Assembly (NCBI GenBank): GCA_000708835.1
Contig: DF237220.1
Coordinates: 1-64,000, forward strand
DNA: 64,000 nucleotides
Direction: 5' to 3'
DNA from: Klebsormidium nitens
Lineage: Eukaryota > Plantae > Klebsormidiophyceae
In this document: positions 1 to 64,000 of the stretch, in pieces
How the letters are laid out: the number at the start of each line of letters is the position of its first letter
Position numbering within the stretch: the stretch's first letter is position 1
Position numbers and translations under genes: made by a program
The notes under the pieces: generated by a model
Told to the model about the DNA's origin: nothing
What the model saw: the letters and a program-made list of their open reading frames with translations, nothing else
Database searches by the model: none

Positions 1-393
1 TAAAACACAAAACAAATAAAAAAAAAAAAAAAAGTGTGCCTTTGCATAGCGTATGCTCTAGGCGGGCAGGTTATGATCTGCTTTACAAAGGCCTTATATG
101 CCGCTGGGCATGCTTGCTTGTGGGTTGACTGCAACGAGAACCGTCGATATACAAATATCGAGTGCTGAGAGCTGCTCAAGCCCGAACAATTGCACGCACA
201 CTTTTGCTGGTTGGACCAGGTCGACACCACCGGCGTTGGCAATGGCAAAGAGGGAGGGAGCAAAGACATGATCCTGAGCAGCAAAATGGTCGATACAATC
301 CCTTCAGGGCAACATTCATGAGTGGTTGTTGGAAAAGCTAGAGGTGCGCCAGTGGGCGGGCCTCACTTGTACTTGAAAGTGACGAGAAGCAGC

Positions 394-3300
394 ATGAACT
401 CACTCATTGTGCCAGGTGGGGACGCAATAAGAGGAGGCACTGCTGAGTGTGACGTCGAAGCTGGGGGTGCTGAGAGCTCCATACTGGGGCAGAAACGAGG
501 TCGTTGTGACACAGAAAGCCCTGGGGATTCGCAGTCGTGTGGGATATGCCTCGCGGAGGTGGACGATCAAGGCCTTCTTGACTCCTGTCAGCATGCATAC
601 TGCTTTGATTGTATCATGAAGGTACGTCAGATGTTGTTTCAAAGATGGTGTGCACGGCTCGACCGTGTTCATCTTTCTGACATTTGCTTTTCTTTTTTTT
701 TTGAAAAAGCATTTTGTATGTTTGCAACTTCACAAGATTCCCCCTTCAACAGGGCATGGTGGTGGCCTTTGTTCAGAGGCATGGGCCTTTGGTGTGAGGC
801 ATATGCGATTTGGTATTGCACTAATGATCCGTTAGAAACCAGCTGCTCATCTTTGCAACTAAGTTTCAATAAGGATCTGAGCAGCCCACTCTTCTCCTCT
901 TGTTTGCTGCTTAAGTCGATTGGAAGACAATCTTGTCATTTGATACAAAGCCTTTCCTTTCCCTCCTGACCAGTGGTCCCAAGTTGAATCTCGGTGTCCC
1001 ACCTGCAAGAGAAGGTTCCACCGTGTGACCCGTACCATGATGGAAGGAGCTGGTCGGCGCGGCAGCCTAAGCCGGCCCCGCAGCTTCCGCATCCCGGTGA
1101 AGGACCAGGTGGGTACTTATCGTTGCAGCGGAAGCTCCAAGAAGGTCTTGTGACTTCGTGCGATGCATTAGAAAGCTGGTGTAGACAATGATCAGGAACA
1201 GGTGGCAAGTCGCTGCTGTGCCCATGGTGGGCTTGTTTTGGATCAGCGCTGAGGCGGAGTGTTTGCGGGTGGTGCAGGTGTATCAGCCGAGCGCGGAGGA
1301 CCTGGCGGCGTACGCCAACACGGTGTGCATGGTCTGCCTTGAGTCAGACAACGAGCACCTGCTGGTGAGCCCCCACTTCCTCTTGTGACTGTCTCCAGGA
1401 CATCTGAGCCCGTTTTGACTGCATAGTCTGGCAGGTGGCGTCAAGAGAAGCCCCGTTGCTTCTCAGGAGGCTGCTGTTGGTTGCACTGGTGATGCCTCCA
1501 GCGCTGCTGACTGCAGCGTTGTGTGTGTCGGTGGCTGTGCAGCTGCTGTGCGACGTGTGCGACGGCGCTGCCCACACGTACTGCGTGGGGCTGGGGCGGC
1601 AGGTCCCGGAGGGGGACTGGTTCTGCGCCACCTGCACAGGAGCTGATGACGGCGCCACCTCCGGCAGTGACGCCTCAGTTGGCGAGGAGGAGCTGGGGGA
1701 GAGCAGCGACAGCGGGGCAGCTGCGGAGGAGGCACAGCAGGGCAGGCACCCAGGGGGCATCATGTCCGACGAGGACAACGACACAGAATTCCGTCTCGAG
1801 ATCCAATTTGACTCCCAACCAGCCAGGGCTACTGCGACGAGGCAAGGGCGGCGATTGCGGTCCGCTTCCAGAACGGTACAAGGCCCGCAAGGAGGGGCCG
1901 GGGCCGCAGACAGAGGCCGGCGCGCAACGCGGCGCAGGGGAATTGGGCTTCGAGAGCAACTGCGAGTGTCCAGTGTGCCCTCTCTTGACGGGGGGGGCGC
2001 TGTCGGAGCAAGCGGGAGGAATGGTTGGCGTGAGGGGCGGGTCGGGGACCGCGTAGCAGCCTCGGCGCGTTGGGGGGGCGGAACCGGTTTCGCTCGCACG
2101 CTGCAGGTGGGCTTCAACGCCTCTGGCCTCGCTTGTGCCTTGTGACCAGTTTCCTCTCTCGTATATTTGTTGCCTCGTCACTGCAGGAGATTCCCTTGCT
2201 TTCATTCCCTTCCACCAACAATTCCACCGACATGAGAGTTTGAGCTCGCCCAAATGACGCCCAATCAGAAAAAACTTTAAAACCAAGGTGCAAATGCGGG
2301 TCAGGACAGAGTTTTTTCCAAAGAGCCAACGGATAACACCTTCCTGCAATACATCTTTGCAAGTCAGATTCATCCCCTTGGAGAAAGAACCCTCCGGTAT
2401 AGGACACACACTTACTCGCACGTTTGTTTTGTCCAAATTATTATATAAGCTGGGAAAAGGTCTCCATCTTTGAGGGACTCCTGGATGATGTCAATGTCAG
2501 TATCGATGGCGGCGGCGCTGATGCGCCCCGCCCTCCTGCTGCGTGCTCCAGGCCCAGGTGCAAGACGCGCTGCAGCTGCGGCTGATGCGTGAGCGCTGGC
2601 CCGCCATCCGCCAGGGCACGCTGCACTTCCCGTCACCCTCTCATCCTGCCCCGCCGCCGCAAGCTGGCCCCCCAGCCGCCTCCAAGCCGAAGGATGGCGC
2701 TGGCTCGGAATCGGAGCGCATGGCATGGAAGGCGCTTCGGGCGCTGCAGAGCGGAGAAGGGGCCATGCTGGGCGACACGCGCGTCCAAGGAGGGGCGGGG
2801 CCGAAATCGAGGGCAAGGGCTGCAAAGAAAGAGGAGGGCAAGGGGATAAGGGGCAGGGCGGCACCCAAGATCTCGACTGTTGCTGAGCGACCAAGAGGGT
2901 CATCGCGAAAGGAGCTGACTCGGAGTCATAACGAGGCACGGGATCATATCGAGCAGCGGACTGGCAATGCCGGCCAACAGACACGGGCGCAGCAGAGGAG
3001 GACTGCGGACGAAGACGGGGCCGGGGGGCAGGCTGCGGTGGGGGCGTTGGCAGCATTCGCAGAAGCGCGGCGGCAAGCAAACGCGGGGTGGGTCGATGAA
3101 GAAGTGCTGCAGGGTCTGAGAGAGGGGCTTGGGGAGGGGCCGTCTAACGGGGGGCAGAGGAAAGGCAGCAAGAGCAAAACGTCGTCAGCGCATGGCGCAA
3201 GGCTCGGCATCACGCCACATGGCAGCTGGGCTCGTCGGCCTCCATCCAACGAGACCGCTCCCACTCGCAGAGTCAGCCATAGCGGCGAGGTACCGGCCGG

Positions 3301-4494
3301 GTGGCCGGCATGCACCCAGGCAGGGGGCCCTGCGTGGTCCGCAGCTGGTGCGGCAGGCCAGCCGAATTGGCGACGAGAATGGCACTCCGGGCCGCCATGG
3401 GCGCAGGTGGCCCCTGCATCTAGTGGAGGCAGTGTCCTGGGGGCCAGCAAGGGCCGCGCATGGATTGACATGTTGCGCCCGCCGTCCAGTCTTGCCGACA
3501 GCAGGCCTGCCAGGCTGCCGCCTCCCTCCCTACCTGGCGAGATTGGGAGCATGGCGCCGGGCACGCCGCCCCCCCTGTGGCCTCGCTCCCCGGTTGCCGA
3601 GGGCGCCTCTTGTCTTCCGGCACCGCTGCTGCCGTCCTCTTGTCTGAGACCCGCACCCGCAGTCCCGTCGACGGCTGCCGCCCCGCACGCAGCGGGGCCC
3701 TCAACAACACCTGATGTTGGTCAGGGGGCCTGGCGGCCAAGCCCTGAAATTCCGCAGGCTGGGGTCAAGGAATCAGGTGAAGGAGTGGCGACTGGGGAGG
3801 TCTTGCCCAAGGAAAGGGCGGCCCTAGCCGGCGGTGCGAACACGGCTGGGGAGGTGGGAGCTCACCAGGTCTTGAACAGGGCAGCTGGCGGGGTGGGCGC
3901 AAGCAACGTCGGGGAAGGGGGCCACGGGATGGAGGCGGCGAAGCGGGTCAAGGACGAGCTGGCCGAGGCAGTGAAGCGGCAGCTGGCGCCACTGTACAAA
4001 CGGAAGGTCATCGGTGAGCACCCTGCGCGATTTGGTCGAGCTACCCTGATCGCAAGCTGTTGCCCCTCTGCAACGACCGGTTGATGCAAAGCAGACAGGA
4101 CTGTTGACATTGCAGCCAAGCAAGCAACGTGTGATCTCGAACCAGGCAAAGCCGGACTGCTGACGAGCCTTGTGCTTGTTTATGCTGTGTTGCAGACAAA
4201 GAAGAATTTCGAAAGGCAGCCGTAGGCGCTTCTCGCGCCTTGCTGCAAATGCCATCGGCACAAGGTTTGTACGAAGAGTTGAAGAAGAACGGTGACGGGC
4301 CGGATAGCCGTCGAAGCCCACCGCGCTACTGGTGTTGTCAACGGAACTTCGAAGGTCCCGTAATCAGCCGCTTGCCTTTCTGCCTATATTGTATAAAGCG
4401 CCAGGTTGATGCTCAATTGAAGGGCTTGCAAGTTCATACAGGTACTCAGCATGAAGGAGAAGGTTCTAGGTTAAATTTAAAAGAGTTAACATAA
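394..4494 (+). CDS. RING finger + PHD finger protein with C-terminal SRI-like domain (PHRF1/SCAF11-like; plant At3g05670-type), 6 exons
   Basis: RING CGICLAEVDDQGLLDSCQHAYCFDCIMK|WSQVESRCPTCK is joined across intron 622-973. PHD CMVCLESDNEHLL|LLCDVCDGAAHTYC...DWFCATC is joined across intron 1365-1542. The motif LMRERWPAIRQGTLHF follows. The SRI-like AVKRQLAPLYKRKVI|DKEEFRKAA is joined at acceptor 4195. Stop TAA is at 4492-4494. Confidence 0.85.
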
Positions 4495-4720
4495 TCTTCG
4501 GATTGCAATTTGCCTCCATGCCCGGCCGGCAACACAAGTGTGAGAACTGTGCTTTAAATCAGGCGATCTGTTTCTTATGTTACTTGGTCGTTCCCCTCCA
4601 GCACATACAACCTAAGAAACATTGCCTGGCAGGCAGTAGACAGCACCTGGTCTATTTCACAATTCTCTATTTTGATCGACTGTTGCTTCGTCGAAACACA
4701 TGGGCAACTTATTTGAGATA

Positions 4721-5770
4721 CTAACTAGCTTCTGCATGCTAGCGAGGGGAAAATATGAATACTTCATCGCGTGTGATCATCTTCTCTTGCGGGACCTGTG
4801 AGTACGCGCGGCGCGCGGCAGCTATGTATTTGAGAAACATTGTTGGGCCGGACGGCCTAGAAAAGTATCAACGTACTAACATATTTGCAGATACCAACGA
4901 TCAATTAAGTTCCGAGTCATACGCGTGATGGTGAATTCTTACATATGCAAGACAGTGCCAGACGGTGTGCATGGTACATAGATATGCATTCGCAGTACGC
5001 GCGTTGCCAAGTTCGGGCAAAGTTTCAAATGTATCGTTAGCTAGTATACAAGGCGGCCGCGGCCGCCCCGCCCGGTAATACTGAATAAGTGGCTGCATGT
5101 GGCGCGCGCGGCGATGCCACACTGATGCATGCGGCAATGATCTGATGCAGAATGAACATAAGCGCCAATTGTGTAAATCTCTTTTACGTACATACTATAC
5201 CTATATACTATGCACAATTTTTGTATATGCTAGCTGTACCTAAAACTATGGCGGCAATTCATGACTGTTATACTCCCGATCAGATCGATCGTTGCCCGTG
5301 CGGATCAACAATTGATATCCGCACGATCTTATCGATCCGCAATCAAGTTGAAGACGCATTGCCAGGTTTGAGAAGCTTAGATTCAATCATGTTTGCAGCT
5401 AGCTACTCAGTATAGGCTAGCTAGACTTGCGTGTGCAGTTATAAGGAAAGGTTCAAGAGGAATGCTGAGACGGTCACATCGTAATTGTACTTGAATGCGG
5501 CCGGCCGCTTCTCCTCGCATGGCCGCGCATGGCGGCACGAACTTCGGATTTCCTCGATATCATCATCATTTGCATATAATTGGACTAAGAGGCGGGCCCG
5601 ACGGTGGTCAATACATCGAGCTATCCTTTCCAAGGCTGTCAGTATTCTCAGTTGCAGTGATCATATGCAACCGCGGTGCGCGGCGCCATGCACATGTACC
5701 ATCATGATCACAACAACAACAGACTGAGATCTACATGTTTAGCCGGGTGCCAAAAGCTCGCTGTATACAC
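4721..5770. other. Palindrome-rich convergent spacer 1
   Basis: Hand count of about 53 perfect hexamer palindromes in ~1.05 kb, versus about 16 expected at random. Includes GGCGGCCGCGGCCGCC (5052-5067) and GCGGCCGGCCGC (5497-5508). Confidence 0.8.
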
Positions 5771-5811
5771 GTTGCATGGACAACACATCATTGTTATACG
5801 GAACACCCATT

Positions 5812-8800
5812 TTAAACTGTTAGGTCATGGTCCACTTTGCTGCCCAACATTGCACTTGAGAGCCACCGCCGAGCTGAAGAACTTGTGATTGTGTCTTGTG
5901 CGCCCCGGAAGGACGTGAGCCCTTCGAAGCTCGCAGCCTCGTCGAGATGCCTGAAGAGATCTGCCTCAGCACCGGCGCGCTGTGGAGTTCTGTGGTCGCC
6001 TGCAACACTGGGGCCGTCTGGAGAGGCAGCAAAGCTGGGCGATGAGCAGACCCCGCTGGTTTCTCCCCTCGCAATCGCGTTTCTCCCGCCTGGAAAATCT
6101 TGTCTTGACGTGTGGGGGGACGCGTCCTGGGGTGGAGACGGCGAGCTCCCTTTCCCGTTTGCTTGCACGGTCGCTCTCGCACTGTTTTGCAGCTCCCGAA
6201 CGTCCGCTCCACAACGCTGAGCGGCCTCTCCCAACCCGTTGAGGCACGCGGGTCGGGCGACCGGCCGTGAGGGCCCTCTCTCCGCCGCGTACCCCGGGTG
6301 GAGCCTCTGCCGCACGAGCTTCATGGCAATCTCCGCGTCGTGCACGCGGTCGTCCGCCGCGAGGGCCACGTCGCGGCCGCTGACCACGCCCCGTGACCGC
6401 TCAGCCACGTGGGCATGGCGCGCTGCCTTGAGCTCCTCCTCCACGGCCGCCTTCTCCGCCTTCACCTTGCTCACCTGCACCCACCACATGTGCGCTCAGA
6501 TGCAAAGCGGACGCAACACGTACGAAAAAACAGCAAAGCACGGCCACGAGGAAAATACCGCAGGCATGATGCTGCCCCACGCTGTGGGTGAAGCGATCTT
6601 CGACTGCCGCTGATGTCATGGAGGCCTTGGTATCTCAGTCCTGCATGGCCTGAGCCCTGCTGCGCACCGTCGCAGGGCTGCTATCCGCCGCGCTCACCTC
6701 GTGCAGCAGGTGGTTGACCATGTTCATGAGGTCCATCTTCTCGGCCGGGATGCGGGCCCCGCCGCGCGGCTGCCGCACCAGGAACTTCTGGCTCAGCTTC
6801 AGCGTCTCCAGCTCGCTGCGCGTGGCCGCCGCCTCCTTCTTGTGCGCTGCCAGCTGCGCCACCACCTGCGCACGCAGCCCGCTCTCCTCCTCCAGCGTGC
6901 CCGCCAGCCGCGCGTTCGCGCCCTCCAGCGCCGCCAGCCGCTCCGCCGTCGCAGCCAGCTGCCTCTGCACGGCCGCCACCGCCCCCGCCTCCCCCGCCTC
7001 CCCGCGCTCGTACGCAGCCAGGCGGCCCCGCAGCTGCGCCACCTCGTTGCCGTACAGCTCCTGCACCACGCACCACGCACCGCAACAACGTCAGCGCTTG
7101 GGGACATTGCGGACTCCACTTGAGACCAACGAGGTGGCTTTTCAGATATGGGCGAACTTAAATAATCCTAGCATTCGGAGTTCAGCCGCAATCGTCAAGA
7201 GAACACAATCAGTCCACCACTTGCCAAGACCAACCGGAAAGGCCAGTCTCATGCCACGTTCTGAAGATAGCCGACTTCTGAAAACGACAAGGTGTGCCCC
7301 GCATGCGGCCATCAACTCTGCACCAACAGAGGGAGTAACTGGCCGGAAGTTGCTTCCAAAAGCGCACAGTCCTTGGGTCGTCAACGCTCGTCAAGCAGCC
7401 AGTCAGGCTCTTGCTCCCGAGCCGAGCCCCTCAAAGCCGCGTAGAACCATCCGAGCAGCTACTGGAGCTACTTGATCTCACCAAGCCGAGCACCCCTTCC
7501 CGTTCTCCGGCCTCACCTGCAGGGCGTGCATCTCAGCGCGCAGCTGCCCCCTCTCCTGCTGAGCGCCTTGCTCCTTGTCGCGCAGCTCCGTGGTGGTGTC
7601 GTGCGCCTGTCCGCGCAGCGCGGCCACCTCCGCGCGCAGGGCCTGCGCCTCGGCCTTAAGCTTGCCGCGGATGAGCACCAGCGTGTCGCTCTTGGCGTCC
7701 ACCATCATGCGCAGCAGGGCCAGCCCGCGGGCCAGCCTCGCCACCTGCATGCCCCAGGCAGCACGCTCACCAGCAGCTCACCGCACAGCGAGGCTGACTC
7801 TGGGCAACCACGGGATCCACAGACACTGATCATGCCAGGGACAAGACGAGGTCACACTCGATTGCGCACTTTATATATGACAAGCAGTGAATAACACCCT
7901 TCTTATCATCTGATAAACAATCTTAGCTTCTCCGCTGTCAAAGACGAGTTTTCCAGTGTTTGTATGTCTTAACGCCTCCCTGTGAGTTGAATCGAGGTTG
8001 CGATGCTGCTCAATGTGAGGCCCCGCCCCCATGGCTTACCTGCTTCCCCAGGCCATGCTTGTCCCCTTCCAGGGGCGCCTTCTCCTCTAGCCCGCCCAGC
8101 GCCTCCGGGGGCACCTTGAACGTGGGCAGCACTGCCTGCTGGAAGGCCTCCACCCCGCTGGCCATCTCCGCCACTGCGCCCGCCGCCGAAGTCACTACTG
8201 CCTCCAGCCTGCGCAGCGCAGCCGCTCCCTGCTGCTCCGCCTCAGTCGAGCTGCAAAAGAAGCAGACACAGTTAACGGGTGAGGGGGCACCTCGAATTTT
8301 CAGTGGCCGCAATGTCTTGTGGAGGGCTATGAATCAAACAGTGCATGGTGAGGTGAGGACAGCTTGTTTGCGCCGGCACGTCCCCATTCCCTGTGCAGCG
8401 CTCACCTGTGTGCATGTTCCTGCAGTGTGTGCTCCAGGCGCTCCCTCTCCGCAGCCTCCCTGTGTAGCTCCTCCTGAGCCGCCTCCAGCGCCGCGAGCAG
8501 CTGCTCCCTCTCGCACTCATACCCCGCCGTCTGCTCGGCCACCCTGGCGCTGATGTCATCATCGCGGTGCTGACGCAGGCGGGCCAGCTCGGCCCGGTGC
8601 TGGCGCTCCTGCGCGCTCACGTCGCGCAGCTGGCCACGCAGCAGCTCGTTCTCATTGCGGAGGGACTGCGCCACCACCGCCTGCTCCACTGCGGCAGGGG
8701 GCCCGCCAAACTGCTGCCTACTCAGCGGCCGCTCAGGCGGAGAAAATGCCGGGTACATTGTGCTGACCATGCCCTTGACCGCTTCTGCGTGGCTGGGGCT

Positions 8801-9474
8801 GCCAGCCAGCTCGGAGGTGATGGGAGAGCGGTTCACAAGGGCACTCTTAATGGGGGACTGGAACACCGAGGGCTTCCTACTTTCGGGAGACGAGTCGGGG
8901 CTGCTGCGACCCCTGGGAGAAGCGGGGGACCCTAGGGGTGTTGCCCACATTGCTGGCTTCATTTGCGGCCCTGGCTTGCTCACAGACTCGATGGTCCTTC
9001 AAGTGAACGGCCCCAGAAACCCTTCTTGTCTCCCCGGTATGCCCCTCTCTCAATCTCATGCAGGGAGCGCCTCTTGCACAAAACCCCAGGATCTTGAGAC
9101 CTCTACAACAAAGTCAGTATTGCCGGAGGGCGCCTATGGACTCTGATTTTCCACCAGGATAGGCAATAAACAAACAACCTACGCATCCGAGTAGAGAGCT
9201 TGAACCCCTGATTTTCCAAGATACCCCTGACCTTTAGGACTCCCAGCAGATCCTCTGCCCAGCACTACTTTGCAGGTTCAACGTGCAACTTCTCATCTTC
9301 TTGGTAGACGAAAGGTTCTTGCTTAGCATGCTGCACGGCTTTCTGCAACACAGATTCCCTTGCTTGTACACTTCGACCTCCATCCAGAAACAACATGACC
9401 GGCACCTCTGCACGGAACTTCTGCATCCTGAGGAGATCTAGGGCCCCAAGCGCCGACTCAGGCTCGTTGTGCAT
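5812..9474 (-). CDS. Orphan coiled-coil protein, at least 5 exons; 5' end uncertain (ATG near 8962, or an upstream exon 9474-9268)
   Basis: In-phase GT-AG exon chain on the minus strand: ~8983-8394, 8252-8041, 7747-7517, 7063-6669, 6477-5812. Exons are A/E/L/R/Q-rich and heptad-like after a Ser/Pro-rich N-terminal part. No family motif recognised. Confidence 0.65.
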
Positions 9475-9941
9475 GACTCAATCTCCGGCCCAGGCTTCCT
9501 CGGGACCAGGGATGAAACTGGGACTCAAGGTGCTGTGTCCTAGCCAGAGCCACAGCAGCCGCCCACGCCGGCAGTACCGTATTCCCAACGCTGTGATTCC
9601 AGAACTTTAACCTATCCCAAACCGTCCATTGTGGTCCTTTTCTCTCATTTGACGGCCAGATTCGCAGTATTCTATTAATGCGCGAGCTAACCTACGTTCA
9701 GCCGACCTCACGTGAACCTGCAATCGCAATGAACTCTGTTTGGAGTATGTATGGCCCCTACCGGCATACCGTATTACAGTAGGTAGGGTCCTATGTGACG
9801 ACTTCCTGCTATCTCGACTTTTACTTTTAGCGAAGAAGCTACTAAGACGGTTCGCGCATTCGGCCAAGCTAGGGCGGTCAAGCTCGTGTTGAGGTCATCA
9901 GCAGGAGGGGTCGTTCGGTTCCTTTCAAGAAGCCCGCCGCC

Positions 9942-12900
9942 ATGGGGTGTCTGTGCGGGCACGAGGACGAGGAGGGCCACAATGGGGCGCACCCTCCCGC
10001 CCCTGCTCCCGCCAAAGATGTGAGCAGCAGCGCTCCCTGCTGTGCAGCTGGGGACCAGCTCGTCCGAATTTTTGGCCAGCTCGGAAATGCTTAGTTCCAG
10101 CTAGCTGTGTCTTCTGTGTCTTGACGGGTGTCGGGAGCTCAGGAGCACATTCAGAGTACTGCACGTGCTGGGCGCCACCTTCTTCGAGCAAGATGCCCTG
10201 TAATGTCAGAGAACAATACTGCTGCAACCTTCTCACAGGCTTGCTTTATTGGTGCAGGTTTTTGCAGAGAACCGGAAGTGCCGCGACGTCCTGTTCCTCA
10301 TCCTATTTGTTGCCTTCTGGGTGAGCTGCCACACCGCAACGTCCCACTTCCAGTGCACTCCCGGTCAACTCAAGGCGGCCTTTCCTCTACTCAATGAGCT
10401 GTGTGCCGCCGTACTGCCCTCACAGCAAGCTCCGCTGATTGCTGCTGCAGCCTGCGTCTGCCGTGCTCTTCTACATGACAATGTGTGCTACCTGCCATTG
10501 CTGTGCGCGCTCACACAGGCTCACTGATGCAGGCGGGCATGTTCTATGTGGGCGGCACTGCTTTCAACAAGGGGGATCCCAACAGGTACTTCTAGCATGG
10601 CTCTCTGACCCTTTGTACGGCATGCCACATCAGTGGTGGGACGCGTTCTCGGAGTTGACTGTCATGCCATCATGTGCATCATTGGGATGCCTCGCTCCCT
10701 TAGTGCGTGTGATGGGTGGACTGAGCTCAGAAACGGAGAGGTGTGCCAAGACTGCGTGGCAGGATGCCGCCGGTGCTGCCTGGTGCTCACCTAGTGTGGG
10801 GCAAGTGCTGTCCTGCCACCCTTGCTCACGCTCCCTCTCCCCCTGCTTGTTGGCTGCGGCAGGATTATCTACGGCCTGGACAGCCAGGGCAACCTGTGTG
10901 GCCAGAAGAACGCTGGCGTCAATGGCACCGGCGGCCCCGACCTCAGTAACAAGAAGCGCCTCTACTGGTGCGCCGCACGAGCCAGCCTCAGCCCTGCCCT
11001 GCCCTTGCCAGGGTCATCCCGAGCCATCTGCCAATACTGACTTCGACTTCTTCTATCAGACCTCAGAGTGCTGTTGCAAGGCCTGCAATAGACGGGGACT
11101 GGGCCCCTCCCCCGTCTCCTTGTATCGTACATACTTGGCCTTGGCACATGGTGCCGTCTGTGGCCCTAACAAACAGCTGCGGGGCACTTGTTTGCAGACC
11201 TGGCTGACGGTGCTCCCTCACGGTTGTGCAGGCTGGACTACCGTGACATCGTGGGGGGCAACATCACACGCTCCAAGCGGGTCTGTGTGGCAGACTGCCC
11301 TGCCAATGTGAGCGTTGCTGTGCATTCTGTGAACCCCTTCACCAGAAGCTACGTCCTGGGCTGTCAAAGCAATATGAGACCTCAAAACGAAGTCATACGA
11401 ACTACACAAGGAGAAACCTGAGTGAGTTTCTTCTCTGACACTTGGTTCGCTCCCCCTCCTGCGCAGAGCACCGAATTCGTGTGTGCCTACAACGGTCAGT
11501 ACGAGACGGACTACTTCAACATGCTCTCCATTGCGGGCAAGCTCAACTCAGCGCTGGGTGAGAACCACCCCCCATGGAAGGCCACTGCTGACCGTTGCAT
11601 GCCATATGTGAAGCAGGGAATGGCTGCGTGCCTCAGCTGCCAGGTCAACCGAGTCTTCCGCGCACCTGTTGCCTCCTAACGCCGTCGTGCCCCTGCTGTC
11701 CGCAGGCTCTGGCCCCTGCTACCCGGTCCTGCTGCCAACGGTGTCGGTTTTGAACAAGTGCTTCCCTCAGGCCCCCCCGGGCCTCACTGCCTTTGTGAAC
11801 GGCGCTGTCAACGCTTCCGCTGCTGCCCCGTCCAGCACCGTTAGTGCCAATGCAACGGTCGACTTCGAATTCGTGGCATCGATGGCGGCCAACCTGTCCA
11901 AGAACAAGCTGCAGGTATGCGCCGCAGGGCCGCCCTGGTGGCACAATGCGCGACGGTCCGCAAGGTGACGCATGTTCTCAACGAGGGAGGCGCACGACTT
12001 CCACTGCTGTGGCCCGCCCTCTTGGACCTCTCCAGTCTTCGCTCTTGACCGTCTCGTGTGTCGGCACCGCGTGACGAGTGCTGAGGGTGCGGCGCTGCGT
12101 GCAGGCGTACATCAGCGACTTGATCAAGGCGTGGCTGGTGGTGCTGGTGTGCGGCGTGGGCGGCGGCGTGCTGTTCAGCGTGCTGTGGATCGCGGTGCTG
12201 CGCTTCTGCGCGGGCGTCATGGCGTGGACGTCCATCCTGCTGGTCAACGCCGCGCTCGTCGGCTGCACGCTCTTCTGCTACGCCAAGGCCGGCAAGCTCA
12301 ACGGGCAGGCCATCGCGCAGGACCTGGGCCGCGACCTGCCCGCCGCGCTCAATCCCTCCACCGAGGACCGCCACGTGTTCCTCGTGGTGGCCTACGTCAT
12401 GACGGGCCTGTCGGTGGCGATGCTGGTGATCACGGGCCTGCTGTTCCGGCGCATCCGCATCGCGGTGGCGTGCCTCAAGGTGGGCAGCCAGGCCGTGGCC
12501 GCCATGCCGCTGCTCATGCTCTTCCCCGCGCTACCCTTCCTCCTCCTGGTCGCCCTCCTCGCCTACTGGGTCGCCGTCGCCGCCTTCCTCTACAGGTCAG
12601 CCCCGCGCCCGCACCCCTCGTTCCAAGCACCAACATGCACGGAAAGTTCCACTCCGTACGGTTACGCAAATTTAACACCGTGATGCCACTTGCATTGCCT
12701 GTTTCACTGTCTTTTGTTCTTTGGTCTCTTCGAGCGCGTTCGATGGGGCCGTGCTTGTGGTGCTGTTTGTCCTCGCCTTTCACAAGCCCGCCCCTGAGAG
12801 CCGCCGCGTGCCGCCGGTGGTGCAGTGCGGGCGACATCGTGCACGCTGCGGACGGCAGCTACAGCATCGTGTGGGACACCACGCTGCGCTACATGGCGGT

Positions 12901-14304
12901 GTACCACCTCTTCGGCCTGCTGTGGACGTGGCAGTTCATCGCGGGGCTGGGCTACTGCGTCGTCGCCGGCGCGGTGGCCAGCTTCTACTGGTGCCGCGGC
13001 GACCGCAGCCGCGTGCCGCGGTGCCCCATCACACTCGCGGTGAAGCGCACGGCGTGGTACTACCTGGGCTGCGTCGCGCTGGGCAGCCTCATCGTGGCGC
13101 TGGTGCAGTTCGTGCGGCTGCTGCTCGAGTGGGTGGACCGCAAGGCGCGCAGCGTCACCGGCGGCGGCGGCTGGCTGGCGTACGTCATGGGCTGCCTGCG
13201 GTGCGTGCTGTGGCTGGTGCAGAAGATCGTGCAGTTCATCAACAAGAACGCGTACATCATGGTCGCCGTCAAGGGCACCGGCTACTGCGACTCCGCCGCA
13301 CGCGCCGTGGCGCTCATCCTCAGGTGAGCACCCGGCCCGGCGCACAGCAGAAGCCGGCGCGGCACGCACGCAAGCATGGACAATGTGACACAAATGACAG
13401 TCCCGCCATGGACGCTCCTCAGCAATGAGAAGCGAGACCAAAATCAGGAGCCTTCCATCTGGTACAAAGCTTGGAAACTTTGGAATCAAGATCGATAACC
13501 CGGAAGCTGGGTCCGGTGGCTCGACGTCTGCTCAGGAGAATGTTGCTTCCTCCTTTGAATGACTGCTTTTCCGACCTCATTGATTTGAGTTATCTTCAGA
13601 TTGCTTTGACAAACCAAAATTTCCAAAACCCCCGCCTCATTATCAAATAAGTTCACGAGACGGCCGTCGGTGCGGGTCGCTCTCGCTCCGTCCCCGTCTC
13701 TGACCGTGTATTGCGCCCTGTGGCCCTGTTTTGTGGCAGCAACGCGGTGCGCGTGGCTGCGGTGAACACGGTGGGCGCGAGCCTGCTGTGGGTGGGCAAG
13801 GTGGCCGTCGCGGCGCTGTGCGGCGGCTTCGCGTTCCTCATGTGCGACCTGCCGCAGTATGCGCAGCCCGACCGGCCGGCGTACCTGTCCAGCCCGCTGT
13901 TCCCGGTGCTCTTCTCCGCGGTGTTTGCGTACTTCATCGCGGCGGTGTTCATGAACGTGTACGAGATGGCCATCGACGCCGTGCTGCTCTGCTTCTGCGA
14001 GGACTGCGAGCGCCACGACGGCGACCCGCAGTACGCGCCGCCGCTGCTGCTCACCGCGCTCGGCAAGGCCGCGCACAAGGAGACCACCGTCGTGCCCTCC
14101 GCCCCGCCCGCCCTCGCCCCTCCCGCGCCCCCGCCCACGGCGTACTCGTACTCGCCCAGCTCGCCGGGCCCGCTGCAGCCGTACCCGCCCGGGGTACCGC
14201 CCCCGATGCAGGGGGGCTGGGTGGCCGGCCCGCACGGCAGCATGATGAGCGCGCCGCACCGGGTGCAGGCCGGGCAGGGAGTGTACGGATACACCGGCCG
14301 GTGA
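9942..14304 (+). CDS. CTL1: Choline transporter-like protein (SLC44/CTL family), 10 exons
   Basis: Motifs RKCRDVLFLILFVAFW, RIIYGLDSQGNLCG, CYPV, LFRRIRIAVACLK, HLFGLLWTWQF, GSLIVALVQFVR, INKNAYIMVA...YCDSA and YEMAIDAVLLCFCED. All introns GT-AG and in phase. TGA at 14302-14304. Confidence 0.93.
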
Positions 14305-15399
14305 GGGGATGGACCGGGCGTGGCAAAAAAAGCAACTTCCCCTCGGGCAAGTCAGTGCAACTGGTAAGACCGAACAGACCGCATTTCGCCGGCTCCGAGT
14401 GTCCAGAACGATCAGATGGGCGCGGTTGGGCAACTAAAAGGCGCGCATACGCTCCGGAATGGAAAGCCATCAGGCGGAGCGCGCTTAGGTGCGGCCGACG
14501 AGATACGGAGCTCTGATGAGTCAAGCAGGAGCCTTAGGAGGAAAAGATAGTCAGACTACTTGCACTGGGCGAGTAACTTGGTGTCGATGGTAGGAAGCGC
14601 TGCGTCAAAGGGACCTGTTTTAAGAAGAGTAGACGTTGACATGGTGCACAGAAGAATCAAAACAGAAGAGGGGCTGAGCTGCGGCGGTCTCGCGGTTGGG
14701 TGGATGGCGGCAGGTCCGCCGATGCTTGCAGGGCCCCCGGGCTGCTCCGCTGGAGGCCGGTCATGCGGTTGCCATTCCAACCTGAAAACCTGTCACGTAT
14801 CAAATGGGACGTCCAATCATAAGGGCGTTCCGGATTACATGAAGAAGCCTTGTGACCTGAACAAGGAAAGCCCCACGCAGCTTCCGCTTCCTCCGGGAGC
14901 AGCCATAAACAGCTGCAGTGTGTTTAATGGTTGAAGCACGACAGAGGGGCGGCCCGGCCGAAGATGGAACGGTGATTGATCGAGTTAACGAGCTTCAGCC
15001 AGCAGCGAACGGTACAGAAACAAATTACGCAATTACTAAGGTTTAGCCTGCGTTATCTAACATCTTTATAAAGTGGTTACATAGTTCGAGTCGCACTTAT
15101 CATAGGAGGCGGAGGATGAATTGGCGGTAAGCGTGATATAGTCCACGCAATTGAGGCAAATAGAGTGATTGAGCGATGTACTGCTTACACCCTTGCCACA
15201 TGAGCTGGTGGTCGTGCACTCGGGCTGAGAGTCAGCCGCGCACAGCGGCGGTCGATCGCCGTAAGTTGCTGCACTGAATAATCTCCATGTTGATCAGTAA
15301 CGAGAATCCTGTTGAACACCTTATCGGTAAGGAAGATCGCTGATTAGGGTTCTTGAGGTCCCCTACTCAGTACGTGCATCCCATCCGCTTCTCACATGT

Positions 15400-16800
15400 A
15401 TCATTCTGCTCGGCATGCTAAAATAGATACTAGCGGAAAGGGACATTATGCGTATCTTTCCCGCCACGGGCGCGAGTCCGTAATTACGGTGAGTCCTGGC
15501 GCACTGAGTCGCATGCATGTTGCTGTCGACGAGCGATCAGCTTCAAGTGCCAGAGCTCTTCATTGATTGGAAAGTATTGAAGGCCACATTGACAACAAAA
15601 TGTTTGCATAAACAGGCTCCAAGTTGGCATCTGCACGCATACTAGGTACCGCCGTATCAGAATCGTAGTGATAGAGCTGCGTGTACGATCCGCCGGGACC
15701 TAGCTCTGTACATGATAGGTGCAAAGATCGTCATGATCTCGAATTATTAGTGCCGGCCATGCAAGTATAGCCTAGCTGCATGGCATGTATGCCTGTTTGA
15801 GGTATATGCACTAAGACTAACTTGCGAATCGAATGTTGTTTATGGGAAGAGGGTCACGTCGACTCCAATGGAATGGACATATATGTCACGTTTGAGTACG
15901 TAATGCATGTTGTTCAATCGAATGATGTTTTTTGACACCTTATTATCATCTCGAGTACGCCCGATAATGACGCCAGTTTATTCGTCTTGTGATTGGCCAG
16001 AACCCTTACCATTGACGTCGTTGACCATCAAATCACGCTTGTCCAAAGGGCACCCCTCTCTAGATTCGTCAACACAATCAACCGCCGCCGTCGATTTCCA
16101 TCGAACGGCACAACTCAAGCGGCGGAAAAGACACGCCTTATTACTCTCAAACACAAAGCAATGAAGATTGCTAACCCACAGTCAAACAAGCCCAGTGTCA
16201 AGAGTACAAGACCTCCGTGAAATTGGACTCAAGACGGTCCGACGATCCTGAGTCCTGACTCCTGACTCCTGATTCCTGACACGGATTGAGAATCGAGATG
16301 CCTGATCGTCAACCCGTAATATTTCTCTTTTGACACCAGACCGAAGTTCCGAGCTGGTTAGCCGGATAACCCGGCACCTCAATTTGGCACGAATGCCGAG
16401 TAAGGTGGCCATTCTCTTTCTTGATGGAGGGATGCATGTTCTGGCGGCCATGCGTGATAGATCCTATAGCTAGCGTTATGTGCACTTCCTTCCCGCGGCG
16501 GGATGCTCCGGCCATGCGATCATATATAAGCAAAGGAGGCCCCGACACGTTAAGGCCGCTACATATTGACGGTGCTATACGTATATGAGGCCGTAAAGCA
16601 GCTTGCTTGTCGCACTCAAATTCACACGAATGTCCGCGGGGCCTGGCACGCCGTCACCGATGCATCGTATATGAGACATATGTATGCATGAGTATGTACT
16701 GTGACAACAATACTATATGCGAAAAGAATACGATATGCGAAAAGAAATCATGAGCCAGTATGCCTCCGCTCTCAATCATTGATGACAGCTTACCATATCA
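15400..16800. other. Palindrome-rich convergent spacer 2
   Basis: Dense GCATGC, GATC, CTAG, CATATG and TACGTA runs, plus GACATATATGTC (15876-15887). Assessed by eye, not counted. Confidence 0.65.
16246..16280. repeat. Heptamer microsatellite (TCCTGAN)x5
   Basis: Read directly from the sequence. Confidence 0.9.
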
Positions 16801-17082
16801 ATCTGACCCATGAACTCGCATGAACATAATCCAAATGATCAAGTCCGCAGCGACAACTGCGCACGTATTAAGAGAGAGCGGCCGGGCCCTCGACGGGCCA
16901 TGCCCTCAAGCGGCCGGCCTCCCGGTACCGTTGATTCAGAACAATTACCGGAAATGATGCAAATGGAGCCTCCAGTGAACGCGACAATTGCCAACGCAGC
17001 AAACCGCGCGAGGAGAGGCATTATAGAGTACAGACTCAAGGACTATGCGCCTGCTTATATGACGAAGACAGAATCACAATCT

Positions 17083-20000
17083 TTAGTTGGTTTCGCCGAT
17101 GCACTGTTTCACAAGCGTCATCAGGCAGCTGCCAGGAAATCTGCCCAGCGAACCCCGTGCAGCGGCAACTTCGCTGAAGGTCCTGACTGCGTCTCCGCTC
17201 GGCGGGCCGTCGCCCACGTCCGCCTCTTGCTCCACGCTGGCTGGGGCCGACGTGGTCTGCTCGACAGTGGCGGCGCGCGGCAGGGGAAACGGCGCCATGT
17301 CCACTGACACCACCCGTGCTTCGCCCCTGCAAAGGGAAGTGGCACACAACATTACAGTCGGGCGAAGTCAGGATTGACCTCGAGTATGGAGCCGTCGTTC
17401 AACTGACCTGTGCTTTTGAGCGGACACGGGGATGCTGAGCACGAGTGAGATTCAGGAACGCGTCCACATCCACAAGCATCACCTGAACAGCCGGCTGGAG
17501 GTAGTGCTCGTCAGCAGACCATTCTCCTTGTGACCAGCGCCCTTTGGAAACACATTCGCTTCACAAGTTGAGCCCTGAGAATGGCTCAAGATACGCGCCG
17601 TCCGGTCCGCAGCGCTGCGGATCATCCCGACAGATTGACTAAGTCTGCGTGAAAGGATTTACCCCATCGCGGGCTGCTTTCCGTACAGACCCGCTGAACT
17701 TCTGAGGGGCAGAAACCTGCGGGTATCTCGATGCATCACCATGTTCCCACGTTCGTTCTGAGCGATGACCAAGCGGATTCGCGTGCGAGCACGGCGCCTC
17801 GTTGACACTCGTGCCCTGTTGCCGGGCCCACCAGGGCTGCCTGTGGCCGCACCTGCGCGCAACGAAGTCCGCGAGCGCGCACGCTGTGAGCGGCACCGGC
17901 TCATGGCTGTGGTCGCCGTAGTCGACGGGCGTGCTGTGGTCCCCGGTCACGAGCAGCGTGTAGCGCGGCCCGCCCGCCGCCTGCGCGGCCCACAGGCGCG
18001 CCGCCAGCTGGCCCACCATGGCGTCCACGGCCTCCAGCAGCGCCACCTTGAGCCCGCCCGCGCGGTCGTGGCCCGCGTCGTCCACCGCCTGCGCGGACCA
18101 AGGCACTGCTGCCACCGAGCGGGGGCGAGGGGCGCACGCACCCTGCTGCTCCGTGAATGTTCTCCCACCCTTAAATGCTTGAAACAAGGAGACAAGCAGA
18201 TAACACCAATGGGCTTCTAGATTTTGCTGAACGGTCTACCCCTCTAGCGTTCGTCAATTTCAGCATGAAGTAGCGCATCAGATGCTGAAACTTCGCTGAT
18301 GCTTTCGTGGCCGCCTAAGTAGGATTGGAATCTGATCTCGTGGCAAGACGGAAGCGCTTCTAGGCCTGCCGAAGCTCCCGTTGCAAGGCACGTGATTCTG
18401 CTCTACAGAGACGCCTCCTCATGTCCAAATAATCCAGATTATTTATGTCTCCTGAGCCAATTCACGCCGCCGGGTGCTCTCTGCGTGGGTGCGTCACCTT
18501 GATGTGCAGGAAGCCGAAGTCGTAGCCGGCGGCCTGGCCGGACGGCTGGCTGCCCTCCACTCCGGGCACCTGCACCCGCGGCAGCGGCGCGGCAGGCGCC
18601 GCAAGCGCAGCGGCAATGGCGGCGGCCTTGGAAGTCAGCTGCGTGCGGTAGTCGCCCGTCGCACCTGGGGGCGGCAACGTGCAGAATCACGGCCGGGCGG
18701 CGGAGGGCCGCGCTCGGAGCAAGAACCGGGCAGGTCTTACGACTCAGCGTAGAGAGGCCGGTGGCAATAATACAGCTCACAACGAGGCTGAACCGACGCA
18801 GTGTACAAGTGACAAAGGATGGAACCCAAGATAACAAAAGTAGAAGCCAAGCAGGACGAGGTACGTATCGCCCGGCGACTTTCCGATTGAGGTTCCACAC
18901 AGTGGACATGGTCAGATGTTCCCGTGTGCCCACCTGGCGCCTCGAGGATGTCCATGCCGAGGGAGAGGCCCAGCCCCGCGATGATCTTGGTGGGCGCCAC
19001 CATGCACGGCACTACGCCCGCCTGCGCCGCCAGCGACGGCACCTGCAACACCGCGCACGCAGCCGTCAGAGCGGGGGAGAAGCACGCAGAAGAGCCGCTG
19101 GAGGGAGGCCGCGCGGAGTGAAAGCAAGCGAAACGGTCCAAGGCCCAGCTTTGGGCGATGAAGATAAGGGAGAGACAGGGTTGAACCAATCACTCGTCCT
19201 CCAAGCAGCTGAGCCCGTTGGGTTTGCCGCCAAGCTTCATGGACTGCCTGTATGACCACGTGCTTGCTGCACTCTGCGGCCTCCGTCTGCAGGGCAGTTC
19301 CAGCGCCTAGCTGGTTCTTTGCGATAGCGGGTGAGAGCAACAGGCTCATCATATTGCCGTCTTCCCCTGCGGCGCACCTGTATCCTGATGCCGCACCCGC
19401 GCAGCAGGACCACGTTGGCCGGGTTCTTGCCCTCCGCAACGCGCTGCGCGTTGATCGGGTGCCCCCGCAGGATGGCGCGAAATGCATCCGACACCGCATT
19501 CACAACCTGCACGCGAGCCCGCACTGCACCAGGTGAGGGTCAGCGATCTGCGCAGAGGCAAGCTGGGGAGGTGCACGAACACACAGGTGCACGAGATGGC
19601 TGTCATTGGGACAGGCAACTGGTAGACACGTCGAAAGTCGCTGTACTTCTTACTCGCTTTATAATAAGGACGAATCTCTTCTCTCTATAGTGCAGGATGG
19701 CAAGCAACCCTGAAAGCAGTGACTTTGATCGCGAAACACTCCAGACCCGCCAGCCTCGTCACCGGCAGACTTTGCAGAGGTCTGACCACCAGCAGGTCCC
19801 GCCAACGTGCGGCAGAACACAGGCAAGCGCCAAAACCTGTAACACCCACACTACCCAGAGACATGGCAACTTTGTACGTGGATTCGTCCTTGCAGTTCTG
19901 TGGAGACATTTCGGAATGATATGAAGCCCCAGCTCCACGAACAAACGTATGAGCAATCTTTACGGGTTTCCCACACAATCCTGCCGGCTTCCAATACTTG

Positions 20001-21762
20001 TTCGGGAGCTGACGAAAAGAGCCATCGCTCCCTCTACTTGATCCTGCAGACTGAGCGCCCCAAGCTATGCTGAAAGAGCCAGTATTTACGCTCCAATCCG
20101 GCTTGCACTCGATAGGCTCTCAACAGATAGAAAGGTTACTAACAAAAGACACCCCGAACAATAGTGAGACGAGGCAGTGTGTCCGAACAGATCACTCCGC
20201 CAGCTTGGACACATGTCGGAGGTAAACCACCATAATCTGTATTGAAACTCTGCAACGAGATGAGCCTTCTATGAGGTCGAGAAACCTTTCAAGGATCCTC
20301 AATTCAGCCCTGCCGGCCGAATTCCAAAATAAAAACTCAAGTTACAAAGTACATGACCATCTGGACATGGATACCCGCCTCATCATTCTCACAGGCCGAG
20401 TCATGCACGCCTCGCCTCACCCGTGCGGTGTGCTCGGCTTCGGGTGTGCCGTCCAGCCCCTCCACTGTGCGCAGCGGCAGGTTGTCCTTGAGAGGGTCCG
20501 TCCCGGAGATGTTGCCGCTCAGGCCGGGCCCCCGCACGACCACGCCGCAGCGGTGCTCCGTGGCGTAGCGCACGTTGACCTGGTAGTCGGGGAAGGCGTG
20601 CAGGCGGCACCCGTCCAGCGCAGCGCACAGCACGGGGCCCAGCGCCTCAAAGTGGCGGTCCGCGCGCCGCGACGTCACAATGCCGCTCTCCTCGTCCACC
20701 GTTGCGAAGTTGCTCTGCAAAGGGGGAATGGGGCGCGCAACATCGTGAAATAGAGGCAGGGGAGCCTGTAAACGAGCAGGAGGATACTCCATTTCGCTTC
20801 GCGCAGACAATGATGAAAGAAACTGATATGAACGGAGGTATTCCTTGTAAGGGCCTGGAAATGTACTCTGAAGGAATCAAAACCTAGTGAAGGGGTGCAA
20901 TTCAATGAACTGGAGGGTCGTAGTGGGGCCAAAGAGCAATTTTGGTACCTTATTGTTGCAATCATGAGATGGCATGCCATCCAACCTGTCAAAAAGGGGC
21001 GGAACTGTATGCACGTCTGATGCAAGGGTGCCCCCTGTCAACTAATAACGAACTCCGCCTGTGTCCAGTCTGCGTCAGCCACCGGGTGGGGCGTTGTTGC
21101 TGGGGCTGGGCGTACTTTGAACGCGATGTCCCCCGGCGCCATGGGCAGGCCCGCCCCCATGGACTCAAACGCGCCGCGGCCTCGGTAGTAGACGCGCGGG
21201 TTGTAGCCCAGCAGGGAGAGGTGCGCGGTGTCGCTGCCGCAGGCCAGCCCCGGCTCCACCGGGTCCATGAGCCCATTCACACCAGCGGCTGCCAGTGCGT
21301 CCAGGTTGGGCAGGCGAGCAGCCTGCGCACAGACGCGGCGCCCTGTGAGACACTCACTCGCTGGACCAGTCAGCAGCTCAGACTGGCCCGTCTGCTCTGT
21401 CAATGCAGGTTACGGGCCCGGCAAGCGAAGTACACAACGCTGTCAGTCTGAAAAAAGACTCGCTAGAGCGCAAGCACTGCAAGGAGACAGAATGAGAGGA
21501 TGTCTGACACCATAAGCGATTCCTTTTATCCCTGCCTTGGGCAAAGCCTGAGGGACCCTTCGATGACCATAAAGGCAGCGGGCAATTTATGGCTGGCCCA
21601 CAGCTTGGCATGTGTTCAGCTTCGTGCAGGAAAGAGCGGCGCCCTTGGTGATACCCCTCCACTGCTGCTCACCTCCAGTGGGGTCCTGAACCCCAGCGAT
21701 GGCAGAGCCAGATCGCCAATCCCATCCACCAACACCAAGGCCACACGGTGCGCGCTGGGCAT
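17083..21762 (-). CDS. apgM: 2,3-bisphosphoglycerate-independent phosphoglycerate mutase, apgM/alkaline-phosphatase superfamily (plant At4g09520/At3g30841-type), 8 exons
   Basis: MPSAHRVALVLVDGIGD, GLMDPVEPGLACGSDTAHLSLLGY, RYATEHRCGVV, LSGNISGTDP, NVVLLRGCG, APTKIIAGLG, FLHIK|AVDDAGHD, VTGDHSTP, HSHEPVP and GSLGRFPG. The metal ligands and catalytic Ser appear intact. Confidence 0.93.
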
Positions 21763-22626
21763 CCTCCCAGCAAGCGCCACCGCCGCTAGCTCCGGGCTGG
21801 TGTTGATGGTCTGGATGCCCAGCGCAGAGCACGAGCGGAGTGGACCCAGCCGGCTTCCTGGCAGTGGCAGAGGTCGTGATGTGGGGTATGGCAGCTCGTC
21901 AAGCTCGTCAAGCTCGGCAACTGACTAATGCTAGCAATGCCACAGGGTACATTGGGAGTGCTAGCGGAAGGACAAACCCTAGACTCAGAGTTGCTGTGTG
22001 ACCCGAGACGAGCCACTCTTGTTCAACCTGACCCCGCCACAAAAATGTTAATAAGCTTGAAGAGCCGGTTCTCGTGTCCGCCCACTTTGCCGTTTCCCGG
22101 TACAACGGATGCAAACCCTGCGAAATGTTTTCGTGTTGACCGGGTGCGTATCAACAACCGGCAGCTGAGTTGACGGCTCAGTCTCGTATTATAACATACA
22201 CAGATCGATGGACATAGGACCTAGGTTTAAGCTGACGATAACTATCCAAACCCAGCTTCCACTTCTGTCCAGCTATAGATAATAATTTATATACTAATAA
22301 AATAGAGCATTGTTCGGCGGTCTGCAGCTCAACCGTCTTCCCCACACGGCACCGTCCAACCTTCGCCTTGAAGCGTTCACTCTTGTGGGCTAGGGCAACA
22401 GTGAACCCTGTACAGTGTAAGTCCTTGAAGTTCAGCCTACAGGCCAGCTCAGAACTGATTGCCCCGGAGGATTCAGAAGATGCGCAGCACCACTATGCTT
22501 GGCTGCTCTGATGGAGCCTACCTTAGGCGCACTAACGATGCACAACTGTCGGTATAGACTGGAGGCGTGTCCGCGAGGGACCTGTAGAAGGGTGCATTGA
22601 TTGACACACATTGGCGGGGCTCCAGC

Positions 22627-25600
22627 ATGCCCGGTGCGAACAGCGTCATCGAGATCACTGAGCTGCCCTTGCCCCTCCCCCGCCCCCTCAGCCCAGCACG
22701 CAGCGCGCCCGCCAAGCGATGGCCCCGTCTCCTGGGCTTGCTCTTCTTGGCGTTTGCAGCGTTTGCACTCATCACCACCGGCGCCAGCACCGCCGCAGTG
22801 CACTACGGAGTGGATGTCAATGATCTGGGCAAGAGACAGATCCTGCCAGGCCTGCTCAGGGCGCTCTTCATTGACGGCTGCCTCTTGTCAGCAGCAGGTT
22901 GCAGGGCAGACAACCGGGACAGGCGACCACAGTCCAGCGGAATCACGGAGGGGACAGAGCAGGCCGCGCAGCTGGCCAGCGCCCTCAAGTTTAAGCCCAA
23001 GGAGGTCCCTGGCGTACACGAGGAAGCGGCAGCTGACCAGGTGCTGAAGGAGCTCAGCGGAGCAGAAGCCAGTCAGGTGTGGCACACAATGAACGACACG
23101 CAGCTGTTTGCCGCTGCGCTGGCAGCTGCAGAGGGGGCAGCCGAGCCTGCTGCCGGGGCTGCCAAGGTGGCCTTCATGTTCCTGACCAGGGGGGAGCTGC
23201 CGCTGGCGCCACTCTGGACCCGCTTCCTCAGAGTAAGTGCAGCCAGTGGCGCTTATCATGGTGTCCAACAGGGGTTCTGCATCTATGGAGTCAGGCGGTG
23301 GCACCCATGTGAGTCTTCTGTGCTCCCAAGAAGAAGTACAAAGTGAAATCCTGCTGAAATTGGCCAGAAAACCAATCAGTTGGTGAGCTGCAAACACAGA
23401 GTACATTATCTACATCGGAGGTCGCCTTGTGTTCACAGGGGAAGGAAGGGCGGTACTCCATCTACGTGCATGCGCACCCTGACTACACTTTCGGTGTTGG
23501 CCCCGACCTGTTCCGCAAGGGGCGCATCCCCAGCCAGCCGGTGAGCCAGCATGCCCTCAGGCCTGCCCACCCGTACCCACCCTGCTCTGCACCCTTGTTC
23601 GTGGTGACTGCAATGGTAGTGCCGGTGTAGAGCAAAAGTCATTGGCACGTCTACAAAGGGTCTGGTCAGCTGCCTGTGTACGCTCCGGCCCGCATCTTTT
23701 GTTTTGCTGTGCGCAGGTGAGCTGGGGCAGCATGGCCATGGTGGACGCGGAGCGGCGGCTGCTGGCCAACGCACTGCTGGACCGCGCCAACGCCGCCTTC
23801 ATCCTGCTCTCCGAGTCATGCGCGCCCATCGCCGCCTTTGATGACATCTATACCTACCTCACCAGCACGCATCTCAGCTTCATTGAAGCGTGAGCATCCC
23901 CAGTGCTCCTCGCTCAACAGTTCTTACCTGTTATTTCTGCTTGCCCTTTGATGTTGCCTCGATATTGCCCATAAACCTCAAGAACGGACTCTTCTGCTCC
24001 AGCATGATTCTTGCTGAGGAGCTGTAGCGCTTTCTAGGTTGTTCATCTCTATAACTTGTGCATACACCCGATGGAATCTGGAGCAGGACTTTTCAAAAGT
24101 TATGGCCATCTTTCCTACTCGTGTTGCTGTTCACCTGTACCCATTGGCAGGCCTGTCCCCATACACCCGCAGGTTCGACGACCCGAGCCCGCAGGCGCGT
24201 GGCCGTTACCACCCCGGCATGCAGCCAGAGATCAGCATGGAGCAGTGGCGCAAGGGGCGCCAGGTCAGCACACGCGCACCGCCCGCGCCTCAGTCTAGGC
24301 TCTCTCAGGCTCGGCGGTGCACCCAAGTGCCTGCTTCCGTTCTTAACGGCGAAAAACGACGAGGAGATGGACATGAGAGTGGGCTTGCCGTCTAGCTCGA
24401 TCTTCGAAGTGGGTCATCCTCTCGAAGCTGAGTTTGATGGCCGAGTGCCATCCGTGCAGCCCGCTGAAGCGTGTCCCTTGATGTTGGCAGTGGTTTGAGG
24501 TGACGCGGGAGCATGCTGCGGCCATCGTTGGCGACACGGTGTACTACCCCAAGTTCCGGGACTTCTGCACGGTGAGCCCCCGCATCAAGTCTCGTCCTCC
24601 TGAGAAGGACGTCAGGGAGAGAGCACGCTCTTCCGGTGCACAGCTCGTGTGAATGGACATTCTCTGGGCAGAAGGGTGGGGACAGTGGCTCACATTCTCA
24701 TGCAATAATACAAGTGTGACATCGTCCCCTGCCTTTTGATTGTGTGGTGCTTTCGATTACCGTCTATTGCTGTGTTGCCAAGTCGGCTGGAGCCGTAATC
24801 TCGCCTTCCTGTTTTTATCCAGGGCGACCGCAACTGTTACTCTGATGAGCACTACATACAAACGCTTGCTTACGTGAGGTCCTTACTCTTTGCTCCGTCG
24901 TTATCTTCAAAGTCCACCCGCGGCGCCAGTCCCACTTGCACGTCACGTGTCTCTTTCAGGGCGATGCCGAGCACCAGTTCTGCTATCCTGACGAGCACTA
25001 CTTGCAGACGTTCGCCTACGTGAGTCTAGACACTGCTAGCCCGCCTGCCGCCCTCACGCCCCCATCTCACTCCCACTGTCTGCATAGTCTGCGATAAGCG
25101 GCTTGTTGCCGCTGCTCTTCGTGTGCTGGCTGTTGCTGGGGCTCTGGTGCCACGTCAGATACTCCCACGTCTCCGCATGCCTGTATCGATACGGTGCCCT
25201 GATCGTTTGAGAGCTCGCTGAGCCTGCGGTGTGCTGCGCGGCTGCCAGATCACGCTGCGGCACGAGATAGCCAACCGCAGCCTGACGTACGTTGACTGGT
25301 CGCGCGGGGGCTGGCACCCCGCCACCTTCGGCTTCTGGGAGGCCACCGAGGAATGGCTCCGCGCGATCAAGGTCAGCCCAGCCACTGCCACACTGTTGCC
25401 GGACACGAGGAGGAGCACACCACGGACTGACGCTGGTATCGCCGATGTGATTCCCAATCACCGGCTTTGTGTGGCCCTGTCCGCAACCTTGTTCAGAAGT
25501 TGGCTTGTTACAATTGCCACAGCTCTTGAATGTTATTTTGGGATTTATGTGCCGAAGGAACAACCTCTGTGCGGTTTGACTGATGCTGGTGTCGGTGGTG

Positions 25601-25732
25601 TGGGTGCAGGCTCGAGGGGAGTGCGACTGGAGTGGGCGACCGGGGCAATGCTTCTTGTTTGTTAGGAAGGTCGACCGCACCGCGCTCAGACCCTTGATGC
25701 AGATGAGCGATGATGTGCTTGGCTATCGATAA
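22627..25732 (+). CDS. Core-2/I-branching beta-1,6-GlcNAc transferase-like (GT14-like/DUF266, BC10 family) type II membrane glycosyltransferase
   Basis: N-terminal TM helix (LLGLLFLAFAAFALI), then KVAFMFLTRG, YSIYVH, VSWG...DAERRLLANALLD, FILLSESC, WRKGRQ|WFEV, CYxDEHY, NRSLTYVDWSRGGWHPATF and CFLFVRK. The last exon is 25610-25732. Confidence 0.92.
24823..24873 (+). other. Alternative exon 6A of the GT14-like gene (GDRNCYSDEHYIQTLAY)
   Basis: 51 nt, phase 0/0, flanked by ttttatccAG and GTgagg. Homologous to exon 6B. Confidence 0.75.
24960..25019 (+). other. Alternative exon 6B of the GT14-like gene (GDAEHQFCYPDEHYLQTFAY)
   Basis: 60 nt, phase 0/0, flanked by ctctttcAG and GTgagt. Confidence 0.8.
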
Positions 25733-26122
25733 CCCCCGTTGCTTGGGTTCGCATCTGTCCTCTTTTAAATGCAACTTCTGATTTTGACACACTGCAATTC
25801 TCATCAGTGGATTCGTGGATCATCTTTAGTACTTTCTCGCCGTTGCTTCTCCTTTTTTCTCCCCCAATGCTTCCTCTGGGCTCGGAATTTGTACGTCGCA
25901 TTGCTCGTGCATTGCTCAGTTCATTGGCTCCTTTCAGGCCCCAATGTGCCATACATAAGCTTAATTTTGGCGTCGCATTTGCAAATTCGTCCAATTCGTG
26001 GGTCCCAGCTAGCCATACCAGTGTCGTGCCGTGATGAGTCGAGGCTGTGCCGTGTCGGGTGCGCTCAACATATGCAGTCGAAGCGAAAAAGCATGACATC
26101 CGTTCTACGGACGTCTACAGCA

Positions 26123-26159
26123 CACCTTGTGGTCGAGGGTTCGAGCCCCTCCTCCGGCG
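26123..26159 (+). pseudogene. 3' half of a tRNA-like sequence (Lys/Asn-like); 5' half absent
   Basis: CACCTTGTGGTCGAGGGTTCGAGCCCCTCCTCCGGCG. It has a perfect T-arm (GAGGG/CCCTC with TTCGAGC loop), variable loop TGGTC, an acceptor 3' strand, and TTTT about 10 nt downstream. It closely resembles the 3' half of plant tRNA-Lys(CTT) as I recall it. No D-arm or anticodon was found. Confidence 0.5.
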
Positions 26160-26219
26160 GATTTATGCTTTTCCCATTCGATCCAGATCCGGTGCTGTCC
26201 CACGTGCAGCTAGCTGCCG

Positions 26220-27060
26220 CCACATATTAGACCTAGCTCAACATCACGGTCGCCTACGTATATTGCACGCCTGGCCGGCCTACTAATTTGTGCAGCGACG
26301 GTATAGCATGCAGGCTAGTCGGGCTTGATTTCTGTGGTGTCGGAAGCCTGCTCATTGTATCAGACCGGCCGGCATGAAACGCGTGGCGTCATGTATAAAT
26401 TGTACAATGAAATATGAATTGTACGTATAAATCTTGCTCAGTCCGACTCCTCTGTGTTCGAGATCTCCTAGCTCTCAGTACGTCCAGCTTGGCAAATCGC
26501 AATCTCCGATATATATGCGAAGGAGACTCGAGAACATCATCCTATGATAGCAGATTAGTAGATTAGCAGATACATATATAAAGCTAGGTTAGAGAGCTCC
26601 CCGGCCGGCGAGCGCACAGCGTTCGTACGTCATATCATGCAGTAGCTTCCCTCAGACCCGGCCCGGCCCGGTATAGTAGAAGGGTACCGTACGGCCGCAT
26701 TCAAGAAGGAAAACAGGCCGATCGAACCGAGGGCAACGACAAGTTAGTGACACGTGCACTGGCAGTGCACATCATGTTCGTTTATGTATGCCATGAGAAG
26801 GCCCGCGATGGCCCAGCCTGGTGGCCGGTCGGCTATGGCGTTCAAAAGAGATACAGGCTTATGTAAGTAATTTAATTTAGGCTCGCCGAATAATTCAAAC
26901 GACAATCTAAATAAGATGCTGCTGCCATGGCCAGCCGGCCACCTGCAGCCTGTAGCTTATGGCAGTCCATCGTACGTCATTATGGCATCAGGAGATCGTT
27001 GTTCAATTGGTGCTTAGAAAAGAGGCCCGTACCAGAAAGCATTGACGCGTAGCTCACAGA
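26220..27060. other. Palindrome-rich convergent spacer 3
   Basis: GGCCGGCC, CCGGCCGG, CGTACG, GTGCAC, AGATCT, GGTACC and TATATA clusters. Assessed by eye. Confidence 0.7.
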
Positions 27061-27174
27061 GGTTAAGTGCTGTTATCACTGACGGTGGCGAGCTTTGATG
27101 AAAAGACGAGCAATCTGCATGAATCAGGTCGTTGCCGTTAAAGCATCGCTGACCATCGATCTGAACTGCCACGT

Positions 27175-29574
27175 TCAGCGATTGCGCCTCGAACTCTCTG
27201 ACACGTCTTTTCTGCCTTTACCAGGACCTTCCTCGCCGTGACTCCTGTCATAGTCCCGCCGTTCTTTTCCGTGCCCGCTGCGCCCATTCCGCTCTCTGTC
27301 CGGACTGTCTCGGCTGTATCTCCTGTTCGTGCTGTCCCTTCCGCTGCTCCTCTCGTGGTCCACGCCAGTGCTCTCGCTTGGCCTGTCATCACGCCCCCTC
27401 CTATTCCCCTCGCCAGCCTGTCTCTGGCTCCGGCCGTCACCCTCCCGGTCTGCCTTGCTGGTTTGCTGTCTTCCCCGCTCCCTGTCTCCAGCCCTTGCGC
27501 TGTTCATCTCCTCCCCACGTGGACCAGCGCCCGTGTTTTCCTCTGCAGCATGCCTCTCCCTGTCCCCCCGGTGCCTCTTTGGCGAGCGCCCCCGGTCGTC
27601 CTCCCGCCCCCCTGCTCCGTCTCCCCTTCGCTTCTCATGCCGATGTCCTTCCCCGTCCTTTTGCCCCTTGTCCTCCTTTCTCGATCTTTTCACGTCTACA
27701 TTATCTGCCAGCATAGAGAACAGCCCCCCTTCCCAAGGCAAGGCCGCCCCTCCTCCCCCCGTTCTCATACGCGGGGCTTCCTCCTGCGGTGTGCCCCCCG
27801 GTGGGGCCCGCGGAGGCCCCATGCTCCCCTTCATAGGAGGTGCCTCGTCCTTTCGAAACCCATACCCTGGCGTCTGGCCGTTCTCCGCCCTTGGCGCATT
27901 ACCCGGATGCTTGTCGCTGCGCCAAGTCGACTTCGACTCCAGCTCTTCCTTGGGTCCCCACGTCTTGGAATTTCGCTGCACCAGGACACAGAGCCTTTGG
28001 TTCCTCGGACTTGGTGACCTTCCCCACAATGAGCACCCTTGAAAGAGCAGGAAAATGGAAGATCGAACAGGTTTTGTCATCCTCACTGGCTCTTCTCAAT
28101 CTCGAGATCCTTGGCATCCTTGAGGGAGCCAGGGCCAGCTTTATCCGCAGCCGCTGCTATGTGCGCAGTACAATCCGCTTGACGAGCACAGGAACAACGG
28201 CGCAGGCTGCCTGACCACGGTGCGTCACCTGTTCGTCATGCGAGAAGCGGCAGGCGCTGCCGCGGGTGCACTCGCCCCTCTGGAACGCATAGCACACCTG
28301 GAGGAAGCAAGGGAAGTCGCGTTAGCATGTATGCACTCTTGACTTGACCAACCAGATACAAAAATGGACATCATTGGCACAAGGTATGAGCAACGAGTGC
28401 AGCAAATGTTTGGATACAATTTGATGGCTTCATGTTTTGAAAAGTCTGGCAGAGGTTGTTCCGAACAAGTCGAAACAACTGAACAAGCACATAAGTGAAG
28501 GACTTTCTGAACTTCAAACATCAGTTTTGACCAATCCATGCCATGTCAGCAACCTGTCAAGATCAGACTATCAAATTTTATAAAGAGATACTAGCACAGC
28601 ATGAACTCATCCCCAATGAAAAAAAACAACTTCCGCTCCCTACATCTCGAAGAGATTGGCTGCTTGTTTACCATTACTTAAAAGGCATCAGCTGTTGTCC
28701 AACACTTGATCAGTTGACAAGCATAGCTCACCCCCCTCTCCTCCCGCGCCGCGTTCCTCTCGTCCTCGTCCTCCTCCTTCTTGCGCTTGTAGTTTGCGAC
28801 GTGGTCCACGCGCACGATGCGCCCCGCCACACGTGCTCCATTCAGGTTGTCTGCACGCACCGCATCAACCAGTGACGCGATTGGAGGGCAGTGGCCAGAA
28901 ATGCAGCAGCCAATAGACACTTGGCCAGTTGAAGAACCAAAGCAAAGGCAGCGTAGTTTTGAAGTTGCAACTGAAACTGAAAGGTTGAGAAGATCCTCAT
29001 GAACAACAGTGCCAGAGGGCGTCTGCAGAGTGTGCCAGCGGGTGGACATAGCTTGATGAAGGAGGGATGACAGGCAGACCAACCTACAGCCAGCACCGTG
29101 CTCCGCTGATCCTCGTATGCAAGAAAGGCAAAACCTTTGGACTTGCCGGAGTCCAAATCACGAACAAGGTTGACATCCATGATCTCCCCATACCTGCACA
29201 TGTGAAACAGTACACAAGTGCGTTTGCTTCGGTCAGAGATTCCGCAGCTTTTGTGGGGGCTCGAGTGGACCGGTAGTACACCCCGCGGGGTACCCTCATT
29301 TTCCAAGGCTGCACGACGCAGTTTCCGCTAACGCAAGAAAAACCCAGGGGGCGAGACAGTCTGCAGCTTAAGGACGGCTTGGAGAAGAAGTGTCCACTCA
29401 CTGTGCGAAGACGGCTAAGAGGTCCCCCTCCGTTAACTCATAGCCCAGACCTCCGGCGAACACATACGCTGAGTCCTTATACTTGGCATGCCAGGACGCA
29501 TTGTCAGACAGGCCTGCGGCGACTTCCTGGGCACTGATTTTCTGGGTGTTCTTTATCTGGGTCAACGGATTCAT
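27175..29574 (-). CDS. RBMX2: RBMX2/IST3(SNU17)-like RES-complex splicing factor: RRM + CCCH zinc finger + charged tail, 5 exons
   Basis: MNPLTQIKNTQK...SWHAKYKDSAYVFAGGLGYELTEGDLLAVFAQ|YGEIMDVNLVRD...GKSKGFAFLAYEDQRSTVLAV|DNLNG...RVDHV. The CCCH finger is VCYAFQRGECTRGSACRFSH. Confidence 0.94.
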
Positions 29575-30208
29575 GTTTGGGTCTGCATAAATCAAACTAG
29601 TGCTTCTCGAGAGATAAACCACACTGGCACTTTTGACGGGCTGCTTGTCGTCCTTGAAAAGATCCTAATCCTCAGTTGATGTATCCGAAGAGCCAGTCCT
29701 TTATGATCGGGTTCTGTCAACAATGACAAGGAGCTTTAGTTGCTTCGTAGAAACTTGAGGATTACTATGGAAACAAACGAACTTCAACTCTGTAGCCGTG
29801 ATCTGTCCAGTCAGCAACCTTCTTGAAGAAAAAGCTTCACCCTCAAGCGTCGTTGTAAACTTAAATACCAATAATCTGCCAGCACCCGCACTGGTCTGGC
29901 GTGTGAGTAGGGGTGAGGAACACTGGCAGTACGAAAGCTCTGCTCAGCTGTGGCAAACGGCGCACGAGCTGCCTTTGAAAGCGCTGCCAACCATTGGCAT
30001 TGGCATCATGGTGCTCTAGTTAACAATATTGAAATGAGCTAGAGAAGATGCATGTGGCTGCTACCTGCATATGCCCCATGGTGCCTACTGGGTACCTGGT
30101 TTAGAGTGTCGGTTAGCTCTTACCCTAGAGGAAACCGTTTCGGATGTTCCGGAACCCCGTAAGTCTGAACTCTACAATCTTGTTCTGAGAGACTGGGACA
30201 GGCTTTAA

Positions 30209-30371
30209 CCTACCGTATTTACTAACCATATACAGCTTCTTCCGAGCAACCTGCTAGTTTTAGTGTCATCTAATCTAGACTAATTTCACTCACAAACAGA
30301 CCGACTAAGTTACACTTATATTTTCACTAAAACTAGCAGGTTGCTCGGAACTAGCTGTATCCTACCGTAGG
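30209..30371. mobile_element. 163-bp fold-back MITE-like element flanked by TTAA (piggyBac-type signature)
   Basis: TTAA at 30205-30208 and 30372-30375. Termini are CCTACCGTA and TACCGTAGG (one mismatch). A perfect 26-bp inverted repeat spans 30240-30265 and 30325-30350, and TACAGCT/AGCTGTA also pairs. Confidence 0.65.
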
Positions 30372-31293
30372 TTAAGAATTAGAAAATTTAACGAGCCCTT
30401 GCAGGTGCCAGTGGTTCCATGCAAATTCACATTTGCATGATTTGGCAAGCCAAGTTCTGGCTTTCGCTCAGGCCCTGGCCCTGGGCCCGGGGCCTTTCAA
30501 GTTTCAGTTCCACTGTTCCAGAATCAAATGCTTTCAAATGCTGAAGTTGGAAGCAGTGCACAGGTATAACCCGTCTGAGCAGCTTGGCAGCTTGCTGATG
30601 CAGCAGGATGGCGCACTCAGCAATGCATACCTTGTCCGGAGCAGGGCAGCTGGTGACCACTACTCATCGCTGGGGGGCATTGCAAAGTGGCTTCACTGGC
30701 AGTGAGAGGCTTGGAGGTAAGAAAGCCTCAGCTCGAGAAAAATTCTGCTCGCTCGCCACGTCGACCAACTATGAGAGCGGCTAGTCTTCAATGGACTGCC
30801 AGTAGCTTTCAGAGGACACATTTGTTCGATCCTAGCACCTTTTCACCGTGTGTGAGCCCCTCAGGCCAGACTGCATGCAAGCAGACTGCCAGGGGTAAGC
30901 TGTATTGCATTCAACTGCCTTTGTCTCGCCAGGCATATCGACAACTTGCCCATTCAATCCTTTCACCGGCAGAATCATGCCATCATTTGAGCATGTGCCG
31001 CTTCAATTGTGGCCTACTTAGAGGAGTGCCTACTTAGAGGAGTGGTCCACTTAGAGGATGTTAGTTCTGAGGGGCCAGTGTGATGGGCTTAATTCAATTG
31101 CAGAGTTGAGCCGGGGCAGGACTGGCCCCAGGTCTTTGAAAAGGCTTACACCCTTGTATCAATGAAGCATGGTCTTTCTGTAAATGAGCTGCATCAGAGT
31201 CTTCCCATAGGGGGTCAAGGTGTGCAATGCTGCCACTAGATGAACTTGAGAAGGTTCTTTTGTTAGTTGATTGACTTTTGGAGATGTCCATGA

Positions 31294-32933
31294 TTGGTGA
31301 GCCGTCCCCTGCAAGGTACACCATTCCTCTGCCGGACACAGAGACGAAGCTTGTCACGGGCCAGGCATTGGTTTCCTTGTCGGGCGTCTGCTTCGGAAGT
31401 GGAGCATGGTGCCCTCCCGGTGGGGCGGCGACTAGTGTCGACCGGAGCGCTTTTTGCAGCCCTGGCAGGTAAACACCCCTGTTGGTGCAAGCATTCCATA
31501 ACGTTAGCGGGCGCCTATGCAACTAGGCCATCTACAAGCGCCTGTTCTGTTTGTGCATGTGGAGGTGCCCCGCTGCCATCCTTTCTGACCGCGGCGAGTT
31601 ACTTATCTACGATGTCGGCTGCCAGGTGCATCTATTGGGGCCCAGCCCGCATCAGCAGCATCTAGAGCCAGGGCCGCGGTGAGCATTGGTCACTAACCGA
31701 GAAAGTTCAAGTGCTCTCAGAATGTGGGCCTGTCAGTGAAGGAGTTGAGGGCATACAAAGCAGGACCTTCCATGTGCCAGCCACTGGTTTTAAAGGTAGT
31801 ACAAGGTGTTGTCTTCATCATCCAATCAAGACTGATTACTGCAGGTCTGTTTACAACATGCTATTTCTGACAGGCCATACTTGAAGTGGTTGTATGTATG
31901 TGTCTTTTTATATGTTTGAATTCAAGTATACCTGTGTTTGCAGAGAAACGTCAAAGTGCCCGAGGACCAGTATACAACTCTCCCAAATGGCTTGAAGTGA
32001 GGTGTTCTTTGTCTCCGTTTCTGCTTTCTTCATTCTCTGAGTAGGACTATAGAACTTCTGTCAAGAACCGTTAGGCCTGGCTTTGACCAAAGATTCGAGT
32101 GTGCTTCCTAGGGAGGTTCTATTTCCGCGGCACTTTAGCAAGCTCTCTTGGTTTAGTTTTGGCAAGTGTAATAGTTTATTGGAGGTCTGTGTTCCGCACA
32201 GTCTATCGGTCGGCTTGGTGGCGAATGTAAGCCTTCTGGACATTCCTTGCAGAATTTTTGATGTAACGGTCGGTTCTGGAGCAACCGCAACGAAGGGAGA
32301 ACGGGTGGCAGTGCACTACGATGTCAAGTGGAAGGGGGTCACCTTTTCAACGAGCCGCATGGGGCAGGGAGTAACAGGTGGCACGCCTTATGGGTTTGAC
32401 GTAGGGGCTTCTGAAACCGGACTGGTGTTGAAAGGTCTAGACTACGGGGTTGAAGGTATGCGAGTTGGAGGTCAGAGGAAGCTCCTCATCCCCCCAGAGT
32501 TGGCATATGGCAAGAGAGGAGTCCAAGAGATTCCACCTGATGCAACCTTGGAGGTTGACGTTGAGTTGCTGAGCATCAAGAAGAACGCCTTTGGGTGAGT
32601 AACTCGGTTCCTCCTTGTTTTTTGGATCCTCTGCACTTGCAAGGCTCGAGACATCTATTCGACTAGCTATAAATGCTCCGGATTCAGCCCTTGGCATCAT
32701 ACAACATCTTCAATCCATTTATGACTCCTAGGATGGTTTTGTTGACGTTCAACATCTTTATGATTCTGTTGTTTGAGAATCTTGATGTTACCATAAGTTC
32801 TCAAACTTTTCCAGGTTTTGCCCATTGGTGACAAATAGAGATTCGGTTATCGAGCCTTTTCTTGAAAATTGCATTTCTTGAGCTTTTAAGTTTTGCCACA
32901 TGCAGGACGCAAGTGAAACTTGTGGAAGGGTAG
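31294..32933 (+). CDS. FKBP16-4: Thylakoid-lumen FKBP-type peptidyl-prolyl isomerase FKBP16-4; start codon not resolved
   Basis: Transit-like region with a twin-Arg motif (GRRLVSTGALFAALA). Then RNVKVPEDQYTTLPNGLK|IFDVTVGSG...VAVHY...TPYGFDVG...VLKGLDYGVEGMRVGGQR...PPELAYGKRGVQEIPPDATL and terminal GTQVKLVEG* (exon 32906-32933). Confidence 0.9.
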
Positions 32934-33650
32934 GCGAAACAGTTCTTATGCGGGACTGAGTCATTGTGCAAGGGTTGCCATAAAAGGTTCCTGCTGCTCC
33001 AGATGTACATCCAACCCAAACAAAACCTTGAGATGTTGCCTTTGAAAGCGTCGTTGTTTTGGTGTTCCAAAAAATCTACAGTTTGAAACCATTCCGAATC
33101 TTGTTACTCCTCTTTATATCACCCTATCAAGCTTGAAGGGGAGCTTGATGAGTCGTGGAACTTCATGCGTATGCCAATATGCGGCTTTGGATGCTAGCCA
33201 ACCCCTCACAGGTGATCTTCTCATGACATGTACCGGCCGGTGGTTGAAGTCGAAGGTTTCGCACATGTTCACATGTGCCATTTGGTGATCGTGTTGCCTA
33301 ATGGATGTTATATCATGTTACTCTGTGCACGTTGCAAGATGTCGTAATCAAAATTCATGAGCATTGTAATGTGTAGCGTCGTGCTGGCCTAACGTCATGC
33401 CAAGAAGTGAACTATTTATCTGCATAAGCAAATCGTGCACCCTCGCGGCCACGATGATCTCTTTTCGTACTCGACGATGCGGCCCCCGCCTTCTCGAGTG
33501 GAATGTCGGGTGGCCGCCATGAATCTTGGTAGCCAAAGTCTGAGTCGATCGTCGATTTAAGGAGACCCTCATCCGACGGCCCAGGCGGAATCTACTACCC
33601 GGTATCACTTGATTGCAGCATCGACCGTCCACATACTTCTCGGTTTCTGG

Positions 33651-33818
33651 TTGACTTCGGGCATGTTAACTAAGGACTGTGCTCGGAGGGAAAACAAAAT
33701 TACAAATTTTAACCCTAGAAATGACAGGCTCGGCACCCGTACCCACCCTAACCACCAAACGACCAAACCAACCCCACCCGTACCCCGGGCCCCTTCCTTA
33801 ATCAAGTGGCCCAGCCAA
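33651..33818. mobile_element. Degenerate fold-back element, copy A (G-rich core on the minus strand)
   Basis: Imperfect inverted arms at 33651-33676 and 33795-33818 flank a C-rich core containing CACCCTAACCACC (33744-33756). Layout resembles copy B near 46.2 kb. Confidence 0.4.
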
Positions 33819-34026
33819 TTTTCGCGTCCACGTGTAGTGGCTCGATCTTTCACACCAGACTTTATATTCTCTTGCTTTGGTGTAGTTTCTGGGTAAGACG
33901 TGCCTGGTGAAGCTTGTTTTGGGGCATTTAACCAGGCACTACGGTAACCAGGTTCTGAATATTTAATATGGAAACACACAAATCCACCTTGGCATGGTGT
34001 TAAAACGTCGTGCTGCTTCACAAACT

Positions 34027-34047
34027 GGCGGGAAATTTGAATTTGAA
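34027..34047 (+). promoter_or_regulatory. E2F site followed by two CHR-like elements upstream of HMGB6
   Basis: GGCGGGAAA (reverse complement TTTCCCGCC) is immediately followed by TTTGAA TTTGAA, about 480 bp upstream of the ATG of a chromatin gene. Confidence 0.45.
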
Positions 34048-34525
34048 TATTTGCTTTTTATCTGTAGACTCTACTGTAGAGTTGCATGGAGTCTGGCCCA
34101 TCTCCACGTGACTCAGGATGAAGTCGGAGTGACGATGATGCATGAGACTCCTTAGGGCGGCAATTTGAGTTGGGCAGTGCCAAGCATTGAGCAAATGCTG
34201 GGAGCAATGCTTTTGAAGACAATTGCTGGACACCATGCTCCAACCTGCAGACCACCGGTACCTTTGAAACTGCCTGATTGATCGACTGGGGAAACCTCAG
34301 ACATAGAAGGGCAGGCGCCAGGAGGCAATCCTTTGCGGACACAGCTGCTCTGGGTCATTCAGTTCATTTTGACCAGGGCAAAGAGCCACATTCCTGTGTT
34401 GAATCGAGGTTGATGCACAACACCAACAGTTGACTTGGTGAGAGAGCAGGCAGAATACTGCATGTGCTGAGGTTTCTATGTTGAAAAGCGAGACTTGCTG
34501 AAAATACCTGCAAGACTGGGGCACA

Positions 34526-37032
34526 ATGAAAGAAGCAGCAGATGGGGATAATTCTGCTGTAACGACGAAAAAGCGAGTACTGGAGGACATTGATGGAGCA
34601 ACCCAACTACTGAAACGCGGGCCCGGTGGTAGCAGCTTCATGACTTGGTAAACTCCTTGTACTTACCGAAAAAAATTAGGCTTTGGCAATCTGTCAAGCC
34701 GTAATAGCTGAGCGATTTTCATAGAAAACCTTTCTACGCTCTGCCAGTTAAGTGAAGATTGCATCGAGAAGAATTCTTTAGCAACAGTATGTTGCCGCAA
34801 AGCATGTGCCAGTGTTTGACCACCAGTGCAGCGCAATTGTGGCGCAGAACCAACTATACCTAACCCAGTGGATGCCTGCATGATTTGAACTTTGTTTTTA
34901 CTGATCCTGAGGGGTTGAATAGCGCTTGCAGCTGGCAGGAGACCTTGTGTAGCCAGATAGTTGATATGCTGCCTTTGTTCAGGCTTGCGCTGCTAACCTA
35001 CTTACTGTTGGTCATGCTTTCAGCGACAATTGCCAGAAGAATATTGCATGTGCAATCTTTGATCTTCATCGATGCGGTGATGCAAAGCTCAGAGAGGAGC
35101 AGATTGGTAAGTACCTGCTTGACAGTAAACCAGGTGTTACAATCTGATCACTGCAGTTCACAACATCCCCGTATCCTGCTGCTCACAAAGATTGAGGGTA
35201 GCAAAACTGCAGTTCACAACATCCCCGTATCCTGTTGCTCACAAAGAGTGAGGTTGGCGAAAAGCAGAAATGTGCAATGGTGCTGCTGAAAGGGATCCCC
35301 CTCCAGTCATTCGTTGCTGGATACGTTCTACACGGATATGCTCACGGCTGTCTTCCCTGACCTGAAGCCCTCTGACAGGTTCTTTTCTTTCTTCAGCGCG
35401 GTGGGCCAAAGCTGATATGGAACACAAGAAGAGAATCCTAGAGTAAGTGGCGCTGGAGATATCGTCTGAGGCTCAACAGCTATGCTGAAGTCATCCCGCT
35501 GCTTTCTATAAGGGGAGTTGCTGCATAAATCATTTGCTCCTCACTAGCAACAGAATGGAGATTTCAAGCTGAACTTTTGTGTACCTGCAGAGAACAAAAA
35601 CGGCTCAAGGACAGCAATGGGAAAGCTGACAAGCAGCGCAAGGTCCCTGAGAAAGAGTCCAAGAAACTCGCAAAGAAAGAGAAGGAGGCCCGAGATCCAA
35701 ACCTGCCGAAGAAGCCACCATCGAGCTACATGTTGTTCATGTGAGCAACTTGCTCATATTCACAGTTTTCCCGTTATTGAGCTGGTCACCGAGGGGATCA
35801 AGATGTGCAGCGAGTCCGCATACTGTACTGCACGCGGCATGGTATGTCTGGCTACGCGGGGCACCGCAAAGAAAACTGTACGAACGTGAACTTAGACAGG
35901 TCATGGGCCGAAACCTGCGACGCTTGTGGTTTTGGGGAGATATAACGTCTGATTTCACCATGGCATGCAGGAACGACTTCAGGCCAAGATTTAAGGAGGA
36001 GAATCCAGATGTTCGGGGCGTAACAGAGGTTAGTTGAGCTTTGGATGTTGAATCTTTCATGAATTGCGCACGTTACAGCTCTAGCACTCGAGTTTCTAGA
36101 AAACTGGCAGCTTCTTCCGTCTGTTGGGTTCCTTTCTTGGAAGCATGCCTTTTGGGGAACGTCCATTTCAATGCAGGACCAGGTTGAAGCCAGTAACCAC
36201 AAGTGAGATCAACTGATTGCACGATCTTCTTCTCTCTTATTCCTTTCTTCGTACTCTCTATCTCCTCCCCTTCTTCATCCCCGGCTGCTCAGTTCCTATC
36301 TGGCTGTTGAGCTTGCAAGTTCATGACAAATCAAAGCCTCAGTTTGAAACTTGAAGCAGTGTGCCATAGTTCTTCAGTAGACTGCCTTACTTTGGGCAGA
36401 GACAGGCTGCCGTTTGCAAGAAGAATTCGTCAGCAATTCAGGTCAGCTTTTCTTGGAGTTCGCTAGTGCGTCGGAAACAAAGACATGATGGACCTCACTG
36501 TGGGACGTGCCTGACCAGACTTTCTGGCCTGATTTTGAACGGGGAGCCTGTAATTTGCAGGGAGCAAAAGCTGGTGGGGCAAGGTGGAAAAGTATGTCAG
36601 AGGAGGAGAAGAAGCCCTACATGGAGGAAGCAGCCAAACTGAAGGCTGCATATGCAGAGCAAATACGACTCTTCAAAACGTCTAAGGTGAGCCGGCAACC
36701 TCAAGAAATCTGAGCCGATTGATCATCCTAAAGCGGGTATCAAGAGTTGTTTTTAAGCAGCTGCACAAAGAAGTTGATTGGTTGGACTAAGCAGCCTTGG
36801 CCGAAACTCATTGTTCAAGCATGCTGAATATGCAACAGGTCCGTACTAGAGGATACTCACCGTCAAAAAGCAATAACTTTTCTTTGTTTGACTATTTGAT
36901 CTACCATCGATCAACACAAAACCTCTCTTGTCATGTCAGGGCTTGCCAGCTCCTGAGGACGAGAAGGAAAATGCAACTCCCGAGCCTGCCCTGGAGGACA
37001 GGGACGAGCAGGAGCCAGTGGCCGAAGCGTAG
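34526..37032 (+). CDS. HMGB6: HMGB6-type protein: N-terminal CxxC-x11-HxC motif + HMG box + acidic tail, 7 exons
   Basis: Exons 34526-34647, 35024-35106, 35397-35442 and 35591 onward are in phase. They give LKRGPGGSSFMTCDNCQKNIACAIFDLHRC (cf. Arabidopsis At5g23420 LRRAKDGSAFALCEGC...MHNC) and PNLPKKPPSSYMLFM|NDFR...GARWKSMSEEEKKPY. TAG at 37030-37032. Confidence 0.9.
35150..35261. repeat. Two-copy 56-nt tandem duplication in HMGB6 intron 2
   Basis: ACTGCAGTTCACAACATCCCCGTATCCTG(C/T)TGCTCACAAAGA starts at 35150 and again at 35206. Confidence 0.9.
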
Positions 37033-37499
37033 TCGAAGTTGTGAGCTTGGTGGGTACGCTTCCATCATACTCTCTCCAGGCCGTTGTGCGGGTGCTTTAC
37101 CTCGGTCAGTTCTCAACGTTATATGTTACGTTACAAATCGAACGCTGTGTTGGAATTTCTGACGCCTATGGGCTCTCGACAGCGGGTGAGTTGTGCTTTG
37201 CAGGTCGAATATTGCACTCGCTGAATTCTCGACGTTTTGGCCATAAGCCGTTTGTCTCTGCTTTTGAGGACTTACCAACAAAAAGGTGACACGTTAGCGG
37301 TGCCACTTAGCTTGATGTCTTTCGGCAGATTCCAGCCCTCATTGGAACACAAAATTGACACCGTATATAGCCCGTTCCTAGCAGGTATACACGACAGTTT
37401 GTGCATGGCTTCTTGCACATCACGATGTGATCGGACAGGGTCCTGTCACTACTTGTAGCTATCAGCCTCTCAAACGGCTGTGATGTAAAAGATGTAAAA

Positions 37500-38300
37500 G
37501 AGCTTTACTCCAATTGCGATGAAAAGGCTGTGCGTGGCCAAGCAAGTGGGTGCGCTGCACAGCTTTCCATGAATATCAAGTGGCACATTGAAATGCCAAG
37601 GAGCGGATTCAATTCGTGCAAATGGAACATACGTAACATGCATTTATTATGTGCGTGACCGAAACAATCCCCCTTCGGAGTACGACCGGCGAGTAAAACC
37701 CAAAACCATATTATGTAGCTCCAAGCTGAGTATGACATGCGTACGTAGATTGCTTCACACAAGTTGAAAAAGCCGCAGATGAGAGATTGGTACTTGTAAC
37801 GTATGCAATATATATGCACGCACGGGTCGCACTGACGGCTATGCCAGTATATATTATGATTCCGCTAGCTGCATGACAGAAGTTTAAGCTTGTTACAGTG
37901 TTAGCTAGTTGCAGTTCACGCGCTGACGGGTTAGTATAGCCATATTAGTAACCATATTGCATGCAGTCACTGGTCATCATAGATCACGCATCTCAACTTA
38001 CAAGATTTAAAGCGAATGGCCTTATAAGCATGCATTTGAGCAGATTAAGCTGAGTGCAACGTACGCGTGACTTTATGTATAATAAGCAAAAACTAAAAAG
38101 AACTCAAGCACTGAAATATATTACCGGCCTCTTTGTAAACCTCAACGTGATCATCTTGATTGTTCCCTTTCCTGTACATCATTGTACTGAGAATCATGTC
38201 CCATGCTCATATGAACTAGATCCGGAGTCGTTATATACACACAAGATTCGACCGACATGTTTGCGCCTAGGTCGCTATATGTCGCTCAATCTCTAGGTCG
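37500..38300. other. Palindrome-rich convergent spacer 4
   Basis: CGTACG, TACGTA, GCTAGC, GCATGC, ACGCGT and ATATAT clusters. Assessed by eye. Confidence 0.6.
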
Positions 38301-38662
38301 ACTTGCAATAGCGACTGAGATCGGACCTTTCATGAGGCGATCTCCATTTTGTTTTGATGAATTAGGTTTGCAGATGCCGCCCACTGAACCTCGCCGTTGT
38401 ATATGCTTACAGACACCCGCACATGCCGAAGTGAACGAGCTCCACCACGCATTCTCCAAGTCAGAGCAACGCAGTGATTGTCACCAAAAGCAAAAACCTT
38501 CCGTCGTATCTTTCTTCCAAGTTCAGTCACTGGGCTAGCATTCAAGGCGCGCCACAAAACATGTGAATCCTCCAATTTGCACGGCAAAAATTCTCTAAAG
38601 CTGCACTCAACCTGCTGCAACTTCATCAAACTCAATGAAAGGAGCGACACCAAACGACATCC

Positions 38663-40867
38663 TCAACTCGAGGTGCTTGACGCAGTCCCAGATGATTTCG
38701 AGAAGAGACCCTTGATCTTGTCCACCACGTTCGTGAGCTCCTCCTTGGGAGGAATCTGCATGGCCAGGATAGAAGCAGCGGTAATAAGCATCCCCTCAGG
38801 AGGTTACCCGGACGATCTGGCTGGATGAGCAACGAAACGATAAAGCTTCAACCATCCATAGCATGAAAAGTGAAGCGGCTTAGAAGCAACCGCTGGCTTG
38901 CGGACCGAGAACTAACCGACCGCTCTCTCAATGAAGCCAACGACAGTTCTCGTCCAGACAGAGTCTTTTGCTCAAGAGAGCCGTTTGTCTTTTTTTCCGA
39001 AATACTGCAACTTCAATCTTGCTAAGTGACGGAATTAGCAAGGTGCTTACTCTTGTAACGCCAACCCCCATCATTGACTCTCGCGGCTTGTCCTTATCCT
39101 GAAAGGACGAAGAATGTAAGCTATCGTATTTTGGATCAAATTCGGAGTCTCTTATATGACAATGAAACAAGGACGAATCCAGGAGTAGATTGGATGACTT
39201 TTAGGGCGAGCCGGTCCATGCCAGGAAGTACGAGCTCAGTTGCGCCTTGCTCATAGTCCATCTGACAGCCCACTGACACCTCAGGAAGCCCAGTCAGAGC
39301 TGGCTACCAGACCCTCCCTCCTTTAAGAACTTCTATGTCACTGATAACTCAAGCTCTCTACTCGACCAAAGTTAAGCACGGTGCTTCTTATGATCGACAT
39401 AGAGCAGAGTCTACAAACTCCGTGAGGGCGGGTAACAGTGGGTTCGGAGACACTTACAGCAACTTTGTAGGCAAACTCGTAGCCTTTAGCCTCTTTTAGA
39501 ATGGGGTACTGCCGAACGGCGGCTTTGATTACTTCTTTTGGGTCCTGGCAAAAGAGACAACAACCATCATCTGACATGCTGCTGTTAGAAACTGGTAACA
39601 ACATCAAGTTGATCTTTTGCGAAAGACCAAGATCGGGCAAGCCTTCACAAGGGATTGAGAAACACAGAGTAATGAGCAAAATGCAGAAAGCAGTGTAAGC
39701 CCATCAAGGAACCGCGGAGACTTCCTAGGCTGCTTCTCGCTCTTGTTTAGCTGCAACTGGAGCCTCTCTGTTTGCTGGGTATGGACTTACGCCTTTGTAG
39801 ATGGCTCCGGCGATGTTCCGTGTGAGCGTGTTCTGGAAGATCTTTTTGCCAAAGTCGCTTTTCATTTGTGATAGCATGCCCTGCGCTTGCGTCCCCCCAT
39901 CGATGATGCTCAGGGGGAACCACTCGGGAATCTGCCAAGGAGCCATGGCAGATATTCTCACTTTCTTTACTTGACCCCGCACTTGAGTGGCCGCATCAAA
40001 TATTGTCCAGAATACTTGCTGGTGACACTACACAACAGGAGAGTATCCAAAAGTGGCGATGAGGCGATGCATAAGGTCGTAAGCTCCAAAGGTCAACAAG
40101 AAGATGCCCAATGAAGTGCATTGTTGACATGCTTTGTAAGTCATGACTCACACGTTTCCTGCATGAGTTGCACGCATCTCCGGTGTTTTAAAACTGCGCC
40201 AAAAGCCGTTGACCTTTACATGCTGGAATGCCTTTTCTGTCTGGCTGGGCTAAGTACAGGTGTGTATATGACCGAGTGCTTGATAGACTGTCCAGCAGAA
40301 CCTCCCCTTCCTGAAAGCTTTGACACCTTCACACAGTCAAAAACGTCGCTGAAAACACCATCATTGACTACCAAGCAAGTAGTTGCCAACTTGCACCGGA
40401 TGGAACCGCGAGCTACGGCATTGCTTAGAAGCGCCAATGGAGGCCACATTGCAGAGACAAGATGAATGACAGAAAATGGGCAGGGTATGCATAGATGCCA
40501 GCGGGATTCTTACCGCTCCTCCCGTGGCCCTGACAAACAAGATGAACTTGGGGTTGTCGTCGGCGCCAAAGTCGATGGGTGGTGGCCCTTGCTGGGCAGT
40601 CCCTCCCGGCCCTCTGCCCCCGTTGTTGAATCGGCTCCGCTTGGCGGCTCTCACCTGCAACTGTCCAACGCACGGGCAAGCGGCATCTGGGCTGGAAGGG
40701 GGGCCAAAAGCAGTGTGCAGAGGAGACTGGACGCGCAGGGCTGGACGACCCACAAACGAAGAGGAGACCAGACCTGGGCGGGCCGCCACATGAGATTGCT
40801 GAGCGCCTGCAAAGGAAGCGGCGGCTAGAACGTGGCCCGTGACAGGAGCCGCACAAGTGCTGGCCAT
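38663..40867 (-). CDS. HHL1: HHL1 (hypersensitive to high light 1), chloroplast thylakoid protein, 5 exons
   Basis: Transit-like N-terminus. Then DDNPKFILFVR, WFPLSIIDGGTQAQG, FQNTLTRNIAGAIYK, VRQYPILKEAKGYEFAYK and IPPKEELTNVVDKIKGLF. Confidence 0.9.
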
Positions 40868-41033
40868 CGTCGGTTGTATCGTGCTCGATCCGACAAGCAC
40901 TTACAGCATTCAAACGTTGCAGGCTCCTGGCTCTAGGACTGTACAGACGGCGCCCCTGGGCACGAGGCAGAGGCGTTTTCCGGAGGCGAAGTTGTTTCCC
41001 AGCTGAGGAGTAGACTGTAGAACACGTGGCAGC

Positions 41034-44000
41034 ATGTCAACCAGCTGTGGTCCCGGGTGGGTCGCCCCCAGCTTCAAAGTGCACGGGCTACGGTAGGCAT
41101 ACCGTCCAGCGCTAAAAGGTGACCGCGGAGGGGAGAACTCAACAACTAGCTAGGCATGTCTTGTAAGTTGTAGTAGTACACGCACTCGTCTTCTCTGAAA
41201 CTCTGAAAGGAGAGACCGCGCAGCAGATTGCGATCGGACGCTGTGCTCTTCTGCTTTATCATGTATGGCAATGCCATCGCCACTCGTGGGCTGCCATGAT
41301 GGGCACCATACCGAGCGCTCTCTCAAAGATGCTCTCAACGAGCCTTGAGGCCTGAGTAGTGAATGAAGCAGCGTTGAACTTTGAAGATGATTGTGTGTGC
41401 TAAGGGGCTATTGAAACCTTTTCAACGCTGCTTTGCAGCCGATGAGATTGCTTCTGTCAAGCTGCAAGTAAAGCACACATAGTCTCATGTGCACTTCCAA
41501 CATCTTCAAGTTCTCTGGGGCTACATTCAATCAAGCACTGTAGCACATGGTTTCAAATTTCATGTTGCATTTTTGAAAGTATTGGCTGGTTAGATAAGAA
41601 TGCTAGCAGCCACGTCCTTGCGAATCCTGGGTCTCAGGAAAGGATCTGGCGGCTGTGTAAAGTTGAACGCAATGATCACTACACCGGCGATGCTTTCTGG
41701 GCAACAGTTGTTAATCCCAGTGGGTGCAACAGTGGCCCAAGCAAAATTGGGTTCCTTGATTGGTGCTCCTCCCCAATCTTATGCACCACCCTCAAGGATG
41801 GTCTCCATTGAGGCCCAACTGATCCAACTGAGCGTCGTTCTTTCCAAGACGGGACGTCGATCAAGCATTTTGGATTCAATGCCTACCCTCCACCCTCGTT
41901 CATACCTGTGTCAGGCCACGGTGGTTGACTCAGCTGCTGAAGAGCAGGTGATGGAGGACGCGTCCGGAACGGGCTGTGGTGGTGGTGGCACAGCAGTGCC
42001 AAGAAAAAAGCAGAGAGCAAAGGGCAGAGCCGATGACGGTGAGCTTCAAATGCAGGGGGCGCTTGCTTTGCCCCATGTTATGAGGCAGGTATGCAGGTGC
42101 AGGTATGAAAACATACATCTTTCGCAACTGTCCTGAGGTTTGATGTTCCTTGTGCCGCAAGGTCTCTGAACTGCATTCCTCGTCATGACACTGGAGCAAG
42201 ACTATGACATAGCCTGTTATGGGGGACATCTAAGGTTGTCATTTTTGGAATCTGCAGCAGTATCTGCTAAAAGACCTGGAAGAAAGGTCAAAGAGAAGCC
42301 TGCCGCTTTGCCAGCCCACGACTCTGGGGTGAGCCCCTTACGTCCCAAAATCGTGTGTACATATCAAGCGCAGGCAGCAATCCCAGCTGACCACGCTGTA
42401 GGGTACGCAATAGCCAAAAGGTCTGCTTCTTCAAAGATTGTATTTGAAAGCAGCGAGATTGTTGAAATCGCTCCTGAAGCTCAACGTTCAAGCTCTGCTT
42501 CTTGTTTGTATGCTGGCCATATAGAGGCATGCTATCTTTGTGTAGCAGAGAAATCAGAAGCCACCTTCCGTTTCCTGATGGAGAGCTTTTGTTGCGCAAA
42601 TGGTGCTTCCATGACTGGTGGCCTTGGTTTGCAGGCAGGAGATGAAGTGAACGAGGAGCTAGACTCGTTCCTCATTCCAAATACTTCTCCCGCTCCTGTG
42701 GTCTTTGGTCCTGCGTCCATGGTCCTGGGAGTAGACCCTGACATTGGCGGGGCGCTGGCAGTGCTCCGCGGATCAGTGGAGGAAACGCACGCCCAAGTGA
42801 GACAAGCCAGCCTCAACTGCAGTTGAGGCAAAGCCCGCATTGTTGGCAAAGCCCGCATCAACTGACTTCGAGCTTGTATTTTCCTGACGCTTTTGAGAAT
42901 CCTTAACCCTTTGAGCTGCTCCGTGATGGAAATGAACCTACCACCATGTTTGACTCCTTCAAGAGAGCAAAGCAGTCTGAGTCAGCGCCAACCTGTGCTA
43001 TGTCAGGTTTTGGACGTCCCAATCCTTCATGTCAAGATTGGAGCCACCATGCGGCGGCGGCATGACCCTGGCGCCATGGCAGCGATGGTCAGGGAACTGC
43101 AGCCGCCACCAGAAACGGTGGTGTACATCGAGCAGCCACGGCCCTTCCCGCTGGATGGGAAGCAGGTGAGAGGACGTCCAGAAGCGGGTCTCAAGAAGCT
43201 TGGTTGTCAAAGTATTCTCACGAAAGACGTCACCTTTGATGCTCTTGCCTGCTCAACCAACATTCAGCAGCATCGCGCACACTGAAGACCCTTGATTCTC
43301 TCTATTCCGTGTGTATCCGTTGGGCTCCTGTCCTGTACGATTCACTTGGTCATCAAGGCAACTAGTGTCTTGTTCTTGTACGGCTCGGTTGATTTCGTCG
43401 AAGAGCGAAGATATTTAACCATCCGCTGATTGCACGTCAGTACTTGGAGAAGTCTACTTTGGATCTACTTTGAATTAGATTTGCAATGTTAATGAGTCCT
43501 TACGGACGGACCCTTTTCCTCCAAACCTTTGTCTTAAGGATCCTCCCTTTTGATCTGATTCGTGCTCTTCACCACGAGCGCTTCGTGTTAAAAGTTGGGG
43601 TCAGCATGCTCTGACGAAGCCCTGCTGGAATACATACACATGTGTGCTACTCAAAACGGTCGTCGGATGGTCGTCCGTGCTCTCCTCCCCCTGCATCGCC
43701 CCCCGTCCTTGCGTCGCAGGGCTGGTACAGTGCGGGGTACGGCTTCGGCGTGTGGATGGGCGTGCTGCACGCGCTGCAGCTGCAGGTGGTCCCCGTGCAC
43801 CCCGCCAACTGGAAGCGCGCGCTGGGCCTCGCAGGCAGGGGGGTCACCAAAGATGACAGCCGGGAGCTGGCCGTCAGGACTTTTCCCTCCTTGCTCAAGG
43901 AGCTCAAACGGAAAAAGGATCACGGTGAGGACTACGCGATGCACCCCTGCGTGGTTTTCTAGAAATCCTTCTAGCTTGCGGCTGTTGAGAGCACTCAAGG

Positions 44001-44347
44001 AGGTGTGAAGGTCGCATCACCGCTTCTGTCGTCAGCATGCGAAACGCTTCGTACGTTGTCTACCCACCGTTCTTGGTATGCGCTGTGATCCTTAAGATTT
44101 TGCTGCTGAGGTATTCGGAGGCTCTTTGCAACATTGCCACTGTTCTTTCCTCCCTGCTCGTCAAGGAGTAGAGTGGCTTTGCAAAAATCCAGTCATACTT
44201 TTTCTGGGTCGTTTTTCAGGTCGCGCCGAAGCGCTACTCATTGCCCAGCATGGGCGAATGCTTGCTGCCAATCTGAAACCCCTCCAACGCGTCCCCCCTG
44301 ACACTGACAGTGCACCCGCCGAAGATAAAGCACTGATCTTAGCCTAA
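41034..44347 (+). CDS. MOC1: MOC1 chloroplast Holliday-junction resolvase (RuvC-like fold); 5' exons uncertain
   Basis: VLGVDPDIGGALAVL, VLDVP, VYIEQPRPFPLDGKQ|GWYSAGYGFGVW, PANWKRALGL, KDDSR and KRKKDH|GRAEALLIA. The acidic catalytic residues are present. The ATG at 41034 is tentative. Confidence 0.9.
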
Positions 44348-44379
44348 CCAGATTGGGTCTTTGCAATTATGCGAGGGGT

Positions 44380-45240
44380 CGGAAGGTCGTCGATTTTGAC
44401 ATGCGTACGTTAGCTGTCGGAGGATCTGTTGCTGCCATCCCAGTCTATATTAAGCAGAAATATGGACGATCCCTATTGCGGGTCAGCATGCGGAAGCGCT
44501 GGATGCCGACCTGATTCGAAATAAACAGAGCAGGTACGTGACAGATGCTTTCTCCGTACATCTCAGCATTTTATGAGCTGGCAACCCGGCAATCATGTTC
44601 GCAGTCTCTTTTGAGCGAACATGCAACACACGATCATTGCTCTTTGATCGATGATCGCCAGCGCTCGCTAGCTCATGCATGCTACAGAATTAAAGCAAGT
44701 GGCTTATTACTAAGTGGTGCCAATTACAGCAATGGTACAATTTCTGATCGCGCATCGCGCGTGCAGGCTGCAACTGAACTAGCGGCCGGCCATGTACGCG
44801 CACAGTACAGAAGGAACCTATCACTGTGCATGCACTTTATCCCTATATGAAACGACATGGGGTCCAATCAGATGCCGGCCGGGACGGTCTTCTATATATA
44901 CACTCATATGTTCGAGGATTTATCTCTAGGGCAACTTGCAAGGGCCGTACTTTGCAGCTCGCTAATTCGGATCACGTCGGGCCTGGGGTGCATGCCGCAA
45001 TGATATTCTCAAGGCACATTCTATGTAGCCATCTCGAATCTTGTCATTAGGAGGATCACAACCAAATATTCTCATGTGCCAAACCCCTATGACAGATCAG
45101 CGCGGTGTACAAACAAAGCACATCGGCATGATGCACGCCATGCATGGGAATGGATTGCATGCATATCACGGATTGTGTAGGCGCCCCATGAGGACATTTT
45201 GGCAGCTCATCCACAACCACCGAGTCCCCTAGGCCGTGTT
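44380..45240. other. Palindrome-rich convergent spacer 5
   Basis: Hand count of about 24 hexamer palindromes in 44641-45240, versus about 9 expected. Includes GTGCATGCAC (44826-44835) and GGCCGGCC. Confidence 0.75.
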
Positions 45241-45459
45241 CTTTTTTGCACAATTCTGCAGCCGTCCTTCAACGCAAGACATGTCGTTCTTTTCGGTGTA
45301 CGCTCTCCTCGAGAAGATGAACCTACACGGACCGAGATAAGAGGTAAGCACGAGATCGAGGCAGGTTCAGGATGCGGTCCAATGCTATGGTGGTGCAAAG
45401 GCCAAACTTGTTTGCGGTTCGAAAGGCCCTGACGAGGGCCGTGTCAGCGATAACGCCGT

Positions 45460-48400
45460 TCAACCAAGCGCCTCGATGCCAGTGCGGCATTGCTGCCAGT
45501 CACATCTGCAACTTTTGGACTTTGGGGCGGCGTACTCGATGTCTAGCCGTGCTAGGGAAACGGTCTGCTGGACTTTCAAGGACGTGTTGCGATCGAGTCA
45601 AAGAGCAGCGGCTTAAGGGAATGACGGAATTTGCATATCCTCGTTGCAATTCATCGGATGAACCGAGCGCTTGGCCAGAAGTAGCTGGCCAGACAGACCG
45701 CTCCCCTTGGGGGCCCCTCTCGGTGGGCTCGCCCGCCAGTGCCCCCCCGCCTCACCTTGTCCATCATGCCCGTGATGACGCCCGTCGACCGCTCCACGGC
45801 CTGCTTCAGCCGGTGCATCTGGGCGTCCGGCACGGGCGGCGTTCGGTGCGGTCCTGCCGGCCCCGCCCCCCGCGCCCGCGCCAGCTTCTGGGCGCGCTCC
45901 GCCAGCTCTGCCAGGGTGCCGCCCAGCAGCGGCAGGTCCGCCTCCAGGCCCACTGCACACAGGCACAACGGTCGGGGCCTCTTTGAATAACGGCGTACTT
46001 CTGACAAGAGACAGCTTGAAGCAGAATTAGGCGTCAGGAAAGCACCCCAACGCGAAAGCGGGATGCATGTAGCCGAGTCCGTCCCTGGCGGGCTGCAGCG
46101 GGCTGGCCTTCTCTGTACATCATGAGCGGTACAGGGTGCCAAGCCTCTTCCAAAAAGGAGGCGAGAAGCGGAAGCAGGACCAGCAGCGAATCTCCCGACT
46201 CTTAGAAATCTCGTGACAATTAACGGGACTTAAGATAGGCGTCCGGAAGAGGGGTGGGGTGGGTAAGGTGGTTAGGGTGAGTTGGGTTGCGGAGCGCGTG
46301 TTGATTTTGCTTAAGGATTTTAGTTTGTGTGCCCGGGTAGCTTGAATGTTGAGTCACACGCCCGTTAGGTCACATTAGAGTTGCCAGTATAATTTCCCGC
46401 CCCATACAGCGGACGATACAGGTTGGAGGGAAACGAGAGCGAGGAGGAGATGCAAGAGACATGAAACATTACTCCAAAGATGGATCGCATATCTGAGTGA
46501 TTGACAAGGTGAGAACAAAAGAGGTGCGGCACCTACCCAGCTCGCTTCTGTAGGCGCGCTCCGCTGCAGTCAAAGGCGTCCGGCTAACGATTGGCAGCTT
46601 GCTGTAACGTTGAAGCCGCCGCTCACTGCAGGCCACGGACGGATGTTAGCAGGAGTGGTACTTTGATGTCAAAGTGTGAGAGAGCAGCATCGTGCTCTGG
46701 CGATCAAGGAGAAAAGATGTGCCCCTTACACAGCTACCTCGCCTTGAAGTTCTTCCTCGATTCTGTTAGGCACTAGAAATATCGAGAAAGTTTAGACTCT
46801 GGCACCATTGGCCAGGGAGAGTGCAGGCCGAGATAGTCTGTAAACAAGCTGACAATCCATTAACAGCTGCGTTCTGACAAGAATCAAGGCTAGGCCAAGC
46901 GCAACCGCTGCGGACTACTACCCCTTCAGGACGTTCGAAGCACAGCCTTATGGGCAGAACTTCGTTCCTGCTCCGCTGCATGCGTTTCGTGCACACCGCC
47001 CAAACAACCGCTTCAGAGTTGACACTTCCCGCCACGAGGAGGAGGACGTAGGGAGAGCGCTCAAGAAAAGGGACAGAGCGAACGCCTCACAGCTCGGCGT
47101 GCTTGGCCAATGCTGCCGCCAGCCTGCCCTCGAAGCCGTCTGCTGTGGTGGCCGCCTTCTCCAGGCCTCGCTGCGCTCTCGTCGCCTGTGCACGCTGCTC
47201 CTGCGCAATCTCCGCGAGGCGCGCCACCCGCGCCGTGAGCTCGACATGGGCGCGATGCGCGTACTCGATGTACACCTCGCGCAGCGCCTTGGCCCGCGCG
47301 TGCAGCAGCAGCCGCCCCTCGTGGCTCGACGCGGCCACAGGGGGGCCCCGGGGCGCCTGCACGCAGCACGCCGTGCGGTTATGGAGTGGCCGAAACGACG
47401 CCGTGGATGTTGATTAGTAAGGTTCCGCCCTCTTTGTAGCATGGAAGAAAGCGTCGTAACAACAAACCATAACCCAGTTAGATGCAAAAAAATGTGCATG
47501 ATGCGCTGAGCTTGTGCCAGGTCGTCGTGTGCCTGCCGGGAATTGTACGACCCTTGGTAGACCACGGCGTCGCTTGTGGCCCCGGCGCCTGGGACCGAAT
47601 CTGCTCGGGAACGGCACCCAAAGCATCGACTCCACGCACACTGACGCCCAGTAGCACGGGCCAGTGCGACAACCGAGAGCAGCGACCTAAGAGCGACTCA
47701 GTATTGCGCAAGGTATCCCGGCTGACCTTGGGGATAAGCCCCTTCTTGGGCCCTTGCAAGAGCTCCGGGCTTATGGCGGGCGTCTCGGCCCCCTCCCCCT
47801 CGGGGCCCGGCAGCAGCAGTGCCGGCAGCATGGCGGGCGTCTCACTCCGCACCGAGATGACCACACAGTCGCCCCCAACGGGAGAGGCGACCAGCCACGT
47901 CTCCCCTGCCGAGTCCGACACCACGGCCAAGCCCATCAGGGGCCGAGCCTCCTGCTCATCCCCCCCGCTGACGTCCAGAAGAGAATACACGTCCGGAGGA
48001 GGAATTTTCGCCAAGTCGCGGTCGCCCCCGGCAAGGTCCGAGAAGGGCAGCCAGCGGAGCGTGATGGAGTCGACCCCCCTGCCGTGTCTGCAGAAGATGC
48101 GCTCCGGAACGAGGGGGTCCGCCGTCAAGCTCAGGGGGGCACGGAACCGGACGTCCGCAGAGAGGGCCAGGTCCGCGCTGGCCAGCAGAAGAAGGGGCGG
48201 AGCGCTCGGCGGGTCCGGAGCTGCCACGTCAGTTGCTTGAGCGACCATGGTGGCACGAGTAAGGCGGCCGTCGGGGTCGTGGGACGTCTGCGGGACGTGG
48301 TCGTAGCTCCAGGCCGGCAGGACCTCTTCCGTGAGCACGCTGACGTGGACCAGGCCGTCCGTCTGGCTCCACGCCAGCAGGCAGTCCTTGCCGGACGGGG

Positions 48401-51258
48401 AGCACACCAGGTGGGCCGCGCTCACGCCCTTGCGCAGGGGGGGGGCGCCAGGGCCCACAAGGGGGAGGGGGCCCTGCAGCCAGGGACGTTCTCGGTACAA
48501 GCACGCCAAAAGGACCTTTTCGCTTGGACAGATGTGTATTTTCAGCTGGGGCCCGCTCTCTGGCGTCGCGACATCAGAATAATGCTCAGAGCTTTGCGTA
48601 GCCGTGAGGTATGTTAGAGTTCAAGGGCACATTCGTTACCCTTTGAAGAAAACAAGCTATTGCCATGCACTGCTTGCAGCATTGTGAGCGACCAGCCACT
48701 CTCACCTGGGTGAAGCATCTTGAACGACGACGTTTAGTGCTCCGGCGGATACTTTACTGGTTCAACGTTCAGTTCGACAGGTCCACCTGTCACTACAACC
48801 GGTCACAAGCGGATTTTGAGAAGCAAAAGCGAAGTACATCAGTGCGGACTCCAACCGCTGATCCCTCACTATCGACCCCCCACCTGCAAGGCTGGCGAGC
48901 ACTCGTAGGGCACGTGTGCCCTTGCTGCAATCACCATCCCGGTGGCTGCCCTGACGGCTTCAGAGCGGGCCGGCGATGCTGACGTGGCACGCCGTTCAGA
49001 AAGGGGGAAGGTCTCGTGGAGCCAGGCCAGAGTGGCCTCCGTGAAGGGGGTCCCCTGCGAGGCACACTGCTCCATGTCGCGCACCAGGGACAGGATGCTC
49101 TCGTGGGAGAAGAGGCTGCAAGGTGACAGGGGGACTGTGAGGGAGGCAGGAGAAAGTTCGGGAGGGTGGGCATACACGTGGCGGTGTGAAGGCGGGAGCA
49201 GCCTCATTACAATGCCATCCCTGCAATCGAGCAGGCCTGGGAGGCACAGCGGAGGATCGGCAGCCACTTGCAACACCACTCCTTCACACAGTCCGCTTCA
49301 AATTGCAATGAGGACGACAGGAAGCTGGAATACTGAAAGGACACATCAATACATAGATCAATACACTATGCTCACGACATGGATGAGACCGAAAGGTCGA
49401 TGCTCAAGAGCGGCATGGTCGGTGCGAACCACTTGCTATTGTGCGCACCCTTTGCCTCGCTCACCTTCCAAAGGGGACCACGGGACACAGAGGCAGGATG
49501 GCCCCGTCGCTCCACAGGAAAAAGACCTGCAAACAACCACGAGAATTGCTGTCAACCAAGAGATTCACCGCCACGCTAAAGTGAGTCAGCCGGCCATCTG
49601 CTCTCCTTACAGAGGAGGTCCAGAGGAGGTCCAGGTGCGCCGCAGACACAAGCTGTCAAACTTTTCGCGACCTTACTTCCAGCCAGTCCCAGGTCACTTC
49701 AAATTGCAACGAAACACTTGAGACTAGACAGTAGACAGCTGCAGTGGTTTGCTCACGGTGAACTTTTCCCAGAGATGCTCCCCCCCAAAGACAAGGTCGA
49801 CTGGGCGCGCAAAGCCACGGGGTGGGGCGTGGGCCCTTTGGAGATAGTACTCCTGCTCCGGGGAGTCCTTATCCTGGGACAGGTCGAACAGGCTGCACCA
49901 CCACAGCAGGAGAGTCACGGCTCCCAGCACGTACCGGAGCAAAGCTCCATCAATGGTTTAGAGTGCGTGCACATCCCATTGAGGATACTCGGCAAGAAGG
50001 GTGACTTCAAGTCGGGCAGTGCAAAGCATCAGCTGAAAGAACCTTCTGGTCTCCAATCAAAGCAGCTTTATCGTGACTGGGTTGAAGACGGACAAGTAGC
50101 AGCCTACTAAAGGTTGCAAGAGGTTTGAATGCTGCAGAGGAACTTACCGGAAAACTCCGTCTGAGGAGAGGATTCCCAGGTGCGTATCACTGCTGGGATG
50201 CCACGCCACCCTCAGGAGCGCCGGGCCCGCTTCGCCCCCAGGGAAGATGGCCCCCGCAATGGAGTGGACGCTGCACCACAGATCCAAGCATACAAAGTCA
50301 GCAGTCTTTACGAACCGCGGAGAGCAGCGCAGTCAGTCGGCTTTTAATGCGATGCCGCGGTGCACATTCTTCCACCAATCCTGAACTTTCCTGGCTTCTG
50401 CTACCCAGCTTTTTAGAAAGCGTTGTCAGGCCGCTTCCTTAGGGGGTCAGGCTGAGCATTTGAAAGATGCCTTTCAGTCGGTGAAATGGCTCTGGCGTAC
50501 TCACGAGCATGACGCCACTTCTGGAGAGTCTGTGCCCTTGGAACTCTGTGCATCAAGCACGGCCAGAGCGGACTCCCCCACCAACGCGACGTAGCGCCCG
50601 CTGCGACTCACAGTGATGGAGACGATGGGGAAGTCAAGGGCGGTGGTGGGGACCAGCGTCTGCACAGTAAACAGGGGCAGGGGGGACCGGTTCTGCCTTA
50701 TGCATTGCAAGTGCTGATGTGTTCTGGGGACCAGGGGAGCTTTCAAGAGGCTGTTTCAAACAGCTACATAGAGTCAGGTTCTTTTGGTTTCACCAAATCA
50801 GAATGGGAAAAAGCTGGGCGACGATTGTACCACCACCCGGAAACATACTTTGCTGACATTAGCTGCACAGTGAAATCCAGAGAACCCAATCAAGGCTAAA
50901 GAATTAGCAGAACCCAAGCTCTGAAACCCCTCTCCTTTCAAGAGGATTTCTCGAGTGACTTACATGTTCACCTGTCCTAAGTGCACTGGCCAGCGGTGCT
51001 ACTTACATCGAAAGGGGAGTCATGGCTGGACGACTGTAGGGTGGCCAGGCTGCCCGAGCCCGCGTCCCGATCAACGCTAACGTAATGGAGCACACCACCT
51101 TCAGGATTCCACACGTACAAGCGCCCCGCATGGTCATATGCTGACAAGGATGGTTGCGCCACATTGTTGGCAAGCTCCCAGGCGGCATCGCTGTCAAAAG
51201 CCTCAGAGAACACCAGGTTCTCCTCGAGCTGCGGCTGCTGCCGCCCCGGCTGTGTCAT
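45460..51258 (-). CDS. NUP88: Nucleoporin NUP88/Nup82 (MOS7): beta-propeller + C-terminal coiled coil; last exon tentative
   Basis: VAWHPSSDTHLGILSSDGVFR|LFDLS, PEQEYYL, FGGEHLWEKFT|VFFLWSDGAILPLCPVVPFG, YIEYAHRAHVEL and PLTAAERAYRSEL. In-phase GT-AG chain of about 11 exons. Confidence 0.88.
46197..46390. mobile_element. Degenerate fold-back element, copy B, in a NUP88 intron; G-quadruplex-prone core
   Basis: Inverted arms GTGACAATTAACGGG (46213-46227) and CCCGTTAGGTCAC (46361-46373). The core GGGGTGGGGTGGGTAAGGTGGTTAGGGTGAGTTGGG shares GGTGGTTAGGGTG with copy A. Confidence 0.4.
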
Positions 51259-51368
51259 TCTTGCGCTACCTTAGACCCCGTTAGAGCCTGCTCGCTGGTC
51301 GCAGCAGAGCTGCACGCAGCATAGATCAAGCAATGGCCACAAAGCTCAAACTTCAAAATTTTCCAGCT

Positions 51369-51407
51369 GGCCCAGCTGGGCCACCTGGTTTTCATGTTTT
51401 AGGGTTT
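51369..51407. promoter_or_regulatory. Site II palindrome + telo-box in the NUP88/FNBP4 divergent promoter
   Basis: GGCCCAGCTGGGCC (51369-51382) is a 14-bp palindrome with two site II cores. TTTAGGGTTT (51398-51407) is a telo-box. Both lie in the 322 bp between divergent ATGs. Confidence 0.55.
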
Positions 51408-51580
51408 CCTTTTCCAAGTTTGCCGTTTCTGCCACAACTTCAAGAAAGACGAGTGGCACAGCGGAAGCTTTCACTGTCAGAGCTGCAGCTAGGCGTTTCG
51501 GTTATCGCCATTGGCATTCTCACCCGTGGTCCTGGACAAATTTGAAGGCCGGCAGCCGGTTGGCGGCAGGTTTGCCGATT

Positions 51581-54500
51581 ATGGGGCGGAAGCGGGACCG
51601 CAAGCAGTCTAACGCGGTGTTGGGCGGAGGCGCCGGTGGTCGTCGAGTGAAACTCGACCTTTGGACGCCTGACCCAATTGCGGAAGCAAGGAAGGCCCGA
51701 GAAGCAGCTTCTGCGGCAGCCCCTGCAGAAGCACAAGGTGCGGAGCCACAAGATGCCGCAGTGGTCAAGCATTCGCGATGATTCACGTCTCTTTGCTTCT
51801 CATGTCTATAGGATGAAATGTGAAGAGCCGGTATTTGACATGCTTTTTGTAATTGACTATTTGCAGAAGCTGCTGCTGAGGACAGGGCCCCGCTTGGAGC
51901 CCCATCTGACAATGGAGAGGCCACGACGGGAGGGCCCAAACTTGCAGAAACAGGTGGGTACAGCGGGACCCCTGAGCCCCTGTTAACCCAGTCTACTCCC
52001 TGGTCTTGCGATACCCTGCTAACAAGTGCCCTGCGCTGCGCTTCTCCTTTGCTGCGCCGCGGCAAGAGGCCGTACGCAGGCTGTGGTTCCATGCAATTGG
52101 GGCCACATCCGGCAACAGGGAGGGCTGCGACCACTGCGTCCCAAATCGGGCTGGTGGTTACGGTGGAGCGGATGCAAGTTCGCAACGGGGCAGGGTAACG
52201 TATCCCTCTCTACACCACACTGGAAATGAAGCAGTTGCTGAAAGTCCTGACAATTGTCGTGCACTGTCAAAATACTTTACGTGTTGAATGTTGTCTGCTT
52301 GACGCAACTGAAATCCCAGGTTCTCGCATCAGTGCCTCGTTGGCAGGATTGTGAGCGATTGAGAGAGGAAGTCGTTCAGAAACGGAGGATTCTCAGCAGA
52401 CAAATTGGAGATCATCTTGAACGTTTTTGCCTCTGGTCTTGGGAGCTCGCTGCCACCCTTTCAAGATGGGCATCGTGTCACTTTCTATATGTTGGAATCA
52501 AAAAGAGTTATGCAGGAAAGGAACTCTGTCAGATGAGTGCGGATCAAACCTAAAAAAGCCAGGCATGGGTAGAAAGTGCTTCGTCCTGCTTTAAGTATTC
52601 ATGTTCTCTTGAAGTTGATATGGCAGTCTATACTGTCTGCATGAAACAGAAAGTGGAGAGCCAGCTGCCCTTGACAAAAGATGGACAGCTATGATGTCCG
52701 CGGTGCTGCCTCAGTGACGTACTTCTGTGTATCCTCACATTGCCTCATGTATCTTCTTTGCAGCTCCCTCCGGTCTGCGCCACCTGATTGGTGCTTACAG
52801 TGAGGATGAAGAGGATGAGGCATCTCCCCAGGAAGAGGCAGCAGCGCCAGCTGGAGCACCAGGAGAAGACGTGGATGACAAGGTGACCCACAGCGGCAGC
52901 GGACTTTTGCTTTCTCAGTGGGAAATATGCGCTAAAGTGTGGCACGGCTGGTGCTGAAGAAAGTCCGTCTGTCGAAAGGGTTGCCTGGCTCAGACTGGCG
53001 CAAAAAGACTGGCTGTTTGAGTGGACGTTTAAAAATAAGGCAGCGTGTAGCTGTAAGAAGCCTTTGAAATGGATTCTTTCGTCAGTCTCCCTTTCGTTCT
53101 TTGCTCTTTCAGGTCAAGAGCTTTCTGGCGGAGCTTGAGACGGACGGGCTTCTGGAAGAAGGCGAAGAAGCGGCTGTGGAGGAGGACCAACAACCGACAG
53201 AAACGGGCGGTGTAACGTCAGACCATGATTCAGGGGCGGTGGCTCTTGGACACGAGGTGCAGAGAGCGGGGGGCGCTGGCGCAGGAGAGAGCGAACGTGA
53301 TGATGGGGAGGGGGAGGACGAGTTTGTGGAGGAGGGCTGGCAGGCCATCCTGGACCCGGGGAGCGGAGAGCACTACTACTGGAACACGCTGACGCTAGAA
53401 ACGACCTGGGACAAGCCCAGGACGATCAAGCGCAGGCGCGGGGGTGACCCGGCACTGGCCCCGCAGGATGAGGCGGGGGACGGCAGCGGAGTCGCTGCAA
53501 GTGTCGAGCCAGGGGAAGCCGGACAGGGGGGCCAAGTGGAGGAGCAGGAGCAGGGTGGGGAGACGCAGCCTGAAGGCCCTTCCGTACTAGAGACGGGCAG
53601 GGAGGAAGGCAGTGAGGGTGGGCTGAACACTGGTGAGAAGAAAGGACGGCTCTTGGAAGGAATCACTGCAGAAGGTTTGGGTGCGGACAGGGAGGAAGGG
53701 GACGCTGCTGGCCCTCTGCCATCGAAAGAGGATGTTCTCGAAAGTGTGCCCAGCACCGCAGAAACAGATGGTGCCGTGACACAAGGAAGGGTCTTGGACG
53801 ACGAAGCGCTCCCTGCGGTCCAGAGAAAGGTCGTAGAAGTTGGGGCCACTTCTGATGAAGCCATCGATTCTGGGGATACCTCAGAAGCATCCGACAGCGA
53901 GGATCAAGTGGACGAAGATGGTCATGCAGCGGATGCTAGAGAGGCAGGGCCTCAGGCGAGGGGACAGGGGAGCACAGGGGAGCGCGAGCGGGTCCCTGGG
54001 AGTGTGGTTCGGGATGACGAGAAGACGAGGAGCGAACAGGAGGAGCTGGTCAGCGGTCTTCTGCAAGAAGGGGCGGCACTGGTGCGGCGCCTGCAAGAGC
54101 GAGCAGGGTAAGTGGCGACTGAAAGATTCTGCCTTTCTATGTGATGACAAAATTGAAGTAGAATTGTTTGCCAGAAGTTTCTCCTACTTGTGATAACGGT
54201 TGGCCGCTTCTGTGGCAATTGGTCTGTGGGCTCTTTGGACCTTACTAGTTTGTTTAGGACGGAAATATCTCTTTCCTTACCAAAGCCTGCACTCGTGGGT
54301 CTCGAGTCACTGGCAACTCAGGACCTCTCTCTGAAGGCAGGGATATGCCACTCTCCAGGAGCTGCCTCCTTGTGGATTTAAGCTCTGTCCGTTTGTTGTC
54401 TTTCTCCAAACACTCCACCCCGAATCGAGAACTGATATTATACTCGTATGGTGAAATCGAAGAATGTTCTGCGTGGCTCAAAAGACAGTTAATTAAGACT

Positions 54501-57500
54501 CGGGCCAGCCGCAGATGTCGTCACATTTGATGTCAAACACGAAGTCCTTGGTTTGGTTCCTCCCAGCAGGCCGTCTTTAGCGCATGTCTCCCCGTTGGCG
54601 CGCTTGGCCATCCAGGCGGAGACGGTGTCCTCTCTGGCGTTGAAACTGCAGACCGCCAACAGTGCAAACACGATTTGGGCCCGCATCTGTGAGCAGCTTT
54701 TGCTTCTCTCTGCGCGTGCCACCGAAATGGAGGGCATGGCAGAGGGCGGGCGTGGTACTGGCCGCACAGAAGGAGAGACGCAGGGAGGCTCTGATGGGCC
54801 GCACACGGACGAAGAGATTGAGGCGCTGCTTGAAGACGTGGAACCAAACAGGGAAGAAAACTTCAGGGATCGAGAGACACGGCCAGAGAGCTCCGGAGCC
54901 ACGGGCATGAGGCTGTTTCCGATTCCTTATCGGGGCGTGCCACTCACGGGAAGTAGTGCTGGAGAGGGAAGTACAAGCGGGATGACTCCAGAGGTTGGGT
55001 CGGCCCAGCTTGGTGGGCAAGAGGAGAGAACGCCGTCAAAGGCTGAGCTGTTGCAGAGAAAGACGGCAGACCTGCAGAAGCGGATGGCTGCCATCCAAGC
55101 GTTCAAGACGCCCGCGAGCGAGCCCCCAGCCGAGGCCACCGCCTTGGTTGGGCTTGCCGGCTACGGGTCCGAGATGGAGGATGGGGAGATCGCACCCTCG
55201 GACGAGGCCCCCACCTCGGAAGGTGCCAGGCCCGCCAGCCGCAGCGGCCGGTCAGAAAAGCCGTCGGGGGAGGACGACATGGGGATTGATAACACCGAGG
55301 GGCGGCCAGAGGCCGGGGTGGGTGCGCCGGGGCAGCTCCGCAGCACGCTGCAGCAGCTGCTGGCGCTGGGGGCCTCTCTCCACGAGCAGTCGGGACAAGG
55401 GGCTACCAGGGGGGTGGGGACTAGTCCTACCCCACCGCCAGGGGCTGCTGCCTACCCCGAAGCGAGTCTCTTCACGCCCCAAAATCCGTATCCGAACCCG
55501 CCCCCGATGCCGTATAACGGGGCGGAAGCAGCGCCTGAGCCACCGTCGTACGACCCTTTTGCCGAGGCCCACCCCCCGCCGCCCCCAGCCAGCCCTCCAC
55601 CCGAAGACACGTGGCCAGCTCAGCCGCCCTTCCCTCCCGAAGAGGCGTTGCTTCTGGAGCCTCAGCCCCCTCTCAGCATAGTCGAAGCTGCGGTGGTCCC
55701 CGTAGTGGAGCCTCCACAGGTGCAAGGCCCCGTTCTATTCGCGCCTCCAGTGCGTGTGGCTCGGCCGTTGGAAGCGGTGCCGAAAGTAGAGCAACCCAAA
55801 TCGGTCGCCGAAGCAGCCGCGGCAGCAGCAGGAGCAGCAGCGGGCTCGCGAAAGGGTGAGCGAATATCTCGAAGGGGCTAGCTACCGCTGGTGTTTCCAT
55901 GCACGCACCGTTCGGATGGGATCAGGAAGGCCGCTTCCCCATCATGGAGGCCTCCTAATGGAGGGGCTGCCATGCTGGTCCTGGTTGGTTCGGCCGTTTA
56001 GCTGGTTCGTCATTGCTCCCTTGAAGGGTCTATTGCAAACTGGCTGATGACAAGGGCCCGACTAGCTTCTGCTCTCTTGCCGAAGTGTTTCCTTATTCGA
56101 CCTCGTGTTTACCGTGCAGCCAAGCCGAAGAAGCCCGCATCTGCTCCTGTCGGGCGGGGGCTGTCCTCCGCCAAGAAGGTGTCGTCGCTCATGGACAAGG
56201 TGGGCCGTACACCCTGCCACCACGGGGTGTTGAACAAGATTGCCGGCGTCAGCCGGAGATCTTGCTGCATTGCCGTTTCTTATGCTGGCAGGCTCTGAAG
56301 AGTTGTTTCGGCAGCTTTACCGAAAGACACTATCATTGCGATCCGAAGCCGTCTTAATATCGTCAGCAGCCTTCGCATCATACTTCCTGCTTTCAAACGA
56401 ACTTAAGGCAGATTTGAAACTGTACATGTCAACCTTTGAAGGTGCTGAGGCAAAGGAGCTCCTCGCTTCAGTGTTTGGAGGCACAGTGACTGTCGTCATA
56501 TGTCTGTAGACGATATTACGGGACCCCTCGTTCATTTCCCCCATGTTTCGGGTGCAGTGGAAGGCGGCGGCCCAGGATGCGCAGCCCCGCAAGGAGGGCC
56601 CTCTCTCTGCTGAGGAACTGGAGCGGCAAAAGGCCGCGGAGCTCGAGGTGAGGCCGCAGCCGGCACAAGGAAGGAAGCTAGCGCCTAGGTGCCAAGAGCA
56701 TCACTGTGCATTGTGCCCTACTGACTGGCCGGATTTGGCAGCTGTCAAAGGAGGCGGTTGCTTTCCACGCGACGTTCGCCACGTTTATGTTCGATACGAG
56801 CCGTCTTTCCGACGGTTGTCGTTTGTTTGGCTTTGTTCCTCACTTCCACCAGTACGGTACGATCTTCTGTTTGGTCCTAAGCGACCCCGTTTGCGTCTGT
56901 CCTCCATTGGCCTCTAAAGGCTGAAGAAACCGCTTTGGACACCTACGACGACAAGACTAAAACCGAGGAGGGAACAGGTAGTCACCTGGTTGCTCTGCCC
57001 GCAACCTTGCAGGAGTGGAGGCGGCAGCAGATTGCCAGCGGGGAAGCCGATAAGAACGCCAACTTTGCGCCAGTCGAAGGGGACTGGTGAGAAAGCACTC
57101 CGCGTGTAGCATCCGGCATCCTACTCCCTCCTGTGTTGGCGCGTGCTTTGAACGAAAGCCTTCACTTGTTACGCATCCGCTTTGTTCGTGATGCTTATAG
57201 CACTCACGAAGCTACTGAAGGCAGCGAATCCAGTTTCCTGGGCCCGCGCGTTGGTGCAAAGTAAGCTGATCACACGTGTGCGATCACATTCAGAGTATTG
57301 CTGTGCTACATTTTTAGACAAAGAAGCATTTGTCCTTCTTCCTGGACCTTGTATAAGCTGGTAAAGTTCCTTGGTTGCAGGCGGAAGCGCGTGAAGAAGG
57401 CGCAGAAGCAGGCCGAGAGGGAGGCGCGCCAGGCTGCGGCTCCCAGCGTCAGTCCGCCGCACGCGGACAAGCCCGACCTGGCGGCTCTCGCGAAAGGGCT

Positions 57501-57949
57501 GCAACCGGGCTGGCAGGTGAGCAGTCCCGCCGTTGCCGGTGCTTGGCTACCGAACCGTATTCTGCTTCGCACTACACGTTCACTTCGTTGATTGAGGTAG
57601 CGCGAGGGTGATGGCGTGTCAAAGATGTGCAAGCTGTGGCGAGGGTGGGGAAGCTCGGCAGCACTTCAAGTGTGCAGCGAATCATCTGCTCAGGTTTGCG
57701 GGATAAGAACGGAAGCTTGCCTGGCGTTGCTCTTGCGACGTTGTCGGAAAGGGGAAGGCCAACGGAATCTGCCTCTTGGAGTTACGACTCAAGGGTTGAT
57801 GTCTGAGTTCCTTTCACATCTTCGACGATTGCAACGGACTCAAGCGTCGCTTCTTCCTGCTGCAGCCGTTCTTGGATCCAGGCTCAGGTGACGTGTATTA
57901 CGGTAACCTGCGAACGTCCGAGACGACATGGACAAGGCCGGCCGGGTGA
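51581..57949 (+). CDS. FNBP4: FNBP4-like two-WW-domain protein
   Basis: MGRKRDRK...GRRVKLDLW and LIGAYSEDE. WW1 is EGWQAILDPGSGEHYYWNTLTLETTWDKP. Then KVSSLMDK|W and EWRRQQIASGEADKNANFAPVEGDW|R. The C-terminal WW is PGWQ|PFLDPGSGDVYYGNLRTSETTWTRP. TGA at 57947-57949. Confidence 0.88.
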
Positions 57950-57981
57950 CACGTGACTTGCGGGTAGCCGTCCTTGACATT

Positions 57982-58050
57982 AACTGTCGGTCCGACTCGG
58001 AACTGTCGGAATTGGAATTGTACGTCGGAACTGTCGGAAGTTGGAACTCA
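57982..58050. repeat. Short imperfect tandem repeat (AACTGTCGG x3) just downstream of the FNBP4 stop
   Basis: AACTGTCGG occurs at 57982, 58001 and 58029, with a TCGGAACTGTCGGAA..TTGGAA unit twice. Confidence 0.75.
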
Positions 58051-58514
58051 CGTCGCTGTAGCTGGCCGTACTTGCACGATGGGTGTGACGTCCAAAATCC
58101 TGTACTACCTAGGCTGTAGAGCTAGGTCCTAGTCCTCGCTCAAATATGTACCTACAGTGATTTTATTGTCACTGTCAGTGTCAGTATTCGATGTCAACAG
58201 CACTACTTCTGTTGGCTGGTTTCCGAGTTCGCGCACTATGTTACTATATACCATAAATAGAAGCGAACTTGTCTTACCTAGCGTCTTGCTTCGTCTTCTT
58301 GGTAGCTGTTGCTCAGCTCTTGTTGATGAGCTCGTGAATGTTGGTGAGACTGGGTCCTAGCAACTCGGAGGACTCGGGAGCCGCTTTCCCAGCTGCCCGG
58401 GTACATTGCAATCACATTGCAGAGGGAAATCTCCCCCAAAGCCTCCTTCAACCTTGTCGAAAGAAGCAAGCCTGCGGCAACAAGTGACGGATTCATTCAG
58501 AGATTCTGTGCAAA

Positions 58515-61500
58515 ATGGGCAACTGCGCCTGTGGCGCAAATGGCGCCAACGAGCGTTTTCTCAAGGAGCAAGTTCCTAACACCATAGCAAGTCTTTTTGA
58601 GTCGTATGCTGGCCGAAAGATAGCTCTTTCCGTGCAGGACTTGCAGCAGGTTTTGATAGACCAGGTATGCGACCTTTCCCAATTCTGAACACTTGCAGAG
58701 GTCTGCATGTCTGCACATGACTTCTTGAGGAGGTCTGCATTTTACTATATGTGGTGCAACATCATTCTGCTCAGCCTTTCTATAAAGCTTTCTGCAGGTT
58801 TAAAATACGTTTAAAATGTATGCTAGTCGTAGCTAGTCGAATGGACTTTATTGGGAAAACGTCCTTGTTTCCTCAGCCTGCTAATGCAAGCCAACATGAA
58901 GCAATCTGGTCCATCTATACAAGGACAATGAGACTCTCAGGCCACAGAAAACCCCAGCCATGTTCTGCAGAGGATCAACAATTCAGAGGCCCATGCGCGG
59001 CAGCTGATAGTAAAGCACCGGAAAGAAGTAGCATCGGGCGGGAAAGATGCCCTGGAACTGGAGCTACCAGGCTTTGCCTCTTTCCTTCTTGATGCAGACG
59101 TCAATGCACTCCAGGATTGTGACAAGGTTGGTCAACTGGCAAACAACTCAGCTTCTTTTCACAGTGTGTCAGGTCTCTTGCATTACACACCTCTCAGCAA
59201 CTAGATACCTCTTGTGGCTGGGGGGGCTTATCATGCGGCTTCATAGCACTAAAAAGCTGTTCAGGTGGGCCTGCTTTTGTGCTTAAAGAATAGGATGCCA
59301 TAAATAGTTGGACCAATTATCTACTGCTCATCAAACATGGGTCCAACTTAGTGCGACTGTGTCAAGCTCAAGCTCAGCACTTATATTTGATCTCACCAAT
59401 TTGACACCAACTTGACCAAGCAACCCTGACGTTCACGAGAAGATTGCAGAATCGTTTAAAAGACAAGAGCGCTGGTGCAGCACCTATGTGTCAATTGAAC
59501 AACCCCCTACCTTGCAGTCTAGCTTTGACTTCCTTAAGCAAAATCTATGCCCTTAATTCCATTGAAATCTCAGGCCTTCTTTAAGCTGTGATGGTTTGTT
59601 CTCTGCGGTAATATCAAGCTGCTCAGCAATTGAGGAATGCCCCTTTCCCAACTTTCCGTCTTCTTCACAAGTTGAGTTAGGTAAGCTACTTCCCTGCATC
59701 CAAACATTGCTTGATTATTTCTGTATCCTTTTTGCAGCTTACCGTACACTGCCTGCTGAGATTAGCAGTCATCAAAGCTTCAAGTCTGACAACAATTTGC
59801 TTTACCAAAGATCTTCAGTACAGTCCTTCCTGAAGCTTTCAGAACAGCTTACATGGCTTTTCGTACCCCTTCTACCAAAGCAGTTCTGGTAAGAAAGATG
59901 ACATGTGCATTGCTTTCATTCACTGTCCTTGAGAGCCCTTTCCTTCAATTATGTACCCGATGTTCTCAAAAAATGTAGTGCAGAAGCCTTAAACTGCTGG
60001 CTCGTTGGACATGTGACACATGGGCCCATACAGGGAAGAGAGAGTCAAAACGTGGAGTCCTTGAGCCACCTCACCTCTGAGCGCTTGAATCATTATCTTA
60101 AGCCCATCATCACATTCTCCAGGTTACGAACAACATGCACCAGCCCCTCCCACAATATTTCATTCAGTCTGCCAGCAGAGCAGTTGAGGCGGCTGGAGGT
60201 ACCGTCGCCAGCACCCTTCTTGAGGCCTTGAAGGGAGGTGCCCGTGTGGTCGACTTGGAAGCGCGAGCAGATGGGGAGGAGATCAAGCTATCCACTGGTG
60301 GAATGTAAGCTCACCCATCGGTCATCTGTTTATTACAAGACATGGAAGGTGCCTTTCCAGGTCTCTTGGCATGTCAAACGTGTCAGAGGGCAAACAGGAG
60401 GATTGACCGTGGCAATGACTGGTTGTGATGCAAATCCTGTTTATGGGCTCGAGAAACAGTATATGTCAAGGTGCTCCCCGAGTCCTCATGGGTATGTTTC
60501 GCCTTGATCTGTAGAGTGTTCTTATTTTCCTTGAGTCAGCAAAGATACTTTGGCCAAGCGTCGCAAGACAAAAGCCAAAGCTAGATCAAAGGGTTCGCCC
60601 GTCTGCCAATTCGATTTCTTTGAAGCTTGTATCCTTGCATGCTTGCATGAGCTTGAATTTTGACAAAAGCTCCCGTTGGTGCTGCAATAACTTGCTCACA
60701 ACACTCTCCGCAGCTCAGATATCTGTAGGCGATCACTCGGGACCAGCCCTCGCTTCTTGACTATGTCACTAGAGAATTGTCATCAACATCTCCTCAACCT
60801 TGCGATTACAATTTCTGCAGCACTGCTCCCATACATGAGTTGCTGACTGCGGTCAAGGAGGGGGCGTTCTTGGCGTCAGACTTTCCTATCATCCTCGTGA
60901 TCGAGAACCGTCTCTCTGCACCGCTGCAGGATCTCTTAGCTCAGGTGTGTTTTGCTAAGGAGTCGAATGGGCGTGCTGGCACTTAATATTTGATCTTATT
61001 CAATGCTCTCAAGTGTCAATCTCTGATCCTCCATCTGGACCGAGCTCTTTACAGGCTGCTTAAAACCTTTTCTTATCTAGCAGGAACCTGATAATTTGTA
61101 AGTGGATTGGACATGTCGCGGCATTAGTCAAGGACAGACTGTTTCTCAAACGTCAGCAGCAGGTATTGGTGCACATGAGATTTGATAGTCCTCCTGTAAG
61201 CAGCCTTTTCATTCTGTACAAGATTGTTGTATATGCACACGCAGCCAAGAGCGAAAGGGATCCCTTTCAAATTGCTGTTGATCGAAGCTGCAGTGGTACA
61301 CCTGTTTGATTCAAGGTTCCCATTGCTTTCCTGCAGCAACTGAAGGACATTTTCGGCGAGTCGCTTTTCACACCCCCCAGTGGGACACCGGGCGCTGTTC
61401 TTCTCTCTCCGAGTGACCTAATACGGAAGGTCGTGATTGCCGAAGTGGCTACTGAATCACCGCCAAACGAGGCAGGCTCCGCAGCCGTCACCCCCAACAG

Positions 61501-64000
61501 CGTCCTTCCTCTGGCCGGCGCCTCTTTCATCGATCTGGACGACATGCAAATCAAGGGTAATAAGGGTGTTCCTCTATGAATGACATCATGAGGACACAAC
61601 TCTGGGGCTGTACTTCATCATGAAGCCTCGACCGCATGCCTGGTTTCTGTGAGGCTCTTCCCTTGCTGCAATTTTCTGTCGCCTCCCTCTTCTGCATGAA
61701 TTTGAGAGAGCGTCTGGGCTCTCCTGGATAATCCTACCGGACGTTGGCTGGCTGGATCCATTGTAGGACGATCCAAGAAGTGCTGCCCTCAGATGACTCT
61801 ACTCCAAATTGAGCTCCACAGAGTTACGCTGGCGGTGGATCTCACCATCTAAATGACCAGCCGTGGTCTCTGGGAGCCTCTTGTTGTTGCCAGCTTGCCT
61901 GAGACATTTCGCCGCCGCGTCTTCTGCAGCAGACAAGCGAGTCGGCACACAGAGACAAGCGGCAGCTTTGCTTGGTCAAGCTGATTCCAAGGAAGAAGGC
62001 AGCTTCTCACCGCTGGTCTACATCCGGGGCCTTAAGGCGTCGGAACCAACCCACTACGCTGAGAAAGTTGGCACCCTAGCGAGCCTGAGCGAGGCTTCTT
62101 TCTCCAAATTGGCGGGCTCGACTCCTTCGGTGCTAGCCAAGTAAGCAGGGGCTTTCGAGGTTGCGGCGGTGCCTGCAACTGTGGCAGATGTAGCAATCAA
62201 ACACCTTGAAGCAGCTTGCATGGATCTGAATGTGTTCGTCCACTTATTTGGAGCTGAGTTCTGACCGTTTGAACGTCCTCAGTCACAGGCTTAGACGCTG
62301 CAGATGCAGACTCCCTTTATCACCGAAGTGAAGAGACCGCTGAGATGAATGTTCGTTCACTTTTCCTTGTAAACGGTGACGAAGAGCTGGTCCAAGCCAT
62401 GCTTTTCTCGTTCTGTCCAAGTTTGGCATTGCAAAGGTTTCAAGCCCTGCTCATCTTCCTCTGACCTGACCTGACCTGCCCTCCCCAATCCGACAGGTAC
62501 GCCGCAAACAATCTGATCCGCGTCTATGGTCCTAATGGAGAGACTGGCTTCTCTGGCCCCATGAAGGCCTGGTCCTACGGAGCCCAAATCGTGGCCAGCG
62601 ATACCAAGGTGCCTGTCAATCAGTCCCCTTTCCTACGGTAGGAGTGGCCAGGTTACTAGAACTCGTTCAGCTCGTATCCACTGCCATGCCCTGTTCGTTT
62701 CGCATGCAGCAACTCTTTGGTCGTCTTCATCATTGCAAAGATTGGTTGAGTGACGCACATTACCAGCTTTCAGTCTGCCCCACCTGGACCAAATTCTGTA
62801 TCAGACCCAGCGCCTCTGACAAACAACCGTCTTCAGGCTGAGTCGAGGAGAAAGACAAGTGTGAGTCCGCCTCTATTAGTCTGAGACTGTGTTTTGACAG
62901 GCGCACAAAACACATGCAGCTACGCCAGGAAACGCGGAGACAAGGAAGAAGTGGAGAAGACGTGTGGTTGAAAGGCGTTCATATCTTCATTACAGTGTGA
63001 ATATATCGTGTGATGGATAATCAACCATGTCATAAGTCATACTCCTCTTGCGCAGGCGGGCGGAAGGCAGCAAATGCTCCAGCAGGGCTTCTTCTCGGCC
63101 AACGGCGGTTGCGGCTACGTGCTGAAGCCTGATATGTTGAAGGCGGGCCCGAGCATGGGAGCCGCCGTCGATGGCGCTGCCTTTGATCCCAAAGCCAAAA
63201 ATCGTGTCAAAACGACGCTCAAGGTGCATATCTTTCACACGTGATGCGCATTTTTCTGAGAGTGTCAGCAGCTTTCTCAGCCGCCCACGATACGATCTGC
63301 TTCTCAAAGAGCTCAAATTTGCTCGGGGATCGAAGAGGCACAATTTTCGCATCTGGTACATGGAAATGAGCCTTTCAACTTTCAGTGTGACGAGTACCCA
63401 CGGTCAAAAATTGCCCTTCTCAATTCAGCGGCGGGACACCGTGAGGCAGTCTGCGAGGTTGAGGGCACGCTGAGTGTTTGCAAACTAGCTGCAGGCGCTC
63501 GAAAGAAGTGCTGGGAGTTCTCATGATCTGATGATCAGGTTACGAGATTACATGATCAGCCGCGTCGATTTCGTACGAAGAACTCAGAAGATCGACGTTG
63601 ACAGCGCTCTAGACTGGTGATGTTCCATTTACACGGAAGTTTTCTCCCAAGACAAATCAGCGGACGCTCTTGCGATGCACCCTTTTATTTTTGCATATCA
63701 GCAATCTGAATTTGCAAGAAAAGTTCTTGAAACGCGCTTTTATTACCCAGCTATCATCTGAATTTTACGGCATCGAACCCCTCTAGCGGGAACTTGCTGA
63801 CTGCCGTATACCCAAACTGTGAGCTCTGCCAATCATTTGATAAGTCTCATCTGACGTGGCGGCATTGGCGTTGCAGGTCATGATAGTTTGGAGCCAGTCC
63901 GACCAGACTGCAGGGCGACCCGACACGTTCGTACGGGTGAGCCAGGATACCGCGGGCGTGCTTTGGATGCAGACAATTTCCATCTCCATGATCGCGGCAG
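58515..64000 (+). CDS. Phosphoinositide phospholipase C-like protein (EF-X-Y-C2) with a degenerate active site; continues beyond the window
   Basis: In-phase exons: 58515-58664, 58971-59126, 60123-60304, 60821-60944, 61337-61556, 61930-62140, 62497-62608, 63056-63223, 63877-63936. Motifs NMHQPLPQYFI, ALKGGARVVDLE, AFLASDFPIILVIEN, NNLIRVY, WSYGAQIVA, GFFSANGGCGYVLKP and FDPK...VKTTLK|V. Confidence 0.9.

Follow-up and report, generated by a model that had tools for sequence, protein, structure and literature searches.

The gene KFL_002710050 of Klebsormidium nitens, located at positions 22627-25732 on the + strand of the window (the whole stretch of 64,000 nucleotides that was analysed), carries two adjacent homologous exons, 6A and 6B, which most likely form a real, selected and mutually exclusive pair; we estimate the probability of this reading at roughly 0.8. 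The pair would go back to an old event in which the exon for the catalytic (S/P)DE loop and the initial turns of the next helix was duplicated in tandem, within a Golgi-type glycosyltransferase of the GT14/BC10-like type in K. nitens. Every mature mRNA would take either 6A or 6B, by which one gene would give two versions of the enzyme. The predicted enzymes are otherwise identical and have 449 residues with 6A and 452 residues with 6B.

Gene structure and the twin exons

KFL_002710050 belongs to the GT14 'Branch' family, in the BC10-like/DUF266 group. The gene model with exon 6B is identical to the public K. nitens protein of the same name (P0171, whose residue numbering is used below). This public protein has exon 6B alone, and exon 6A is unannotated. 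An exon-by-exon hmmscan against Pfam Branch (PF02485, 250 positions) gave collinear matches, which are listed here with the exons; all exons and introns lie on the + strand. Exon 1 (22627..23232) is a 100% match to P0171 residues 1-202 and contains the start codon, the cytoplasmic tail, the hydrophobic anchor, the stem and the onset of the Branch domain (Pfam 1-22). The joint 23232->23439, found in four of four RNA runs, leads to exon 2 (23439..23540), which has its joints in all four runs and encodes amino acids that are unchanged in the orthologous locus of a related alga. Exon 3 (23717..23889; Pfam 65-123, E=1.5e-16), which ends two bases into a codon, and exon 4 (24173..24263; Pfam 125-166) are both connected by RNA joints. 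Exon 5 (24491..24571; Pfam 167-192) is the common upstream exon, with a donor that joins either 24823 or 24960. Its terminus is the invariant Cys350 (...FRDFCT) and the next bases are GTGAGC. The common downstream exon 7 (25249..25371; Pfam 213-249) has an acceptor that joins 24873 or 25019 and bears the invariant residues D387, H394 and P395. Exon 8 (25610..25732), reached through the joint 25371->25610 in four of four runs, matches the C-terminus of P0171 and closes with the stop codon TAA at 25730-25732. No tRNA was detected by ARAGORN between 20000 and 30000.

Exon 6A (24823..24873) has 51 nt or 17 codons, is preceded by CAG and followed by GTGAGG, and encodes GDRNCYSDEHYIQTLAY. Exon 6B (24960..25019) has 60 nt or 20 codons, is flanked by CAG and GTGAGT, and encodes GDAEHQFCYPDEHYLQTFAY, which accounts for the match to Pfam Branch 193-205. 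Both exons are in phase 0/0 and without a stop codon. The intron that separates them (24874..24959) measures 86 nt, or 100 nt in the related alga, and was never seen spliced out alone. The original prediction had called this middle intron unusually short, and indeed the gene's remaining seven introns measure 176-283 nt; the coordinates that it gave were all exact. On either side of the twins, the intron between exons 5 and 6A (24572..24822, 251 nt) is removed in 5->A joints and is 72% identical to that of the related alga, and the intron between exons 6B and 7 (25020..25248, 229 nt) is removed in B->7 joints.

The two exons occupy the same columns in the alignment of the family and the same Pfam positions, with identity at 12 of the 17 aligned residues and 36 of 51 nt. 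Each of them encodes the segment C-Y-x-D-E-H-Y..T, which includes the putative catalytic Glu, and the family-invariant residues C359, Y360, D362, E363, H364, Y365 and T368 are kept in both. The likeness of 6A and 6B exceeds what chance would give, and the 12/17 identity includes every family-invariant residue. The motif is YSDEHYIQTL in 6A, with a Cys-Cys spacer of 5 residues, and YPDEHYLQTF in 6B, with a spacer of 8 residues. The streptophyte proteins P0142 and P0042 likewise have 8 residues in the spacer. The isoforms accordingly differ in the length of the Cys-Cys loop (5 vs 8), in Ser versus Pro before the Asp-Glu pair, and in the helix by Ile/Leu and Leu/Phe exchanges. In keeping with an old duplication, there are 6 synonymous and 5 non-synonymous codon differences over the 17 codons, and the similarity of the intron flanks of 6A and 6B was not above that of shuffled controls. 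The GC content at third codon positions (GC3) is 0.59 in 6A and 0.85 in 6B, with a range of 0.68-0.93 for the exons other than 6A. The tandem layout is not an assembly artefact, since a mismatch-free contig of unspliced sequence, taken from an independent run, covers 24844-24988 and the same layout is found in a second species.

Enzyme family, fold and catalytic motif

The closest named relatives are 'glycosyltransferase BC10-like' proteins with ~45-53% identity. A search with full-length P0171 gave no close relative besides P0171 itself, the next best match having ~50% identity. An alignment-based word search returned mostly land-plant BC10-like proteins and also recovered P0171. Sequence searches against PDB chains, either with the single protein or with a profile of 34 sequences, retrieved a designed repeat protein and CusF, which were discarded as spurious matches.

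For the 6B isoform the AF2 model reaches a mean pLDDT of 80, with values >90 in the domain. Foldseek connects this model to 6EJ9, 3OTK and 2GAK with E ~1e-10. In VIA-align the GT14 folds of XylT1 and C2GnT-L score Z 20.3-21.3, with an rmsd of 2.8-3.5 over 245-258 residues, and the next GT-A family reaches Z <=13.8. The predicted fold is that of a GT-A enzyme of the GT14 type, like C2GnT-L and XylT1. The assignment to the GT14/BC10-like enzymes that was originally proposed is borne out by the collinear Branch matches over the exons, the BC10-like relatives and this GT14 fold. A hydrophobic run at about residues 34-52, encoded by exon 1, gives the protein a predicted type II membrane layout. The AF2 model has a single long helix at 34-60, followed by a low-confidence stem, and the predicted architecture is that of a type II membrane protein with a short tail, one anchor and a stem.

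The pair D362-E363, which all 34 of the aligned relatives share, occurs as YSDE in 6A and as YPDE in 6B. The Glu of the (S/P)DE motif, which is conserved in DUF266 proteins, has been equated with Glu320, the putative catalytic base of C2GnT-L (PMC4202792, PMC3355507). The original prediction had matched the DE of this motif to the Glu of the Core-2 enzymes, in agreement with that literature, and both twins carry the motif. The activity of BC10/DUF266 proteins themselves is unresolved in the literature (PMC3355507), and for this reason the switch in glycan specificity that was also predicted is purely inferential.

Either-or use of the exons and how it may be set

On the RNA side, the data are assembled contigs from four runs (X1, X5, X7 and X13) that belong to four studies, with depths that are to be taken as rough. 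The joints 5->A (24571->24823) and A->7 (24873->25249) were present in all four runs, and the joints 5->B (24571->24960) and B->7 (25019->25249) in three of the four (X5, X7 and X13), all with GT..AG borders. The sides of the joint contigs are 24-28 nt long, as expected for k=31 bubbles, yet shorter than the preferred 30-31 nt. In X5 and X7 the depth is equal on both sides of each exon, which indicates single 5-A-7 and 5-B-7 contigs. An A->B joint (24873->24960) was absent from the contigs of the four runs, as was a 5->7 joint that skips both twins (24571->25249); assembled contigs lose rare variants, and low-level A+B inclusion or double skipping may go undetected in them. Mutually exclusive use of 6A and 6B, as originally proposed, is supported at the contig level. 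The same prediction had named two outcomes that would speak against it, namely that no reads include 6A and orthologues lack it, or that 6A and 6B are routinely joined. Neither was found, and 5-A-7 occurs in four of four runs.

The A:B depths were 105:0 in X1, 36:19 in X5, 14:38 in X7 and 7.5:6.3 in X13. Constitutive depths were 113, 57-61, 30-43 and 17-23 in the same order, and the sums of A and B are roughly equal to these values. The share of A ranges from ~27% to ~100%. Because the ratio differs strongly between data sets, the choice between A and B looks regulated, as judged solely from differences between studies whose run metadata are coded. In X13 a contig of the unspliced A-B intron (24844-24988) has a depth of 4.3, with a depth of 0 for the flanking introns; retention of this intron was seen in this one run and at low depth. 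It is the only intronic contig of X13 in this part of the gene and gives a hint of a splicing-incompetent middle intron.

The orthologous locus (L002) comes from a related alga, the sole related species found. Identity between the two species is 59-80% in introns (~70%) and 88-96% in constitutive exons, compared to 50/51 nt (98.0%) in exon 6A and 59/60 nt (98.3%) in exon 6B, with the splice sites kept. At the intron rate the probability of at most one change in 51 nt is 4e-7. The 37 codons of 6A and 6B contain no synonymous difference, compared to 30 such differences among 229 codons in exons 2-5, 7 and 8 (Fisher p=0.012). The intron between the twins is conserved unevenly, with ~91% identity in its 3' 45 nt and ~60% in its 5' part. 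The two-species comparison shows both twins to be under strong purifying selection, silent sites included. A search for both exons in an orthologue had been recommended in the original prediction; both are kept at 98% and neither is decaying. In metagenomes, a protein scan and a search with a 26-nt core of exon 6A gave no match.

Enforcement through the reading frame and nonsense-mediated decay (NMD) was not found, as 51 and 60 nt are both multiples of three and only retention of the 86-nt intron breaks the frame. With this in-frame design, exclusivity cannot rest on NMD of a spliced A+B form. We tentatively suggest, with somewhat less than even odds, that exclusivity is set at the splicing step because the short intron between the twins, 86-100 nt in the two species, is spliced poorly or never. 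If both exons were recognised, the 86-nt intron would be kept, the frame would shift to a stop at 25021-25023, and the RNA would be non-productive. A crude, conservation-based survey of neighbouring genes gave three candidate introns in all, of 121, 208 and 432 nt. In the paper that describes the K. nitens genome, intron statistics are absent from the main text.

Steric hindrance could explain the exclusion in a different way. Here the acceptor of 6B would use a branch point at CTTAC (24882-24886, with the A at 24885), 11 nt from the donor of 6A, so that joining of A to B is blocked. This scheme copies alpha-tropomyosin, in which exons 2 and 3 are also adjacent, exclusive and not joinable to each other. 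Smith and Nadal-Ginard reportedly established in 1989 that steric hindrance causes exclusion in that gene, with a branch point mapped 41 nt from the upstream donor. The branch point was mapped there, whereas the sequence evidence in K. nitens is equivocal. CTTAC is the sole YTNAY motif in the 86-nt intron, exactly as the original prediction had it, and a motif of the CTNAC type, CTGAC, is present at the same offset in the related alga. In that alga the intron is also free of AG from the donor region up to the acceptor, which is compatible with a distant branch point. However, the YTNAY motif has no predictive value here: the intron between exons 2 and 3 is without any such motif and yet is spliced in four of four runs, which makes the branch-point argument of the original prediction uninformative. 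K. nitens moreover has two AGs, one of them a CAG, between CTTAC and the true acceptor, and splicing from a distant branch point would as a rule take those. The best-conserved part of the intron is not the CTTAC region (~60%) but the 3' 45 nt (~91%). Retention of a 4-base pattern at ~70% identity per site is expected in about 1 in 4 cases, and the intron of the related alga has an extra TTTTAAC ~45 nt from the donor. We regard a steric block as improbable.

RNA base-pairing between docking sites and selectors is a mode of exclusion known from Dscam and 14-3-3xi. Competing pairings of this kind, or hairpins that enclose the exons, are still less probable as the cause of exclusivity in K. nitens. 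The leads that RNAalifold gives for the two species are weak: a candidate helix of 10 bp between 24742-24751 and 25146-25155, with two compensatory and two one-sided changes, as well as short stems that bring the ends of each twin exon together. The complete lack of synonymous change in both exons would also fit a constraint at the RNA level. However, two sequences provide almost no power to detect covariation, and a thermodynamic signal is missing in both species, in which stability did not exceed that of shuffled controls: the z-score was +3.3 over the whole region of 717 nt, and the middle intron and the two exons, each taken with its flanks, scored 0.0 to +1.3. The long helix would furthermore loop out both exons and favour the double skip, which was not seen.

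The exclusivity could also be only apparent, if 6A and 6B were independent cassette exons and the contigs had lost the A+B and skipped forms. Both lengths being multiples of three, neither A+B inclusion nor double skipping would shift the frame or trigger NMD, and rare variants are indeed dropped from contigs. These forms should not be rare, however: a share of A of ~50-65%, as in X13 and X5, predicts ~23-25% A+B and as much double skipping, and neither joint is present, even though contigs with a depth of 3-7 do appear in the same runs. The depths of A and B also add up to about the constitutive depth in every run. Independent inclusion is accordingly very unlikely. The idea that one twin is a decaying duplicate included through splicing noise, most plausibly the AT-richer 6A, which is absent from the public annotation, has an unusually low GC3 (0.59 vs 0.68-0.93 elsewhere) and contains a rare-looking ATA codon, is effectively refuted, given that 6A predominates or stands alone in X1 and is equal or major in X5 and X13, that 50 of its 51 nt are kept in the related alga while introns diverged by ~30% (P=4e-7), and that all its invariant residues and splice sites are conserved.

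Isoenzymes and known systems

With two genuine, selected exons used one at a time, the isoenzymes may handle acceptors differently, or their active-site loops may be unequal in stability or redox behaviour; we give this option somewhat more than one chance in three. The BC10-like family is tied to cell-wall and arabinogalactan-protein biology, and K. nitens is an alga close to land plants that is used as a model of plant terrestrialisation. In a broader and rather unlikely scenario, the switch between 6A and 6B would be regulated and condition-dependent and would retune the acceptor or active-site loop in a wall glycosyltransferase. The pair would then be one case of a genome-wide, animal-style programme of either-or exons in Klebsormidium, with exclusivity imposed by a short middle intron that is intrinsically unspliceable, and not by NMD or RNA pairing. 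If this is true, such control of the proteome was already present among the algae related to land plants, and acts directly on enzymes of wall biosynthesis. To our knowledge, either-or exons that alter active-site loops are common in animals and seldom documented in the green lineage.

The 6A and 6B isoforms amount to a natural 'loop-swap' and could be of use in identifying the acceptor of BC10-like enzymes. For splicing, the in-frame pair of 51 and 60 nt offers a clean case for how spliceosomes of the plant lineage enforce an either-or choice. The public annotation lacks the 6A form, which is dominant in some data sets.

Mutually exclusive exons are known in other members of the green lineage. 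In Volvox carteri the exclusive use of exons 4 and 5 of cyn23 was verified with RNA (PMC4378016). As in K. nitens, the exons are adjacent and homologous, one of them is used per mRNA, and the isoforms differ at few residues. However, V. carteri is a chlorophyte, the protein is a cyclophilin, and the exons have an equal length of 106 nt, which causes double inclusion to break the frame, whereas the 51- and 60-nt exons of K. nitens stay in frame. Arabidopsis FLM/MAF1 also has mutually exclusive exons (PMC3266260), an either-or pair of the plant lineage from which functionally distinct proteins are made. There the exons affect the I-domain of a MADS transcription factor in a flowering plant, whereas the K. 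nitens pair encodes part of an enzyme active site.

The original prediction knew of no such case in the enzyme family. This holds for an internal pair of catalytic-loop exons, none being found in the literature searched, but not for alternative coding exons as such. The human I-branching enzyme GCNT2, a member of the same wider GT14/Branch family, is produced as three isoenzymes from the alternative first coding exons 1A, 1B and 1C (PMC5147899), and here too a single locus uses alternative exons to encode part of the catalytic domain. The exons of GCNT2 are first exons, presumably chosen by promoters, and encode most of the domain, in contrast to the internal loop pair of 17-20 residues in K. 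nitens. GCNT2 also belongs to an animal subfamily whose activity, that of a beta1,6-GlcNAc transferase, is known. For plant DUF266/BC10-like enzymes, no report of an alternative catalytic exon was found in the literature searched. Rice BRITTLE CULM 10 and the plant DUF266/BC10-like proteins are the nearest relatives by sequence and share the type II layout, the Branch domain and the catalytic Glu motif (PMC3355507). They differ in the Cys-Cys spacer, which has 3 residues in 299 of 343 motif instances of these plant proteins, compared to 5 and 8 residues in the two K. nitens isoforms.

Twin exons and their use in RNA

The gene KFL_002710050, which encodes a GT14/BC10-like glycosyltransferase, lies on the + strand and consists of exons 1 (22627-23232), 2 (23439-23540), 3 (23717-23889), 4 (24173-24263), 5 (24491-24571, with GTGAGC directly after its end), 7 (25249-25371) and 8 (25610-25732), with the tandem homologous exons 6A (24823-24873, 51 nt) and 6B (24960-25019, 60 nt) between exons 5 and 7. 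Both twin exons are preceded by CAG, are open and have phase 0/0; GTGAGG follows 6A and GTGAGT follows 6B. The middle intron that separates them measures 86 nt, against 176-283 nt for the seven remaining introns of the gene. On re-examination, the exon borders, splice sites, phases, open frames and intron length of the original prediction proved exact. The GC3 of exon 6A (0.59) is clearly below that of every other exon save exon 8. Downstream of the gene a tRNA T-arm-like motif, GGTTCGAGCCCC, is located at 26130-26165; ARAGORN detected no tRNA across 20000-30000.

Twenty public runs contain 24-67% of the words sampled from the gene, roughly the fraction of it that is exonic. Contigs of four runs from four studies (X1, X5, X7 and X13) were examined over 22400-26000. 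Their splicing follows all predicted GT..AG borders, so they are derived from RNA. The joint contigs have sides of 24-28 nt, as expected of k=31 bubbles. Joints with 6A occur in all four runs and joints with 6B in X5, X7 and X13. The depths of the 5-A and A-7 joints were 105 and 123 in X1, with 0 and 0 for 5-B and B-7 and 113 for constitutive contigs. The corresponding values were 36.3 and 36.3, 19.6 and 19, and 57-61 in X5; 14.1 and 14.1, 37.8 and 37.8, and 30-43 in X7; and 7.5 and 7.4, 6.3 and 5, and 17-23 in X13. With contig depths being rough, the share of A lies between about 27% (X7) and about 100% (X1). Neither a joint of 6A to 6B (24873 to 24960) nor a double skip (24571 to 25249) was found in the contigs of the four runs, a type of evidence from which rare variants are dropped.

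The equal depth on both sides of each twin exon in X5 and X7 indicates single 5-A-7 and 5-B-7 contigs, and because the depths of A and B together approximate the constitutive depth, there is little room for further forms. Independent choice of A and B predicts that about one quarter of the transcripts in X5 and X13 carry both exons and one quarter neither, which was not observed. The presence of both sets of joints, the absence of the A-B and skip joints, and the additive depths support mutually exclusive use of 6A and 6B, as had been predicted from the sequence.

Conservation in a related alga

A fragment search found an 85-residue Logan protein (P0415), which led to an 11-kb Logan contig (L002, SRR23617307). 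This contig carries the orthologous locus of a related alga in conserved synteny, with 79% identity over the entire gene. Positions 215-9874 of the contig are collinear with 22466-32938 in K. nitens, about 10.5 kb with at least four genes and 70-88% identity. Further genes in this stretch are found at 27170-28300, 28711-29591, 30576-31832 and 32233-32646, the last an FKBP.

Between the two species introns are 59-80% identical, with indels, and constitutive exons 88-96%. The twin exons are the best conserved of the gene: 6A (2555-2605 in the contig) is identical at 50 of 51 positions and 6B (2706-2765) at 59 of 60, with all four splice sites retained. At the intron rate, at most one change in 51 nt has P = 4e-7. 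This retention, which the original prediction had proposed to look for, rules out a decaying duplicate for both copies, and selection on both is supported by the comparison. The single change in each exon alters an amino acid in the variable loop (N to H in A, F to Y in B). Synonymous changes were found in 0 of 37 codons of 6A and 6B against 30 of 229 (13%) in exons 2-5, 7 and 8 (Fisher p=0.012). Regulated alternative exons typically show this kind of conservation at silent sites. In the twin exons it points to a probable constraint at the RNA level, for example by splicing enhancers or silencers, beyond the coding constraint. A and B of K. nitens show 6 synonymous and 5 non-synonymous codon differences over 17 codons, and the similarity of their intron flanks is entirely lost; this dates the duplication to several times the age of the species split.

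Possible origins of exclusivity

Since the lengths of both exons (51 and 60 nt) are divisible by three, NMD would be unable to police transcripts in which A and B are spliced together or both skipped. We tentatively favor inefficient removal of the short middle intron, with a probability of about 40%; candidate causes are its size, the position of the branch point and bound factors. The intron is by far the shortest of the gene in both species, 86 nt in K. nitens and 100 nt in the related alga. In X13, the one run in which it was found, the unspliced middle intron (24844-24988, depth 4.3) is the sole intronic contig of the twin-exon part of the gene, and the depth of both introns flanking the twin exons is 0. 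Such a pattern fits the proposed mechanism, under which transcripts in which both twins are recognized would fail to remove the middle intron (24874-24959), and the retained 86 nt would cause a frameshift and a stop at 25021-25023. The unspliced contig may be the dead-end product of such recognition.

The original prediction attributed exclusivity more specifically to a putative branch point at CTTAC (24882-24886), close to the exon A donor. The argument fails as evidence, as the intron between exons 2 and 3 has no YTNAY motif yet is spliced in every run. A CTNAC motif does occur at equal offset in the related alga, as CTGAC, but the chance expectation for its retention is about 1 in 4. The conserved portion of the middle intron is the 3' 45 nt (about 91%), away from the CTTAC region, and the intron of the related alga has a 14-nt insertion with TTTTAAC. 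Moreover, two AG dinucleotides separate CTTAC from the exon B acceptor in K. nitens. Exclusivity through RNA structure finds no support, with z-scores of 0 to +3.3 in both species and one weak lead from RNAalifold on two sequences, which give little statistical power: a 10-bp helix (24742-24751 with 25146-25155; 2 compensatory and 2 one-sided changes) that joins the intron 5' of 6A to the intron 3' of 6B and would favor the unseen double skip.

The enzyme family and the two isoforms

Exons 1-5, 6B, 7 and 8 together encode exactly the 452-aa public model (P0171, 'hypothetical protein KFL_002710050 [Klebsormidium nitens]'), which thus carries 6B without 6A. Although missing from this model, 6A predominates in at least one RNA data set, which corrects the public annotation. 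No full-length 6A isoform was among the matches in the protein collection searched with P0171.

In an exon-by-exon profile search, separate exons matched Pfam Branch (PF02485) collinearly, with 6B on profile positions 193-205. The nearest full-length relatives after P0171 itself are land-plant 'glycosyltransferase BC10-like' proteins (about 45-53% identity). The AlphaFold2 model of P0171 has pLDDT >90 throughout the catalytic domain and matches solved GT14 folds (human XylT1, mouse C2GnT-L) with Z of 20-21, against at most 13.8 for other GT-A enzymes. DUF266 proteins are stated in PMC5364563 to occur solely in land plants. Clear BC10-like proteins are present in K. nitens, Chara braunii and several Closterium species, and the family is therefore older than land plants.

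Across 34 aligned relatives, residues C350, C359, D362, E363, H364 and Y365 are invariant, and every invariant residue falling in exon 6 is present in both 6A and 6B. In C2GnT-L, Glu320 of the SPDE motif is the probable catalytic base, touching O4 and O6 of the acceptor (PMC4202792), and DUF266 proteins retain this Glu (PMC3355507). E363 is the proposed counterpart of Glu320 on the basis of the motif, the profile position and these two studies.

With 6A, the two invariant cysteines are separated by a spacer of 5 residues, with 6B by one of 8. Among 343 motif instances in relatives, this spacer measures 3 residues in 299 and 8 in 12; the latter include the streptophyte proteins P0142 and P0042, to which 'GD' is likewise common. 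Asp-Glu is preceded by Ser in 6A and by Pro in 6B, and two residues differ in the following helix (Ile/Leu and Leu/Phe). The structural model, which has the 6B form, is somewhat less confident in the loop (block 351-360, pLDDT 84) and places the helix at 361-373. It is plausible that the isoforms differ in acceptor handling; the switch in glycan specificity of the original prediction is hypothetical.

Homologous either-or exons are an already known phenomenon, to which the present pair adds. In green algae, exons 4/5 of Volvox cyn23 were verified by RT-PCR (PMC4378016), and FLM/MAF1 is the standard plant example (PMC3266260). In the wider GT14 family, human GCNT2 also yields several isoenzymes from one locus, three in number, but by alternative first coding exons 1A, 1B and 1C (PMC5147899). 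The original view that the family has no such case therefore needs qualifying. Of an internal catalytic-loop exon pair in a GT14/BC10-like gene, no report was found in the literature searched. Nor did this search find a paper on alternative splicing of KFL_002710050 in Klebsormidium. The pair bears on splicing in the plant lineage and on the biochemistry of BC10-like enzymes.

Many top matches are predicted proteins of 466-1155 aa with 2-4 Branch-domain stretches each, among them P0001, P0003 and P0005 (Closterium), P0002 (Lupinus) and P0151-P0157 (land plants). Their architecture may reflect tandem gene fusions in the annotation or may be genuine.

Follow-up and report, generated by a model that had tools for sequence, protein, structure and literature searches.

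Does a gene that keeps the framework of a phosphoinositide phospholipase C (PI-PLC) but not its catalytic residues still encode an enzyme? The question is raised by a PI-PLC-like gene of the streptophyte alga Klebsormidium nitens, located on the plus strand near the end of the 64,000-nucleotide stretch of DNA that we analysed (the window). Our answer, to which we give a probability of roughly 70%, is that it is a transcribed PI-PLC paralogue in which the acid/base histidine pair and the asparagine calcium ligand are gone, that this state is kept by purifying selection, and that the protein most likely hydrolyses no phosphoinositide and acts non-catalytically at the membrane.

Gene model, transcripts and domain content

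The gene model comprises nine exons within 58515-63936 (Table 1), which sum to 1383 nt or 461 stop-free codons and are separated by introns that are GT..AG in all eight cases. An in-frame stop (58485-58487) lies upstream of the exon 1 ATG. The first-pass annotation had called the gene intact, which holds for the in-phase exons and their splice sites but not for the gene as a whole, as the window ends before the predicted C2 domain. Exon 9 is followed by a splice donor and RNA contigs extend 141-255 letters past this exon into sequence absent from the window, which would place the C2 domain beyond base 64000.

Table 1. Exons of the PI-PLC-like gene of K. nitens and the long intron 2, in window coordinates.
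Feature	Position	Strand	Content
Exon 1	58515-58664	+	Start codon, MGNCACG, then N-terminal EF-hand-like region
Exon 2	58971-59126	+	Rest of N-terminal region; no Pfam match; joint 58664/58971 in 4/4 RNA runs
Intron 2	59127-60122	+	996 nt; spliced out in the main transcript form
Exon 3	60123-60304	+	First third of X box; carries the lost catalytic residues; Pfam PI-PLC-X 1-51
Exon 4	60821-60944	+	Middle of X box; Pfam PI-PLC-X 68-106
Exon 5	61337-61556	+	End of X box and start of X/Y linker; Pfam PI-PLC-X 108-141
Exon 6	61930-62140	+	Linker and start of Y box; Pfam PI-PLC-Y unmatched
Exon 7	62497-62608	+	Y-box core; RVY at 62519-62527; Pfam PI-PLC-Y 52-84
Exon 8	63056-63223	+	End of Y box; NGGCGYVLKP at 63101-63130; joints RNA-confirmed; Pfam PI-PLC-Y 91-113
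Exon 9	63877-63936	+	Start of putative C2 region; donor GTGAGC right after 63936

The gene is expressed and correctly spliced. RNA from four runs, each of a different study, confirmed all eight introns through spliced contigs, with exon contigs at depths of about 90-190; run X10 contains a spliced contig of 2.3 kb. At the 5' side, contigs followed the genome colinearly over 58300-58664 and spliced at the end of exon 1, and a single contig joined exons 3, 4 and 5 as modelled in every run (depth 96-184). Part of the transcripts retained intron 2: a contig of 1051 nt (59100-60150) was present in all four runs at a depth of 17-44, versus 76-128 for the spliced joint, and translation of this form would end at the stop at 59202-59204. 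An Rfam scan of 58000-64000, made in search of a cause for the retention, gave no match.

By sequence homology, the gene belongs to the eukaryotic PI-PLC superfamily. The comparison with the Pfam X and Y profiles that the first-pass annotation had proposed, carried out exon by exon, gave X and Y matches in order along the gene. Exons 3, 4 and 5 scored 18.8, 23.6 and 16.2 bits with PI-PLC-X (PF00388; cut-off 23.1), and exons 7 and 8 scored 13.4 and 26.2 bits with PI-PLC-Y (PF00387), each below the cut-off of 28.8, being fragments. Exons of an orthologue described below (L001) scored 26.5, 30.1 and 16.6 bits with PI-PLC-X, and its exon 7 reached 38.4 bits with PI-PLC-Y, above the cut-off. The first half of the PI-PLC-Y profile was unmatched by exon 6, the final 49 residues of which are the best-conserved part of the family (73% identity). 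In exons 1 and 2, which supply the roughly 102 residues that precede the X box, no Pfam domain was found and a PH domain was not matched.

Against solved structures, exon 3 alone matched no PLC and exon 5 alone matched nothing; as a two-sequence profile with the orthologue, exon 3 aligned to PLC-beta3 (E 7e-4) and PLC-delta1, and the exon 5 profile aligned to the PLC-gamma1 segment SPNQLKRKILI. Exon 4 matched PLC-delta1 without gaps over chain positions 236-270, and the exon 7 profile gave gap-free alignments with PLC-gamma2 (E 6.5e-4) and with positions 415-447 of the PLC-delta1 chain. No solved PLC structure was matched by the exon 6 profile.

At its N-terminus the K. nitens protein reads MGNCACG and the two orthologues L001 and L004 read MGNCVSS, Met-Gly-Asn-Cys being common to all; the L001 start aligns with that of K. 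nitens. Both versions match the pattern of an N-myristoylation/S-acylation type motif, with Met-Gly, a small residue at position 6 and a nearby Cys; the PROSITE-type pattern is G-{EDRKHPFYW}-x(2)-[STAGCN]-{P}. At the other end of the gene, L001 has two further exons in the region corresponding to exon 9. In the putative C2 region, its exons at 8113-8253 and from 9179 onward gave no significant Pfam match when scanned as fragments; by eye, we take them to resemble the C2 domain of plant PLCs. The layout is best read as a short N-terminal region followed by X, Y and C2, PH-less and plant-like, in what would be an independently evolved pseudo-PLC.

Orthologues and active-site residues

When the X-box exon was searched exhaustively against 1.84 billion proteins, one related cluster was returned, and from it we traced full orthologues in environmental contigs. 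Two other proteins from this search (P0002 and P0003) were low-complexity and repetitive by inspection and were discarded. Word-index searches of proteins yielded no candidates when queried with exons 3, 1 and 8, blanks made uninformative by the short queries and the length filter. In the metagenome scans, none of the 87 pattern matches to the exon 6 profile was confirmed, and the sole locus found with the exon 7 profile (L002) was rejected, as it matched by chance over 16 residues and no other part of the gene was present. The family so far consists of three lineages, two of them close to each other. The spliced protein was used for tblastn against the retrieved loci, for pairwise alignment and for dN/dS. 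The L001 protein is 59% identical to that of K. nitens (60% in exon 1, 67% in exon 2 and 71% in exon 4), its exon phases are identical and its frame is open, and nucleotide similarity between the two genes is restricted to exons.

Active-site residues, given here in PLC-delta1 numbering, were mapped by profile alignment to solved PLC structures. In exon 3, Ser (60174-60176) occupies the position of His311 and Arg (60177-60179) that of Asn312, and Asp-Leu-Glu (60252-60260) is found at Glu341-Leu-Asp343, a swap that leaves both positions acidic. The loop of His356 reads KLSTGG (60285-60302), and however gaps are placed between the alignments on its two sides, no His enters it, either in K. nitens or in L001. 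The equivalent of Glu390 is retained in exon 4 (60903-60905), with Arg (60909-60911) where canonical PLCs have the His of ENH. Also retained are the equivalents of Arg549 and Tyr551 in the RVY motif of exon 7, directly after which K. nitens has a 2-residue deletion. The first-pass annotation had claimed His to Ser and Asn to Arg in the X box, ELD to DLE, the second HG motif to LSTGG, EDH/ENH to ENR, and retention of RVY and NGGCGYVLKP, all of which the alignments bear out. Its claim that the lysines after SP..L are absent is plausible: Ala and Val are present at 61439-61447 in exon 5, and these are presumably the positions of Lys438 and Lys440, a placement that lies past the aligned stretch.

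Like the K. nitens protein, L001 is without the His/Asn/His set and reads DLE. The acid/base pair of active PI-PLC, His311 and His356, is absent in both, and the calcium-ligand set (Asn312, Glu341, Asp343 and Glu390) is incomplete in K. nitens, with Asn312 lost and the other three positions acidic. Because PLC-delta1 needs both His311 and His356 for activity, the K. nitens protein is probably catalytically inactive. The pocket is not erased, since acidic residues still occupy three of the four calcium-ligand sites and Arg549 and Tyr551 are retained. In rat PLC-delta1, mutations in the catalytic centre strongly lower activity (PMC11809592).

Selection and alternative explanations

Between K. 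nitens and L001, dN/dS was 0.17-0.20 at a dS of about 1.5-1.8. For L001 and its close relative L004 it was about 0.10 overall and 0.10-0.13 within the X box; their exons are 95.2% identical with 0 gaps, and their introns 87.1% identical with 155 gap columns. The gene is maintained by purifying selection, dead X box included. Since the orthologues have the dead site in common, the catalytic residues were lost long ago and this state has been preserved. An expressed enzyme homologue under purifying selection from which key catalytic residues are gone corresponds to the operational definition of a pseudoenzyme, with inactivity predicted from these residues. The view of the first-pass annotation that this is a maintained, catalytically dead PLC thus gains support from the dead-site transcripts, the dN/dS values and the shared dead site, its inactivity being likewise a prediction.

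That the X box is as constrained as the whole protein also suits a different explanation, in which the protein is still an enzyme and the TIM barrel is conserved for other catalytic residues or another substrate, e.g., as a calcium-dependent phosphodiesterase using the Asp/Glu/Glu cluster. The acidic residues at positions 341, 343 and 390 and the retained Arg549 and Tyr551 point the same way. Against this, K. nitens and L001 have neither a His nor another obvious general base in common around the pocket, and the pocket itself varies: Ser-Arg at His311/Asn312 in K. nitens corresponds in L001 to a Gln/Ala stretch shortened by 4 residues, the residue following Glu-Asn is Arg in the former and His in the latter, and an indel distinguishes the two loops that follow RVY. 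We consider continued catalysis of this kind unlikely.

A decaying pseudogene, transcribed by chance, is very improbable. Such decay would fit the missing catalytic residues, Pfam scores in K. nitens below those of the orthologue, and the partial retention of intron 2, but the frame is open over its 461 codons with all splice sites intact, and an orthologue at a dS of about 1.6 keeps all exon phases and an open frame. Moreover, dN/dS stays at 0.1-0.2, and the close relatives have no exon indels against the 155 gap columns in their introns. Where the first-pass annotation took an unexpressed gene with dN/dS near 1 as the mark of a pseudogene, we found expression in four runs and values of about 0.18 and 0.10, X box included, which argues for a maintained gene.

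Least probable of all is that a wrong exon model accounts for the dead X box and that the true mRNA is edited or, as the first-pass annotation had allowed, uses another X-box exon with HN and HG: no supporting point was found, RNA in all four runs uses the predicted exons 3-4-5, the contigs (which drop rare variants) contain no RNA/DNA differences or competing joints, no alternative X-box exon bearing HN or HG occurs in six frames of 58000-64000, HN[ST][YF] or an X-box-like motif is absent from every frame of the locus, and the orthologue carries the same dead exon.

Possible function and comparison with known systems

For a transcribed, non-catalytic PI-PLC paralogue, the sequence suggests how a role at the membrane might be achieved. 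Myristate and palmitate on Met-Gly-Asn-Cys, together with the predicted C2 domain, would provide permanent membrane attachment, and the pseudo-PLC may then serve as a decoy, sensor or scaffold. The first-pass annotation had proposed that it may bind phosphoinositides or inositol phosphates, or be a scaffold. The retained Asp, Glu and Glu calcium ligands with Arg549 and Tyr551 could hold calcium or a phosphoinositide head group uncut; alternatively, the protein could bind the active enzyme's partners. A wider proposal, which we advance tentatively, is that the gene is the founding member of an old, lipid-anchored pseudo-PLC family in Klebsormidium-like streptophyte algae, independent of animal PRIP and characterised by a His-less yet constrained X/Y barrel, a retained acidic cluster, Arg549/Tyr551 and a family-specific conserved segment where the Y box begins. 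For its members we envisage either sensing or sequestration of calcium or of a phosphoinositide head group, or regulation of active PLC at the plasma membrane. If true, this would represent a non-catalytic branch of plant-lineage PLC signalling. As far as we could find, such a family was previously unrecognised, and a literature search on Klebsormidium PLC, or on the number of PLCs there, found nothing specific.

Land plants are without the IP3 receptor and PKC, the classic animal targets (PMC4122161), and plant PLC signalling is clearly unlike the animal scheme (PMC11809592). A conserved, expressed and naturally dead algal PLC would give a handle on a scaffold role apart from catalysis, and it would be a second, independent case of a PLC turned pseudoenzyme beside animal PRIP. 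It is also a warning for annotation, as gene-family surveys based on domain content alone would count the K. nitens gene as a PI-PLC.

Canonical plant-type PI-PLCs, such as Arabidopsis AtPLC1-7 (EF-hand-like, X, Y, C2), have the same domain order and likewise no PH domain. The NGGCGYV.KP, RVY and E-N motifs are also common to both, and the orthologue has putatively C2-like exons after the Y box. We presume closeness to plant PLCs from this architecture and from AtPLC2, not from a tree. In contrast to the canonical enzymes, the K. nitens protein has lost both His and the Asn ligand, has DLE for ELD, is presumably without the basic residues after the X box, and starts with the lipidation-type Met-Gly-Asn-Cys. 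Words starting with 'myristoyl' are absent from a recent review of plant PI-PLCs (PMC11809592).

The likeness to mammalian PRIP (PLCL1-2) lies in the maintenance of a PLC homologue without catalytic competence, which on the K. nitens side is judged by sequence. PRIP is PLC-delta-like and binds Ins(1,4,5)P3 and PI(4,5)P2 through its PH domain; to our knowledge, a lipid-anchor motif is not a PRIP feature. The PRIP analogy drawn in the first-pass annotation therefore applies to a dead, maintained PLC homologue but not to the PH-based binding layout, as PRIP has an N-terminal PH domain and the K. nitens protein has no PH match before its X box. Origins are most likely independent, from an animal delta-type PLC and a plant-like PH-less PLC, respectively. 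Passages in the PRIP literature describe these proteins as inactive PLC homologues with non-catalytic roles in phosphoinositide-related signalling, and name IP3 and PI(4,5)P2 as their ligands (PMC6726632, PMC5511194, PMC5390332).

Within the plant lineage, there are other PLCs of doubtful or altered activity. AtPLC8 and AtPLC9 have Y-domain deletions and two catalytic-centre mutations, their activity is unknown, and they are outliers for which homologues in other species were not found (PMC11809592). PpPLC2 of Physcomitrium does not hydrolyse PI(4,5)P2 (PMC4122161). The changes described for these proteins are, however, far milder than those in K. nitens, where the whole His/Asn/His set is gone and its loss is common to diverged algal lineages.

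Gene model and active-site residues

The PLC-like gene of K. nitens is made up of nine in-phase exons. Joined from the window sequence, they form an open frame of 461 codons (1383 nt), and every intron is of the GT..AG type. An in-frame stop (58485-58487) lies a short distance 5' of the ATG. The nine in-phase exons of the first-pass annotation are thus correct, but the gene is incomplete in the window, since exon 9 ends at a splice donor and RNA contigs continue past it with 141-255 letters absent from the window.

Exons of the K. nitens PLC-like gene with their Pfam matches
Exon	Position	Strand	Remarks
1	58515-58664	+	starts with ATG at 58515
2	58971-59126	+	exon model
3	60123-60304	+	exon model; PI-PLC-X, profile 1-51
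4	60821-60944	+	exon model; PI-PLC-X, profile 68-106
5	61337-61556	+	exon model; PI-PLC-X, profile 108-141
6	61930-62140	+	exon model
7	62497-62608	+	exon model; PI-PLC-Y, profile 52-84
8	63056-63223	+	exon model; PI-PLC-Y, profile 91-113
9	63877-63936	+	exon model; ends at GTGAGC donor

Scanned exon by exon, the X and Y matches (PF00388/PF00387) are collinear with gene order, and no Pfam match was obtained for the 102 residues of exons 1 and 2 or for exon 6. The predicted layout is a short N-terminal region, X, linker, Y and, judging from the orthologue on contig L001, C2, i.e., the same PH-less layout as described for plant PI-PLCs (PMC4122161). Within exon 6, the C-terminal 49 residues form the best-conserved stretch of the family (73% identity); they match neither Pfam nor any solved PLC and are a candidate family-specific surface.

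Active-site residues were located by aligning sequence profiles to solved PLCs. The profile built from exon 3 and the orthologous exon matched PLC-beta3 (E 7e-4) and PLC-delta1, placing YFINSSHN of the enzyme over Y.IQSASR and VELDV over VDLEV. For PLC-delta1, the 624-residue Protein Data Bank chain was assumed to start at residue 133, by which exon-3 residues 18, 19, 44 and 46 correspond to positions 311, 312, 341 and 343, exon-4 residue 28 to 390, and exon-7 residues 8 and 10 to 549 and 551. This offset was judged sound because all mapped positions coincide with residue numbers known from the PLC-delta1 literature. The alignment confirms the substitutions noted in the first-pass annotation: His311 is replaced by Ser, Asn312 by Arg, Glu341 by Asp and Asp343 by Glu (ELD to DLE). 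Glu390 is retained with Arg instead of His two residues further (ENH to ENR), and Arg549 and Tyr551 of the RVY motif are kept. The second catalytic histidine is absent as well: His356 falls between two alignments, on one of K-L-S-T-G depending on the placement of a 4-residue length difference, and none of these is His. Extending the alignment by three residues along the PLC-delta1 sequence would put Ala and Val at Lys438 and Lys440, and we infer that both lysines are lost.

Orthologues and selection

Exon 3 was searched exhaustively with HMMER against 1.84 billion cluster representatives, and a single real relative was returned, a 53-residue, exon-sized ORF (56% identical) on the 30-kb environmental contig L001. 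Local tblastn with the joined K. nitens model located every exon there in order. The resulting model has nine exons whose phases equal those of K. nitens, only GT..AG introns and an open frame of 464 codons; beyond these lie two additional, C2-like exons. The two proteins are 59% identical, and the L001 exons match the Pfam X and Y profiles more strongly than those of K. nitens. Clustered at 90%, the ORF is grouped with two further members; contig L003 is 99.99% identical to L001 and from the same organism, and two Logan assemblies yielded L004 and L005, which represent a close relative. Word-index searches and metagenome scans, run with short queries and length filters, were blank or spurious and are a weak guide to the family's true spread.

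At positions 311/312, L001 has neither His nor Asn but a Gln/Ala-rich stretch with a 4-residue deletion; it shares Asp-Leu-Glu with K. nitens, and its His356 loop (RVTFGG) contains no His. Whereas L001 has ENH and RVYP, K. nitens has ENR and RVY with a deletion, which places the K. nitens copy further from the canonical form; this lineage seems still to be drifting away from the enzyme. The K. nitens sites are 60909-60911 (Arg of ENR) and 62528, where a 2-residue deletion drops the Pro of RVYP (L001 2780-2903 and 5613-5730). In a C2-like exon of L001 (9179-9240), the loop VREYNAQQQDNV has Asn/Gln where the acidic loop of plant PLC C2 domains has Asp/Glu, and the C2 calcium site may also be altered.

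Between the K. nitens and L001 loci, nucleotide similarity is confined to exons. Four methods gave dN 0.30, dS 1.5-1.8 and dN/dS 0.17-0.20, a rough ratio because dS is close to saturation. The unsaturated pair L001 and L004 is more informative. Over the span of exons 1-5, their exons are 95.2% identical without gaps and their introns 87.1% with 155 gap columns; 278 codons contain 29 synonymous and 9 non-synonymous differences (dN 0.015-0.018, dS about 0.15, dN/dS about 0.10). The X box alone gave dN 0.021-0.025, dS 0.19-0.21 and dN/dS 0.10-0.13. The histidine-less catalytic domain itself is therefore under purifying selection, which rules out a decaying pseudogene, for which a ratio near 1 is expected, and dates the loss before the split of the K. 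nitens, L001 and L004 lineages.

Transcription and splicing

RNA contigs from four runs of four different studies were placed on 58300-63999 (5,700 letters). The runs are labelled only 'RNA?', and their RNA content is established by the splicing itself: all eight predicted joints occur as GT..AG skips in all four, with word depths of about 90-190 in exon contigs and 0-10 in most intron bins. Use of another X-box exon carrying HN or HG is not what the transcripts show, as a 528-nt contig links exons 3, 4 and 5, with the dead X box, precisely as modelled, and the six frames of 58000-64000 contain no X-box-like motif with HN or HG. In run X10, exons 3 onward lie on one 2314-nt contig. The contigs of the four runs have no competing splice joints, although contigs drop rare variants and a minor isoform is possible, and no RNA/DNA letter differences that would indicate editing.

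Intron 2 (59127-60122) is kept whole in a 1051-nt contig (59100-60150) in all four runs, at a depth of 17-44 versus 76-128 for the spliced joint; this is far above the retention of other introns. Retention would terminate the frame at 59202-59204 and may reflect regulated unproductive splicing or slow splicing. An Rfam scan found no family in this intron, and nucleotide comparison no similarity to the L001 intron. One X10 contig fuses 24 unrelated letters to 58633, within exon 1, which is probably explained by chimeric assembly or by an infrequent alternative 5' end. The protein encoded by the upstream neighbour (53068-57600, +) is acidic and rich in Pro; its frame 53068-54108 carries a WW domain at residues 89-117 (PF00397, E 2.8e-10). 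A 3.58-kb contig present in two runs passes from this region directly into exon 1, so the two transcripts adjoin, overlap or are joined by read-through.

Proposed function and relation to known inactive or atypical PLCs

The K. nitens protein is maintained and expressed without catalytic histidines. In PLC-delta1, His311 and His356 form the general acid/base pair. Since both are absent in all lineages without a conserved replacement, we infer that phosphoinositide hydrolysis has been lost in the family. Catalytic-centre mutations sharply lower the activity of rat PLC-delta1 (PMC11809592). Three acidic calcium-ligand positions, Arg549, Tyr551 and the NGGCGYV strand are retained, a pattern suggesting a continuing need for a shaped pocket. 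The Met-Gly-Asn-Cys start common to K. nitens and L001 conforms to the pattern for N-myristoylation and offers a Cys that could be palmitoylated; in plants, N-termini of this kind occur in calcium-dependent kinases and CBL proteins. A review of plant PI-PLCs has no word starting with 'myristoyl' (PMC11809592). Tethered to the membrane by the putative lipid anchor and C2, the protein might bind some PLC-pathway ligand or partner without cutting it, and thus act as a decoy, sensor or scaffold.

Literature searches found no paper on this gene. Animal PRIP/PLCL proteins are likewise maintained, inactive PLCs (PMC6726632, PMC5511194, PMC5390332). The K. nitens protein, however, has no PH domain, which places it outside PRIP, and most likely arose independently. 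The active sites of Arabidopsis PLC8/9, as described (PMC11809592), and of moss PpPLC2 (PMC4122161) are far less degenerate. We regard the K. nitens gene as a pseudo-PLC of the plant lineage.
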